Shown here: positions 1 to 64,000 of the stretch, piece by piece | How positions within the stretch are numbered: the first letter of the stretch is position 1 | How the letters are laid out: every line of letters begins with the position of its first letter | Origin: Marsupella aquatica | Lineage: Eukaryota > Plantae > Marchantiophyta | Direction of reading: 5' to 3' | DNA length: 64,000 nucleotides | Assembly: GCA_973895155.1 (NCBI GenBank) | Contig: OZ316893.1 | Coordinates: 18,542,857 to 18,606,856, forward strand | Translations under genes and position numbers: made by a program | Notes under the pieces: model-generated | The model's database searches: none | Seen by the model: the letters and a program-made list of their open reading frames with translations, nothing else | What the model was told of the DNA's origin: nothing

Positions 1-134
1 GTTCGTTTAGGGTTGAGAGCTTAAGGGAGGCGAGCAGAAGGGCAGCCATGGGTCGAGGGAATTAGAAATGAGAATAGATAATCAGGGTTGCTTAAGACAC
101 CAAGAAGGTAGCAATTTCATTCTTCCAATCTCAG

Positions 135-434
135 ATGAAAGTGCATGACCCTATCATTTTGCAAGCATATAGGATTGGGCAAAAGAAGGGGGACCTTCCA
201 CGTCCAATCTTGGTGAAGTTTGCAGCTGAATCCGAGAAAGCTAGAGTGATGGCTAACAGGAGCATGCTTAAAGGGCTAAGGATTTGGTTGGATGATGATC
301 TGACTCCCACACAAGTCCAAGCAAGGAAAATTGAGCTTGAGAAGGTGAGGGTAGCCAAAGACCAAGGATTGGTAGCCTACTTGCGCAATGGACAAGCTGT
401 TGTTACCAATAAGAAGAGAGTTGTTTCTAAATGA
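135..434 (+). CDS. LINE ORF1 C-terminal part (L1/Transposase_22-like RRM-CTD), 5'-truncated
   Basis: AYRIG...PRPILVKF...IWLDDDLT pattern typical of L1-type ORF1 proteins; directly upstream of ORF2. Confidence 0.75.
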   Translation: MKVHDPIILQAYRIGQKKGDLPRPILVKFAAESEKARVMANRSMLKGLRIWLDDDLTPTQVQARKIELEKVRVAKDQGLVAYLRNGQAVVTNKKRVVSK

Positions 435-446
435 TGGATCGGGACC

Positions 447-3400
447 TTGAGAGTCATGGCATGGAATGTTTCAGGACTTTCCATAGAAACAGCAATTGGA
501 GGGGAACCTTTGTTTGAGAATTTTGACATCTTGCTTTTCACGGAGACTTGGGAATATGAGGGAAATGCTCTACCTAGCATTAAAGGCTTTACTTGCATAC
601 AATCCATCTTCAATGAGAAGAAGACCACACGGGGAAGAGGGTTTGGAGGCATTGCTGTCTACACCAAGAATCAACTTCAACACATCACCTCTATTGAGCA
701 TGAAGATCCCAGCAAGCAGTTCATGGTGGTGAGACTTCATACCAGAGGTACTCCATTATTTCTGATTGTCACCTACTTTGCTCCCCTTAATATGAATGTC
801 TATAAGATGGGAATTGCTGATGCACATTATCCATTTCATAGGTTAATCCAAGTCATTCATGATATATCACCACTAGGGGAGACATGGATAGTGGGGGACT
901 TTAATGCCAGGGTATCTAATGAACAATTTACTGAAAGTGAGGACTTAGGAACTTTACCTTGGTCATCATGTAGTGAAGAGATACCTTGGGTGAGAGAGGC
1001 TCTTGACACCAGAACAAATGACATGACACGTCACTTTTTGCATTTGGGAGCTTCTTGTAATCTAAGAATATTGAATGGGCTTGAGAGATTTCCCCAATCA
1101 TCTGGTTACACTTTTAGATCTAAACAAGGATGTAGTACCATTGATTACCTTCTTGCCTCACCTACCTCTGCCACTAGAGTGGTTGACTTTCAAATACTTG
1201 ATCAACAACCAGAGTCTTCACACTTGCCTTTGTTGTTCCATCTTGACCTGACCACAATCCCAAACAAAGTGCATAGAAAGCCAGTACCCAAACCTCTGTT
1301 TCTAGACCCTGATAGAGAAGTCATCTTCAAAGCCAACTTTGAACATCTTCTCCATACCCTGGATGATCAGATTGAGCTCTCAGAAGTCATAGCACAAGCA
1401 GCAGCCTCTACTTTCTCCACCAAACCCCCTAGAAAGCAAAACATGAAGGCTTGGTTTGACGAGGATTGTGCTAGAGCAAGGATGCAAGCAAGATCACATT
1501 CAGGGGAAAAGAGACTTTTGGCATTCACTATGTACAAGAACTTCATCAAACACAAGAAGAGGTGCTTCTTGAAGAGTCATCAACAATCACTATGTGAGGA
1601 GTTCATCAAACATCCAAAACGTTTTTGGGAGAGAATGCAATCAGGCAAGACTACTCCCCCCTTGGATCACCAGGACCTGGTAACCTATGTCACATCCTTG
1701 CATTTCTTTCCAGATGCTAGTGGCATGCCTTTGCCCCTTGGGGACACCATTCAGTTTACAGAGAGGGAGGTGAAGGTGCATCTTTCCCACATGCAACATG
1801 GGAAAGCTAAAGATCTGTTGGGCCTGAACTTGGAGCTTCTTTTGTGGGGAGGACCCTCTTTACTAACAAACTTGGTGCATGAGCTGAATCAAGCAATGGC
1901 TTTAGGTTTACCTAAAGCTTGGATGACCAGAAGAGTGGTGCCTATCTTCAAGGCAGGCAACAAGGACGATGTGCACAACTACAGAACCATCATGGTAGGC
2001 AATACTTTTGCTAAAGTTTTGGGAGGACTACTTGAAGCCAGATTAAGCTCTTGGTTGGAGAGTGAGATGAAAAGGGCACCTTCACAAGCAGGTTTTAGGA
2101 GAGAATTCAGCACTATGGATCACATTCTCTGCTTGAGGGTGTTGTGTGAAAAGGCCAAATCTCCACATAAACCATTATTTTGCTTGTTTGTGGACTTCTC
2201 CAAGGCCTTTGACAAAGTTTCCCGATCCAAGCTTTGGGATAGGATGGTGGAGTTGGAAGTGCCTGAAGAGCTCAGGTTGGCTGTTTCTAAATTGTACCAA
2301 GAAGTGCGCATCAAACTTTCAAAGGAAACCTCTGAAGAAATCTGGAGCACTCTTGGGGTGATCCAAGGTTGTCCTCTCTCACCAACTCTATTTGGCATCT
2401 TCATTGATCAGCTACACAACATTTTGGAGGAGCATGGTGGAGTTGGCACTCAATTGGGTAGGTTTGTCCTCCAACTTCTTATATTTGCAGATGATGTGGT
2501 CCTACTTGCTCATGCTCAAGAAGCTTTGCAAAGACATCTCAATGCCTTGGAGGAGTTTTGTCAAGCAACAGGGATGGTAGTCAACCTCAAGAAGACCAAA
2601 TGTTTGGGCATTGGCACACGACAAAATCCAGAGCTCTACTTCCAAGGGAATCTGGTGGAATTTGTGAGGACCTACAAATACCTTGGGGTGGAGTTCTCTC
2701 AAAACTTGAGTTGGGCCTCATGTGTAAAATCTAGGGCTGCCAATGGGTACAGAGCTTTTTATGCATTCATGAACAAATGCAAAAGAGCTGGTCTACACAC
2801 TTGGAGGTTAAGGAAACATCTCTTTGGAGCTTTGGTGAAACCAGTCATTCTTTATGGAGCACCAATTTGGGGAGCAGGTGTGTCTAAATCTGGGTGGCAA
2901 CAGATTGAGGGGCTGCAAAAGCTATTTCTTGAGATGGAGCTTGGGATCAAGTCACAAACCCCATATACACTTACACTTGCAGAGGCAGGCTTGTTTCCTT
3001 TGGAGGTGGAGGCACTCTTCCACACACTCAAATACATCATGCGTGTAAGAGAGTTGGAGGAAAACAGATTTCCTTTTCATGCCTTGCGCTCATCTTCAGC
3101 TAAAGGGTGGTATGCAGATGTGTGCAGGTGGGCCCATGCTTGGGATTTTCCTGAACATGAATGGCCAACACACCCAACCAAGCTAAGAGCAAAACTTGAG
3201 CAAAAGGCTTTGCACAAACTTTGGCATGAACCTAGCCCACGGCAGCAATACTACATGAGAGATGTGAACCCCATGAAGAAATATCGAGAACAAGAATACT
3301 TATCTAGCACTATCTCAGTACAACTTAGACAACTTATTGCTCAGTATAGACTAAGCTCACACCACCTTGAAGTAGAACAAGGGAGATGGAAGGATATTGA

Positions 3401-3650
3401 CAGGAAAAAGAGGGTTTGTCAACTATGTGATAGCTCTAGTATAGAGAATGAATATCATGTATTCATTGCTTGCAAGTTTTATGAGGGGGTTAGGATGGCA
3501 TCTCAAATCTTGGTGAAAGATTTGTATGCATTGTTTGGTCTGCCCCCTCAGCAACTTGGAAGATATATCTTTGCGGTGGATAGGGAAAGGAGAATAGGTT
3601 TGGAAAATCTTTCAGGGCTCTCTAGGTCCATAGTTTCTTTGAGGACATAG
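447..3650 (+). CDS. LINE ORF2: APE endonuclease + reverse transcriptase + C-terminal CCHC zinc finger
   Basis: EN motifs AWNVSG, TETW, GDFNAR, IDY, SSHLP; RT motifs QAGFR, FVDFSKAFD, QGCPLSPTLF, FADD, YKYLG; finger CQLC-x8-H-x4-C. The first in-frame ATG is at 456. Confidence 0.95.
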   Translation: MRVMAWNVSGLSIETAIGGEPLFENFDILLFTETWEYEGNALPSIKGFTCIQSIFNEKKTTRGRGFGGIAVYTKNQLQHITSIEHEDPSKQFMVVRLHTRGTPLFLIVTYFAPLNMNVYKMGIADAHYPFHRLIQVIHDISPLGETWIVGDFNARVSNEQFTESEDLGTLPWSSCSEEIPWVREALDTRTNDMTRHFLHLGASCNLRILNGLERFPQSSGYTFRSKQGCSTIDYLLASPTSATRVVDFQILDQQPESSHLPLLFHLDLTTIPNKVHRKPVPKPLFLDPDREVIFKANFEHLLHTLDDQIELSEVIAQAAASTFSTKPPRKQNMKAWFDEDCARARMQARSHSGEKRLLAFTMYKNFIKHKKRCFLKSHQQSLCEEFIKHPKRFWERMQSGKTTPPLDHQDLVTYVTSLHFFPDASGMPLPLGDTIQFTEREVKVHLSHMQHGKAKDLLGLNLELLLWGGPSLLTNLVHELNQAMALGLPKAWMTRRVVPIFKAGNKDDVHNYRTIMVGNTFAKVLGGLLEARLSSWLESEMKRAPSQAGFRREFSTMDHILCLRVLCEKAKSPHKPLFCLFVDFSKAFDKVSRSKLWDRMVELEVPEELRLAVSKLYQEVRIKLSKETSEEIWSTLGVIQGCPLSPTLFGIFIDQLHNILEEHGGVGTQLGRFVLQLLIFADDVVLLAHAQEALQRHLNALEEFCQATGMVVNLKKTKCLGIGTRQNPELYFQGNLVEFVRTYKYLGVEFSQNLSWASCVKSRAANGYRAFYAFMNKCKRAGLHTWRLRKHLFGALVKPVILYGAPIWGAGVSKSGWQQIEGLQKLFLEMELGIKSQTPYTLTLAEAGLFPLEVEALFHTLKYIMRVRELEENRFPFHALRSSSAKGWYADVCRWAHAWDFPEHEWPTHPTKLRAKLEQKALHKLWHEPSPRQQYYMRDVNPMKKYREQEYLSSTISVQLRQLIAQYRLSSHHLEVEQGRWKDIDRKKRVCQLCDSSSIENEYHVFIACKFYEGVRMASQILVKDLYALFGLPPQQLGRYIFAVDRERRIGLENLSGLSRSIVSLRT

Positions 3651-5387
3651 TTGTCCTCTTCTGAGCAATCTCTTTTGGTTGCTCTTTTCTTTGATTGCAT
3701 TGTACTTTACTTTTTGTGGCAGCTCCTTTGACTTTCATGGTCCCGGAGCTTATAATACATTACCATTACCATTGATTGACTGATTGAGGGTGAGCTAGGT
3801 TTCTTAATCTCTTGAGGGGCAGTTTGACAGTGGCAACTCAAGGAGCTAAGAGGCTGATCAACTGTGAATGGTTGGAAACAACTGACTTGTTGTGACCAAA
3901 CATTCGAGGGAGGAGGGAGTGAAACCATAGTTTGAGGGTTATCGGCTTGTGCATGGATTCAGACACGAATCCTACTATAGAGAGTTTTTCTGAAGCTTTC
4001 AGAAAAGAGGAGACTATGGAAGCCATGGATGTTAGGAAGATGCATTGGGCACGAGGGTGTAGTGAGTGCGAGGTCGAGTTAGATAGAATTAAGAGTCCTG
4101 TGAGAGCATTATTAGATTCAGGTTCTGAAGTGAATATTATTTTGATGCACATTTACGAGGGACAGTGGGCAATAGACCGACATAGTGGATGGGGAGTTAG
4201 ATCTGTTAGTGCAAACAAGAACAGTTTTTTGGGAGCTTGTCCCAGAGTTAAGCTCCAAATTGGGGACATTGTGGAACCAATGAATGTTTTTGTTCATGAG
4301 AGTCTTCCCATGCAGATGATTTTAGGGCAGCCATTTATCACTAAGATGAGGATGGCGACACAGGTATTAGATGATAGGACGCATGTGGCCTTGATCCGGA
4401 GTAGAGATGGATCTAAGATGATTCAGTTCCCAATAGTACAAGCCGCCCATCCTAGAAATCGTATAGAGATACGGGAAGGGAAGAAGAACGAAGGGAAATT
4501 TGAGGATTTTGACTAAGCGCCTTGGATAGGGAGACGACTGAACAAGGTGCCATGGCAGGGAAATCGTCCACATTAGGGGAGTTAGAAAGAGTTTTAGTTT
4601 CGTCCTTTGTTGGATTTGGATTTGGAAGAGTTTATAGTCCACGTTAAGAGAGAGAAATGTTGTAGAAGAATTGTGCGTGGGTTGTGTAGAGAGGAAGCCA
4701 AGTTACATAAGGGATTAGGGATAGGACCAAATGAGTGTTTAGAGGGCTATATAGATGAGTTTGGGATAGGGGAGACAGTTGAGCGAACCTTAGGACTGAT
4801 GGGGAGAGGAGTGAGTGAGATTGAAATTGGGAAGGATTTGTATGGAGTGATTAGCAGTTTGGTGGGGAGTCAAATTAATGTGGATACAAAGTATAAGATA
4901 GTTGACAAGAAGGTGAGACCCGCAACTGTACCTTTGCCCTTAGATGCTTGAGGGTTTATAGAGAAAGCTAGAGAAGAACCTAGCTTGAGAGACCCAGATG
5001 GGATTGGGCATGTGTTCACGGAGGAGACTCTTGCTCAGATTAGGATAGGAGATGATGGGTTACTTTGGGACGTAGAAAAAGAGATTGGTGAACATGGAAA
5101 AGCTTTTTCCTTTAATTTACATGAGATTGGTTGTGTTAACCCGAGAGAGGTGACCCCGGTGATTATTTTTATAGTACCACATATTCCATGGGATTTGAGA
5201 CCACTTCCGTTTCCTCAAGCCCTAATGCCAAAGCTCATGGAATTACTTAAAGAGAAGTTGAAGGCCAAGATTCTTGAGCGATCTGAAGCCTCATACTTGA
5301 ATCGGTGGTTTACTATTAAAAAGAAAAATGTGAAATTGCGTTTCATCCAAGATATGCAACCACCTAATAGGGTTACAATTAGGAATG

Positions 5388-5522
5388 TGTTATACCCTAA
5401 CTAGGATTAGATATCTTAACCCGAGTTAAGATCTAACCAAGATCTAACTCAACTACCTCATGTATATATATTGGACACATGAATAAGATTCATTACATTG
5501 TTGGAGTATATGGTTTGTAACA
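5388..5522 (+). repeat. Copia 5' LTR (135 bp)
   Basis: TGTTATACCC...TTTGTAACA; no mismatch to 11667-11801 found by eye. Confidence 0.95.
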
Positions 5523-5535
5523 CGTTATCAGCACG
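5523..5535 (+). promoter_or_regulatory. Primer-binding site of the Copia element (non-standard, Bianca-type)
   Basis: CGTTATCAGCACG directly follows the 5' LTR, instead of the common TGGTATCAGAGC. Confidence 0.7.
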
Positions 5536-6687
5536 AATGCAAATTTTTTTCTCCACGAAGAGGTGCTAAACCATAAGGGGAGATCCGAAGAGTTTTTCCC
5601 AAAAGATGAGCACTTTTGGCCACATTTGAGGGCCATTTCTCGATAGAAACCTCGAGTGGAATGATATGGGCCTCTGTTCGTCTATGGCTTGAGAACGATA
5701 GACCACCATCAAGAGATCTCGTGAGCCAGCCAGCAATAGGCAAACAGTAGGACCATAGAGACAGAACGAAAACAGAAACACGAAGGGCCAGCCGCAATCT
5801 AATCCGAAGGAATTGAAACGAAAGGAAATCGGCAGAAGAGTAGAACTTCTTGAAACCCACAGCAACTCAAGACAAATCCCGCAGACGACGCATAGCACAC
5901 ACGAAGGAACGATAGCGCCAACTCAACACGAAGACCAAGCCCCGGACAAAGCCACGAGGCGCCGTTCCGCAGATAGCACCACACAATCCAGACACAACTC
6001 AGACACAATTTGACGCTCGCCGCATGTAGCCACTGAATTCACAATTCGACGCTTCGCCGCCTGTAGCCACTGACTCCCGGACCCACACTTGAGACAGCGC
6101 AGCGTTGAAACAAGACGAAACGAAACAGAAGATCGATAAGGACTTCATCGGCACACCATCCCTCACCGAATTGAAACCACCCGTATAGGGACCCTGACTG
6201 AAGTCAAAGCGGATCGATCCCACACAAGAAGAGCAGAATAAAGAAATACACAGAAATTGCAGAGAAGACTCCGAGAGATAAAACGCGAACATAGAAGAGT
6301 CCCAGGCAAATTAACACACTGAAGAGAGCCGAAGGAATTGGGTTCAAGAAAAAAAAAAAGCAGCACCATCCACAGAGAACGAAAGAAGACCTGAGCAATA
6401 GAGCACCGCAGGACTGAGAGAGAAAGACCAAGCACACCATAGCGAAGAGAGCAAACGCGAGCCCTAGACCGAAAACGTACAAGCAAGGGCAGCGACCCCC
6501 AATTCTCCTTTCCACCCACCTAAGAAGGAAGAATCAAATCATACCGGGACCAAACCTGAAGAATAGTGAATACCAAAAGAAAGGAGCAAGCGAAGCTGAT
6601 CCACCACAAAATAAAAGCTAAGTGCAAAACTCCATTGAACCCTCCTTAATTGCATACATTTACAAGGTGAACCCATATTAGCCCAAG

Positions 6688-7966
6688 ATGGCAATGGAGA
6701 AACTATTATTCCCAGCACTAAGAATTGACGGGAAGAACTATAATGATTGGACAATAGACGTGGAGGTTAACCTCACCGCAAAAAGAATCCCAGAAACAAT
6801 ACATACCGACATTGGGGTGGACCAATACCAGAAGGCCCAAGCATTAGTCCTACTAAGACACCACTTAATAGAACCATTAAAACATCAATATAAGACGATA
6901 TACAACGTACCCAAGGCTCCTATGGGATGCATTGAAAGAGAGATTTGAACACATAACAACTATAAACTTACCAAATGCGCTACAAGCATGGGTAACCTTA
7001 AGAGTGCAAGATTTCAAAATGGTAGACTTATACAACAGCGAGATGTTCCGCATCTCGAACGAACTCCAAATGTGCAGTGAACCAGTGAATGATAAACAAC
7101 AAATCGAAAAGACACTAGCAACATTTCACCCTACAAACTTAGTAATCTCAAACCAGTATAGAAACATGGCATTCACTAAATACTCAGCACTAATAGCACA
7201 CATGCTCTTGGCAGAACAAAACTCAATCCTACTCATGACAAATGCAAAGGATAGACCCCCGGGTACACTCCCAATACCTGCCACCACTGAGACGAACTTA
7301 ATTATAAACGAGAAACTGAGAGAAGCTAACTTGACCACACCTTATGATAGAAATACAAGTAAATTCAGGGGGAGAGGCTCATATAGGGGAAGAGGAATGA
7401 AGGGAGGACGATCGAACTACTCCTACAGAGGAGGACCCAGAGGAGGATTCAGCAACCGCGGAAGGGGCCGTGGAAGAAACAATTTCCCCGGAAGGACCAC
7501 ATGGAAACGAGGCCGCAACGACTACCAAGAGAAGCCAAGAAACAACTCAAACAGCTCAATCACATGCTTCAGGTGCGGTACAAAAGGTCACACCAAAAAG
7601 GTATGCCATGCCCCAGCCCATCTTGTGAAACTCTACAAACAAAGTTTAGATGGATCAAAACTTGAAACCCATGGAGTTTACCTGGAATCACCTGAGATTA
7701 TACCAGAAATTTATATGGTAGACCCCCCACCTGAGCTAGAGGATATAGATGTATGCATTATAGACAGCGGTACATCACACACCATCCTTCGAAATAGAAA
7801 ATATTTCCATGAAATTATCCCTTCCCAAAGACAAATAATCACTATAACCGGAGAAAGCCAAATAGAAGAAGGTCACGGAAGAGCCACCTTAACTCTCCCT
7901 GGAGGCACAATAATTAGATGCCCATCAGCCATATATATGCCCCCAAAGCAAGAAGGAACCTTCTGA
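6688..7966 (+). CDS. Copia gag + aspartic protease (frameshift near 6920)
   Basis: GKNYNDW...LLRHHL, RGG-rich tract, zinc knuckle CFRCGTKGHTKKVC, protease IIDSGTSHTI; split over ORFs 6688-6948 and 6932-7966. Confidence 0.85.
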
Positions 7967-10900
7967 GTTTCCAAGATATTAGAGCCAACAACTACCATAT
8001 CCAAACAAACATCCAAAACTTACAAGAAGTACTGCAAATAACATCACACTCACCAGGAGGGATAATCATTAGAGAAACCATCTCGACCCACCCTTCAGGG
8101 TTCTACATCACCCAAAACCAATGTTATAACCTAGGGGTCGAATCCAAAGATATCACCGAGACATGGCACATGAGATTGGGACACCCAGGAACCAGCATGT
8201 TCCATAGGATAGTCAACAACTCAACAGGAATACCAAAGACCTGTCACCCAAGGTCATTCCAAAAACCATGCATTGCCTGCTCCCAGGGCAAGATGATTAC
8301 CGCCCCCTCCATCCCCAAAACCGAAAACCATATCCCCGCATTCCTTGAGAGACTCCATGCGGACGTATGTGGACCAATCGACCCACCAAGTGGACCATTT
8401 CGATACTTCTTGGTAGTGATAGACGCCAGTTCTAAGTGGTCCAGAGTATCCTTATTATCAACCCGCAACCTAGTCTTCCCCAGAATCCTTACACACATCT
8501 TAAGACTAAGGTCACAATTCCCTGAAAATCCAATTAGAACCCTTAGAACTGATGGAGCTGGTGAATTCACTTCTAGAACCTTTGATGACTTCTGCACAAT
8601 AAATGGAATTGACTCCCAACATAATGTACCCCATGTCCACTTCCAGAATGGACTAGCGGAGTCACTTATTAAACGTATACAACAGATTGCTAGACCACTA
8701 TTAATGCAATCATCACTCCCAACATCAGCATGGGGCCATGCAGTATTACATGCTGCAACCCTACTCCTTTATAGACCATCAGCCTTTAACAGCAACACAC
8801 CTTATCACCTAGCTTTCGGGCAACCACCAAATATCTCACACCTAAGAATATTTGGATGCCAAGTCCTCATCCCCATACTAGGTCCTCATAGAACCAAAAT
8901 GGGACCACAACGGAGGAAAGGCATCTATGTAGGATTTGACTCAACATCTATCATACGATACATGGAACCTACAACCACTGACATATTCAAAGCCCGTTTC
9001 AGCGATTGCCATTTCTATGAAAACATTTTCCCAACCATTAACACGCAAGAGGGAAAACATAAGTCATACACCAAAACACTCACATGGCAAGCTTCCCCGG
9101 CACTTTGCCCAGATCCTCGAACTAACCAAACTGAACTAGAAGTCAATAGGATACTTCAATTAACCAAGATCATGGAGTCCTTACCCGACTCATTTGCTGA
9201 TGCTACACATGTAACTAAATTCCATATACCAGCGGCTAATACACCATCCCGCATACAAGATCAGAGACTATCCTCTAACACACTCCCACAACTCAAAAGA
9301 GGGAGACCACTAGGAGCAGTCGACAAACAACCTAGAAACAAGCGTAGACCTCCTACACCAACCAACCATACGAGACCACCATCCCAACCAGAGATAGCCA
9401 TTAACTACAACTCCACTGGTAACATACTAGATAGAATGATGATCAACCTTGATCTCATATTTGCCTCTCATGTAGCAAATGATATTAACAACCTACCAGA
9501 TCCCAAATCAGTGACCGAAGCACAAAAACAAATAGATTGGAGCAAATGGCAAGAGGCCATGAACTCCGAATTAGACTCCTTGATATCTAGAAAAGTCTTT
9601 GGACCTATAACCGTAGCTTCCCCAGACCAACACCTCATGGGATATAGGATGACATTTGTTAAAAAGCGAAACTCACAAGGAGAAATACTAAGATATAAAG
9701 CTAGGCTGGTTGCTAAAGGCTACACACAAGTTTATAGAACTGACTATGCCCTGACATACTCACCTGTCATGGACGTCACCACATACCGCTATTTGATAGC
9801 ATTTGCTATACACAACAAACTGCTAATGCAACAAATGGATGTTGTTACCGCTTACCTTTATGGTAAACTGGACAACGTGATTTATATGGAAGCCCCGCCT
9901 GAACTCATTGAGAGAGTAAACTTCCATGCAAATTCAAAACATAATCCACATATGCACAATGATAATAGTGCAAAATCATTTGACTATATGAACAAATTGG
10001 TACTCCACAATGCTTCTAAAGCAATTGCATTACAAGAACCTAGAAAGGATCATAAGGCAACCGGAGCAAAAACCCGGTATGCAGTTCAAGTCCTTAGTTC
10101 CCTTTACGGACTCAAACAGAGTGGACGTACATGGTACCACAGATTCAAAAATCAAATGATATCCATGGGATATAAGAATTCTGAAATAGCTCCTTGCTTA
10201 TTTATAAAGCATGAAGGACCTGAATTCATAATCATCGCTATATATGTTGATGACCTCAACCTCCTTGGTACAAAAAAGATGATGAATGAGTCAATGCAAA
10301 CACTAAAAAGCGTATTTGAAATGAGAGACATGGGCAGAATTTCTTATTGCATTGGACTCCAATTTGAACATTTGGAAAAAGGCATTCTTTTACACCAAAC
10401 TACTTACACAAAGAAAATATTACAACAATTCAGAATGAATATGTATAAGCCTGTTAAATCCCCCATGGACATCCGTACCCTTGATAAGGATAAGGATATG
10501 TTTAGAAAAAGAGAAGAATTTGAACCTATATTAGGTTCAGATATGCCATACCTTTCGGCTATCGGTGCTCTTATGTTTTTATCTAATCAAACAAGACCAG
10601 ACATAGCATTTTCTGTCAACCTACTGGCGAGACATAGTTCTCAACCCACTATAAGACATTGGAACGGGCTAAAACGGATTTTCAGATACCTTAATGGTAC
10701 ATCCGACCTCGGCCTATATTTTCCTAATGAGGATAACCATAAGTTGAAAGGATATGTTGACGCCGGATACCTTTCTGATCCACATGACGGTAGATCTCAA
10801 ACAGGATATATATTCTTAATGGGATCAACACCAATATCTTGGAGAAGTACTAAGCAAACACTTGCAACCACTTCTTCAAACCATTCAGAAATTATTGCCC

Positions 10901-11298
10901 TTTATGAGGCTACTAGAGAATGTTTATGGCTAAGGCAAGTAATAGACCATATTCTTATTCAAACAGGTAAACAAAACTTAACCATGCCTACAACTATATT
11001 TGAAGACAATATGTCATGCATCACTCAAATCAAATCAGGATTTATAAAAGGTGAACGCACAAAACATATTGCACCCAAGTTCTTTTTCTCACATGAACAA
11101 CAAGGAAAAGACATCGACATACAATGGATTTCAGGAGACAAGAACCTGGCCGACATCCTAACAAAATCTCTACCCCCATCTACTCATAGAACACTAACTC
11201 ACCTCTTGGGGATGCGAAGTCTTAAGAAACTGATGCAGGATTCTAACATTGAGGGGGAGAATGGATTTTTCTACAACAACACTATTGAAGAAGAATGA
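7918..11298 (+). CDS. Copia pol: GAG-pre-integrase, integrase, RT, RNase H
   Basis: WHMRLGHP, CIAC, HADVCGP, RTDGAGEF, QNGLAES, YKARLVAKG, LYGLKQSGR, YVDD, YVDAGY, NLADILTK. Confidence 0.95.
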   Translation: MPISHIYAPKARRNLLSFQDIRANNYHIQTNIQNLQEVLQITSHSPGGIIIRETISTHPSGFYITQNQCYNLGVESKDITETWHMRLGHPGTSMFHRIVNNSTGIPKTCHPRSFQKPCIACSQGKMITAPSIPKTENHIPAFLERLHADVCGPIDPPSGPFRYFLVVIDASSKWSRVSLLSTRNLVFPRILTHILRLRSQFPENPIRTLRTDGAGEFTSRTFDDFCTINGIDSQHNVPHVHFQNGLAESLIKRIQQIARPLLMQSSLPTSAWGHAVLHAATLLLYRPSAFNSNTPYHLAFGQPPNISHLRIFGCQVLIPILGPHRTKMGPQRRKGIYVGFDSTSIIRYMEPTTTDIFKARFSDCHFYENIFPTINTQEGKHKSYTKTLTWQASPALCPDPRTNQTELEVNRILQLTKIMESLPDSFADATHVTKFHIPAANTPSRIQDQRLSSNTLPQLKRGRPLGAVDKQPRNKRRPPTPTNHTRPPSQPEIAINYNSTGNILDRMMINLDLIFASHVANDINNLPDPKSVTEAQKQIDWSKWQEAMNSELDSLISRKVFGPITVASPDQHLMGYRMTFVKKRNSQGEILRYKARLVAKGYTQVYRTDYALTYSPVMDVTTYRYLIAFAIHNKLLMQQMDVVTAYLYGKLDNVIYMEAPPELIERVNFHANSKHNPHMHNDNSAKSFDYMNKLVLHNASKAIALQEPRKDHKATGAKTRYAVQVLSSLYGLKQSGRTWYHRFKNQMISMGYKNSEIAPCLFIKHEGPEFIIIAIYVDDLNLLGTKKMMNESMQTLKSVFEMRDMGRISYCIGLQFEHLEKGILLHQTTYTKKILQQFRMNMYKPVKSPMDIRTLDKDKDMFRKREEFEPILGSDMPYLSAIGALMFLSNQTRPDIAFSVNLLARHSSQPTIRHWNGLKRIFRYLNGTSDLGLYFPNEDNHKLKGYVDAGYLSDPHDGRSQTGYIFLMGSTPISWRSTKQTLATTSSNHSEIIALYEATRECLWLRQVIDHILIQTGKQNLTMPTTIFEDNMSCITQIKSGFIKGERTKHIAPKFFFSHEQQGKDIDIQWISGDKNLADILTKSLPPSTHRTLTHLLGMRSLKKLMQDSNIEGENGFFYNNTIEEE

Positions 11299-11666
11299 CT
11301 ACTTACTATGAAGAAGCAAACCATCAATACTACCACAAAGGAGATCAAGACATCCTCAAGAACACCAATAACTCAAATACAGTACAATGAAGACAATGGA
11401 GACAACAACCTCCATGGAGCCTAACAACATAGAAAACACAAATAAAACCAATATTGTACTCTAGACCTAACATACATACAAAATAGATCATACAAAAGAG
11501 ATGGAAGGTGGCAATACTCTTTCCTTCCATGATGTTAGTAGGGAAGGTTTTAATGAGACTGCACCTCCATCATCTCACAATATAACATAGGTAGAAGATA
11601 TCTAACTGATAGCAACTTAGATTGGTCGTTATAATTTCATCAAAAACTATAACACCCAAGGGGGAG

Positions 11667-11801
11667 TGTTATACCCTAACTAGGATTAGATATCTTAACC
11701 CGAGTTAAGATCTAACCAAGATCTAACTCAACTACCTCATGTATATATATTGGACACATGAATAAGATTCATTACATTGTTGGAGTATATGGTTTGTAAC
11801 A
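11667..11801 (+). repeat. Copia 3' LTR (135 bp)
   Basis: Matches the 5' LTR; preceded by the polypurine tract AAGGGGGAG and followed by TSD GAATG. Confidence 0.95.
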
Positions 11802-12086
11802 GAATGTCGGTACTTGACCGGTTGTAGATGAGTTTGCAGAAGAGTTTGCTAGTAGGGTGATTTATTTGATAGGGGACCTTTACTCAGGTTATGATCAATT
11901 CTAGTTGTCTGAGTGTAGTTGAGACATAACAACAATGCGAACACCATTGGGGTTGGTCAAGATGTGTACCTTGCTGCAAGGTGCTACAAACTCGGTAGCA
12001 CACATGCAAAACGCCATGAATATGATTTTGCAACGTTTTATTCCTGACAAGACCCGACCCTTTCTTGATGACGGTCTATTACAATT

Positions 12087-13568
12087 CAGTAAGTGTCCAC
12101 ATTGTTGTTTATTTTGCTAGCGATGTCACTGGCATTAAACTCGTGAAGTAACTGTTTTCGGTTTTGTGCTAAACGGGTACTGTTTGACAAAGATCTACTT
12201 AACTTAGAGTTCCATAACTCATGTGTGCAAGAAAACAAACCATTGTCAGTAGTCATGCATAGTTTTACTAGCAATGTTGCTAGCAATAATAGGACAGGTT
12301 GGAACATTAAAATTGGACAAACTTCTCAAGATTTTATTGCAAAATGAACAAAGATGTTCTAACATATAACTCTGTTACACATGAAATGTCCAAGAACTCT
12401 CTGCAACTCCAAGGTCCAGGGACCAGACTCAAGATACAATACACTATTACAAAATGTCTATGCCCCCTAGAAGATGGACTACTGATAATATTGGACTTCT
12501 GTTTAAGGGCTCGATGCCTTGTACGCGTCGGAATCAGAGTCGGAGACTGTATCATAGTCGGAGGAAGCGAGTACGTTTTCCGTCCAATAGTTGTGGATCT
12601 TGAGGTCCCTCCAATATGAAGTCCTCCTCTTCTCTCTTGCGCTTCTCAGAAACCCCCTTAGAGACAGGGACATTCGAGCAAGAAGACAATGGTATTCGAG
12701 AGACCGCCTTGGACAATGTCTCTTTAGAAGGTGCGGCAACCTTTGAGTCCTTGGAGACGACGGGAGCCACGCAACTGGAAGGAGATGTACTGCTCTTCAC
12801 TGTAGTGTTGACAATACTCTGCTTTGGTGGAGGGGACCTTGGCAGGGAGTCCAGTGGACCATCCATTTTGGCATTATATCGCCGGACTTCGAGAATCCAT
12901 TTTGGAGGAGCTCTACTCTCGTTCCGTGCCATTTCTCCTTGTAAGAGAAACCAATGCGATTCAGATTACTTACAATCTTATGCAAGGTCTACTTATGTTG
13001 ACAAACCAAAAAGCGGATGACAGCAAGTACCTGAGAGAATACCAAACAGTAGGTGGGAAACAAATGACAGAGAATGAAGATACCTCGATCCGGATCCGAC
13101 TGCCAAATCTATCGTGCTTGTGATCGAGGAGGAACTCAATGTAATGTTGTGATGACAGTAGCACAAGTCACGACAGGGCTTCGACTCCCGCAAAGACAAC
13201 AAGAGAAGCGCGTTTCGAGTCCCGCGTCGAACAGAAAGAGAGCCCAAAAGAGTGTCCAAAATGGAATGAATGGAAATGTTTCTAAAGGTGCGAGGGAGAT
13301 ATAGGGGATGGTGGATAGCGGGAGATTGATCCTTCCCAATGTTTGGGATCTTGTCTGTTGGGTGTGCTACGATCTTGTCTATTGCGGGTGTCACGCTCGA
13401 TGGCCGGATGAAGCTTTGGATTCTGTCCTTGGATGCGCTCCCTGTCCGTTATCATGATTTAGGGTCGTTAAGGACCGCACGCCAAAGTTCGTGCGAGAAT
13501 TATGGGTGGCACAATTGCTAGCAATTTTGCTAGCCTGATGTACGTTCAAATAGTATGGTCACTTACTG
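12087..13568. mobile_element. Non-autonomous TIR DNA transposon (CAGTAAGTG termini)
   Basis: Left end CAGTAAGTGTCCA; right end TGGTCACTTACTG (12/13 inverted match); TT on both flanks; repeated TTGCTAGC motif near both ends. Confidence 0.65.
12503..12932 (-). pseudogene. Low-complexity ORF remnant inside the TIR element (possible N-terminus of a transposon protein or captured exon)
   Basis: ATG-started Ser/Pro/Lys-rich ORF with an NLS-like KRKR; an acidic tail continues in a shifted frame; no domain recognised. Confidence 0.3.
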
Positions 13569-14308
13569 TTGCTTTGAGTGGCCAGTTGTGCATGAAATAC
13601 ATGATATGTACAAATGTACCGTCCATGATAGGTCTCGTTATTGAGTGGAATAGTGAATTTTCTGTTGTTTAAGAGATTGGTTTTGTCCTAGCAAGTTTCA
13701 AGTCATGCTAACAAGGTGTAACCATGCCAAGTTTTGCATATATGGAGGAGAAAATGTTCCCGTGCGAGGATTTTTTTTACTGTTTCCTTGCATGTTATAA
13801 TGACCCCACATCATGGCATGGTGTTGGTTTTCATATGTACTACTCACTCTACCTGCTACATACATATTGCTCAAGAAGAACTCTCTTGACAGGATTATAT
13901 CCGCCTATGTGGCAATCTGGTGATTGCTTCATCAATCAGATTTGGTTTTGAGTGATAATTGTATAGTAAAGCACTGAATGTGAAAGACGTTCATGAACAG
14001 ACTGAGGTCAATTTGTATAGGGACAGGCCGAACACAAGCTTTCAAGTTATTGTCAGTTCTCAAAATGCCAGTTTGAGGACATCCAAGATCTGTTCTGGTT
14101 GTAACTCTTTAACTGTTTGACAAGAGTTGGAGCTTTTAGCATGGTTGGAAAGCTCTCATTGAGGTACACCATTCCATGACAGCCATACCATCTCCAAAGT
14201 GACCCATGCCCGTTAGAGAATATCCCTCTCAAATCATCTAGATCATTTAGAAGGAGACACACCCAAAATCCTTCTTTGGGATCTATCAGGGCAGGAAGCT
14301 CACATTAG

Positions 14309-16990
14309 GTGATTCCAACACCTACATCATATCAGGTTCCTCAATTGTCTGTTCAACCACAATCAGGTCTGTACACACCTCTTTCAGCTCCAACCAGCAC
14401 ATTCCCAGCTCCGTTGTTAACATCAACAATTCCACCAGTGTACGGGATGAAGGCTAGCAACTCATCCAGCAAAATTGGGAATTTTAGTGGCCGGCCTAGC
14501 ACCATTTCTCTATGGGAATTCAAAGCAGCATTTTACACAATTGTGTATGAGTTGAAGCTCAAGTACTTGAGCCACTACACTGCTGCCTTTGCATTCAAAC
14601 AATTGGCAAGGCATGTGCACCATGAGGCATTGGACGTGTACCAGCAGCACTCAAGGCGGTTATTGCGTGTCACTCAAACCCCAAATCCTGCTTACGCTGC
14701 TTCCATAGCCGGTGCCCACCAGACAGCTGCTGCTGCTGCCACTTCTTCATCTAGTAGTGCACCTTCATCAACTATGGTGGTATTGAGTCCAGCTGAGCTT
14801 GCTCTAGCTACTACAGGCATCTCTCTCACTCTAGATAAACCAGTGTATCCTGATCCAGTGGATGAGTTCTTTCAAATTATTGAACAAGAATTTACAGTGA
14901 AGAGTTCAAAGAAGATCATAGCTTGCTACATTCATGCGGCAGAAGGATGAAACATTGAAGATGATGTACCAACAATTGCTCAAGTTGAAGGACATCCACC
15001 AACAGTATCACAGACCAAGAGACTGCAAATTGTTATCTTGATGCGCTTGAGAGTAACCCTTCACTCCATTTGCAGGTGCTACAATAGGTTTTTGCACAAC
15101 ATGGGGATTCTTACACTCTTCTTCAAGTGTAAAACATTGCAGAGAAGTTTGAGCTGGCCCATGCTCATTACCAGGCCAGTCACTCATGTTGTGGACCACA
15201 AACCAGGCCTTTGGTTCCTACCCCAACACCTGGTAGGTCAATAGTGCAACCCCAACGAGTTAAGCAATGCTGCACCTATGCTTGTCCCTTCTTGCAATTC
15301 CTATGGGAATCCAGATCATAAGCCTTATGAATGTGATGTCCCTACAGATGAGCTCTACTGTGACTTTTGTGGGAAGTCTAGACATTTGGAACCTGTATGT
15401 TTCTCCAAGTTTCCAAAGCGGAAGAACTTGAGGCACCAGCCCACTCCCACCATTGCCCTTTCTTCCTTTGCACAGTCCAAGAGGAGTGTTGCCGCTACTC
15501 TTTCATTGTCCAACAAACCTGCTGGTTTTAACAAGAATGCCAAGAACAAGGAGCACCAGAAAGCTCCGTTCTTCAAGCTCCAACTACTCAGGTGCACGAA
15601 TTGACATGACTTCTTTGCCAAAAAGTGCCTCAACTCTGAATTTAGTAGTGGGGCATGTACAGCAACCAGGTGCATCACCAAAAGCTAATCATATGGTACA
15701 ATCTCCATATCATATTTCAGGCATGGCACACCAATTTCTCACTCCTCCATTGTTTAGTTGCCAAGACCTAGAGTTGAATGCTAGAGATGTGATTACCTTG
15801 CTGGAGGGCACATTGAACTCTACGTCAGGTCCCTCATTAGCTACTATGATGCCTGTTATGGAGATCCAACATCAGGTTTTGATTGGACCCAATTTGTCAC
15901 ATGCTGAAAATAGTATGCATTTGTCACTTCCTAGTTCTAGTGCTACTATGACTATTGATTCCATGACTAAGTCTACATCTGAGTGTTCAGGGAATTCTCA
16001 ATCCCTCTTGGACATGCTCATCAGTGACAAGGTTGTGGAAACTAATGTCCTGCACAAGATGTCTCACAATGTGCCCAAGATTGTTCCTAGTGACAGGACT
16101 TCAGTCTCCACTAGTGTTGCCATTGTTGATATGGCTGCAGCGGTACGGGTTTGGGCCATGTTCCTAAGGTGGTCATGTTCCATACTAGAGCTCAGTCTAT
16201 GATTCTTGGAATTCAATTTGCTTTGTTGGGGCTAGTTGACTCCAAATTGCATAAATCAACATGGTACATCCGGACAACAAGTGGCCCTGTGGAGGAGGTA
16301 CTAGGTGATAGTGCTAAATAGTTCACTCTCTCTTCAAATGAAGGTACAGATCAAGAACTCCAATTCCAGGTCAGATGTCTGGTCACCAATGCCACCAGCT
16401 ATGATGTGCTCATTGGCCAAGAGGCTTTATTCTTGCCAGGATCTACCGTTGATAACTAGTGCATACTATCGTGCTGATTGGCAAACTGATGGCATGTGCT
16501 TGGGCTACATTCCATTGGATTTACATGGGGAACATACCCCTAGTGCTCACTACTGTGTTGAAAGAGGTGCATGCAGTTTCCTATGTCAACCATTCATTGC
16601 ACGATTGGATTGAAGAAGATGAAGAGGAGTTGGCTATCACACAAGCCAATGAGAGATTACTGGCTGCACCTACTGAGTTAGCTCCTCAACCTGGGGTTGT
16701 ACAATGGCTAAGAGCTGCCCATGGACCATTGACTATTGCTCTGCAGCAATGTGAGGGCCTACAAAGCCATGGTCAGCCCATAATCCCAGTCTTAAGCACA
16801 CTAATCACTTGGACACCTCCTCGAGATGGTGTTACCTTGCTAGAACTTGTTGGTGGCATTTCTACAGGCCTAGAGGGGGTCTTTCAGTCTAGCATGATGG
16901 TGAAGAGGTACATCTATGTGGACACTGACCCATATGCAAGGAAGATGGCTCAATCACAGATCTGGAATTTTCAACTAGGTTCCCACAGCA
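14309..16990 (+). mobile_element. DNMT-carrying Gypsy copy A (subfamily 1), 5' half: gag, two zinc knuckles, protease, start of C5-methyltransferase
   Basis: Gag 14309-14950; knuckles CNSYGNPDHKPYEC and CDFCGKSRHLEPVC; decayed protease VVMFHTRAQSMILG near 16170; MTase motif I region LLELVGGISTG...RYIYVDTD. 16768-16990 is near-identical to 42033-42258. Confidence 0.8.
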
Positions 16991-17019
16991 TTATAGTTTA
17001 CACATTGACAGATGGATTA

Positions 17020-18045
17020 CCAATGCATTTCGTTGCATCTTTTCTGGACCTACTAGCATAGTTACACAAATCTTGAGCTGCATAGCTCTTGAACTCAAAG
17101 CCTGGGCATTTAAGCAGACCAAGTTCCTACGCAAGTTCTTCCACATACAAACTTCCTTCTTTTGGGTCATTGATTCACTGTATGAATTCATGTTGAACTT
17201 GCCCTCTAAACTACACAACTACTTTGTAGCGGATATTACCTGATGCTATTAAACCATCCCTCTCAACGGGAATGATAACCTACCCAATGCCCTGGCACAC
17301 GTCGCCAGAATTGCTTTTGAACATCATAATACTAAACTTCAAAAAAATGAACGTCTCTGGGTCCTCATCAACGTTACAACGGGACTCGCGACAGAAGCAT
17401 GGTGGGGACAACAATCACCTGGTACATCCTGTTGGATTGAATTTTCTCTAGAATGCTTCCTTATGTTACAATCTTGGCTGATCTCTAATTGTTTCATCCG
17501 ACTCAGGGATCAAGTTTGGCGCCAGATTACTGGAATCCCGATGGGCTTTTCTTGCTCACCACAATGGTGTAACTTATACTTCATTTCATATGAGTTTAAA
17601 TTCATGCAACGACTAGCGCAACTGAAATGCCATCATATGATGCCACTCTTCCACAATACGTACCGATACGCCAAAATACTAATATTAGTTTGGACCTTAG
17701 TAAAAAATGGACCTTAATAAAAAATCAAGTTTGGTGCAGCTGAAATTCCATCATATGATGCCACTCTTCCACAATACGTATCGATACGCTGAAATACAAA
17801 TATTAGTTTGGACCTTAGTAAAAATGGACCTTAGTAAAAAATCAAGTTTGGCGCCAGATTACTGGAATCCCGATGGGCTTTTCTTGCTCATCACAATGGT
17901 GTAAGTTATAATTCATTTCATATGAGTTTAAATTCATGTAACGACTAGCGCAACTGAAATTCCATCATATGATGCCACTCTTCCACAATACGTACCGATA
18001 CATCGACAACTTCTGCATCCTCAACAAAGAACTCTTCAAGATTCT
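17020..18045 (+). mobile_element. Penelope-like element RT fragment with internal duplications
   Basis: FFWVIDS...FVADIT..Y.TIP, then RQITGIPMGFSCSP...NLY...TYRYIDN, i.e. PLE-type RT motifs; stops present. Confidence 0.7.
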
Positions 18046-18049
18046 TGGC

Positions 18050-18260
18050 ACCATAGACTTACAATGACATCACTTTGACAACATACCCGCCAAGGTGCAG
18101 TTGTTTGTCAACTATAGGTTTGGCACGCCCTTGAGTCATTGCGGAGTATCTCCACTTGTTCCACCACCGCTCCCATGGCACCTCCTTCATCGGCCCCAAC
18201 GTCAAACCTCCCCGGGGACAATCAACATCAGACGCCACCTTGGGCCCCAGTTGACATGGC
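18050..18260 (+). repeat. Diverged fragment of the element at 37400-40380
   Basis: CACTTTGACAACATACCCGCCAAGGTGCAG at about 18072 matches CACTTTGATGACATACCCGCCAAGGTGCAG at about 38166. Confidence 0.6.
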
Positions 18261-18699
18261 CTGTATCATATTCAAAATGTTGTTTGTTTGGCATGTAGGA
18301 GATATATAAGTTGTGGATTTCACTGTATTCATTTGTCATCTTTCTAGTCCCATATATCACCTTGCCATCTATTTTTGTTTCTGTATTAGTGTATTTGTAG
18401 GATGTGAAAGTTAGGGTTTAGTACCATGAATGGAATTTGTGAGTTATGTTGTGATTTGTCACACTTTTGGCAAATGGCCATGGCCCAAGTATCCCTCATT
18501 TTCCCTGCCTATCAAGAGTAGCTTGCATGGCATGGCATTACGAAAGAACCTAGTAGATATACAGATTGAAACAATTTTCTAGAATTCGACAATACTCCAA
18601 AGGGGAATTGAACCCCTCGTGCTGCCATCAAGTAGGAGTTCCAACCTAGAGAAGGGGAAGGAGACACAAGCCAAAGAAACACATGTAAAGAGTAGCATA

Positions 18700-19200
18700 A
18701 CAAACCCATACAATGACAATAGTAGAAATAAACAAATAAAAAACACAGGTGAACCTCAACAAGTAAATGCAGAAACAAGGATGGTCTTTTGCCTTGCAGC
18801 TCCCAAGTTAGGGTTATGCATTGCAGTTGGGTGAAGGAGGCACATGCCAAACAAAAATAATAAAATAGTATAGTAGAACAAAGAAAACATGGAACAATAA
18901 GCAAATAAGGATGAAATGATAACCATGCAACCTTAGAAAACTAATGGCATACACCAATATGGTGTTTGCTTAGCAGCTCCTAGGTGGTTTGCACTTGCAA
19001 TTGGGAAAGGAAGGGAGGCACATGCAATACAAAGACCCCAAAATTGGTAGAACAAATAACCCAGACATGGAAAATTAACTCAAGTGATAAGAACAATGAT
19101 GAAAATAAAAACCAACCTCCAAACCTAAAACCGGAAACCCACATGTTGTTTGCAAGGTAGCTCCCAAGTGGAGTGCACTGTAGTTGTGACTCCTATTGGA
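18700..19200. repeat. Degenerate ~180-bp tandem repeat, about 3 units
   Basis: Motif TTTGC..GCAGCTCC.A.GT..TGCA.T.CA.TTG recurs at about 18788, 18966 and 19149. Confidence 0.55.
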
Positions 19201-19564
19201 AAGGGTGTTCTATCTGCAAAATTGGCAACACGTGCTCGTTTGCGGTACACAATGTACCTTTATTTGTGGGGAATAGTTTCAGTGTATGCCTATGCAACAC
19301 ACATATGAAAATCCTGAGCTGTCACGGGAGAAAGAGGTTGGGCAAAGTTGAGGTCATCAAGGTTTTTGTCTATTGCTCTGAAAAAATTTGGGAACCTAAC
19401 AACAATGTCTACATGTCTCAGAAGTTGGAATTTCCGATGTCCTGGTGGAGGAACAGGCCATGACAAGCGGTATATGCCATCTCCATAGGAGATCAATTCC
19501 GTTGGTCTGTTTTGATGCTCAACGCCCCTACAACATGGCCAATTGAAATTCAATGTTCATGCAA

Positions 19565-20582
19565 TTATATTCCCCCCAAACACATGGCCTGGGCGCTGTG
19601 TTCGAGTTTGAAGTCAATGTTTTCATTTTTTGGACTTGTGGCGCTGTGTTTGAAATGTGGCATTGTGTTCAAAATATGGCGTTGTGTTCAAATTTAAGGT
19701 AATGTGCTTGAATTTTGGCATTGTGAGATGCATGTAGGGTGTAAGTAGGAATGATAGGCATAGAAGTTATGTCTATTAGAGAGGAGTGTGTTCAAGTTTA
19801 GGTTTTTTGAATTCCCAACAATATTTGCTCAGGTCAAAGGATGTGTAGCTAAATAATTGAACCACTGACATTACACAAGGAGAGAAATCAAATTTGCAAT
19901 AGAAAACAAAACTTGACAAACCATAGGTACCAAGTGTACTATTATCACTTAGTAAAACATATTTGTCCACTTTTCACTATTTTTTAGTTTACTGTCAGTG
20001 GGCAATTTGTTCATTTCTATTATTTAATCTTTCTTCATGTAGTCTGGAATGTTCTTGAGATTGCTTTGTTTCTATTGGAGTGCCTCGATCTTGATGCAAT
20101 GGAAAATTGGAAATAGAGAAAGTGAGTTTTCAGACCTAATTATGCACGTAGGCACTATGGGTTTCTTTGACAAGATGTCGTGGCGTCAGTCAGAGGTTCA
20201 TGTGAAAGTCCACTGAAAGTTCACACAGTAGATATATCGATACTTTTGGATTGCTGCTTAACATTTTGGAAACAGCACACACTTCTTCGAGAATGAAGGA
20301 TTTTGAAATTAGTTTACATTTCTCAAAGGATGATGGCTTTTGTAAGTTGAAAGAGCAGACATGTCGGACACTTTTAAGTAACATATTGTAGTTGCAACCT
20401 GGTTACCTTTCTCCTATAGTCACTTGTGCACATTTTTGAACACAAAGTCAGTTTCAAACACAGCGCCCGGGCGTTGTGTTAATATGGCGTTGTGTTTGAG
20501 TCAACACGTCTTTTTTGCCTAAAGTCCCTGTTTTGACCATATTCAAACACAACGCCCGGGCGCTGTGTTTGGGGGAAGACAG
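19565..20582. mobile_element. MITE / non-autonomous Tc1-mariner (pogo-like) element
   Basis: Inverted ends TTCCCCC(C)AAACAC...GGGCGCTGTGTT and AACACAACGCCCGGGCGCTGTGTTTGGGGGAAGACAG, the right end followed by TA; several subterminal GGCG(C/T)TGTGTT repeats; left end decayed. Confidence 0.65.
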
Positions 20583-21182
20583 TAGTTGTTGTTCAATGAA
20601 TACATCTTATTTTTTAAATGGGAAATTAAACAAGACCAAGCAATTATTATGCAAGACAGTGCATGATGGAAAGTAAATTGTACACAAACTCATAAACGTT
20701 GTGTGAGACTTTGTGCAAGTAAGACCCAAATACATGAGAAATAAGAGGGGCAATTTCTATGCATACAAACAGGCCACAAGCAAAGTAGACATAAGCAAAA
20801 ATAACTTGAAGGGTAGCAATTTCTTCAATTTTTTTTGCAAGATAGAATGTACTTGGGATTATTCATGTTGAGTGATTGGAAGGTCGATGAACAATGAGAA
20901 CAACTGCACAACATAAGGACAAATGAATAATAGAGTGGGTTGCAAAAGTGATTTGAGCATGCCCTTTCTTTTATAGTCCTCCTAGCCTAAACAGAAAGAG
21001 TGAACTCAAGGCAGCAGAATGAGGATGAGAATGAATGACTATATTCGTTGGTTTTGGACACAATGAACCCACCGTCTCGGCAAGGGAATGGAAGGGAATA
21101 TTGAGAGGAGAAACAATGAGAAGAGTTTGCAAGGAAGAACTAGAATCTAACAAGAAAACTTGTCTAGTTTGTAGTAGAGAAG

Positions 21183-21788
21183 TGTCGTGCGCATACACAT
21201 CGCTACACAACCTACATTGCTTGTCATCACATACATCCAGACATCGTCACATTGCCACATCACAAACACAAGAGAATGGAATACAAGTGGAACTCATATC
21301 CACACATGTCCAAAACCCACAATAATCTTCACAACAATCGTAACAACGATCGATGCCAACAATACGCACTCAATCCCAGGCATCCGATCCAATCACACAC
21401 ATATGTCGAGCCAACGCACCTTGCACTCAAGGAATCCATGCTACATAGAGAGAGCTCTCAGCCACCATAGCCACCACACAAGCTCTCCTCTCCAAGGCTC
21501 AACATTGAAAGATAACCTTTCAATGCCTCACAAGAGAGAACTACCCTCTCACACAAACCTAACGGAACCTTATCGGCTTATAGCACACATACCAAACATA
21601 CTAACCTAGATAGTACAATACACTCTAACACTACCTAGAATGGTGTGACAGCTATCGTGCGCATACACATCGCTACACAACCTACATCGCTTGTCACATA
21701 CATCCAAATATTGTCACACTGCCACATCACAAACACAAGAGAATGGAATACAAGTGGAACTCATGTCCACATATGTCCAAAACCCACA
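21183..21788 (-). repeat. 3' LTR region of Gypsy copy B, with a ~135-bp direct repeat at both ends
   Basis: TGTGGGTTTTGG begins 2 nt after the PPT; 21185-21323 repeats 21655-21790. Confidence 0.6.
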
Positions 21789-21964
21789 ATCGCCCCCTAG
21801 TTGGGAGTAAGGTCCCCTAACTCTAGCTAGCCATGAGTTCTACAAGGCTGATATACACCTTTTTTTAAGTGTGAAGATCAGGAGGCCGGGTGCAAGTGAA
21901 CCCCATCAATCACCTTCCTGCAATACATATCTGCCAAGAGAACACAAATGATAACTAGTCGACT

Positions 21965-22112
21965 TCACCGACACTGAGGACACAACCATGATCCACTAGG
22001 AATCACCTGTAATGGTGGTGTCAAACATGATATGTGCCATCCTCTAGAACACTTATCACAAATCAATATAGTAGCTGTTCCTGAGCAGATCCACACAACA
22101 TACATTTCAAGC
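21965..22112 (-). pseudogene. PHD finger at the integrase C-terminus (one frameshift)
   Basis: CMLCGSA/GTATILICDKCSRGWHISCLTPPLQVIPSGSWLCPQCR* gives the C4HC3 pattern. Confidence 0.9.
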
Positions 22113-22338
22113 CAACACGAACATGTGCCAAGCTTGTATCTATTGTACCATCAATGTTGGGAAGGTGACATGGTGCACAGTTGCGCACATGATCTTTCCA
22201 AACCATACCATCGTGTCCCTCCAACATCAGGACACCAGAAGGCAACACTTCATGCACACGTAAAATTGTCCGGCCTACGGTCACATCAAGTGTCGTGGGT
22301 GCTGTCTCCTACAAATAAACATAATCACCAGGATGAAA

Positions 22339-25019
22339 TCATTGAATGCTTGCACAATAACCTCCTCCACGGATAGTGGCATACCTCAAAGTATCATGAT
22401 GTTGGGCAATGGCAAGGTTGTCGAAAGCCATGGGCATCATTCTTTGAAATACCCGTGCTCTCTCTAAACACACCTTGACCCAAACATCAAGATCATCCAA
22501 GTTCACAACTGATGCAACATCATGACAAATAGCTGTTGGCAAATCTACCTCTCGACCATAGAACAAAAAGTAAGGTGAGAAGGATGCAAGTGATGCTTGC
22601 CGGCTGAAACGGTAGCTCATAGCTAACCAAGGTAGTTGGAGATCCCAATCCCTAGATGACCAACCTGCAAGCCATACTTACGCAATCCTCTCTTCACGGT
22701 TTGCACAACTCTCTCAGCTAATCCATCTGCCTTAGGATGATCACGAGAAGTAGTACAATGATCAATCAGAGCTTGCTCACACAAATTCTCAAACTCTCCA
22801 CGGAACTCAGTTCCCTGATCAGTCAACACCTCAACTGGTGCTCCAAAACGACTGAGTACACGATCCAAAAATGTAGCAGGAACTCCTCCACTAGCTTTAT
22901 CTGGCAATGCCACTAGTTCAATCCACTTGGAGAAGTGCTCCACCATGACCAAAATATAACAATTGTGCCGTTGGGTGAGAGGCAGTGGACCAGCAAAGTC
23001 CAAACTCCATCTATACCCCAAACCCATGATTGGCAATGGATGCAACTGGGGAGTGGGAGCATTAAATGATGCTCTCACTCTATCACATACCACACACTTA
23101 GCTATCAACTGCTGGACATGAATGTGCATACCACACCACCAATATTGTGTCTGTAACAAGCTGTAAGTGCGCTTCACACCAAAGTGACCCAACTCCTTGT
23201 GCGCATGTCGCACCAAATGTACTCGTTGTGATGGTTTTGGTACCACCAACACCCTACCATCACGCAGTACTCTCAAAAGATGGTTTTCCTCCCATTGAAA
23301 CCTCTTGGCTCTCTATAGAACCCTGTCACGTTCCTTGGCATAAACACTGCCAACAATAGAACCACTGCGCAGATATTCCAACACTCTTACATCATTGTGA
23401 ATATCTTGTTGTCCAGAAGTTACCTCACTAACATCCACATCTGAAGACTCCTCATCCACTCCATCCAATGAGGTAGAGTCCACAGATCCATTGTATGCTA
23501 GCACCCAACAAAGAAAGGCAGATGCATGTCATCCTGGCACCATCTCCTTATCTGACTCATCATGCCATCTGGCTCCAGTCTCATCCTGCTGACTGGTACA
23601 TGGGTTGCGTAAACCCTAAATCCAAGTTCACCTTTCCAGGTCTATGTACAACTTGTAAATCATACTCCTGCAACAACAATGCCCATTTTGCAAGCTTCCC
23701 AATAAACTTGTCAGACTCCATTAACCACTTGAGAGGCTGATGATCAATGATCAAAGTGAAAGGATTACCAAACAAGTAACAGTGGAAGTGTGCCACAACC
23801 CACACTGCTACCAAACACTCTCCCTCATAAGAGTTATACTTAGCCTCTGCTGAATTGTTTGATCTACTAGCATATGCCACAACAAACTCATGTCCTTCAT
23901 CATCTTTTTGAGTCAGCACTGCTCCAAATCCCACTCCAATCAATGTGTAGCTGAAATGGTCTGCCTAAAATGGGTCTTCTCAAAATAGGGGATGATGTCA
24001 ACCTTTGCTTCAACTCCTGAAAGGCATGCTGCTGATCATCACCCCAAATCCATTCTTGATCTAGCTTAGTGAGTATGGTTAAAGGTTTAGCAAGCTGGCT
24101 AAATCCTTTAACATACCTCCTATAGTAGCTCGCCAATCCCAAGAATGCACGAACTCTGCTCACATCAGTAAGACAAGGAATCTGTGTAATGGCCTCCACT
24201 TTAGTCTGCTATACACCCAATCCCCCTGGGTATATAGTGTGGCCCAAATACTCAATCTGGTCTTGGAAGAACTTACACTTGCCAGAGTGGAGCTTCAACC
24301 CATGTGCTCTCAATCTCTCCAACACAATCTGCAAGTGCTACTGATGTTCTTCCACAGTAGACAAATAGACCAAAATGTCATCAATGTAACATCTGACAAA
24401 ATCCAAACCTACGAGGATTTGATCCATAACTCTCTGGAATCCATAACCCAAATGGTAAGAACAACCACCGATACAAATGATCTTTGCCATAAGAATCAAT
24501 CCCCCAGAATGTTGTCTTGGACCTGTCAGCATACCTAATTGGAAGCTGATGGTACCTTGCCCTCAGATCCAATGAACTGAAAACCTTTGCATGCCCCACA
24601 GCATCAAAGATCTCCTCAGGTGTGGGCATGGCATATTGATAAGATTTTTTCTGGCAATTAATAGGTTTGTAATCACCACACATGCGCCTATCTGTGTCAT
24701 TCTCATGCACATCTTTCTTGGCTGGCATTACTGTGGCAGATGCATACTCCCCATATGAAATCTCCACCAATCCAGCCTCCAACAAATCTTGAGTTCTACT
24801 TTGAATCAAAGCTCTCTCCATGTCACTATAACGGTATGGTCTATGAAAGATTGGCGCATCACTAGCCAATTCAATTTGAATACCAGGGCTCTTCAATGTC
24901 CCAAAATCCTTCATGCTGAATGCAAAATAATTCCAATAACTCTTAAGGAATCGATGCATGCGACGTCTCTCCTCCCCTGTCAACTTAGGACCAATCTGTG
25001 GCTCCCAACTCTCCACCAA
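22339..25019 (-). pseudogene. Gypsy copy B RT, RNase H and integrase
   Basis: ORFs 24381-25019, 23900-24199, 23581-23943, 22623-23276 and 22339-22620 carry successive pol motifs, separated by frameshifts and stops. Confidence 0.9.
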
Positions 25020-25239
25020 ATTCCTAATATCTTTTTGTAGGGTAGAAGAGATAGCCGATGATTGCTATTTAGCAATAGATTGAGCAGTCCCTTCTTGCTC
25101 AACAATCTGTCCAACCTTGGCCAATCTTGCCATAGGTCCATGGATTGTCTGCTCGCCCCCAGTTGTGGTCATCACTGTCTCAATGGACCCGCAAGCTCAC
25201 TAATGGACGATCAGTAACACCAGCAGAGCGCATCCACAA

Positions 25240-26240
25240 CTATTCAGCTAATCCCAAGCTCATAATCCAAGTCAAGCAATTCAAATCCATTGCTTGACCA
25301 AGGACCTGGCGGCGTGAACTCTTTGACACTAAGGCAACTGCAGTGGTGCCTGTCAAAAATCCCATAGCACGCTCCCTCTCATCAGCAGTAGGCTCCACTA
25401 ACTGCTGGAGAGCTGTGTTCCACACAAGTCCAGGACCACCTGCTCTGAATGCATATGAAGCAGAGTGGCTCACAAGAGTGGGTAATGCACAACGTGGGCG
25501 CCCAACTACATTGACCATTGCCAATGGAGATCTATCAGGTTGGGTCACACCCTGTGCACGATGCCTTGGATCCAAAATATCATCCACCACTAAGGCTGGT
25601 GAGCGTGGAATGTTGTCAAATGTACACTTCAGCACCTCACATGGGATCAAATTAGTCCACCACAAGCGTGGACGATGTGCACGAGAACCCACACGTGCAG
25701 CATCCAATAACATAGCAGGTCCAATGCAAGACCTCACCTGGTGAACATTGGCAACAATCCGACTACGGTCATCACCTAACAATGGCACATTCTCCAAAAT
25801 GTATGTTGGAGACTGTATTTGATGTAGCTGAAGATGACGCAACACCCATAACATCTCCCACAACAATGCAGAGCGTGGATCATGAAGTCCATGCCCAACG
25901 CCAGCTCTAGATTGGCCCTGACATGGCCAACCAGCAATCACCAAATCAATGGGGCCAACACGATGCAAATGATCCGCCCCCAACAATGAAATATCAGCAG
26001 GTAGTGCATGCTAATAACCACAAATAGCATCCACTGGCAGCAACTATGGATATCTATCCACCAACATAGCCACATGCCGCAATGAGACCTTCCGTGCTGT
26101 CGCATTTATCTCCACATACAAATAACGACGCACAAGAATTCATGCCTGAAGAACAACAACCAATCCAGTGCTAATCCCACCAAATAGATTCAACAAGCAA
26201 ATACCCTTCGATGGATACTACCAAACAATAGGAGTGGTAT
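25240..26240 (-). pseudogene. C5 cytosine DNA methyltransferase domain within the Gypsy polyprotein
   Basis: One reading frame with 4 stops upstream of 25986: motif I LLNLFGGISTG, II YLYVEI, III ADI, IV DLVIAGWPCQGQS, VI ILENV, VIII RAHRPRLWW, IX EPTADERERAMGF, X RQVLGQAM. Confidence 0.93.
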
Positions 26241-27671
26241 CCACTGATGAAGTATCGAGATTGCTCTGCTTCTGACTGTGGTGTACATCCCACCAATGAT
26301 GTGTTGATAATCACCAACACATTATATGACTTTGCCTTAGTCAAAATAGCTGGCGCCTATATTTGTGAGCTATTTGTCGCATGACCTTCCTGAATCCTCA
26401 AATCAAGTGGTCTCTTGGTGATATGCTGTGTAAGTGTAGGTCCCTCCAATGAAGTCTGAATGGGAAAGGGATAATCCTCCAAATCCTTTGGACGCAATCC
26501 AATCCACGTATGGCAGACTTTTCCAACATCAAGGGCTGAGCACCAGTACCTAGTAACACTCTCTCTATCAATACTGTTCCAGATAGCCCAACTAATTGGA
26601 CGATACCACTCCGATTATCCAATGACATAACACTAGGTTTAAATCTAGTCCTCTCAAATGCAAGGCGTGCTGGTAAATCCACCAACCTTGCTGCTGCTGC
26701 ATGCCATGTCTCACTAGTAGCAGTAGGTGGCATGGTCTTCACTTCTTCAACATTGCAAGCTACTTCTGCATGGGAAGCAACAACTGGAGTGTCTTCATAG
26801 AGTGTAGCTACCAATCTGAACACTTTTATAGGACCAACTCCCAAGTTCAGCATGTTTGTCATTGAAAATAATGGGGTGCATACTATGGCAATAGCCGCCC
26901 CTAGCAGGGTACTTGTCATCCCTGTTGCATCACTACCTGATTCTGCCAACTTATCCTGACTAGGGTTTGTCCGAACCGGGTTCATAGAGACAGTCTGCAC
27001 TATCTCTGACAATGTCAAAGTCTGGGGAAGCTTTGTTTGCCAAGGTGCATCCCCCCTCTGTGGATCTAGCTCCACTACTGCTCCTCGGGGCTCAAGAGTT
27101 TTGGCTGCCCCACGTGTCAAAGCTATTGATGCATCAATATGTGCAGTGCCACACATGAATCCCATGGTGGCAAGGTCGTCATCAACTCCATAAGATGTGG
27201 AAGGACCATGGGATGCGGAAGGTCCATAGGATGTAGATGCCCCATCACCAGAAGTAAATCTCACTTGGGAACTAGCCATGGCAGCTAGCTGTTGTTCCAA
27301 TTGAGCAATCTTAGCATCCTTTGGATCTATGGTTATAGCCGGGGCAGCGTCACCTCCCTGTCTCCCTACATGCCATGATCACATCCACCACCTCTACCTC
27401 CTCCTCCTCCTCTTCCCTGATCATGTGTATGGGATCCTCCTCTCTGTAACTCAAGATGGAGTGAGAAACACCTATCCTTGGTGTGTCCAGGAGCTCCACA
27501 ATGATCACACTGTCGCTGATCAGGCGCTGATGCTCCCCCTAATCCTCTATGATCTGGGTAATATCTCTGTGCATGATCCCCACCATAGGTCCAACATCCT
27601 AACTGTTGTCCAGCATAAGAGGGCACAGGTCTCTGGCTGGTAGACTCTCGTGCAATAGGCTTCTCCCTCTA

Positions 27672-28811
27672 AGTGGTGGACCTTGCCACCTAGCGCCCTC
27701 ACCAATCCCAGCACTTGTGCCTAAGTGCCCTTGGTGCTCGAACACCTCCATGAAATACCTCAAGCAAGCATCCAAGTGCCTCTAGCACCACCTGCGGCCA
27801 CTCCCATACGAAGCCGCACTTGCTCACCTACACGACCGCTACTCAACGATCCTCACGGTCTACACAAGCAACCAAACACCTCGGTAACACAGTCTACACA
27901 AGCAAACACCTCGGTAAGTAACCCCTCCGGATATAGAACTTGCCAAGTCTAGCATCCTAACTCAAGCTCAACAGACGTTGGTAAATAGGTCAGCGATAGG
28001 TCCTCCCGATGCCATAAGCCGGAACCAGAACCCACGCCCACTGTCCGTCCAGGACAGCTCCTTCGTTGGGCGCGGCCAGGGTTCCCCCTCGTACCTATCC
28101 ATCACCAACTGACCGCCCTGACCTCAGGACATGCTCATGGCCCAAATAGCGTAGCTTGTCCTAAAGCTTGTCTCAAGCTTGTCTCAACACGCCGGGACCA
28201 GAACGACCCCGACTCTAACACCGACTCCCGGTTCGCCCCACTGATGGTCTAGGGACCGAGCGCCCTTGGGACTCAGCCTCCATACCTACTTGGCCTTGCC
28301 TCCCGAACGCAAACTCCCTTGGGAGGCTGAACGCGGCTTGGCTGCTGTTCGGCAGGATTTGGCAAATGGGCGAGCTAACACCCGCAAACCACGAGAACCC
28401 ATGGCACCCCCAGACCCAGCTGAGCTCAGGAGGGCGTAGCCCTCCTCAAGAGCTTTCCAACGCACCTAAGAAGTCCTCTAACGGACTTCCCGTTGGGAAG
28501 ATATTGTCATTTCCGTTTGGCGGTTTCCCTTAGTGTCGTGACCGTCGCGGCTCACGACTTCGGCTCGCCCTTAGCTCCCAGGGAGACACCACTCCCCTCA
28601 TATATGCTTCTGGGGACCTGCCACCCCCGGACCAGCTTTGGTCCCTAAAGGTTTGGCCCCCAACCCGGATCCCATCATGCATAATGGGCGCGCCACCAAC
28701 TGGCAACGCCCATAACTTTCTTGATAGGCATCCGCAAGCGGAGTGTCGTAGCCCGTTGTGACCGGGCCGACCCAGTGTTCATGTCTAGGCCCTCAGGTCT
28801 GATCGCCGCTC
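27672..28811 (-). mobile_element. Truncated copy of the AGT...ACT solo-LTR-like repeat
   Basis: Highly similar to 58880-59991; starts AGTGGTGGACCT and breaks off at GATCGCCGCTC. Confidence 0.85.
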
Positions 28812-29252
28812 AGAGCTGATATGAAGGCAAGAGGGCAGCTCGGGAAATTTTAAGGAGCGCTGTTGATGCTGGGACCAGGGATGGCGATGAAAGCGGCAGA
28901 GAGTGCTGAATCGGTGAAGGAACTCGGGAGATAAATGTATTGGTACAATGGGAGGACTTTCTTGACGATGAGAAATCAGAACCACGTCAACACCGCAACC
29001 AACGCGGGCAACAATACCTAGGGCAGCATCGGCAACCGGCTCATCCAAAGACCTAGCCGAACGCGCTACCGGTACAGTAGTCTGCAAGATTTCGATCGCG
29101 GTTAATCTAGAGGTTACAAAAGAATAAGAGAACTTTGAAGAGTTGTGGTCGGGATTGCGGCAGGTTAGATTTCATGCCGTGATAGCCATAGCATCAGACG
29201 AGACGGCAACAAAGACAAAGACGATGATCTAAGGAGGACGAGGGAATGGTTG

Positions 29253-32200
29253 ATGACGAACAACGTGAAGAACGGAGACGAGCCCGAAATCGAACAGTCA
29301 TTGGAGATGATGGTGAGTAATGGAAGAGAACTATCGCTGAATTTTGATGAAGTGAATAGAGCGGACGCTGGATCAGTGCCTAAGGTATCGTCACCGACCG
29401 TTCCAGGATCTCCCAAAACCGACTGTCAGTCCCTGGCCCAGAAATTTGCGGAACAGACGATCTCGAAGTCTAGATCAGATCAATGGGGCTTGCTCACTGC
29501 CGTAACCGAAAAAGCCACGAAGCGTCCTCAGGGTTGTCATATCGTGCTACATAACCAGGAACATGTCTTAGGCCGCATAGTGACGGACAGTAGCTGCATG
29601 TTTGAGTCTCCAGCCGTCAGTGGCCGACATTGCACCATTACGCGCAAACCCATCACCTTTGATGGGCGTATCAAGAACCCGGGCAGTGATCGTGTTGCAG
29701 GGGGCATACACGGCACTTTCATAAAGGATTCAAGTTCCAACGGAACTTATATCAACAAAGAAAAGATCAGAAAGAATGGTCCAGAGGTACAGCTTCGACA
29801 TGGTGACATCATTTCGCTAGTAGCGTTGCCTGAGCACGAAAATGCATTTGCGTTTGTGTATCGGGAAGTTCTAGGTGTGTCGTCGTTCAAGAGGAAGGGA
29901 TCTCCATTAGACCGTGATTCAGATGTACAACCTGTGGGAGATGGCAAGCGAATTAAAAGCACAGGAAAATGTGTTGCTAGCGAGGGCCCAGTATCTCTTG
30001 ACGATTTGCGACAATTGCAGAGATCCAATGAAGAGCTGAGGCAGCAGTTAGAGGCGAATGTGCTTGAAATGGAGAAGATGCGCGGTGAGTTTCGGGCTGC
30101 TGAGGCTCTCCACCTCGTTGAGGTTAAGGAACTACGAGTTTCTGTCACAGAAATGTATACTAAGCAAATTGAAGAGATTCGACTTGAACTTGTGAGCAGA
30201 AGCAAAGGGGTAGAGGAAACTGCAGCACTGTGTTCGCAACAAGGAACCACCATTGAAGATCTCAATCATCGTCTTGCTTCTGCAGCGCAATCGAAGGTGG
30301 ATGCGGAAGAAGCCATCCGCAGCCATGCTACCAGTATAGCAGAACTCAAGAAGCGTTTGGATGAAGAATATAGCCAGCACCACAAGGAGAGAGCTGAATG
30401 GGAAGCAAATCTCGAAGCAGCTTTAGAGAGAACCCGGATGGAGACTTCAGAAGAACTAAAGCGCCATTCCGATGCCTCTGCCCGGTTGCAGAAGCAACAG
30501 CTAGACACCATAGCTGATTTGCAGGAGGCAGACAAGGAGAATCGTCGCCTTGCAGACAGCCTTCGAATCAAGTTGGAGGCCGAGAGGCAAGCGGTCATCA
30601 TAGTTGACGAGAAAGGTCGAAGGTTGGGAATGCAGTTACAAGAAGAACGGCTCTCAACAGAGAATGCTTCCAAGAAAGCTGAAGAATTGCAAGAGGAACT
30701 AAGAAAGGTTCACAGGGAGCTTGTGATCGAGAAGGAAGCTAGAGAATCTGCAGCGGCGAAGATTGCGAGTTTGGAACTGGCAATGGAGACCGCCATACGA
30801 GATTTGACACTGGAGAAGCAGCGATTACAAGGCGCACGAGAGCGAATTGTGCTGAGGGAGACTCAACTGCGAACATTCTACTCGACCGCTGCTCAAGTTG
30901 AAGCTTTGCAGCAGAAACAGCAGGAGCAGTTGAAGGTTATGCTAAGAACTCTGGAAGATGGCGACGGCGAAGGTGACTATCCTGAGAGTAGAAAGCCTAG
31001 AATGCATGGTCAGAGTGGATGCGTGGTTGACGAAGCCAAAATCATTGCTAACTTAGCATCACGGCGAAGGTCCTCCGCTCCCGATGCGAGCTTTCTCCTG
31101 CAGGATAAGTGTTTGGGTGTCCATTCTGGCAATGCAGATGGTGGACAGGAGAAGCATCCTCTTGGAGGAGAATCGTGTACGAGAAAGGCAGAGTATGCTG
31201 AACCGGGTTGGATGGATGGGGATACTCAACAAGAAGATGAAGACTGCTCTCCCTCAACTTCCAAACTTCAAACTAATGGAGCAGACGTTATAATCGGAGT
31301 GCAAGAAATAGTCGGAGAGGAATGCGGTTGTGGCCCCAAAGAGAACTTAAATACCGATGAGGAAACCCAGGTGCTGCAGGATCCTGGTATAACTTCTACA
31401 ACCCAGTTGGTTACAGATACTTTGCAAGAGAATGAGTCCAGTGAAGGACAAGCATTGTTTAAAGACAGCATGAGACTAAAACCCAGATTCTGGCATGAAA
31501 GAAGGAAATCAAATTTGGGTCCATATGCATTAGATTCTGCTTCTAGAGATGATGGAGTCGTCATGGGACCTGTAGGAAAAGTTACTGAAGAAAGTAAGCG
31601 AGCTAAGAATGAGACCGTTGGTTTAGGTAGTGGAAGGGTCGCCTTGGACATCTCTGACGATCCTGGGGATCCTTTTCCGAAAGAGTCAGTTGGAACAAGA
31701 ACAGTAGCAGAAATTGATGGATTAACCGCGGATGGTTCTCCTGTCTTGAATGTGGGGAGTATGAGTGGTGCTGACGAGGATGCACAAGAGGGGAAAAGCA
31801 GCAAAAAGGCAGCTACGGTGTGCACTGATGATCTTCTGACATCCGAGATTGCTGGAAGCTGGGCATTGGGCACCCAAGCCTCAGTGCATACTGCAAACGA
31901 AGAAGGGAGTCTCCGCATTGGCGGGGACAGGATGAGCCATCCAATTCACAATGATACACAACTAGTAGTAAAGGAACAAGAAGGGACAATGTGTACAGAT
32001 GACCTTCTTGCATCGGAGGTCGCTGGCAGTTGGGCAGCTGGTACTCCAGCCTCTGTGAACGCTGACAACGAATCTATTAGCAGTGACGAGAGGGACCACC
32101 CTGATCATGATGAAGGTGGGAGCCAAGCTGCAGCTACTCTCAGTAGACCTAGGTCGAACCCCCGTCATGTTCTTCTAGAGGATATCATGCACTTCGCTGA

Positions 32201-32450
32201 TCCAGTGAATAGTCAAAACTCTCTGTCACCGGCCACTACGAATCCGGCAAGAAATGAACGGGAAGCATTGGATGAGATGCTTGATATTGTGGAGCCCGGA
32301 TTTGGTAGCTTGTTTGGCCTGCCAAAGGTTACCAGACATCAATCTGATGAAGATGATTCCACAACTGATGATGAGGATGAAAATCAAGGAAATACCCGAA
32401 GTGATGGTTCACAACCTTTGAACCAATCTTCTTCTGTCTTTGTTAAGTGA
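29253..32450 (+). CDS. SMAD/FHA-domain coiled-coil protein (resembles the Arabidopsis AT2G45460 family), intronless
   Basis: Uninterrupted ~1065-aa ORF. FHA motifs LGR, SPAVSGRHC, DSSSNGTYIN, LRHGDII; long coiled coil with KQRLQGARERIVLRETQLRTFYST; C-terminal DLLASEVAGSWA motif. The true start may be a downstream ATG. Confidence 0.9.
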   Translation: MTNNVKNGDEPEIEQSLEMMVSNGRELSLNFDEVNRADAGSVPKVSSPTVPGSPKTDCQSLAQKFAEQTISKSRSDQWGLLTAVTEKATKRPQGCHIVLHNQEHVLGRIVTDSSCMFESPAVSGRHCTITRKPITFDGRIKNPGSDRVAGGIHGTFIKDSSSNGTYINKEKIRKNGPEVQLRHGDIISLVALPEHENAFAFVYREVLGVSSFKRKGSPLDRDSDVQPVGDGKRIKSTGKCVASEGPVSLDDLRQLQRSNEELRQQLEANVLEMEKMRGEFRAAEALHLVEVKELRVSVTEMYTKQIEEIRLELVSRSKGVEETAALCSQQGTTIEDLNHRLASAAQSKVDAEEAIRSHATSIAELKKRLDEEYSQHHKERAEWEANLEAALERTRMETSEELKRHSDASARLQKQQLDTIADLQEADKENRRLADSLRIKLEAERQAVIIVDEKGRRLGMQLQEERLSTENASKKAEELQEELRKVHRELVIEKEARESAAAKIASLELAMETAIRDLTLEKQRLQGARERIVLRETQLRTFYSTAAQVEALQQKQQEQLKVMLRTLEDGDGEGDYPESRKPRMHGQSGCVVDEAKIIANLASRRRSSAPDASFLLQDKCLGVHSGNADGGQEKHPLGGESCTRKAEYAEPGWMDGDTQQEDEDCSPSTSKLQTNGADVIIGVQEIVGEECGCGPKENLNTDEETQVLQDPGITSTTQLVTDTLQENESSEGQALFKDSMRLKPRFWHERRKSNLGPYALDSASRDDGVVMGPVGKVTEESKRAKNETVGLGSGRVALDISDDPGDPFPKESVGTRTVAEIDGLTADGSPVLNVGSMSGADEDAQEGKSSKKAATVCTDDLLTSEIAGSWALGTQASVHTANEEGSLRIGGDRMSHPIHNDTQLVVKEQEGTMCTDDLLASEVAGSWAAGTPASVNADNESISSDERDHPDHDEGGSQAAATLSRPRSNPRHVLLEDIMHFADPVNSQNSLSPATTNPARNEREALDEMLDIVEPGFGSLFGLPKVTRHQSDEDDSTTDDEDENQGNTRSDGSQPLNQSSSVFVK

Positions 32451-33504
32451 TAGCTACGTTATCATTTTAATCCTCGTTCCGCGGTAAGGTCTTCCCTCTA
32501 CAAGATTGCAGGTACGTACCAGTATCGGTTTGCAAACTTCTATGGTCTTAAATGTCATACCGAACTCGGTTTATTGTCGTACAAGCCCAATATATTACTT
32601 TACGTCATAAATGGTAAATGAAGAGATACTTAGTCAATATATCGCCTCATATTCACTTGAGTAGATGAGATGGGGCTAGCGCGCTTGTAACGGCTTTCAT
32701 TGAACTCATAAATCCTACTGTTTAGCTACTTCGTCCCCCTGGGGTATAAGGTTAGATTCTCATCTGCCGAAATTGTGGCAAAAGCGGGAAATATTTCTAT
32801 CTAATGACGCGGAATCTGTCGAGGCATTTGTCATTAGAAAGTGAACGATTTCTTGTGCCCGGAGGTAAATCAAAGAAAGAAATAGAACATGGTCATGGGG
32901 GAATTCGGCTAGCTTCTGTAGATTTTTCAGGGGTAGATGTACTTGTTTTGGGAAGCGCCAGGATATGATTGGGCGGGAAAAATGTCTAGAAATCATTGGA
33001 ATGTAATCTCAAAATACCTTGCCACAATGAAAGCACCTTGGAATCAGGAATTACAAGATCTTTCGGAAAGCAAGTGCAGGTGGGTTGTAAGCAAAGGCTG
33101 ATGGTCACCATGCGAATGGGGAAGGGTTCCCAGCTTCACGATTTCAGGTGATCGGGGAAGGCAGTTACTTGTAGTCTGCATGTGCCAGGTTGATTTCTGC
33201 AGTTTCGAGCCAAACTCACTTCCAATTACCACAATTCGAACTCCTGTGTAGCCTCGAGCATGACCACCTGACGTTGCAGCCCTATTTTCCACGTGGAGAC
33301 CAAAGTCCGGTCAATTTGAACACCTCTTGTAGATTTGTGAGACATTTTGAAGGGCATTAGTATCCACAATCTGGTGTGCCAAGGAGATTCCAAGTTTAGG
33401 GTTTCTAAGCAATGAATACAAATATCTTGATTAGGATTTCTAAGCAAGGAATACAAATATACTGTCAAACTAGTGTGACACTGATTAAAAGTTCAAAAGG
33501 TTTA

Positions 33505-33735
33505 GATCTCATGCAAGCTAGAACGATATGGGGCTAAAACAGTCAAGTTCAACAACCGAAATCACGGAGCACTAAGTGCTTTGGAGATCTGATACAAGCT
33601 AGAATGATATGGGGCTAAAACAGTCAAGTTCAACAACAGAAATCATGGAGCATTTTACCTGTATTGGAGATCTCATACAAGCTAGAATGATATGGGACTA
33701 AAACAACAAAGTTCCAAAGCAGAAATCATGGAGTA
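33505..33735. repeat. Tandem repeat, ~82-bp unit, about 2.8 copies
   Basis: GATCT.AT.CAAGCTAGAA.GATATGGG.CTAAAACA at about 33505, 33586 and 33669. Confidence 0.85.
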
Positions 33736-33768
33736 ATTTGACTTGTTCTCTCACTCAAAGAACTCAAC

Positions 33769-33885
33769 CTTCCTAGCCCCCTGTGGAGACTTCTGATCTT
33801 CTTACGCTTCAATACCTTCCTCGTAGATTTCCTAGCCCCCTCTGGAGGCTTATGATCTTCTTACTCTTCATACCTTCCATGTAGG
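33769..33885. repeat. Tandem repeat, ~60-bp unit, 2 copies
   Basis: TTCCTAGCCCCCT.TGGAG.CTT.TGATCTTCTTAC occurs twice. Confidence 0.8.
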
Positions 33886-33963
33886 TTTTGAGAGTTTTCA
33901 AACCTTCTTGGGAATTGTCAAATCTCTATGCATACTATTTTGTTCTCTTTGTGCCTGACTTAT

Positions 33964-33983
33964 AAACCCTAAACCCTAAACCC
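33964..33983. repeat. Short interstitial plant telomere-type repeat (AAACCCT)~3
   Basis: AAACCCTAAACCCTAAACCC. Confidence 0.6.
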
Positions 33984-34507
33984 ATAGATGCAACACTAGC
34001 AAATTGTCAATCTTGAGTGGCTTTATTCAACCCAAAATCCAACTCCCAAGTCTTAGTGATCTGAAAACAAAATCATATTGATAATTTGGATCATGTTTAC
34101 TTGAATATAGTATCATACCACTTGGGAATAGTCTCAACAAACTTTGAAGGAAACCGTTCATTACATTGCAAGTCAACAAAGGGGACTTCACGGGTTGTGT
34201 CCGCAACACCCAAAGTTCTCACCAACCAAATGCATTTGCAATTCTTCTTTTTACATTCCTCCTCTTGAATATCATGTAGAGGAATCCAATGTGCAGGTTC
34301 TCGCTCTTGTGTAGCACTAACATGGTGGAGCTTGATCCCATATCTCTCTCATGTACTCATTTAGAGACTCTACCATCTTTGCATTTTCTGTAGAAACAAC
34401 TCAAAACCTCAGAGGTTGACCAATCACTTTGCATTTGAGATGTGGGTTAGCTGAAATATTGGGAGAGGCTTATGGAAGCATTGTCTAGGGGAGGGATTGA
34501 GGGTTGC

Positions 34508-36833
34508 CATGGTATTGGTATTGGTATTGGTAATGTATTTTAAGCTCCGTACCATAAAAGTCAAGGAAGCTGCAACAAAAGTGAAAGTATGATGCAAAGG
34601 AATGAGCAATCAATGAAAGATTGCTCACTTGAGGATCTATATGTCCTCTATCAAACTAAGGACCTAAAGAGTCCTTGAGATGTTCCAAACCTTCTCTCCA
34701 TTCTTTATTCCAACTTGGTCATCACACAACCACCTGGAGAAAATTGGATGCATCATGGGGTGGATACAAAGGTATATTCCATGACACCTCATTTTCTGCA
34801 AGTTGGAGCAGCTTGTGGCCTTAGAATATTAAATGGGATTGAAAGATTCTCCCACTCTTCAGATTTCACATTCAAATCCATGCAAGGGAGTCATACCATT
34901 GACTATCGGGTCCACCTTCCTCTGCTGTTAGAGACATAATTTACCCTAGTTGTTTCATCTTAACTTGGTCCTACCTCAAAGACACAAAACAACCAAGCAA
35001 GCTTCTAGGATGCAATTCGTTTTTAGATTATGAGAAGGTGGACATTTTTAGAGCTGAGATTGAGGCACTTCTTCACCCCATTCTACTGTTTTAGAGCTTT
35101 CAAAATTGGTGGTTAAGCGGGTGGTTAAGCAACAGCGCACATCTTCTCTAGAAGGTCCCATTCTAAAGACAAAAGATGAAAGCATGGTTTGATGAAGAGT
35201 GTAGACAAGCTAGAGAAAAAGCTATGTCACAACAGAGGATACAAAGTTGTTGCATTGAGGATGTAGAGTAATTTCATCAAACACTACATATGGTGTTCTA
35301 TAAGGTAATAAAAGCAGGTACTTTGAGTTTCATAAGAATCCAAGGCTTTTTGGGCAGATGCTTACAGCGAGGAGAGAAACTTCTCGCTTAGACCAACATG
35401 AACTGTTAAGCTTGCAAAATCTCTGCACTTCTATCCTGATGCTGCCCGCATGCCTTTGGAGTTTGGAGCACAAATTTGGGGCACACATTTTGGGGCACGT
35501 GTGGCTAAATCAGGGTGGCAACACGTTGAGGGGATCCAAATCTTTTCTTTGAGATGGAGCTTGAGGTTAAGTCACAAACTCCATATGCCCTGACACTTGG
35601 AGAAGCAGGATTTTTCCCATTGGTTTGAGGCACTCTTCCAAACACTCAAATACATCATGTGTGTAAGAGAGTTAGAGGAAGACCATAGATTTCCTTTTCA
35701 TGCCTTGCGGTCATCTTTTGCTAAAAGTTGGTATACAAATGCTTGTAGGTGGGCTCATGCTTGGGACTTTCCTAGTCGCGGAACTTGACTACCTTAACAC
35801 TTAGCTCCGGCGTCACTAACTCTGATGTCGAGCTCCCCTATGGTCCAAGCCTGGAAGACCATCCAAGGAGGACTTAGAATGGGGAGACTTGTGGGAAAAG
35901 GGGCGTGGCACTGGCAAAGGTAAGGCGCTAAGCTGGTGACACATACTAAGGACTCAGACTAGTTGAGGGCTGGTCAGGTCATGAGAAAGAGCCGGCCTCA
36001 AGGTTGACACTCCGGACCCCTGGACAGACTTTGAGTTGTGAGGGCTTGAGTGAGAGCTCCTCTTGGGCCCAAGCATCTCTTACCGGACCGTATTCAAGTT
36101 CAATCTATTTACCAATGTGTGTTGAACTTGAATTAGGATGCTAGACTTGGGGAGATCTAGATCATGTTGGGTTACCTACCGGAGTACTTGGTTGCTTGTG
36201 CAGACAGTGAGGACCGTTGAGCAACGATCGTGTTAGGGAGCAAGTGTGGCTTTGTATGGGAGTGGCCGTCGGGGGGGTGCAAGGGACATTAAATTGCTTG
36301 CTCAAGGAGTTCCGGGGAGGCATTTGGGCACCAAGGGCACTTAGGCGTGGGTGCTGGGATTGGTGAGGGCACTGGGTGGAAAGGCCCACCACTCTCTTAA
36401 ACATGAATGGCCAACACCCCTAACAAAGCATAGATCAACACTTGAACAATAGGCTATGCACAAACTTTGGCATGATCAACTTTGGCATGTTCCTAGCCCC
36501 TGGCTGCAATATTGCATTATTATTACCAATATTGCACAAGGAATGTGAGAAATACGGAGAACAAGAATACCTGTCTATAACTATTTTAGTACAGCTGAGA
36601 CATATGATTGCTTGCTATATGGTAATGGTAAATAAATGTTTAATTATAGACTTAGTTCACACCATCTTGAAGTAGAACAAGAGAGATAGAAGGGTATTGA
36701 GAGATAAATAGTGTTTGTCAACTTTGTGATAGCTCTAGTATAGAGAATGAATATGATGTTTTCATTGCTTTCAAGTTTTATGAGGGTGTCAAACGCATCT
36801 CAGATCTTGGTCAAAGATTTGTATGCATTGTTC
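34508..36833. mobile_element. Old RTEX-like LINE copy: minus-strand 3' end plus inverted, internally deleted body
   Basis: 34508-34710 on the minus strand matches the LINE ORF2 end and 3' UTR, with a (CAATAC)n tail. 34736-36833 on the plus strand matches LINE positions ~990-1720 and ~2820-3535. Interrupted at 35774-36393. Confidence 0.8.
35774..36393 (+). mobile_element. Internally deleted AGT...ACT solo-LTR-like element inserted in the old LINE
   Basis: AGTCGCGGAACT...CCCACCACT; host LINE sequence (..TTTCCT | AACATGAATGG..) resumes after 5 extra bases (TTCCT/CTCTT). Confidence 0.8.
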
Positions 36834-37399
36834 AAATTCCAACTTCTGTTCTCTCCATAGATTCTCCAGCTTTCCTCTCCAGCTTTCCTCTCAGAGTAGT
36901 TTCCTCTCCATCAATTCACCCAGTTTTCCTCTCCATAGATTCTGAATGCGCTTCCACAGATCTCAGTCACTACCACAAAGTCCTCATTGGACCAAACTTG
37001 AAATACTTTCAAGCAGCGCAATGTGTCCCCCACACTCCATCTGCCAGGAATCGCCCCTGCTTTGTGCACTGTACAACGTGCCCATTTTATTTCTTAAGAA
37101 TTTCTTCACCATAGTATAGGTCTTTCCCATATCCCTGATCCTGTTTCTTCACTATGAGCTCATTTGGATTCTTGAACTGAGTTTTTTTAGCCACCCAATG
37201 GCTCTCACCAAACCCAACACCTTGCCTAAGTACTCTTGATGCCAAACGCCCGCACAAACCTCCTTGAGCAAGCAACTTGGTGCCTCTATCACGGCCAGCC
37301 GTAACTCCCATACAATTCAAAGTCGTACTTGCTCCTTAGCATGACTGTTGTTCAACGGCCCCTACTGTGTTGTGATGCCGCCAGCACAGCTGGTAATGA

Positions 37400-40380
37400 G
37401 TACTCCGGCCTAATCCGTGCTGAGCACGTACGAAGTGGACTTAGTAGTCCATAGTTATTAGCATAGTGACATGAAATTAGTTAGTAATGATGAATAGAAC
37501 AAGTTTAGTCAATAAAGAGCATTCACGCTCGCGCTGGTGGCGCTGTGCCTTACGTACCGTCGGATTAGGAGCGCATTATCAATGACTGTCCGCCTTGGAT
37601 CCGTATAACTGATCCGGAGGCGGCCCTCTGGCATGCCCTGACCCGGACCTGAGGAGTGGTCGGTACACCTTGGGCATGAGGATCTCGGCCTATCACAAGC
37701 AGGAGGAATCGATCGGTCAACATGCCACAAGGGTATAAAAGGAGGGCTCTTCCCCGTCTTGTGTCACTAGTGCACTCCGCGCGCCAGCTTTGATCCCAGC
37801 TCTTCTGTTTTTTCCCTTAGCAATCCAACACACCTTGCTATAAGTCTGTCATGGTTATGTCCAGTTCTGCCATTTGCTTTTGGTTCCAATTTCTGGGTAT
37901 TGGTAACCATCTTGCAAAAATGCTCGCCGAGCACAACCCGCGCAAGTATGAAGCCAAAAGATAGTACAAACAACTTATCCGTTTGAACGGGCGCTCTCAC
38001 TACAACAACGACCTCAACCTTCCCTTTGAGAGCAAGTACTGTCGGGATGAGGAGATCGCCAAATTCTTCTTTGACGGTACAAAGTACCTCAGCTTTGGAG
38101 AAGCGCTCCTTTGACTTCCGGATGAGGTCTTCAAGATCCCGGGCACGGTGGACTTGCAGCGTCATCACTTTGATGACATACCCGCCAAGGTGCAGTCCTT
38201 CCTTGACTATCGGTTTGGCAGTCCAAATTTGGGCGGGTCGTCAATTCTAGCATTGCTCGGCTTCCTATCCAAACTGTTGGGTCCTATGGCGCCCCCTCCA
38301 GCTACACTTGCAGCCAACTTGCCAGCATCGGCACAAACACCGCCTTGGCCTCACTCAAGCCGCTCCCCACCACCGGTCGCACCGCCCCCTTGGGTATGAT
38401 TCGTGGTAAATGCGATAAACATCAGTTTAGAGGATGAGGAGGCTCATCCACCCCTTGTTTGGAGACCACCAGGGATGCACCAACACGGGACGGGTAGCAC
38501 ATCGCTGTCCGCACAAGCCCAAACCCAAGATGCAGCCTTGATGGACAACACGGTGACGGTTGCAGCGCCGGCACCCATTCTAACGGCAGTAGCACTACCC
38601 CTGCCGGATAGGGAAGATGGGGAGATATCCCCTTCTATAAGCCATCCTGGGAACCAATCTTGGGGAAGGAAGAGGAAGGAGCCGGCTGCAGTATCTGGCT
38701 TACCCGCGGCCACCTGCTTTTGTGCCAGACTCGACGGTTTTTGAAACCCTGGATGCCCAAAACCAGGCCCGTGCAGTTACAGCCGATCAGGTTGAAGCCG
38801 GCCCCGAACCCGAGGCCGTCATCCCGGAGGAAGCCACGGTACCCTCCGCACCTGTCCAAGTGGATCCCCTTGCTGGACACCCCTCCCCGTCTATCCTTAC
38901 TACCTTGGATCTGGACGTAACAACCCCGGCCTCTGCCCGAGTAGAGGTCTGTCCCTGCCCTAACCCGACTAGGCACAACCTGGTGAACCCGGAACTCTTT
39001 GCACCAGGCACGTATTTGAATGGGCTGCTAGGCGACTTCTCATAACAAATTAGTTGGGAAATGGGGGAGTTCATGGCCCGCAAGGTGGCTTACTTCTTCA
39101 GTCAAGAGCTGGTGGCGGCGGTGAAGGTAGGGCTGAAGCCACAACAAAGATTGAGCGGTATCAGGTTGAGGCAGCCCAACTCTTAGACAAAGCCTCACAC
39201 CGAGCTACAACTTCTTTGGCCTCAACTTGCGACCGCTGTGGCCCAGGTCGCTGACATTGAAGCCAAGTTAGCCTTAGCCGCCCAAGCCAGAGCCAAAAAG
39301 GACTCCAAAATCTCACGGCTTTGGGTCCAGATTGACAGCTTGAAAGGGCAAGCTGTAATCTAGCAGAAGGACGTAGAGGAGGCCGACGCTTGGGCCCAAA
39401 GGGATACAGCCAAGGTAGATGCCCTAAAGGCGGAGGTGGCATAGCTTTGACAGGAAGCCACTAAACAAGACCAACTGGTGGCAAAGCTGACAAGCGACGC
39501 CCAACAGTTGGAAGAGGCGTGTCAGGAGGCCGCAGAGGAGACGAATGCGGCAAAACGAGAGAATGATTCTCTCTTGGACCAAGTCCAGATCCTCAAGCAA
39601 GATGTCGACCGGCTGAGGAGGCAATAGGACGGTCGCTCCAAGTCCCACTTGGGCGGGTCTGGCAAACGTGCCAGAGATAAGGTGGCACGGCAAGTTTAGA
39701 ATAGTGTAGATTTAGCTGAGGAACTTGGACACTACATACAAACGCCAAAACTAGTTAGCGGCGCTGTCAACCTTCTTTTAGCATAGAATCTTAGTGTAAT
39801 GACAAGTCATTTTGCGGCCTGGCATTTAGCTAAAATTAGAATAGGCTAGAATTTGAGCACGTAACTGTTCCTAGCCATGACTCTTAGTTAGTATTTAGTG
39901 CACCCCCGGTGGAGGTACCGGGGGGGAGACTTTAGGTTTTGAATTGGGTATCCGCGGATGTGCGGGGAGTCCCAACCTTAGTGAATGAAAGAGTACCACG
40001 GAGTGAGGGTACGACTAAGCTCGCCGGACAAGTGCAGAGCCGGGCTCTATTGTAGTGTATGCAATAGTGCGCACGGGGTGACGACTGCGGATATTGGTTG
40101 CAAGCACGGGTTAGATACCAGTATCATTGGATCCGGATTGGAGGTGGATAGCGCAAAGGCTTAGAAGTCCTTAAGTCGGGGTCAATCCAACCATTGACTT
40201 AAGGTACGTTCCGGCGGCGGAATACAAAATATACCTATGATGTGTGTAAACTTAAAATTGGACGCGGGTAGCTTCAAGTTACGGGAGTAAGTGCAGTTCA
40301 CACATCCCTCCTTGCCGGAAACCTCAATATTTACAAAGCTTGTGGCCGCCTAAGCCAAAATCCGTGTAAGGGCGACTCTT
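37400..40380 (+). mobile_element. Probable LTR-retrotransposon-derived segment with a decayed Pro-rich/coiled-coil accessory ORF
   Basis: LTR-like TATA context GGGTATAAAAGGAGGG at 37731; broken GC-rich reading frames 38026-39690; related fragment at 18050-18260. Boundaries uncertain. Confidence 0.45.
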
Positions 40381-40399
40381 TTGGCATGACATATGGGCA

Positions 40400-41025
40400 C
40401 ACGCAACCAACCGCATTGGTAAGTAACCCGCCCTGATATTGGATTTCAAGACCAATGGTCTTGCCTTAAGTTCAACAGCCATTAGTAAGTAGTGTCACCA
40501 GATAGAGTCTCCCAGGCCCGCATGGCCTTGCCATAAGCTAAAGCTAAGGTTGACACCCATTGTTTGTCCAAACAGCCCCTTCTACCAGATGCTGCCCAAG
40601 CTTCCCCACTTTCTATCCATCATCGGCTGACCATGCTCTAGGACATGCCCATGGCCCACCTAGCTAACTTGTCCCAAACGTCAAGACCAGTTTGGCCCCG
40701 ACTCAAGCAACCATCTCTACGGCTCCATCTAAATCAAAAGTCCAAGGGCAAGATGCATTTGGACCTCAACATCCGCGCCCATTCTGTGTTGCCTCCCCAA
40801 TGCAATCTCCCATGGGAAATTGAATGCAACCTGGCTGCTCTTTCTGTAAGACCGGCAAGCAAGCAAGATAGCCCTTGCAAAATGAGAGGACCAAAGGCAC
40901 CCTCAAACTAAGTTGAAATCAGGAGGACATAATTAACCTCAGGAGCTTTCCAATGCACCCAAGAAGTACTTTAATGGACTTCTTGTTGAGGAGATATTGT
41001 AGTTTCTGTTTGACATTTCCCGTTA
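40400..41025 (-). repeat. Strongly diverged internal part of the AGT...ACT repeat family
   Basis: Collinear similarity to ~59085-59712, e.g. GGTAAGTAACCC, TTGCCTCCCCAA.GCAA.CTCCC.TGGGA and GAGCTTTCCAA.GCACCCAAGAA. Confidence 0.65.
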
Positions 41026-42028
41026 GTAGCTCTAGGCTCTTAATTTCTTGGTTCCAATCATGTTTGGTTCTGCGCATGTCATTCTAGCTTTTGGTTTTGG
41101 TCATCAATTGTCTCGCCTTGACATTCACTGCATAGCTTCATTCATCAACAAACTTCTCTCTTTTCTTCACTTCTCCTCTCCTCTTTCCTTCTCTCCTCTC
41201 TTCTCTTCTCCTCTCTTCTCTTCTATTCCTTCCCTAGATCTTCCCTCCTCATGTTGATGCTCCAATCCCATACAAAAAGAACTTCCTATTATTTCCTCCT
41301 TCTCTAGCCATCCTTACTTTTAAGACTTCACACTTCTAACACTTTAACCTAAGCTAATTGAAGGAGAATTCTCAATCTGGTCTCCGCATACCAGACTTTG
41401 CTTCTTTCAGTTTGGCTCATTCCTTTATGTTCTCAAGCATAGTGTTGTTGTATAAACCAATTGCAGAACAAAAGGGTTTAATAGGACTTCCTCGCTTCCC
41501 ACTTTTAAATTATGTCCTTTCATATTCTTTTGTAGTCATAACCTTTCCCCTCAAGTTTTCATATAAAAGCATGGTTGTTTTCCACTGTTATAGTTGTTTT
41601 TCATTCAGGAATTTGAGTCTTGTTCTTCTCTTTACAACAAACCCGACTCCAACAACTAGCAACACTTCCTCTGAAATTCTCTTTTCAGCTTAGTTGTCAT
41701 TTGTTTTCTCAACTTCAATTTGGTAAAACTCTGCTGGCCTTGATTCTTCCTCCTATTTCATTCAGAGATTGACGTTAGAACCACATCGCTCCTTTCATCC
41801 TTGGGAATCCGCACTTCTCCCAACTAAAAAGTTTTCCAAAAGAAAACTTCCACCAATCAATCAAATCCAGCAGTCCTCTTTACACTTTCCTTGACGTTTT
41901 TCCCTTCATGCAGTTGACACCATATTGATCTCATTTGTCACTACACAATTGTTGCTCATTTCATTCTCACTAAGCAGAAGCTTCTTCAAAGTACACTTCG
42001 TGAATAGTTTCACCATCGAGTCAATGAC

Positions 42029-43106
42029 ATGTGCCATGGCCAGCCCATCATCCCATTCTTGAGCACACTAATCACTTGGACACCTCCTCGAGATGGTATT
42101 ACCTTGCTAGAGTTTTTTGGTGGCATTTCTACAGGCCTAGAGGGGGTCTTGCAGTCTGGCATGATGGTGAAAAGGTACATCTATGTGGACACTAACCCAT
42201 ATGCAAGGAAGGTGGCTCAATCACAGATGCTGGAATTTTCAACTAGGTTCCCACAGCAGTTTACACCTAGTCCATGGAAGGCAAGTTTCACTCTCTTTCC
42301 TCCTGATGTTCAGTTGATACAGCAACAACACATAGAGCTACTTGGTTCCTTGGCCCTCATCATTGCTGGATGGGAATGCCAAGGCTTCTTTGTTGCAGGT
42401 TCTGGAGCTGGGTTGAGTGATCCCCGGTCAGCACTCTTCATGGACCTGGTACATCAACTAGGCTCAGGCTCTTTACCCTGGTGTTGGTTATATCATTCAG
42501 AACACACCCTCTCAATTTGACCAATGAAAGAACATACAAGAGGATTTTCTTCTAGTCCAACGCTATCTTGGTCCACCATTCTTGATTGATGCAGCCCAAT
42601 GTGGGTCTTATGCGCATTGTTTACGTAATTTTTGGACCAATATTGCACGTATTAGCTTACTACAGTTGGCTCTAAAACATACGGTCAAGGACCCTACATT
42701 ACAGGTGGACCAGATTTTGAATGCTAATAGCTCTTGTCAGCCCTTCACTCGGCAAGAGAGAGCACCTTGGTACCCTGCTAACACCATTGGGGAGCCAAGA
42801 GGTGCTTGGCCCACCTTTGTTTCATTTCCTGGCACCCATGCCTACCAAGGGGATGGACCAAGGCTGGTCTACCATCACACTTTGGATACATGGGATGAGC
42901 CAAGGCCAGAGGAACGAGAGCGAGCTATGGGTTTCCAAACTGGCACTACTGGTGATGTTAAAGTGACTAGGCTAGAGAGAAATTCTCTTCTTGGCAGAGT
43001 CATGGATCTTAATGCTTTAACATGGCTTTTGGTTACCTGTATTCTTTTCCAGATGCATATTTTTTCCTCTAACCTTAATGAAGTTCTTACCTACTTAGCA
43101 TCCTGA
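42029..43106 (+). pseudogene. C5 cytosine DNA methyltransferase domain (frameshifted)
   Basis: Motif I LLEFFGGISTG, IV LIIAGWECQGF, VI YIIQNT, VIII GSYAHCLRNFWTN, IX EPRPEERERAMGF, X NSLLGRVM. Confidence 0.9.
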
Positions 43107-43110
43107 TGAA

Positions 43111-43147
43111 GTCCCGGAGCTTATAATACATTACCATTACCATTACC
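43111..43147 (+). mobile_element. Extremely 5'-truncated (37-bp) insertion of the RTEX-like LINE
   Basis: GTCCCGGAGCTTATAATACATTACCATTACCATTACC matches the LINE 3' end at 3740-3772; AAGT on both sides (43109-43112 and 43148-43151). Confidence 0.85.
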
Positions 43148-44429
43148 AAGTACATTTACCCATCCTCTCCACTCTACGTTTCACTCCTAGTGTTGGGGGG
43201 GAGAGGTACCCTATAATGTGACTGAAATTTCAAAATCAGAGCATGGCATGGACCAGATCACACCTGGCAAAGAGGCAAGCACATCAAGTTCTTCTAGTAC
43301 ACCAATTAGCTCTACGCCATGCGTTGCAAATTTCCAGTTTATGATGGGTAATCAGTTGAGTAAGAAGCAATGGGATCAGGTCAATTTGCTGTTGAGCTAT
43401 GAGGATGTGTTTGCTTTCTCAATGAGAGACTTGGGCAAGTGCAAGGTGATGCAATTATCCATTGAGCTGACCGATGAGAGACCTATTTATCGGCAGAGAC
43501 ACCGGTTGAGCAAGCATGAGTGGCAGCTGGTGGATGAGAGATGCTTTATGAAGTATGTCTTATGTTGCCGGGGTGGAGCACAGGGAAGCAACAAACCCAA
43601 GCCAAGATTATGCATCCGGACCAGTCTTCTCCCTTGATGAGTGACGTGCTTGGCTTAAGGCGAGCAAACTAACCTTGAAAACTAGTTGAGAATCCTCTTC
43701 TATAGCCCTGGGTTACCAAGCTTCACACCAATGTAGACTGATTACCAATAATATTTCCTACGACCCTTGCACTATTGCTACTGCATGGAAAGCCCCTCGG
43801 AGATTCAAAGGACTTATCCACCATTGATCAAAAAGGGGTACCAAGGCACAGATTAATTTGCGGAAGGCATGGCTATGCATAGTTCTTGTGGTCCTAACCT
43901 TCAGTTTTGGAGTCCTTTTTACAAGCTTCCGCACCCGACATCCTATCATGATTGTAGCTCTTCATCCTTACTCCTGTCATAGGCAAGACACATAGTCATA
44001 AAATGGTCTAGCTCATCCGACCTTGACACCAGTTCAGACAATCTGCAATACAAGGGAAAACAGCCTCCTGTTGTCACTATTGTTAGTATCCCAACCTTAC
44101 TTCCTCAACAACAATCTCCATTGGGAATTCAACAAGGACTGACTTATCAGAATGGGAAAAGAACATTGCACATCAACGCGGTTCTGCTTGCAAGAATGCA
44201 CACCATGTAATTGAATAATGTTCTCCCCCCTTTTTCCACTTTAGTCCAGGGGTTTAAATACTTTACAATCTATCCTAAAAATGGGGGTAATGGCCACCTT
44301 GATCCTAACAAGCTATTTCCTCTTCCTAACCTAGTTCTATTTGCCGATCTTTCAACCTTCTTGTAAAGCAGGTGGCAGCCCTAATTCTCTTTTATGCGCG
44401 GCCTCCCACTTGGTTGCCTCTGCATCCCC

Positions 44430-44982
44430 ATACTACATGAGAGATGTGAACCCCATGAAGAAATATCGAGAACAAGAATACTTATCTAGCACTATCTCAG
44501 TACAACTTAGACAACTTATTGCTCAGTATAGACTAAGCTCACACCACCTTGAAGTAGAACAAGGGAGATGGAAGGATATTGACAGGAAAAAGAGGGTTTG
44601 TCAACTATGTGATAGCTCTAGTATAGAGAATGAATATCATGTATTCATTGCTTGCAAGTTTTATGAGGGGGTTAGGATGGCATCTCAAATCTTGGTGAAA
44701 GATTTGTATGCATTGTTTGGTCTGCCCCCTCAACAACTTGGAAGATATATCTTTGCGGTGGATAGGGAAAGGAGAATAGGTTTGGAAAATCTTTCAGGGC
44801 TCTCTAGGTCCATAGGGCTCTCTAGGTCCATAGTTTCTTTGAGGACATAGTTGTCCTCTTCTGAGCAATCTCTTTTGGTTGCTCTTTTCTTTGATTGCAT
44901 TGTACTTTACTTTTTGTGGCAGCTCCTTTGACTTTCATGGTCCCGGAGCTTATAATACATTACCATTACCATTACCATTACC
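44430..44982 (+). mobile_element. 5'-truncated RTEX-like LINE copy (~550 bp)
   Basis: Near-identical to 3248-3772 (one substitution seen, plus an 18-bp tandem duplication); ends in (CATTAC)n. Confidence 0.95.
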
Positions 44983-45779
44983 TTGCCACCACTGCATCCA
45001 TTCGATGGCGAGCCTAGCGCTGCAATGCAGCTCATTTTGCTGAATTAGGCTTCGTTCTTCCCTTTCCCCCGACGTCTCACCCGCGATCACCCACTAAACA
45101 GCTTCCACATAATCATACCTTTACACTGCCTCTCACCATTAAGATCCATGTTGACCTTGCCTACTTGTCCGGATCGATCTCGTACCTCAATTAAGGAACG
45201 CGCAAAATAGTACCACCAGAAGTAGCGAGGATCCGCAAGTGAATGCCCAAAAGGATATCGACGTGTAAGGGCATTTATCCATTGCCAGAGTTGAGCTAGA
45301 AGGCTTAATGGTGGGTCGGCTTCATGCTAGGGCAGCCGCATCCTGACCTGGGGATTGTGCTGCCACATCAAGTGATATACAACTATAGGGTTGGTCTCCA
45401 AGTATAGACCAAACCCGTCCTCATCTACAAGCTCCCGGAAGAACTGGTGTGGCGTCCAAAAGGTCGCAGGTCCAAAGTAATTTCCTAATCTATAATTATG
45501 TACACTTGCTTCTAACCATCTAATTACATTCTCCGTAGGGGTTACCCTTTCCCAAAATGATGTCTTCTCCCTTTACCCACACGTAAATCAGTCGAATCAA
45601 AGGGAAACTTGTCAGTTCAGATAGTATCCCCCGCACAGGCCACTACGGCCGGATCCCTACCTAGCGAATAAAAATGAGTCATGGTAAATTGGGGTAAGAC
45701 GGTAAGATCTATAAAGCTCATCCACTCGTTGGATACTATAAGGTGGGAGGTGAAGTAGGGATTGAAGATCACACGCATC

Positions 45780-48480
45780 TAATTCCTCTTTGTATTGTGC
45801 CATCTTGCCGTTTGGAGAAAGGTAACGAGACGAGGAAGGATATACTTCCCACAGTTGGTTTGGATCTTCCTTGCCGTCCAGGACTTCATAACTACCTCCA
45901 CTAAATCAAAAACTTTCCTATGTAATGCTAAACTATAGAACCAGTGAAGTCTCCGTGTTGGGCAGTTGGGATGCATGGTGTTTGCATCCGCCATTAGCGC
46001 TATGAGGGTGGCCAACGTGCTCTCTCTCCAGCTCGGATAGCAAGATTTGCGTGACTCTACTGTTGGCCCTCCCTCCTAATCTAAAGTATAAGTCTTTGAG
46101 TTGGGTGAACCCTATGGCTCCTGAACACTCAAAGAATGGCAGCATAAACCTGATCCGGACCGGGATGTCATACCATATCCGTTCACAATCGTCCAGGCAA
46201 ATGGCCCTCTTGTTAACTCCTACTGCAGCTAAAATAATACAAAGGGTTTATAAACCCATAGCTTCATCAACCTTGGTAGCATTCCGGGATACTATATTTT
46301 GTCCCGTGAATATTCTTCATAAATTCACGCTCACCTTCTTAACCTGTTCCAGCTTCCTCTTGTGCACCGGATCTGCTAGTGCCTCCTTCAATAATTTAGC
46401 CGTCGTGGTAGCTTTGTCTCGCAAGCTCTGTATTTCCAGACAGGCCTTGTAAGTTTCCTTCAGGATCCAAACCACCTTACTGCATTGCTGGATGAGCTCC
46501 TTACCAGCTACATCTTGCAGCCATCTCGTCCTCGTCCTCTCCCTCTCTCGTCTTTCTTCTTCTTTTTCCAACGCAACAACGTATGCAAACTTCTCTAATT
46601 GCCCAAGTTCATGGTTGGTTTTCCTTGCTTCTTGGAGCTTCTTGTCACACTCCAAAGCCCCAAGTCTGGCTAATGCCTCTTTCTCAGCAAGCACTTCCGC
46701 AGTTTTCCCTTGCGCAGCCAACTGGCCGGACAACCAGATTGCCAATTGTTCTCCTTCTCCTACTCTCTGCTCCAATCTTTCAATTTCTCTTTGCAGCTTG
46801 TTGGCCTTCTGCTGGGATACAAAGCCACACATCGCATGTTGGGCGGTCACCTCCTTTAACTCCTCACTGAGTTTCCGTCGAACGCTTTGTTCGTGTCGCA
46901 GCCGCTGGTCCATCTGTTTGATGGCTGCTTTAGTCTTCTAGATCTCAGTTTGTAGATTTGCTTCTCCTTCTTTGGCGGTGGCCATGCGGTGACTTCATTC
47001 TTCCTCCTTGTCAACCAACATTTTTTGCAACTTTTCTCTCTCCTGTTGGGCTCTTCCTAGCTTGATCTTTAGTGCTTGTGTCCCAACCCATTCTGTCCGG
47101 ACCTCCTCCTGGGTCTGCTGCAGGGTTGTGGTTGCTTCTTCATTTTTCTTTCTCTCCTTATCTAGTAGGTTTTTTTCTTCTGTCAGCTGCTTCAATATGA
47201 TCTTGTTAGATGCAGACTTCTTATGTACCTTTGCGAGGAGTCGCTCAACCTTCTCTTCTACTTTTCTCAGCTTCTTTGAGTCACGAGTCTTGCCCTGAGA
47301 CTCTATGACTATTATCCTTGCCATCGCCTTGGCCTCCTTCAATTCCCTCAACCTACTGCATAGGTCCTTGGTGTTGGGGACTAGCTTCCCTATAAAAGCC
47401 ATGCATTGGGCAAAAGTCTTCAATTCTGCCAGGTTGGTAGTGCCCGGGAGTTTGGACAGCGTGGGTTGTTTAAAGGTGGCTTCCCTCCTTTCTTCTTCTT
47501 CTTCTTCTTCATCTTCATTTGGGAGGTTCACCGCCCTCTTTTTCCTCTTGAGACTCTTACGACATTTTTTGGCTTGCTCACTCAGGTTCTGTAGGGCCTT
47601 TGCTCCTCCTTTGCTTTTTGCATCCAAATTTAGGGGTGTTCCCCCTTGTCTTCCTCTTTGTTGTCCTCAAAGTCCTCCTCGTTGTACTTCGGTGGATCCA
47701 CATTGACGTTGGCTGTGGATCCCAACGCAGTCCCAACTTGCGTTGTCCAATGGGCCTCTACTTGATCTTTTGGCTCCGATTCACCTGAGTCCAAATTTTC
47801 CAACAGAGCTCTACTGATTGCCTCCTGGACACCAAACACATTGTGCACTACAACCCGCAATTGATATGCTAGTAGCGACGGGAACTTCAAGCAGCCCTTT
47901 GAATCAATCATAACAGATACACTTGCCTTCCATAATTGAAGCGGGTGGAGGCATCCCACGAACAGAGCTCTTGCGACAACAATTCTTGGTAATGTGGCGT
48001 GATGGTATCCGCTCTTAACTATCACCCACTTGGTGCAAAACTCTATGAAGTTCCGATACTCCCTCTGCCGGATGGCTCCATACTACATGTTTCCCTGGTT
48101 TATCTAGACCTCCATCTACTGCAAGAAGGCCGCCATGCCCTCTTTCTTGATTGGGTCTACTTGGTAAGTGAGCGGCAATCCCCCCGCCCTGGGTAGTCCA
48201 AACATGTCGCACAACTTTGGGTTGGAGAAAGTATAAATCTTCCCCTTGTATGTAATGAACATCCCCTTGGGTGACATCGTCACCTTAGTAATTTGCAAGC
48301 AGATTTCTCCTGCTTGAGAGGTCAATAGATAGCGGTCCATCCGGACCAAGCCATAAATCCCGGCTCTGTTGAGTATTGCTCAGCTCTCCTCAATGCATTT
48401 TACCTCCGCAATGGAGTTGCGGATCTTCTCCTCTGCAGACAGAGCTCCCTTCTTGTTTTTAGGCGGGGGAACCTTTGCTC
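45780..48480 (-). pseudogene. Decayed accessory ORF of the 5.4-kb insertion (globular N-part, acidic/basic linker, long coiled coil)
   Basis: Successive minus-strand ORFs 48116-48349, 47630-48025, 46995-47627, 46317-46913 and 45779-46145, with E/K-rich heptads; no gag or pol motifs. Confidence 0.55.
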
Positions 48481-48953
48481 TCTGTGCTCCTGCCACCTCC
48501 ATTTTTGCTTGATGAAATTAGTAATGTGAGGAGTGAGTGGATAGTTGCACCGCGATCCAGCGTATGCTTTTGTCGGGAGGGAGGGACGATGAGTGCTCAA
48601 TTGCTTTGTGAGGCAAATCTAGCCCGCCTCTCTACCTTAAGCTTGAAGGATTTCCTACTTAAATGGTTCGTGAATGTCCGGAAGGGAGGGACAGTCGCTA
48701 TCTTGTAAGCCTGAGGCGTCTCGGTCAAGCGCCCCATTGATGATGGCCCTAATCATGGTGTTATTATGGGGGCTACTTATGATTGCCCTCTACTCATGAC
48801 TTAGTAAAGGCACGGCACTTGACGTGGTTGTGTACACAGCTCCCTCTTGTTATGATTGGTGGCGATACCTTAAGTACCCATTATGGTTATTCCAACTATA
48901 TTAGGGTAATAATTGTGCTTTACTAAAATGACAAAAAGATTGGGGTCCGCACA

Positions 48954-51300
48954 TCTGATCCAGCCCTCCAACTCTGACTTTGCAGCGGCTACAATGATAC
49001 CAGCAAAGAAAGATTCTGGTGGACTATGGACAGAGAAGAGGATGTGCGGTGACTACATGCCACTCAATCTGGTCACACCTCAAGACATGTACCCCATGCG
49101 TATCGCTGAAGAGCTATTTGACTCCATTGGAGATTTTGATATCTTTACCCTTGTAGACTTGCGGCAAGGCTTCAACCAAATCATTATTCCAAGACGACAA
49201 CTTTTCATGGGAGCAATCAACTGTGGGAATGGCTGGTGATGCCATTTGGACTGAAGAATGCACCAGTCTTCTTTCAACAGGTGATGGATCAAGTACTAGA
49301 AGGTGTTGATTTCCTGAACCTGAAATGCTATATTGATGATGTGTTGGTTCATAGCAAGGGTTTTGAGCAACACTTATTACATCTTGAGGAGCTGTCCAAG
49401 AGGCTGAGAAATGTTAATATGAAGATTCATCCCAAGAAGTGTGAGTTTGTTGTTAACTCAATGGTTTACCTTGGGCATCGAATCATTCCAAATGGCACTA
49501 TGGCTCATTGGGCTAAAGTGGTGTCTATTCTTGAGATGCCCAAGACTACTGATACTAACACTTTGCAAAGCTTCATTGGGCTATGTAATTACTACAGAAT
49601 TTACATCCAGGACTTTAGAATCATTGCTCACCCATTGTACGTTTTTCTTAAGAAGGATATTACCTGGAAATGGACTGAAGACACTCAGGTGAAATTTGAA
49701 ACTTTGAAGGAAAAGTTATCAAGTTAGCCTGTTCTCAGAAGAACTGATTTCAGCAAAACATTCATTTTGCATACGGATTGGAGTGCTCCAGGTATTGGTG
49801 CCATTCTGGGTCAATCTGATGGGGACAGGCCGGAGTATGTCATTGCTTATGCGTCTAGGAGCAATAACAAGACTAAGAGCAACTACTCCTCTTATGAAGG
49901 CAAATGCTTGGCTATTGTGTGGGCTGTCATACATTCAGGCCCTACCTATATGGCACTAAGTTCATGCTCTTTACCGATCACCAGCCACTCAAGTGGTTGA
50001 TGACCAATGATAAGCTTACCGGCAAGCTAGCTCGTTGGGCCCTCATTCTACAAGAACATGAGTTTGAAGTTATTCATAGACCTGGAATTACTCACCAGAA
50101 TGCTGACACCATGTCTCACAGTCCTTTGATCACTTCTACAGATTTTCAGGTGCATGGCAAGATTTTGATCATGCTAGTCTTCACTTGGGGCCTCTGCCTA
50201 TCTTGCCTTGCTTTGTTGCAGCGTTGTTGACCAACCAATTGTGGACATCTAGGAGGATTTAAACACTCTGAATTCTTGCAGCACAAGCAACACCCGCCAG
50301 GCATGACCACTACTCAAAGGGACCGGATACAACAATGGTCTAAGTGCTACATATGGAAGGGAGATCACCTAGTCCACTGTTTGCCACAAGGGGAGAGAGT
50401 GGTTCCACCGATTGCTGATAGGGCTGGCTTGGTCAAACAAGTACATCTTGAACTTGGGCATTTGGAATCAAGCGTACTTATAGTTTGATGGCTCCTCACT
50501 ACCATTGGAAGGGGATGCATGCTCAGATTTGGGATATCATCGCTAGGTGTGAACAATGTGACAAAGTAAGAACCTCATTCTCTTCTGACAGCCCATGCAT
50601 ACTTCATCCACTCCCTATTCAGGGATTGTTTTACCGCTGGTCTTGTGATTTAGCTGGAGAATTACCTTTGACATCCAGGAGTAACCTCTACATAATGATC
50701 ATGATTGAGCACTTTTCTAAGTGGATTGAATTGGTTGCCTTGCCTAATAAGAGTTCACACAACACTAGCCAAGCTTTTCTCCAGCAAGTGCTTAGCAGGT
50801 TTGGGGCTTGTGCATAGTGCCTTACTGACCAGGGCTCTGAATTCTGAGGAGAATTTCAGGACCTAGTTGACCATGCCCTCATTGATCATTGTAGAACTTC
50901 AAGGGATCATCCTCAAGCGGATGGTACAGACCTGCAAACAAGGATTACAGAAAATATGCCTCACCAAGAACAAGAAAGATTGGGGCTGGGCACTGCCTTA
51001 CATTGCCATGGGGTACCGCATGTCCAACCATGCCTCCTTGTCCAACTTCTCTCCATCTTCTATTGCTTCTCAAATGCTTCAGGTGGTGGACTTGGACTCA
51101 ACGGAAACCTGGTCTACTATCATATCAGAGAGGGCTGTCTTGTTTTGTAGAGTCATGCCTATGGCTTTGGACAACCTAGCAATTGCCCAACATTGTGATA
51201 CACTCAGATATGCACACACACACACGAGAAGGGAGCTTCAAGCCCAAGGTGAGGCAGTTTGATGTGGGTGATTTTTTTTAACTTCAGCGCCAGCCTAGTG
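48954..51300 (+). pseudogene. Gypsy copy C RT, RNase H and integrase
   Basis: ORFs 48913-49239, 49236-49727, 49767-50000, 49904-50230, 50485-50817 and 50867-51262, collinear with copy B. Confidence 0.9.
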
Positions 51301-51489
51301 ACACATTGGATACCTCCACCAGACACATTATTCTCAAAGTTAAGTACATCCATCCTTCAGGTGTGTTGGAGTTACAGGGAGCAGGTGGTCGTACCTCAAA
51401 GATCATGCTAGGAATTGTGCCCCTTGTCATTTTCCTAACTTGGATCCTACCAAATGTTGTGACTTCTACTTGGATTCCTCCGGTGAATT

Positions 51490-51644
51490 ATCCCTGTAAG
51501 GTGTGTTACAGGATTGATGATGCTGACCAAATGTTGTTGTGTGACCATTGCAATGGTGGTTACCATCTCTTTTGTTTGCAACCTGAGCTTCCACAAGTTT
51601 TGGAAGGGCTATGGTTCTGTCCTTCTTGTTCTCCTTCACCATGA
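51490..51644 (+). pseudogene. PHD finger at the integrase C-terminus (intact C4HC3)
   Basis: CKVCYRIDDADQMLLCDHCNGGYHLFCLQPELPQVLEGLWFCPSC. Confidence 0.93.
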
Positions 51645-51850
51645 TCCTCAGCCCGTTGACCATTTCCATGCTCAGGTCTGGGGGGGATACAGGGGTTTAC
51701 TTTCATGCCCCAACATTTCTTCATCTTGGTGTTAATGGACAACCATGCATTACATTTCTGGTTTTCTATTTTGTGACAACCTGGATGCATATGGTAATGT
51801 CTCGATATCTTGTGCTACCGGCTCTATATGTCATGCACTTATTACATGCT

Positions 51851-52200
51851 ACGGAACTAGAGGAGGCGCATAGAGGGAGGCAGCTAGCACAAATTAAATG
51901 GTTGGGGGAGGGAGATGAGCCCTCATGATTCTACTTTGAAACTATGAAGGCTAAATGGCAGTGTGAAGTGATGAAGAGTTTGCTACTATAAGACAGAAAG
52001 GAGGTCACATACCTGGTGCTCATAATGAAAGAGGTAGGAAAAAACTTGCTCTGAAGTGTATGCTCCTTGGGAACCCTCACATTGGGAGAGAGTGTGTCCC
52101 TCTCCACTGTGGATATCACCTGGCTGGAGAGGCTGCCAACAAACAAGAAAATTAAAGAAGTATTGTGGATGCTCCCAAAGGACAAGGCACCAGGATCTAA
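51851..52200 (+). mobile_element. L1-type LINE ORF2 fragment (EN-RT linker)
   Basis: QIKWLGEGDEPS*FYF...LPTNKKIKEVLWMLPKDKAPGS resembles the WL.EGD..T.FF and K(S/A)PGPDG motifs. Confidence 0.65.
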
Positions 52201-52205
52201 TGCAG

Positions 52206-53925
52206 TTTTTTATTTTATTTTATTTTAATTAATTTTTAACAAAGGGCTGAGCCCTGAAACTTTATTCCACAAGGAAGCCCGAGGGCACAACAACAAGGAA
52301 GGCAAGGGAAAACCAAAGAAAACTGCCTAGAGGAAGGAGGCAGAGTGAAAAAACGAGCAATTAAGGGGGGCTAGGAGAAGGAGCACCCCCATAAAGATAT
52401 AGATGGGAATCACCAATCCAAACTGCCAAAAAGGAGGGGCAGAATCAAAGGGAAGGAGGCTCCCTAGAATGAGGAGGACCAACCAGAAAACTACGTCGAG
52501 TAATTCCATGCAACCAAAAGCAGCCACCATGCATCCAATAGCATCCATCCAATCAGGAAACAACCAGGAAAGAAAATGGGCAACAGGCTCACTCCATTCT
52601 CCCTAGACTGCCAATCTCCACCGTCACCAGATGTCACCTACTGACCTAGCCTCAGATCCCAATAATATCCATTGTCTTCCACCCATCCAAAGTAAAGGAA
52701 GACCAGGAAGGAGACAACCAATCTCCAAATCCCACCACAATCTTCACACTGTTGGAATGGGGAATCTCTGCCGGACCAGATTGACGACGATCATTGATGA
52801 AGTCTCCCTGACGTTAGTATCCTTGAATTATGGGAAACCCATCAGTACATTATCTTTGTCATTGTCCTCCAGCTCGACCAACAAGCACATCCAGATGGCA
52901 GAGTACGGATACCCCCTTCTTGCGCTGAAGAGGGACCAAAGAGGTGTCCCAAATACGGATCTAAACACAAAGAGAATATCTTATGTGCCCCACCTCTTCC
53001 CTTCAATCTAGATTGCTATTTGTCTCCAACCAAAATGATCAGAGATGATCTGCAATAGCCGTGGGTTGTGTGACTATCAGACCTTGACAATGATGAAAGG
53101 AATATAGCCAACTCACAGGTGCTCCATAACTTCCCTCCAAAATTCAAGTAGGCCAGACCAGGAGAGAATGGAGAGAGCTTGGTACCCAGAATATAGCCCG
53201 GACAGGAAACCAATCAAAAATGACTGTCAGAGGAGCATGGAGAAAGCAGACCTTGGCAAGCAATAGATCGAGGCATGTGTTATGACCCAGTCCTTACCAA
53301 GAGAATATGCTAGAACACTAATGGCTGGTGACACAAGATGAGCCAAAGGAGCAGAAAGAGGATGGACCCGGAATCTACTATCTATACGCAATTCATAATA
53401 TGTGTGAAACAAACCCGGTTTCTCCAATTAAATGTGCAAAGAGCAAGAATCTATATACGGAGAGAGCTACTGCTGTGTCAGTTGAGAACGTGAAGAAGAA
53501 CAGCTGCAATGCTCAGACGTGTAGGTGGAACAAAACTGTGTTGGAGAAAGAATCATTGTGCTGGAGAAAGAACCATTGATAACCAATGCCGGAAATATCA
53601 ACCCAACCCACACTCAGAAAAGAGGCCATGAGAAGGGATGCCGACCATGAGGTCCCACCAAACAGGGCGCTCCAAAAACTATAGAGAACCCAGACCGCTC
53701 CGTCACCCAGACAGGACCCAATCAACACCATCACCCAGAGGATATGGAATTGGTGAATCTGCTGAGGAGCTACCCCATTGACAACCACTCAATAATTAGC
53801 CCCAAGTGGTCTGAGGAAGCATAAGGGAGAGGCAACCAGAAGCCAAAAAGCAGCCCAACTATGAATCCAGCATAATTGGCTCGAGTGTGGGGGGAAGGTG
53901 AAGGAACCAAGGAGATATTGGCCCT
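52206..53925 (-). mobile_element. Possible decayed 3' end of a minus-strand LINE with poly(A)-like tail
   Basis: T-rich tract at 52206-52237 truncates the preceding fragment; Trp-rich broken minus-strand frames; no clean motif. Confidence 0.35.
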
Positions 53926-53928
53926 GGC

Positions 53929-53930
<2 letters not shown>

Positions 53931-53972
<42 letters not shown>
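53931..53972. repeat. (GA)n microsatellite
   Basis: About 20 perfect GA units. Confidence 0.95.
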
Positions 53973-53974
<2 letters not shown>

Positions 53975-54215
53975 ACATAGACAAGGTGTGCAAAAAAAAT
54001 TTAAAAATTGTGGACTAGGAGCACGAATAGCTTGGTAGTATACCTCACCAGGGGTAAAAAACATCGGGAAAAATAACCAGGGGGATGTGGATACATTTAA
54101 TGGAAGAGTTTACTTAATACACAGTGGAAAGAGGAGCAGGAGTGATTCAGCTAGGAAAATGATATGATAAAGGCCTTATAAAGGACGTAATATATATTTC
54201 TCTGCGTAGTATAAC

Positions 54216-57200
54216 CTTTTTTCTTTTTTTTAATCTGAACTGATTGCTACTGAACGTAGATGCACAACGGCTGCAGATGCTGCTGTAGAAGGAGAAAAAA
54301 TAACTGATAGACTTTGAAACTGGTGGGAGTTACAATTTTTCCAGAGTAACCACAAAGTTTGATATATAACAAATAGACGGGCGGAGAGGTTGGGGGAACG
54401 ACCGAGAGCCAGGTCAAGAAAGGAGGTGAAAGAATGACCACCCGGGAGGAGAGACACAGCCAAAGCCCGTTTGTAGAACCAGGCAGTCCGTTTCCAGGCC
54501 ATTGTGGCTTGAGTGCACATACAAAATATGTGCTTATTATCTTCAGGGATGCCGCTGCAAAGGGGGCACATTCCATCCCCATGACCACATTGGAATGCTC
54601 TCCTGCCAGTGAACAGTCCAACAGCTAGGACCTGCCATATAAAAAAATTCCCATGATTTGACAAATCTGATCTCCATAACCGCCTCCATCTCCTTTGCCA
54701 TGTGGAGGGGGAATCTGAGGAGCCCCATCTGATGTTCAGCAAACAAGAGTCTGCGCCAGATTGGTCAATAAATTTATATGCCTGAACGCTACTGAGAACC
54801 CGTGGGGAGTAGTGATTTTTGAGTCCCTTCCAAAACCATTGAGCTGGAACAAAGGAGGAAGAAGCTGATGGTGGAGGACCATCCTGAAAAAGCCGAAGTA
54901 TGTTGGTAAGAACAATGATATTCAAAGCCCCTAGTCCACGTAACCTAGAGATCCTGTTCAAAAAATCAATCCAGATACCTAAGTGCCTGTTCCAAAGATC
55001 TAGTACACAACAAATATTTAATCGGGAGCAAGCAGAAGCAATGAGAGGAAGAACTGGAGCTGGGAAACATTGAGTGCGAAAGTATATTCTGAGGAGGTCT
55101 GCTATGCGCCATCGAGCAGGAATGGCTAGAGAGGAAGAGCTCCAGAGCAAGTTCCCCCGAATCTGAATCCATGCTTTCCAAATTCCTTTGGTATATCTCA
55201 TTCCACGAAAGCTCGATGGGGTTGAGAATAGGAATCTGTCCATTGGAGTGTATCCCAATGTTCTGAGGAGAACCAACTGTTTCCATGCAGCCAAATGAAT
55301 ATTAGCAAAGAATAGCAGTGCCCAATCCGAAGATGGGTCAGTAATCATTCTAACCGACCATCGTGCTAGGAGGGCTGAAGCTTGAGTTTGGATATCTTTA
55401 AATCCAAGGCCGCCATCCTGTTTTCTGCAGCACATACGTTCCCAAGAAACAAGAGGTGTTTTTTTGCCACCGTCTTTATTATAACCCCAAAGGAAGTCTT
55501 TACATGTCTGTCGAACCATGTTAGAGAGGCTACCAGCTATACGTGTATACATCATGTGGTAAAACAGTCATTGATAACAAAACTTGTTTTACCAATAGAA
55601 CCCGTCCGGTGAAGGAGAAATTTTTGTTAGACCAGCTAGAGAGCCGATTCTTAAGTTTTTTCATACAAAAATCTTGAATTTGTTGGTTGGATATATATAT
55701 CTTATCCGAACAGAGCACCAAGATAGCATGAAAGCTGTCCATGCGGGATAACAATAACATTTGAGTCTATTAGCCATTGCGGAATCAATTCTAGACAGAA
55801 AGTAAGGACCTCAGTCTTTTCTCCTCATAATATACTTTTGCACTCAATGTTTCCCAAAGAACAATGATATTCAAAGCCCCAAAGACTCAATCGAGACGAG
55901 GCCAGAGTCTCTCTGATGTATCTATGATCCACTCGGTCAAAGGCCTTAGCAAAATCCATTTTCAGAAACAATGTCGGTACGTTGTTTGTTTTGAGCCAAT
56001 TGCTAGCTAACCATGCAATAGATATATTATCGAGTATCTGCCATCCAGGGACAAACCCTGTTTGTTGATTATTTACCATCTGAGGATTGAAGAAACCTAC
56101 CGAGCCGGATAGCAATGAGCTTAGCAATTATTTTATAAGATATGTTGAGGAGAGTAATCGGTCTCCAATTAGACAATGACTTCTTGTCTGAGGATTTAGG
56201 AACAAGCTTAACAACCCCTTCCAAGAACCGTGGTGACATTATACCGTCATTCTAGAAAGAAATGAGCATTGCAAGAAAACCTGGAGCAATGAAGTCCCAA
56301 CATCCCAAAAATACCTCAATGGTAAGACCGTTGAGACCCGGAGCTTAATTTTTTTGAATTTGCCATGTAGCACTAAACAGTTCCCCGATAGTCGGAACCA
56401 AGTCTAGGAATAGTGAGTTAGATATAGATAGGCAATAGGAGGAGAAACTCAGGATACTCCTCCAAGCTGCAATATTCAACGCAGACTCCGGGGCGTAAGG
56501 GGAATACAAGGCACTATAGAATTTGCCCACCTCAGTAAGGATCAGATTATGATCTGATGTGGTCAAACCTTCAGCAAGACGTAGGATAGGGATAGCTGCC
56601 CGTTGCTGTTGCACCCTTACAATGTTGAAAAAAAATTGGTAGATGCATCGCCAACCCCAAGCCATCGGACCCTAGACTTCCTACGAAGATTTAATAGCGT
56701 CAAGAAATTCCAAGTCACGAAGAGCAATTTCTGCTTCCCGTAATTCAGAAAGCAAGTTTCCAGAATTTGAGGCATTAGCAGACGTTCTAAGGGACAATAG
56801 TATCATCCTGAGAGTCTCCATGGCTATTTTGTTTTTCCGATTTGATCGATTGGATTTTCTGGTATTCTTTACGGAGACACCGACACGCCAGGAAGAATGA
56901 GGCTATGGGGTCGGTGATCCCCGGTGTGTGATTCATCCATGCTTGTTCCAATAGTACTCTATTTTGCTCCTTCCTCAATACCGCGGGGTTAGCTTTGAAA
57001 TAAGAAAACTTGCGTATCGAATAGTTATTGTTTTGCATTGAGTTAACAGAACATTCAAGACATGGAAACGGGGCAGTGATCTGAAAGTGGACAGTTATGG
57101 TGATGGGAGAGGGATATTACTTGATGAATCCAGGATCCACGGTTGCTTATGTATATTCTATCCAACCGAGAGTGCAGGATACCGTTGAGAGTATCACGCC

Positions 57201-60200
57201 TCCATGTGAAACATGAACCTGAGAAAGAAATAGTGATTTTAAGAACATCATATAGGTCAAAACAACATTTCAGGTCCCTCCAGGCTGCTAGCTTAGATCC
57301 AGAGAGCAATGAAGAGTGGCCTGCAACTGAGTCAATAACTTTTTCTGTCATATTAAAATCTCCAGAGATTATCCAATTTTCACTTGATAAAGATAGCAAT
57401 AGAGCTTCCCAGAGTTTAGTACGAATAGCCGGATCGTTAGATGCATACAAGCCCACGATGCCAAAGGAGCCAAATTCACACTCTATGTTGGCCCATGTAG
57501 TACTACTAAAAGGTATTATACCTAAGTTTCTTACCTGGAAGGAGGGGTGAATGAGCATGGCCGCCCCCCCCCCCTTCCCAGCCACAAGGTGAGCAACAAT
57601 GGTTTTGAATCCTGGTAATATGAAGGAGAGAGCAGAGATGAGACAAAATTCATCCGCCTTGATCTCAAGAAGGGTAATTATGTCAATTATGGAGTGACAC
57701 ATATCGTGGATCCACTGATGGATGATATATTTACGGTTAGGGACACACAGACCTGAAACATTCCAAATTGCAATTTTTAATTGAGGATCCATATGTGATG
57801 TATCTACTTCTATGAGGGCCTGTAATCTTACTCTATGTCTTGATTATGTGAGGGTGTTCCCAAAACTGTCTCATATTCGGAGCTGGAGGATCCACTACCC
57901 TGACCGGATTCATCATCCATAGACGTGGCATCTTCTTGGGATGCGTATCCTCCCGAAGGATCTCCAAAAATTTGGTTAAAAAGAAGAGAGGTGCAGGACT
58001 TACCTGGTAATTTGTGAGCCGTTGATGCAAATAGCGAACCCAATTTTTTTCTCTTCTTTATCACGTGGTTGGGAGATGGCTTAACTATACAACTGTGTCC
58101 TGGTCCATTTGATGTTGAGCAAAGGGGGAACACTCTCTCCTTCCTATTCCATGCGCTGCCTAGGAGATTTACTATAGGCTGAGACGCCAGCGAGGAGGGT
58201 GGAGGCCGGTCGGTGAGTATACTGGACTCGTTGGGGTATTGTCATTCCCTTGCTCTCACCATCTCTAGTCAGATTGATTTCTGGCATCTCTGGGAGGGGC
58301 TGGTTCATGTCCCATAGTAAACAAGCTTTATCATGTGGAGAGGAGGAGTCCTCTGATTTGGAACAGTAGTGTAATATTTCTCCCATCTGTTCAAAAACCT
58401 GCAGCCCACTCCCTTCCAAAGCTAATTCACAGAATCTGAGTTCGACCCAAATTGGCATCTTCCATATGAATGGAGAATGAAGGGAGAAAGCTGGGTCCTA
58501 GGGCGCACAGAATATGTATTTGTTGCCAATATACCACGGTGAGCTCCCCAATGCTGCCCGTTTATGATCCGGCAATCCAAAGGTTACGAGGAAGTAATTC
58601 TTCCCCACAAACTTATTACTTTTTATAATCCATTTTCTTTTAAAGCAAAATTCATCTTCAGCCCAACGTAGGAATTGCTGTATAGGTGGTACTCTCCCAA
58701 CAAAAAAGAACAGTACTGCTTGAGATAGTAACTCCGCTACTATAATGGATGTTGATTTGATACTTACCTTCATTTGTAATAATACCTTTGGAGTATCTGT
58801 CTGCAATTGCGTGGCCAATAGGGACTGTATTGCTGCTTTGCACTTTGGTGATAACAACCAATTGTTGATAGTGCTCGTCAGTGGTGGACCTCGTCACCCA
58901 GCGCCCTCACCAATCCCAGCACTTGTGCCTAAGTACCCTTGGTGCCTGAATGCCTCCACAGAATACCTCGAGCAAGCATCCAAGTGCCTCTAGCACCACC
59001 TGCGGCCACTCCCATACGAAGCCGCACTCGCTCACCTACACGACCGCTACTCAACGGTCCTCACCGTCTGCACAAACAACCAAGCACCTCGGTAAGTAAC
59101 CCCTCCGGATCTAGAACTCACCCAGTCTAGCATCCTAACTCAAGCTCAACAGACGTTGGTAAATAGGTCAGCGATAGGTCCTCCCGATGCCATAAGCCGG
59201 AACCAGAAAGAAAATGTCCACCGTCCGTCCAGGACAGCTCCTTCCTTGGGCGCGGCCCGGGTTCCCCCTCGTACCTATCCATCACCAACTGACCGCCCTG
59301 ACCTCAGGACATGTTCATGGCCCAAATAGCGTAGCTTATCCTAAACTTGTCCCAAGCTTGTCTCAACACGCCGGGACCAGAACAGCCCCGACTCTAACAA
59401 TCGCTCCCGGTTTGCCCCATTGATGGTCTAGGGACTGAGCGCCCTTGGGACTCAGCCTCCATACCTACTTGGCCTTGCCTCCCCAACGCAAGCTCCCTTG
59501 GGAGGCTGAACGTGGCTTGGCTGCTGTTCGGCAGGATTTGGCAATCAGGCGAGCTAACACCCGCAAACCACGAGAACCCATGGCACCCCCGAACCCATCT
59601 GAGCTCAGGAGGGCGTGGCCCTCCTCAAGAGCTTTCCAACGCACCCAAGAAATCCTCCAACGGACTTCCTGTTAAGAAGATATCGCCATTTTTGTTTGGC
59701 GGTTTCCCTTAGTGTCGCGACCGCCGCGGCTCACGACTTCGGCTCGACCTTAGCCCCCTAGGGAGACACCACTCCCTTCATATATGCTTCTGGAGACCTG
59801 CCACCCCCGGACCAACTTTGGTCCCTAAACATTTGGCCCCCAACCCGGATCCCATCGCGCGTAATGGGCGCGCCACCAACTGGCAACGCCCATAACTTTC
59901 TTGATAGGCATCCGCAAGCGGAGTGCCTTAGCCCGTTGTGACCGGGCCGACCCAGTACTCATGCCTAGGTCCTCAGGTCTGATCGCCGCTCGGGGCCCTC
60001 GACCGGCCCAACCCGGATCGGGCCACAACTTGCGCCCCAAGCGTCCGTTGCCAATGGCGTCAACTCCATTGGCCTAGGGCCCAAGAGGAGCTCACTCCCA
60101 AGCCCTCAGAACTCAAAGCCCATCCAATGGTCCGGATGGCCATCCTTGAGCCCGGCCTATTTGCCCTTGACCCGACCGGCCATAGGCTAGTCCAAGTCCT

Positions 60201-60568
60201 TAGTGTGTGTCCCCGGCTTGGCCCCTTGCCTCGCTAGTGCCACGTCTCATTGCCCACAAGTCTCCCCGTGCTAAGTCCTCCCCGGATGGCCTATCTGGGC
60301 CTGGACCATAAGGGAGCTCGACGTCGGAGTCAGCAACGCAGGAGCTAAGTGTTAAGGTAGTCGAGTTCCGCGACTTTATCACATTATCAACTCCAACCGT
60401 GCTGTCTGCGCCTTGCACTTGTTCTGTATCTTCTCCCATGAACTCCTTTCCTAATTGTTTGTTCAATTGTTTTGCCTCCCGATCTGTGTCTACCCCACTC
60501 TTGTTTGGATTGTCTATTAGCGCACATGCGATTCCTTCCGCTTTGAATATCTCACTTAGCTTTGCCAT
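54216..60568 (-). mobile_element. Decayed near-full-length L1-clade LINE (DUF4283-type ORF1; EN-RT-zf-RVT ORF2)
   Basis: ORF1 from 60568, split by 58880-60375, with FVGKNYFLVTF...GSSPWY. EN IWNVSGL, GDFN, SRLDRIY, SDHCPV (57055-57792). RT WRPITLLN, QTGFVPG, KMDFAKAFDRVDH with a core deletion. zf-RVT CPLC...HIFCMC. T-rich tail at 54216-54231. Confidence 0.88.
58880..60375 (-). mobile_element. Complete 1496-bp AGT...ACT solo-LTR-like element inserted in L1 ORF1
   Basis: Plus-strand ends AGTGGTGG...CCGCGACT; flanks TCGTC/TTATC. Removing the element and one 5-mer restores the L1 ORF1 frame (..DNVISTINNWLLSPKC..). TATA-like CATATATGAAGGGAG on the minus strand near 59780. Confidence 0.85.
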
Positions 60569-62500
60569 GTCTCCTCTACTTTGACCGGTTGATGTGCATT
60601 AGTTTCTTGCTTATTCACCTTCTACCGCTCGTTTTGTGGTTGAGAGCCGTTAACCTAAGAGCTTCTTATATTTTGTGTCACTTCAGTCGTGTGGCTTATA
60701 CTCAACTACTCGCATCTTTACTAATTGTTCTTGTGTTCTTCGAGTGGTGTGGAGAACTATGTGTGTGGCAGTGTGTCTTCATACCGCATTTTTGTGTCGA
60801 CCATTTGAAGTTGACAGGGCTGTTTGCTGACCCGTTTTGGATCAGTTGGTGTCTTTTGTACTTGTGGACTATCCACGTGGCTTATTTGTGTATTTCTGGA
60901 GCATGTTTTCTGACTACGTGTCCACTAATCAACTCGAGTCATGGAGGCTAATTTTCGTTATGACAGACTAAAAGGGGGCGCGACCAGTCTGCCCTGAAAT
61001 GGATCTTTTGGGGAGATGGCCTACCAACTATCCCTGGGTCCAAGGTATCCAGGAGCGGCCATATCTGACAGCAAGACAAGGGAGCCTGGAACAAATAGAA
61101 TACTGACATATTTCCAGCACCTGCCTGTGCTTCAGATATTTTATCCTTGAATTCTTAGTGACTTGTGTGGTAACACTCTGGGTCCTTCTTCTCTTGCATT
61201 TCTTTAATTTTTATTACTCTTTATTGGTACCTGATCTTTGCTTACTCGACTTCATGCTGAAACTCTGTCAGCCGAATCTACTGACTCACATTCCTGCTTC
61301 TTAATGCCAGACATCATGTCATCATTCTGGGCTCTGTAGCCGTATTGTTGTCTTTCCACTAGAGTACTTTCTTCTTCTGCAACTTTTCTGGAGAAAAACA
61401 TGATGTACTCGTTATACTTCCCAACATTGTTCGTGCCTGACAGTTTTACATTTGTTCTAGGATACGTATTCCTGGTCACCTGTTGACTATTAGCCTTAGT
61501 TTTTGGTGTCGTTATTAGAGCTTTGAGATGTAAGATTGAAAATTTTATTTCCAACGAAGATTGAAAAATTTCTTCTTGCTCAGAGTTTTTGATTTACCCA
61601 TGGGATTAGTCAGCCCTATCCCTGTGTCCGGTTACCTGGGGTTGACGTGTTATCTCTATATAATTGTCGTTTCTTCAGCGACTGCTTTGCTATCCCTCTC
61701 CTATTGTTATTCTATCATCCTCTAACTGTCCGCTGTATTTATTCTTTCTTTACTGTAACCTTTCTCAATTTGTCAATATTTGATTTTATTCCTTCTTCTA
61801 ATATACTGCTTTCTTGTTTTTGTTTTTTGTTGTGTGATACTAACTTCTGTGGAATTATCCCTCGTTACTTGTGTTTGTTTGGTTTGTGGTTTATTTTCCT
61901 TCAGCTTGATTGATTTGTCTTTCTGTACCTTGACTTCTATCTCGGCCTACTTCTTGTGTACTTGTCTTCTCCAATTTGGCCCCCATCTCATTGACTTCCC
62001 CTTACGTCTTCAATTATATCTGAGACTGCGCGATTTCCTTGATTCTGGACTGAACTCCTTATGTTGCTTGGATTAGTCAATCTTTTATTCTTTAATCGGC
62101 TTTCTTCCATTTGTCTTCTGCATTCTTTTGCTTTGGTTTGTCGAGTTATCCTTTCTCTTAGCTGGTTGACCTGGTTGTTTAGTGATACTGATACTATTGG
62201 CTATTCCCACTAGCTGGAGTTCGTTTTGGTTAGTGTTGTACATACTAGTCTGAGCTTTCATTTTCCTTACCCAGAGAATGGGGCATTCTTTGTTACTTAT
62301 CTTAATCATTGCTGCGTTCTTTGCTTGACATGGCGCTACCCTCCCTTCTTTTTTTGTTGTTGGTCCATTCTCCCTTTGTGCAACAATCCCATAAGAACCT
62401 GCGCACTTCCTCCCCCTTGCCCTCTAATTCTTCGTGCCTTTGGGTTTCACCATCGTTCTCCTTTTGCTAGCTTCCCCTTCGCCCCTCCATCGGCTGATGG

Positions 62501-62870
62501 GGGGTATTTACGAACGACAGGAAACAGGAAACAATAACAGGAAACAGTTACTGGTAATAGGAAAGTGGGTGGTAACTTTTTTGGATTTTTTTCTTTGGAT
62601 TTTTTTTGGAAAATTTTTTTTGGGAGAAAAAAAGTTTTTTTGTTTTGGTTTGTCATCATCATATTGCTAGCGCCCGGAGCTAACAATAGCAGTGCTTGGC
62701 GCTCGCCAAAAAATGCCACGATTTTAATTATTTTGAAAAATAAGACTTTTAAATGGTACATTTTTAGATCGTATTTTTTACTGGTAACAGTAAAATTTTC
62801 CTGGTAACAAGAAACTTTTTGCTGGTACCAGTAAACTTGTTTACTGTTTGCTGTTACGATGGTGATGCCC
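62501..62870. mobile_element. Mutator-like MITE (370 bp)
   Basis: Perfect 9-bp TSD GGCTGATGG (62492-62500 and 62871-62879); imperfect long TIRs starting GGG and built from ACAG(G/C/T)AA units; AT-rich core. Confidence 0.8.
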
Positions 62871-64000
62871 GGCTGATGGTTCCTTCTCCACGTCTTCATA
62901 GCTTCGCTTCCATCGCTCCTCCGCCTTCGCTCCTCTGCCATCCTGTCCTCTCCTCGGGGACTCTATCAAGATTATGCTTCTTTGTGGCTATCTGCCGTCA
63001 TTTGCCAGTTTCATGTTTGATTTGGCCTAATTACTTGAAATCCTCAATGGTTCTGCGAATGACCTCATTTCGACCCCTGTATTGTTTATCCCTAAATTTT
63101 AATCGGCTTTTATCGTGGCAAAAATGTCTGTGAACCGGGAGCCTAGCTAATATCACTTGGTCCACAATATGTTAGAATCAGTCCCTCTTTCTCTAGTTCC
63201 TTCTCTCTTTGATGTGTCGTTAGCACTGAAAATCAAGAATTCAAGTCATCAAGTAATCCATTGGTTGTGGCTCTTTTTGCAGTAGGATGTACAAATTTAT
63301 GAATAGGAAACGGGTGGTGTTCGGTTTTCTACTAATCGGGAACAAGGCATTTTGTCCACAACAAGAAGCTTCAGCTGTGACGAATATTTCTTTGAATAAT
63401 GATTGTGATGTACAGAATGCTTGTGAGCTCAAGGTGCTTGTCTACGTAACATGGACTTTCAACTTTTGGAACGTTTGTATGCATTCAAGTACGTAAACAT
63501 TGCAAACACCTTACACTGAGCTAAGAGAACACAATGAAACTTCGGGCACAAACATTTGGCAAAACCGGAGACAGTGACATTGCTCCAGCAGAACCCTAGC
63601 AGTCAGTTTGTTGACTCTCGACCAATCTCTTCTCTCTCCATGCCAAAGTAACAAAGGAAGAAAATACTAAGATTGAGACAAATACAGACCTCGACAGATA
63701 TGGCGTTCTTACCTTTGGTGCGGATGATTTTGAGTCCGGCAGAAGGCAGCTCCCAAGTTTCACTTCGCGGGGAGGCACCTATCACTTTAATTTGGTTCTT
63801 GGATCTTGTTCCAGTTGTTTCATTTGCTTTTTTTACTGGTGTGAGTGTTACGTGTATTCTCTGATCTGATCGTCAATTGTTCCTATTTATTTCCTTACCC
63901 TTATTATTGTTCCTGTGATCTGCATACTTCCTTTTTATGCTTGGGGGCGTTGAATGAAATATTGCTTGTGGTTATGCTTGCAATAGTGAGGGTTCAATAA

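Follow-up and report, generated by a model that had tools for sequence, protein, structure and literature searches.

A Ty3/Gypsy-type retroelement family of liverworts and mosses with a DNMT3-like methyltransferase ahead of a conserved, probably leaky stop codon

Introduction

KnitGypsy-Dnmt3 of Klebsormidium nitens is a Gypsy retrotransposon that carries a cytosine DNA methyltransferase (DNMT) in its Pol ORF, described as an acquisition of that lineage (PMC5890265). Its enzyme gave no methylation in yeast, a result that the authors judged inconclusive, and SymbioDIRS-Dnmt3 of Symbiodinium produced de novo CG methylation in yeast (PMC5890265). In the text of a 2026 preprint, such elements are referred to as "streptophytes (Gypsy-DNMT3)", with land plants unnamed, and its supplements may include bryophytes (bioRxiv 10.64898/2026.05.21.726589). 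Hosts that are hard to work with have kept the function of DNMTs on retrotransposons unsettled since 2018.

The present study deals with related elements in the liverwort Marsupella aquatica, in a window of 64,000 nucleotides (the whole stretch of contig OZ316893.1 that was analysed) where retroelements are nested about a single host gene. A previous sequence-only reading of this window had proposed a Ty3/Gypsy element with a C5 methyltransferase of its own; here its structure, relatives, inheritance and likely mode of expression are described.

Results

Copy A is a decayed Ty3/Gypsy element on the minus strand of the window (21183-27668), with gag, protease, C5 methyltransferase, reverse transcriptase (RT), RNase H, integrase and PHD finger in this order, the Gag-PR-RT-RH-IN arrangement of Ty3/Gypsy being present. 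The 3' part of gag (26900-27668, minus strand), detected by tblastn with the Marchantia protein P0002, contains two decayed zinc knuckles (27596-27573 and 27509-27483); copy A has neither the 5' part of gag nor a 5' terminal repeat, and gag is interrupted by an unrelated high-copy repeat (27672-28811) that lies outside the element and has copies elsewhere in the window. The retropepsin-like protease (26310-26700, minus strand; protease-like site at 26556-26536) has Gly at the position of the catalytic Asp, followed by a frameshift. In relatives of copy A, Asp_protease_2 matched P0200 and P0204 above the cut-off and P0001 below it (E 0.0012), and the fold matches of the protease were caulimovirid aspartic proteases. 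Further along the same strand, a frameshifted RT (YIDD at 24388-24377) with RNase H (23620-25049), an integrase with an H2C2 finger and rve core (22350-23312, by domain match) and a frameshifted C-terminal PHD finger (21968-22104) were identified, PF00628 being found on intact relatives and on a further copy, C. With three premature stops in the methyltransferase (26142, 26046 and 26013, all in its N-terminal third), frameshifts in the protease and pol, and Gly for the protease Asp, copy A is dead and non-functional.

The methyltransferase (25243-26217, minus strand) lies between protease and RT on the pol strand with motifs I-X in linear order, as the sequence-only reading had described, and the coordinates were confirmed: LFGGISTG (26187-26164, motif I), GWPCQG (25932-25915, IV), ILENV (25800-25786, VI), RAHRPRLWW (25683-25657, VIII), ERERAMGF (25380-25357) and LGQAMD (25302-25285). 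The motif numbering agrees with an alignment to DNMT3A. The expected PF00145 match was obtained with a 256-aa ORF (25243-26010) at E 8e-9 and 35.8 bits, against a cut-off of 22. The nearest relative, P0001, is 83% identical and has an open frame; by sequence, its best match among solved structures was DNMT3A (E 4e-11), with HaeIII at 5e-5. The predicted model of P0001 (mean pLDDT 70, mostly 80-97 within the methyltransferase domain) matched the fold of DNMT3A/B/C at a TM of about 0.8 on the target (0.79-0.83 in most top matches). The top four viral models reached TM 0.48-0.65 with E-values similar to those of the DNMT3 fold matches, and phage methyltransferases match by sequence too (23-31% identity). 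Judged by the best sequence and predicted-fold match among solved methyltransferases, the domain is DNMT3-like. The earlier view that it is not a captured plant DRM also held, as the motifs of copy A are linear and not circularly permuted; in 4onj (tobacco DRM2), the match to motifs I-IV is confined to the C-terminal end of that protein. Across alignments of 22 and 11 sequences, the catalytic residues Cys, Gln, Glu-Asn and Arg show no variation, the SAM-binding glycines of the family are invariant or almost so, and the domain search found no targeting domain belonging to the methyltransferase itself.

The 3' end of copy A (21183-21802, minus strand) consists of a polypurine tract, repeat B (21790-21655), a 2-nt spacer, block A running from TGTCA to 21324, and a second repeat B (21323-21185) with a CA end, repeat B being 139 bp and block A 330 bp long. 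Of the features of a Ty3/Gypsy terminus, copy A therefore has only the polypurine tract and the CA end. Five complete relatives from both lineages described below (L054, L042, L045, L048 and L073) show the layout A-coding-B-A-B with a TGTCA start and a CA end, together with Gypsy domains and a DNMT3-like domain; L054 belongs to copy A's own lineage. A 4-bp target duplication flanks the whole element in four of these five, L048 having three candidate ends, and three further loci are of the form A-coding-B, with one exact and two near target duplications. Two identical LTRs with a tRNA primer-binding site were not found, the ends being A-coding-B-A-B or A-coding-B, and TGG directly followed the 5' repeat in none of 11 loci. 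The family is thus Gypsy by its coding domains and not a canonical LTR element, because the layout of LTRs and primer site is lacking. The internal B-A junction reads CA-NN-TG by pattern in 9 of 12 cases, and we conjecture that the ends are replicated by cleaving a circle at one such junction. The five exact duplications are CATA, GGTC, CCAA, ATCC and TACA, none of them NCGN; an NCGN target preference is described for the Phygy clade of Physcomitrella (Neumann et al. 2019, PMC6317226). Two loci (L014, 6116-6002; L018, 6126-6012) have an inverted B repeat upstream of gag in place of the 5' A, either a rearrangement or an alternative end. Split ends of this kind, combined with true target duplications, suggest that the elements replicate by an unexplained route, and LTR finders would likely miss them.

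Two further copies (16770-16990 and 42029-43106 in the earlier reading) had been taken as members of the same family. Copy B (14483-17003, plus strand; tblastn of L060 and tree) comprises gag, protease and the N-terminal part of the methyltransferase and is then truncated. Copy C (plus strand) has the methyltransferase and the start of RT at 42029-43544, and the rest of RT, RNase H, integrase, PHD and polypurine tract at 48934-51690, with about 5.4 kb inserted inside its RT (L060 residue 1431 at 43544, residue 1432 at 48934). A LINE fragment consisting of the tail only also lies inside copy C, after the DNMT. Copies B and C are 92% identical over 239 nt (16766-17003 against 42033-42266) and have no nucleotide match to copy A; the protein of copy C is 42% identical to that of copy A and reads WECQ and QNT where copy A has WPCQ and ENV. 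Both group with loci L038-L060 at a support of 1.0. Together, B and C show the gag-protease-DNMT-RT placement, so this part of the earlier claim stands, but they do so in a second lineage (lineage II), distinct from that of copy A (lineage I), and membership of one family does not. Two old lineages that share one domain order are thus present in this liverwort.

A protein search with the methyltransferase gave 84 relatives, among which Marchantia polymorpha (18), Calypogeia fissa (2), Sphagnum (2), Closterium (3), Haematococcus (1) and bacterial bins (2) are named; a profile search gave 109 and added Cymbomonas and a second Haematococcus protein. No named vascular plant or Klebsormidium protein was among the 84 and 109 matches of these word-limited searches, a weak hint that named relatives are absent there. 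The Closterium protein P0056 reads WECQ, as lineage II does. Among 156 proteins, the order RT-RNase H-DNMT is found in 68, of which 60 extend through integrase and PHD, while 41 have protease and DNMT alone. In the chlorophyte members P0267 (Cymbomonas), P0078 and P0255 (both Haematococcus), the DNMT is on the integrase side of RNase H and a PHD is present; P0267 carries the wrong name of MBD protein.

In the best 80 of 284 confirmed metagenome loci, the protease lies upstream of the DNMT in 56 of the 62 loci with room for it, and RT lies downstream in 61 of 64. The summed contig depth of DNMT relative to pol was 0.99, 0.99, 1.04 and 0.82 in four public runs, which is consistent with most copies carrying the DNMT; the contig depth of the element was 58-571 times that of one flanking bin, a depth that is no copy number. 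In viral contigs, 45 pattern matches to the methyltransferase included none that is related. Prokaryote genomes gave six loci among 17 matches, four of them weak (30-41%). The two strong ones, L081 (CADCWO010000201.1) and L082 (JBAVTE010000030.1), are complete Gypsy elements with DNMT and PHD on short binned contigs. P0017 and P0084 are likewise proteins of such elements filed under bacterial bins. A bacterial origin of these four was rejected in favour of likely eukaryotic contamination, and contaminated bins of this kind could mislead studies of methyltransferase origin.

The trees of the DNMT and the RT, which the sequence-only reading had called for, proved congruent. For 78 elements with both domains, 28 of the 36 well-supported splits of the DNMT tree reappear in that of RT, as do 29 of 33 in the opposite comparison, with a Mantel r of 0.68 that none of 999 permutations equalled. 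The 16 elements with the DNMT before RT form a single group in both trees (0.997 and 0.999). These are FastTree trees, rooted at the midpoint without an outgroup, so the direction in which the domain moved is left unfixed by them. The predicted dN/dS below 1 was also borne out: values were 0.14-0.16 between copy A and the moss-like loci L004, L005 and L009, at a dS of 1.6-1.8 that is near saturation, and 0.12 between L030 and L031, with dS between the main lineages being saturated. Within families, dN/dS was 0.46 and 0.34 for the DNMT and 0.45 and 0.28 for RT, which reflects decay after insertion. What had been named as evidence against the proposal was found in none of its forms, as the profile matches, most family members keep the domain, and the catalytic residues are invariant under purifying selection. 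CpG depletion was discarded as a sign of self-methylation, since the observed/expected ratio of copy A (0.25-0.44) is exceeded in depletion by a LINE without a DNMT in the window (0.10), and the signal is thus non-specific.

Between ORF1 and ORF2 of copy A, an in-frame TAG followed by CAA TCA (25067-25059, minus strand), a readthrough-type motif, stands in the RT frame, and P0001 ends at the equivalent codon. In the lineage of copy A, the methyltransferase closes ORF1 together with Gag and protease. The first stop upstream of RT was sought in the 80 loci, of which 52 could be scored and 28 were omitted, having an RT start more than 520 nt from the DNMT or none at all (short contigs, nested insertions); loci were assigned to lineages by their identity to the window copies. 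CARYY comes directly after this stop in all 23 scored loci of lineage I and in none of the 29 of lineage II; of 223 decay stops, 2 have such a context. The counts refer to metagenome loci and not to the host's own copies. In lineage I, it sits 18-24 codons before the RT anchor; in lineage II, 15 of 29 loci have no stop and the remainder have scattered stops. Accordingly, two earlier expectations held in part. The methyltransferase is indeed in a polyprotein with Gag and protease in ORF1, but RT is joined to it only across the conserved stop; and a single open PR-MTase-RT frame occurs in lineage II (15/29 without a stop) but not in the lineage of copy A (23/23 with one).

Twenty of the 23 lineage-I loci are one moss-like family, which groups with a Sphagnum protein in the tree, and 19 of the 23 have CAACCC or CAACCT, one base off the UAG-CAR-YYA consensus; six stops are TAA and three are out of the DNMT frame. 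The full UAG-CAR-YYA motif is found in copy A, L030, L031, L032, L036 and L081, and with TAA in L029. The plant element SIRE1 has the same motif between pol and env. Independent cases with other linkers are L036 (CAACTA), L032 (CAACCA) and L030/L031 (CAGTTA). In L031, the stop at the DNMT/RT junction is the single stop in 2395 codons, and in L081, fetched later from a separate collection, TAG CAA TCA is the sole stop from gag to PHD. The stop is kept across linkers of 80, 94, 112 and 128 codons, and most bryophyte-type database proteins end 58-145 residues past the DNMT. In both trees, the elements with the stop fall into a single clade (0.949 and 0.999) beside open-frame relatives, and the stop is therefore probably derived. 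UAG-CAR-YYA is the readthrough consensus of tobamoviruses and works with UAA too (PMC3542737). It is thus quite probable, from the conserved stop and its context, that ribosomes read through it at a low rate to reach RT, RNase H, integrase and PHD.

As for the rest of the window, the host gene (29307-32447, plus strand) encodes an FHA-domain protein with a Calypogeia fissa counterpart at 76% identity across 96% of the length, and with Marchantia and Riccia counterparts at 46-49%, whereas matches in mosses and vascular plants cover about half the length only. This pattern points to a leafy liverwort as the most likely host. Relative to the Calypogeia orthologue it runs unbroken for 1058 residues with no coding introns, possibly as a retrocopy or through intron loss. 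The repeat that interrupts copy A is a GC-rich element of about 1.5 kb (27672-28811, 58880-60375 and 35774-36393) with sharp AGT...ACT ends and a shared terminus; one copy is internally deleted, no target duplication is evident, and CpG o/e is 0.74. Its contig depth is very high, and 108 contigs of run X1 and 90 of run X3 have a loose end at 27672. An RT fragment with QITGIPMG and internal tandem duplications (17000-18125, plus strand, directly after copy B; also 38128-38220) had no Pfam match, its Atlas neighbours including RVT_1 clusters at 0.90, and is presumably Penelope-like. The LINE (435-3773, 44430-44999, 35477-36832 and 43110-43145; CpG o/e 0.10) has endonuclease and RT in an open 1071-aa frame and a tail of TTACCA repeats, and a near-identical second 3' part suggests recent activity. 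A Copia element (5387-11801, plus strand), whose 136-bp terminal repeats are 100% identical and whose open frame spans 1126 aa, is likely a recent insertion. Rfam gave no matches in the window.

Discussion

The anatomy reported here can be regarded as practically certain: it comprises the domain order, the presence of the DNMT throughout the family and its inheritance together with RT, purifying selection, the stop conserved along with its context, and the split repeats with 4-bp duplications. Our main reading of it, to which we give a probability of roughly 0.6, is that the Gag-protease-DNMT ORF1 ends at a leaky TAG-CAR-YY stop, and that the enzyme, made at the level of Gag, would be packaged and likely methylate the CG sites of the cDNA before insertion. 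Most ribosomes would stop after Gag-protease-DNMT, with a minority going on to RT-RNase H-integrase-PHD. Inside the particle, the methyltransferase would be released by the protease, in large excess over RT, and would find the cDNA as its available substrate; methylated at CG before insertion, new copies would arrive pre-marked, like host DNA. Release by the protease and de novo CG methylation of the cDNA are, in our estimation, slightly favoured over their absence. The PHD may in turn steer insertion into silent chromatin without H3K4 methylation. It resembles the PHDs of CHD4, PHF12, PHF21A and KDM5, several of which read unmethylated H3K4; in animals, DNMT3 is steered in a comparable way by its ADD domain. 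We consider such insertion guided by the PHD an even chance. The conserved stop suggests selection on the amount of enzyme made, and the lack of such a stop in lineage II and many algal elements suggests that high stoichiometry is not needed by every family.

Alternatively, the abundant methyltransferase could work in trans and chiefly within the nucleus, with resident copies, competing elements or host chromatin as its targets instead of cDNA in the particle. Expression at the level of Gag would exceed the need of one cDNA, and effects on the host methylome are raised by de Mendoza et al. (PMC5890265). However, the domain is either fused to Gag and protease or, in algal elements (68/156 proteins), placed between RNase H and integrase, and both positions deliver it to the particle; moreover, the enzyme has no targeting domain of its own, which makes mainly nuclear action unlikely. 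The step from ORF1 to ORF2 might also be achieved not by readthrough but by splicing, with the TAG providing the 3' splice AG, or by reinitiation. Such a route fits only the moss-like family, which has a T-rich run before the stop and a Met two codons after it, whereas in copy A, L031, L032 and L081 neither the pyrimidine run nor the early Met is present, yet frame and CAR-YY are retained, and the frame is kept across four linker lengths; splicing or reinitiation is accordingly the less probable of these two alternatives, at odds we would put well below one in five. Still less credible is that the family retains the domain for binding DNA or RNA, with methyl transfer weak or absent, as could be suggested by the inactivity of the Klebsormidium domain in yeast (PMC5890265) and by ECQ for PCQ and ENT for ENV in lineage II; against this, no variation is seen in the catalytic Cys, Gln, Glu-Asn and Arg, the SAM glycines are invariant or nearly so, and the predicted fold matches active DNMT3. 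Finally, capture of a host or bacterial methyltransferase fragment by this copy alone, followed by neutral decay, would agree with the three stops in its domain and a window full of nested insertions, but is ruled out by the family data, namely the same position in 56/62 and 61/64 loci, DNMT/RT congruence, a dN/dS of 0.12-0.16, and target duplications around the whole element in four of five complete relatives.

What is likely new is the existence of Gypsy-DNMT3 members in land plants with split ends and a probable readthrough layout, in which a conserved stop follows the DNMT at the close of ORF1. The available text of PMC5890265 does not mention PHD, readthrough, Marchantia or Sphagnum, and that of PMC6317226, PMC12885004, PMC8557442, PMC6673714, PMC9940879 and PMC11982613 contains nothing on bryophyte members or CARYYA. 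Literature searches for bryophyte members, five Marchantia gene ids, and CARYYA with retrotransposons likewise returned nothing, in a scope outside which most subscription journals fall. As a tentative and, taken as a whole, rather doubtful picture, Gypsy elements with DNMT3 and PHD could be one old clade over chlorophytes, zygnematophytes, mosses and liverworts rather than a one-off capture in Klebsormidium. The domain would have moved once, from behind RNase H to before RT, and one land-plant branch would then have gained a virus-type leaky stop, making the DNMT as abundant as Gag; lacking a tRNA primer site, the elements would regenerate their ends through an integrase cut at an internal CA-NN-TG junction, and in bryophyte genomes they would act as mobile sources of de novo CG methylation. 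Since Marchantia polymorpha, a model with methylomes and mutants, has 18 annotated matching proteins, the question is testable. In addition, the conserved stop explains gene models named "DNA methylase" that end short of RT, and these can inflate DNMT counts in bryophytes.

As regards known systems, the element enzyme shares linear motif order and the catalytic fold with host DNMT3, an enzyme that bryophytes also have (human DNMT3A/B, PDB; TM about 0.8), but is only about 22% identical, lacks PWWP and ADD, is intronless and lies inside a retroelement frame. With tobacco mosaic virus, a case of type I readthrough, copy A, L030, L031, L032, L036 and L081 have the stop, its six-base context and the downstream polymerase in common (PMC3542737), whereas here the predicted readthrough stop follows a Gag-protease-DNMT frame in an LTR-type retrotransposon. 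SymbioDIRS-Dnmt3 and SymbioLINE-Dnmt are likewise retrotransposons with a cytosine methyltransferase, differing in element class and host (PMC5890265), and the EpiLTRs of Cymbomonas and Euglena, with a DNMT4-related enzyme, DAM and a chromodomain, differ in DNMT clade and host (bioRxiv 10.64898/2026.05.21.726589). A histone reader at the C-terminus of integrase is shared with Chlamydomonas REM1 and chromoviruses, for which the available text reports no DNMT (PMC6673714, PMC8557442). KnitGypsy-Dnmt3 shares the most by its description: the Gypsy domain set, a non-permuted, intronless DNMT3-like domain under purifying selection, and the DIRS-like A-coding-B-A-B layout. Unlike it, the present element resides in a liverwort, with relatives in mosses and chlorophytes, and its DNMT ends ORF1 before a stop (PMC5890265).

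Follow-up and report, generated by a model that had tools for sequence, protein, structure and literature searches.

A Ty3/Gypsy family of the green lineage with a DNMT3-type methyltransferase, an integrase ending in a PHD finger and permuted ends

The closest described relative of the retroelements considered here is KnitGypsy-Dnmt3, or 'Gypsy-DNMT3', of the alga Klebsormidium nitens (de Mendoza 2018, PMC5890265), in which a Gypsy pol is joined to an intronless DNMT3-type domain; its repeats are called DIRS-like in a line of the legend to Fig. 4c, while its domains are those of Gypsy. In the text of that paper and in three of its supplement files the term 'PHD' occurs 0 times, although the drawing of Fig. 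4c may show such a domain, and a mechanism for the ends of the element was not found in the text. KnitGypsy-Dnmt3 was described from one alga, whereas the family dealt with below reaches land plants; its most likely identity is that of KnitGypsy-Dnmt3's land-plant branch, the Klebsormidium element having been compared by description only. No Klebsormidium-named sequence was among the matches listed.

Several other systems share individual traits with this family. EpiLTRs (10.64898/2026.05.21.726589) are LTR retrotransposons joining a cytosine methyltransferase to a chromatin reader but, according to the accessible part of that report, they possess a chromodomain, an adenine methyltransferase and an enzyme that is sister to DNMT4, and they are stated to be distinct from Gypsy-DNMT3. 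PHD fingers in retrotransposons have been called widespread by the group of de Mendoza 2018 (PMC6673714), and it has been proposed that such fingers take part in site choice (PMC6673714, 10.1101/2021.11.30.470311, PMC2774666). The carriers covered by the accessible text of these three sources (CR1/L1-type elements, REM1, cnidarian PYGO-like fusions), however, belong to other classes or arrangements, and none has a PHD finger ending the integrase of a DNMT3-Gypsy. Chromoviruses (Tcn1, Chlamyvir, Galadriel, Tekay; PMC6317226) resemble the family in the Ty3/Gypsy domain order, in a histone reader at the integrase C-terminus and in Tcn1-like self-priming, but their reader is a chromodomain, whereas the family has a PHD finger, a DNMT3, permuted ends and, in the tree described below, an RT clade of its own. 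Phygy, from a non-chromovirus clade of Physcomitrella (PMC6317226), is likewise a bryophyte Gypsy of 7.7-10 kb with a 4-bp target duplication; it is set apart by its description, according to which its target is NCGN, its primer site is of the tRNA-Trp type and extra domains are not listed. In the present family, none of the 19 parsed targets is NCGN, and a TGG primer site is absent after the 5' repeat, A1.

DNMT3-Gypsy elements, PHD-bearing retrotransposons and EpiLTRs with a reader and methyltransferases are, accordingly, already in print. A PHD-ended DNMT3-Gypsy, or its integration through a circle, was not described in the titles and abstracts searched (a search without most subscription papers, figures and Repbase), nor is this architecture described in the accessible parts of PMC12344493, PMC7466625, PMC12885004 and PMC10714607. 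The family itself was named in just two of the papers retrieved.

Two decayed copies and their surroundings

The window, i.e., the whole stretch of 64,000 nucleotides of the liverwort Marsupella aquatica that was analysed, contains two decayed Ty3/Gypsy copies of different subfamilies, copy A on the plus strand and copy B on the minus strand. Both very probably belong to one Ty3/Gypsy family of the green lineage, characterised by a DNMT3-type methyltransferase and by an integrase that ends in a PHD finger. A bryophyte host would be likely from the nearest relatives of the two subfamilies, too.

Copy B, which is nearest to Marchantia (72% to P0047 across RT-RH), displays the domain order gag-PR-DNMT3-RT-RH-INT-SH3-PHD from about 27.7 to 21.2 kb on the minus strand. 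It comprises a gag-like region and protease (26312-27668), a DNMT3-type methyltransferase with legible PC, ENV and RxR catalytic motifs (25195-26238), a decayed reverse transcriptase and RNase H (23590-25061), an integrase including the SH3-like C-terminal domain (22110-23405), and a frameshifted PHD finger with its stop (21965-22104). These are followed by a polypurine-tract-like run (21791-21798), repeat B1 with a 2-nt spacer and TGTC, a putative internal integrase site (21653-21790), repeat A2 (21324-21650), and repeat B2 (21183-21323), which is 92.8% identical to B1 and has GACA at its end. A partner A1 for A2 was not found within the 64-kb window. When contigs from sequencing runs were aligned to the two copies, their depth dropped sharply in the bin of B2; joints near the repeats of copy B could be assigned to B1 as well as to B2 and were left out of account.

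Copy A, whose subfamily is nearest to Calypogeia- and Sphagnum-type sequences, is a single element split by insertions, as is evident from its alignment to the intact relative P0150. Residues 23-547 of the latter correspond to 42035-43544 (plus strand), which encodes the DNMT3-type methyltransferase and a linker, and residue 548 onward picks up at 48934; an insertion of about 5.4 kb of other sequence (43545-48933) lies at this exact break (547|548), between the DNMT linker and the RT. The remainder, all on the plus strand, consists of a decayed reverse transcriptase and RNase H (48934-50401), a likewise decayed integrase zinc finger, DDE core and helical linker (50402-51233), the SH3-like integrase C-terminal domain and linker with a stop and frameshifts inside (51234-51470), the PHD finger with the pol stop codon (51495-51644), and a polypurine tract of seven G (51680-51686), after which repeat B starts with ATACA, the part of the 3' repeats of this copy that was parsed. 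A gag-protease-DNMT N-terminal piece of the same subfamily is found at 14426-16962 (plus strand), where 16766-17003 recurs at 42033-42266 with 92% identity; the piece may be the 5' part of copy A or else a separate copy. Sequencing-run contigs aligned to the two copies comprised many sibling sequences and had different letters at several of the breaks in copy A. There was no match to the element among the viral contigs searched, and no RNA dataset among the matches listed for the sequencing-run search.

Other features of the window include a Ty1/Copia element with long open frames (6881-11298, plus strand), which may be a recent insertion since the 136-nt repeats at 5387-5522 and 11666-11801 are identical, and LINE elements at 435-3773 (plus), 44430-44973 (plus) and 54230-57843 (minus), the 3' part of the first recurring at 96.5% within the insertion that splits copy A. 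A fragment of another Gypsy-like element (aspartyl protease, RT start) lies at 3923-5404 (plus). The region upstream of the copy B gag is present in copies that are 71-90% alike and occur in both orientations (27672-28811, 58880-59991, 36105-36393, 37201-37334 and 40789-41027). A 1,093-codon open frame at 29169-32450 (plus), coding for an FHA domain (PF00498, E 1e-11) and a coiled coil, has a CpG ratio of 0.72 versus 0.1-0.43 in the four elements measured and is probably a host gene amid repeats.

The methyltransferase and its co-occurrence with the PHD finger

Both copies carry the DNMT3-type methyltransferase upstream of the RT, that of copy A being detached by the insertion. Its recognition in a retroelement by the sequence-only reading of this DNA was confirmed by profile PF00145 (E 8e-9) and by DNMT3A being closest among solved structures. 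The domain is an intronless part of a Gypsy polyprotein, in one ORF with pol in P0150 and separate from it in the Marchantia models. Over the family it was observed in three positions, namely at the end of the gag-PR ORF, within pol ahead of the RT, or in the interval from RNase H to integrase (P0080-P0111, P0196-P0340); members of the last kind form one clade within the family (SH-aLRT 99), which suggests that the domain has moved.

Retention of the two domains was surveyed among the best 150 representatives for the query P0004, of which 81 were family-like; the remaining ones are Gypsy proteins of other kinds, for the most part models in which several elements are fused. The SH3-like domain is not reached by six of the 81. 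Among the 75 showing that domain, 70 carry a PHD finger, the others having a broken PHD (one), a basic tail (two) or a remnant (one), or being cut off (one). DNMT was seen in 63 of the 81, and together with PHD in one ORF in 54, where it is situated between RNase H and integrase in 46 cases. Because P0004 itself contains a PHD finger, this query favours PHD carriers. An independent DNMT query yielded 84 proteins, 23 of them with integrase and 21 reaching the SH3-like domain; PHD is present in 20 of these 21, the 21st having a diverged finger, and a chromodomain was not found among the proteins from this query. In metagenomes, the best 80 of 529 confirmed matches were analysed, which belong to one subfamily and result from a scan of 23 of 64 parts with a PHD-containing query; PHD is found in 79 of these 80 loci and DNMT in 43 of the 47 with enough upstream DNA, only one of the 80 being stop-free from the core to the PHD. 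The pairing of the two domains proposed from copies A and B is, hence, a recurrent trait of the family.

Named relatives are from Marchantia, Calypogeia, Sphagnum, Closterium and Haematococcus. Marchantia polymorpha has many near-identical gag-PR-DNMT ORFs of copy B's subfamily, with 18 members in one 90% cluster and at least five ORFs of 1,278-1,281 aa. Two family proteins, P0044 and P0111, bear bacterial names from metagenome bins, which is probably eukaryotic contamination. P0250 and P0323 are devoid of PHD, their SH3-like domain being followed by a basic tail, P-[MV]-T-R-A, with which they end; they offer a natural comparison for PHD function. With P0339 retaining a PHD remnant only, the ends of these three proteins imply that the finger is dispensable in one branch.

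The sequence-only reading had loosely likened the pair to animal DNMT3, in which case the PHD finger would act for the methyltransferase as the ADD domain does there, switching methylation on at H3K4me0 chromatin. The enzyme is indeed DNMT3-like, no reader domain of its own was detected, and the two domains so often share an ORF, mostly with DNMT next to integrase; polyproteins, however, are normally cut by the protease, and the DNMT lies upstream of the RT in copies A and B; in P0150 some 1,050 residues separate it from the PHD, and in Marchantia it closes a separate gag-PR-DNMT ORF of about 1,280 aa, which stops before the RT. Considering this varying position, the retention of DNMT without PHD in P0250, and the KnitGypsy DNMT of Klebsormidium, for which no methylation was seen in yeast, a result called inconclusive by its authors (PMC5890265), such a coupling appears improbable. 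The DNMT has an even chance of being active on the element's own DNA.

The PHD finger at the integrase terminus

According to the sequence-only reading, pol finishes in both copies with a C4HC3 PHD finger at the place where chromoviruses have their chromodomain, and with regard to position this was corroborated. In copy A, six-frame translation places the motif at 51495-51629 and the stop at 51642-51644. In copy B (minus strand), the finger extends from the first Cys at 22104 to 21971, with the stop at 21967-21965, and a frameshift following the first pair of Cys splits it. With PF00628, for which the curated cut-off is 24 bits, the copy A finger scores 45 bits (E 1.1e-11) and the 3' part of the copy B finger 40.1 bits (E 3.6e-10). 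Both fingers terminate an RT-RNaseH-integrase chain at the integrase C-terminus, after the SH3-like domain. As both copies are decayed, with several stops and frame changes, the PHD is out of frame with the integrase core in either of them, and the open frame 51282-51641 of copy A includes an out-of-frame stretch between two compensating shifts. The frame was, therefore, tested on intact relatives from liverworts and metagenomes. Integrase and PHD form a single ORF in P0001 and P0002 (both Calypogeia fissa), and the single ORF reaches from RT to PHD in P0004 (929 aa) and from DNMT to PHD in P0150 (1,471 aa), so that the in-frame fusion is established for the relatives and not for the two copies themselves.

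As to the origin of this arrangement, an RT-RH tree was calculated from 79 rows, hand-picked out of 284 units plus four added rows. In it, a branch with SH-aLRT 97 sets 34 family rows apart, and the chromoviruses fall into a group of 18 rows (SH-aLRT 91) from which the family is absent. The element might, nevertheless, be a chromovirus in which the chromodomain was replaced by PHD, considering that both domains occupy an identical terminal position, that self-priming is reported to be typical of Tf1/Tcn1 chromoviruses, and that a sister relation of the family to all sampled chromoviruses was not rejected (p 0.28). Nesting of the family with seven land-plant chromoviruses (AU p 0.008) or with four algal ones (AU p 0.009) was rejected, however; in addition, no family protein has a chromodomain, and no protein with both chromodomain and PHD was found. 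A chromovirus origin is, consequently, quite unlikely, and the position of the PHD is to be seen as analogous to that of the chromodomain. Chromodomain-bearing chromoviruses adjoin family copies at L005 (12488-15992, minus strand), L006 and L037. A separate Gypsy set (P0289, P0303, P0311, P0320, P0326), which branches beside the family in the RT tree, has a PHD finger between RNase H and integrase; P0289 and P0303 of this set also carry an adenine methyltransferase (PF05869).

The 120-aa frame of copy A itself folds poorly (pLDDT 48), and structural work was done on the intact relative P0005, the predicted fold of which (pLDDT 83.9) matches the PFV and Ty3 integrases and, in its PHD part, the ATXR5 and BAZ2A fingers (target TM 0.81). 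The closest solved structures are WSTF, KDM5D PHD1, ATXR5, CHD4 and KDM5A PHD1, with BAZ2 also near and the K4me1 reader Ehd3 among the close ones; TAF3 is last among the 60 structure matches listed. In KDM5A PHD1, L309, P331 and W335 hold H3 A1, while D312 is essential for R2 (10.1101/715474). The pocket was assessed in 62 canonical terminal fingers, these being the ones out of 70 that passed a motif search in which Trp was required. The equivalent of L309 is Leu in 48 of the 62 (Leu-Leu pair, 48 and 49), that of P331 is Pro in 52 and that of D312 is Asp in 53; the D315 and E305 equivalents are acidic in 12/62 and 25/62, respectively, and Asp is present three positions ahead of the first Cys in 31/62. 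The A1 pocket (Leu, Pro, Trp) and the R2-binding Asp of the PHD class for unmodified H3 are, by these counts, present. Two positions ahead of His, Gly is found in 55 of the 62 fingers and Trp, which at this position is part of the K4me3 cage, in none (0/62). Met, a cage residue in K4me3 readers, directly precedes Leu-Leu in 53/62, which, like the low counts of acidic D315 and E305 equivalents and the closeness of Ehd3, tells against a clean assignment.

Based on these residues, the finger probably binds the H3 tail, and because the A1/R2 pocket is kept and the cage Trp is absent, it is likely to be a reader of H3K4me0/me1. The kinship with KDM5 PHD1 and BAZ2 that had been noticed from the sequence alone agrees with the nearest structures and with the pocket; the narrower designation as an H3K4me0 reader holds in part, as the signature covers K4me0 or me1. 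Similarly, TIP5/BAZ2A binds K4me0 (2.51 uM) and K4me1 (2.50 uM) equally and K4me3 at 28 uM (PMC4291147). The safest prediction would be 'not K4me3', which would fit avoidance of promoters better than homing to heterochromatin.

Since H3 tails without K4me3 are the majority, the PHD could alternatively just retain or position the integration complex on chromatin in general, without choosing the site. This would be in line with a signature that amounts to no more than lacking an aromatic cage, with the indifference of TIP5/BAZ2A to K4me0 versus K4me1 (PMC4291147), with target duplications that have no common motif, and with the existence of a PHD-less branch; it is at variance with the strong retention of the finger over deep divergence and with its location in the position of the chromodomain, which is reported to steer integration. 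General tethering is, on the whole, unlikely, and for a role of the PHD in site choice the chances are evenly balanced.

Permuted ends and the proposed route of integration

Self-comparison of full-length loci did not reveal a normal LTR pair. Two layouts with 4-bp target duplications occur among relatives, A-internal-PPT-B and A-internal-PPT-B-A-B, and copy B reads PPT-B1-A2-B2 with the 2-nt spacer. With the L016 repeats as probes, the ends of 70 loci with enough 3' DNA from the subfamily represented by the best 80 of 529 confirmed matches were classified as B only (24), B-A-B (17), A...B-A-B (11), A...B (10) and split B (4), besides two other variants and two loci with none. In the 23 loci with a 5' A, neither B ahead of it, as in a normal 5' LTR, nor the mirror form A-B-A-internal-B was found (0/23 each); the PR-RT-RH-INT order, the DDE integrase and the target duplication are those of Ty3/Gypsy, but two complete co-linear LTRs are missing. 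The termini are TG at the start and CA at the end, and the 4-bp duplication is exact in 12 of 20 rows, with one mismatch in four, two mismatches in three (two of these rows representing one locus) and one row unparsed. A decayed NCGN target was ruled out, as both flanks match letter for letter. In L016 (11640-11820) and relatives, CpG-rich units in a short tandem array make up the end of repeat B and immediately precede the integrase site.

The G-run (PPT) abuts repeat B. By eye, the 12 bases past A1 find their complement some 31 nt beyond a TATA motif of A (the motif being parsed by eye in 19 of 21 loci), and such a self-complementary primer site is as would be expected for self-priming. With the PPT abutting B and the primer site abutting A, the LTR made by reverse transcription should, therefore, be B+A. 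The two boundaries within B-A-B differ in their constancy. Of 24 non-redundant loci, all 24 have a 2-nt spacer at the B1|A2 boundary, whereas 14 show an altered A2|B2 joint (Fisher p 8e-6). By eye, 13 of these alterations are length changes and one is a substitution; they include 2-nt collapses, the loss of 217 nt and a PPT block that was retained. Seven rows had been removed from this set as duplicates, probably wrongly so in two cases (L014, altered; L071, exact), and L068 was omitted. In L077, 134 nt ending in the PPT are kept at A2|B2, which are 83% like this locus' own pre-PPT region. The joint classes do not cluster on the tree, which is near star-like (2/50 branches starred) and contains an aberrant long branch (L073). 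Long A2|B2 inserts in L012/L013, L023 and L047/L050 were rejected as joint scars and are instead length variants of A, occurring at A1, too, in L013.

The following scenario would account for these features. Self-priming of the RNA would take place where repeat A ends, and plus-strand synthesis would begin at the G-run before repeat B, yielding an LTR of B+A. The ends would then be joined to a two-LTR circle or recombined to a one-LTR circle, and the DDE integrase would cut a near-symmetric GACA-nn-TGTC site inside the LTR, the products being either A-internal-B-A-B, which could copy again, or A-internal-B, a dead end. The PHD finger would bind H3 A1/R2 with K4me0/me1, so that insertions would avoid active promoters, and either the cDNA or the newly inserted copy would receive methylation from the DNMT3. 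Use of the B|A boundary for integration, with its fixed spacer as opposed to the varied A2|B2 joint, is what end-joined two-LTR circles would be expected to leave, and integration via a circle is moderately favoured.

The ends might, on the other hand, have arisen without any two-LTR circle, either by DIRS/PAT-like copying, where B-A-B would be inherited via the RNA, or by integrase trimming of linear DNA. Split repeats of DIRS-like appearance (A...B-A-B in relatives, B-A-B in copy B) do exist when compared with the one-line legend on KnitGypsy-Dnmt3, the repeat structure of which was called DIRS-like by de Mendoza 2018 (PMC5890265); roughly one in two A2|B2 joints is exact; and, as a two-LTR circle has two equal sites, the absent mirror form goes against a symmetric circle. 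There are, moreover, other ways to A-internal-B, namely trimming of linear DNA and B1 x B2 recombination at a later time. In contrast to DIRS, PAT and Ngaro elements, however, a DDE integrase and 4-bp duplications are present, and no tyrosine recombinase was detected in Pfam scans of family proteins. Both the target duplications and the termini TG..CA speak for the DDE integrase, B is adjoined by the PPT and A by the primer site, and the joints vary in length, one keeping the PPT, without clustering by descent on the weak tree; trimming alone could not place a B after A2. DIRS-like copying or trimming is, for these reasons, rather unlikely, and the circle is preferred. That the PHD docks the integration complex on H3 tails without K4me3 and the DNA copy circularises before insertion would, taken together, have a slight balance of probability in its favour.

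For retroviruses, the two-LTR-circle model of Panganiban and Temin 1984 was dropped in favour of linear DNA (PMC11054761), while for foamy virus cleavage of circle junctions by the integrase has been reported (PMC1180852). The likeness to the present family consists in an integrase acting on a symmetric CA-n-TG circle junction (PMC11054761, PMC1180852). In foamy virus, however, the LTR-LTR joint itself is cut (PMC1180852), whereas the putative site of the present family lies within the LTR, about 180 bp in, and the joint comes to be part of the insert.

Summarizing, the pairing of reader and writer is a moderate addition to what has been published, to which the land-plant range, the clade-wide PHD at the chromodomain position and the 'avoid K4me3' prediction are contributed here; the many near-identical ORFs of Marchantia polymorpha make the family testable in a model plant. 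The ends matter more than the pairing. Tentatively, and at somewhat less than even chances, a large green-lineage LTR clade is envisaged in which the cDNA is closed into a two-LTR circle by end-joining of the host and opened by the DDE integrase inside the LTR, under PHD guidance, on K4me3-less chromatin, with DNMT3 marking the CpG-rich site; if true, this marking of the integrase site could explain why only one of two sites is used. If the two-LTR circle is a working intermediate, LTR finders would mis-bound such elements, and the family would represent a natural case of a mechanism that was abandoned for retroviruses in the 1980s.
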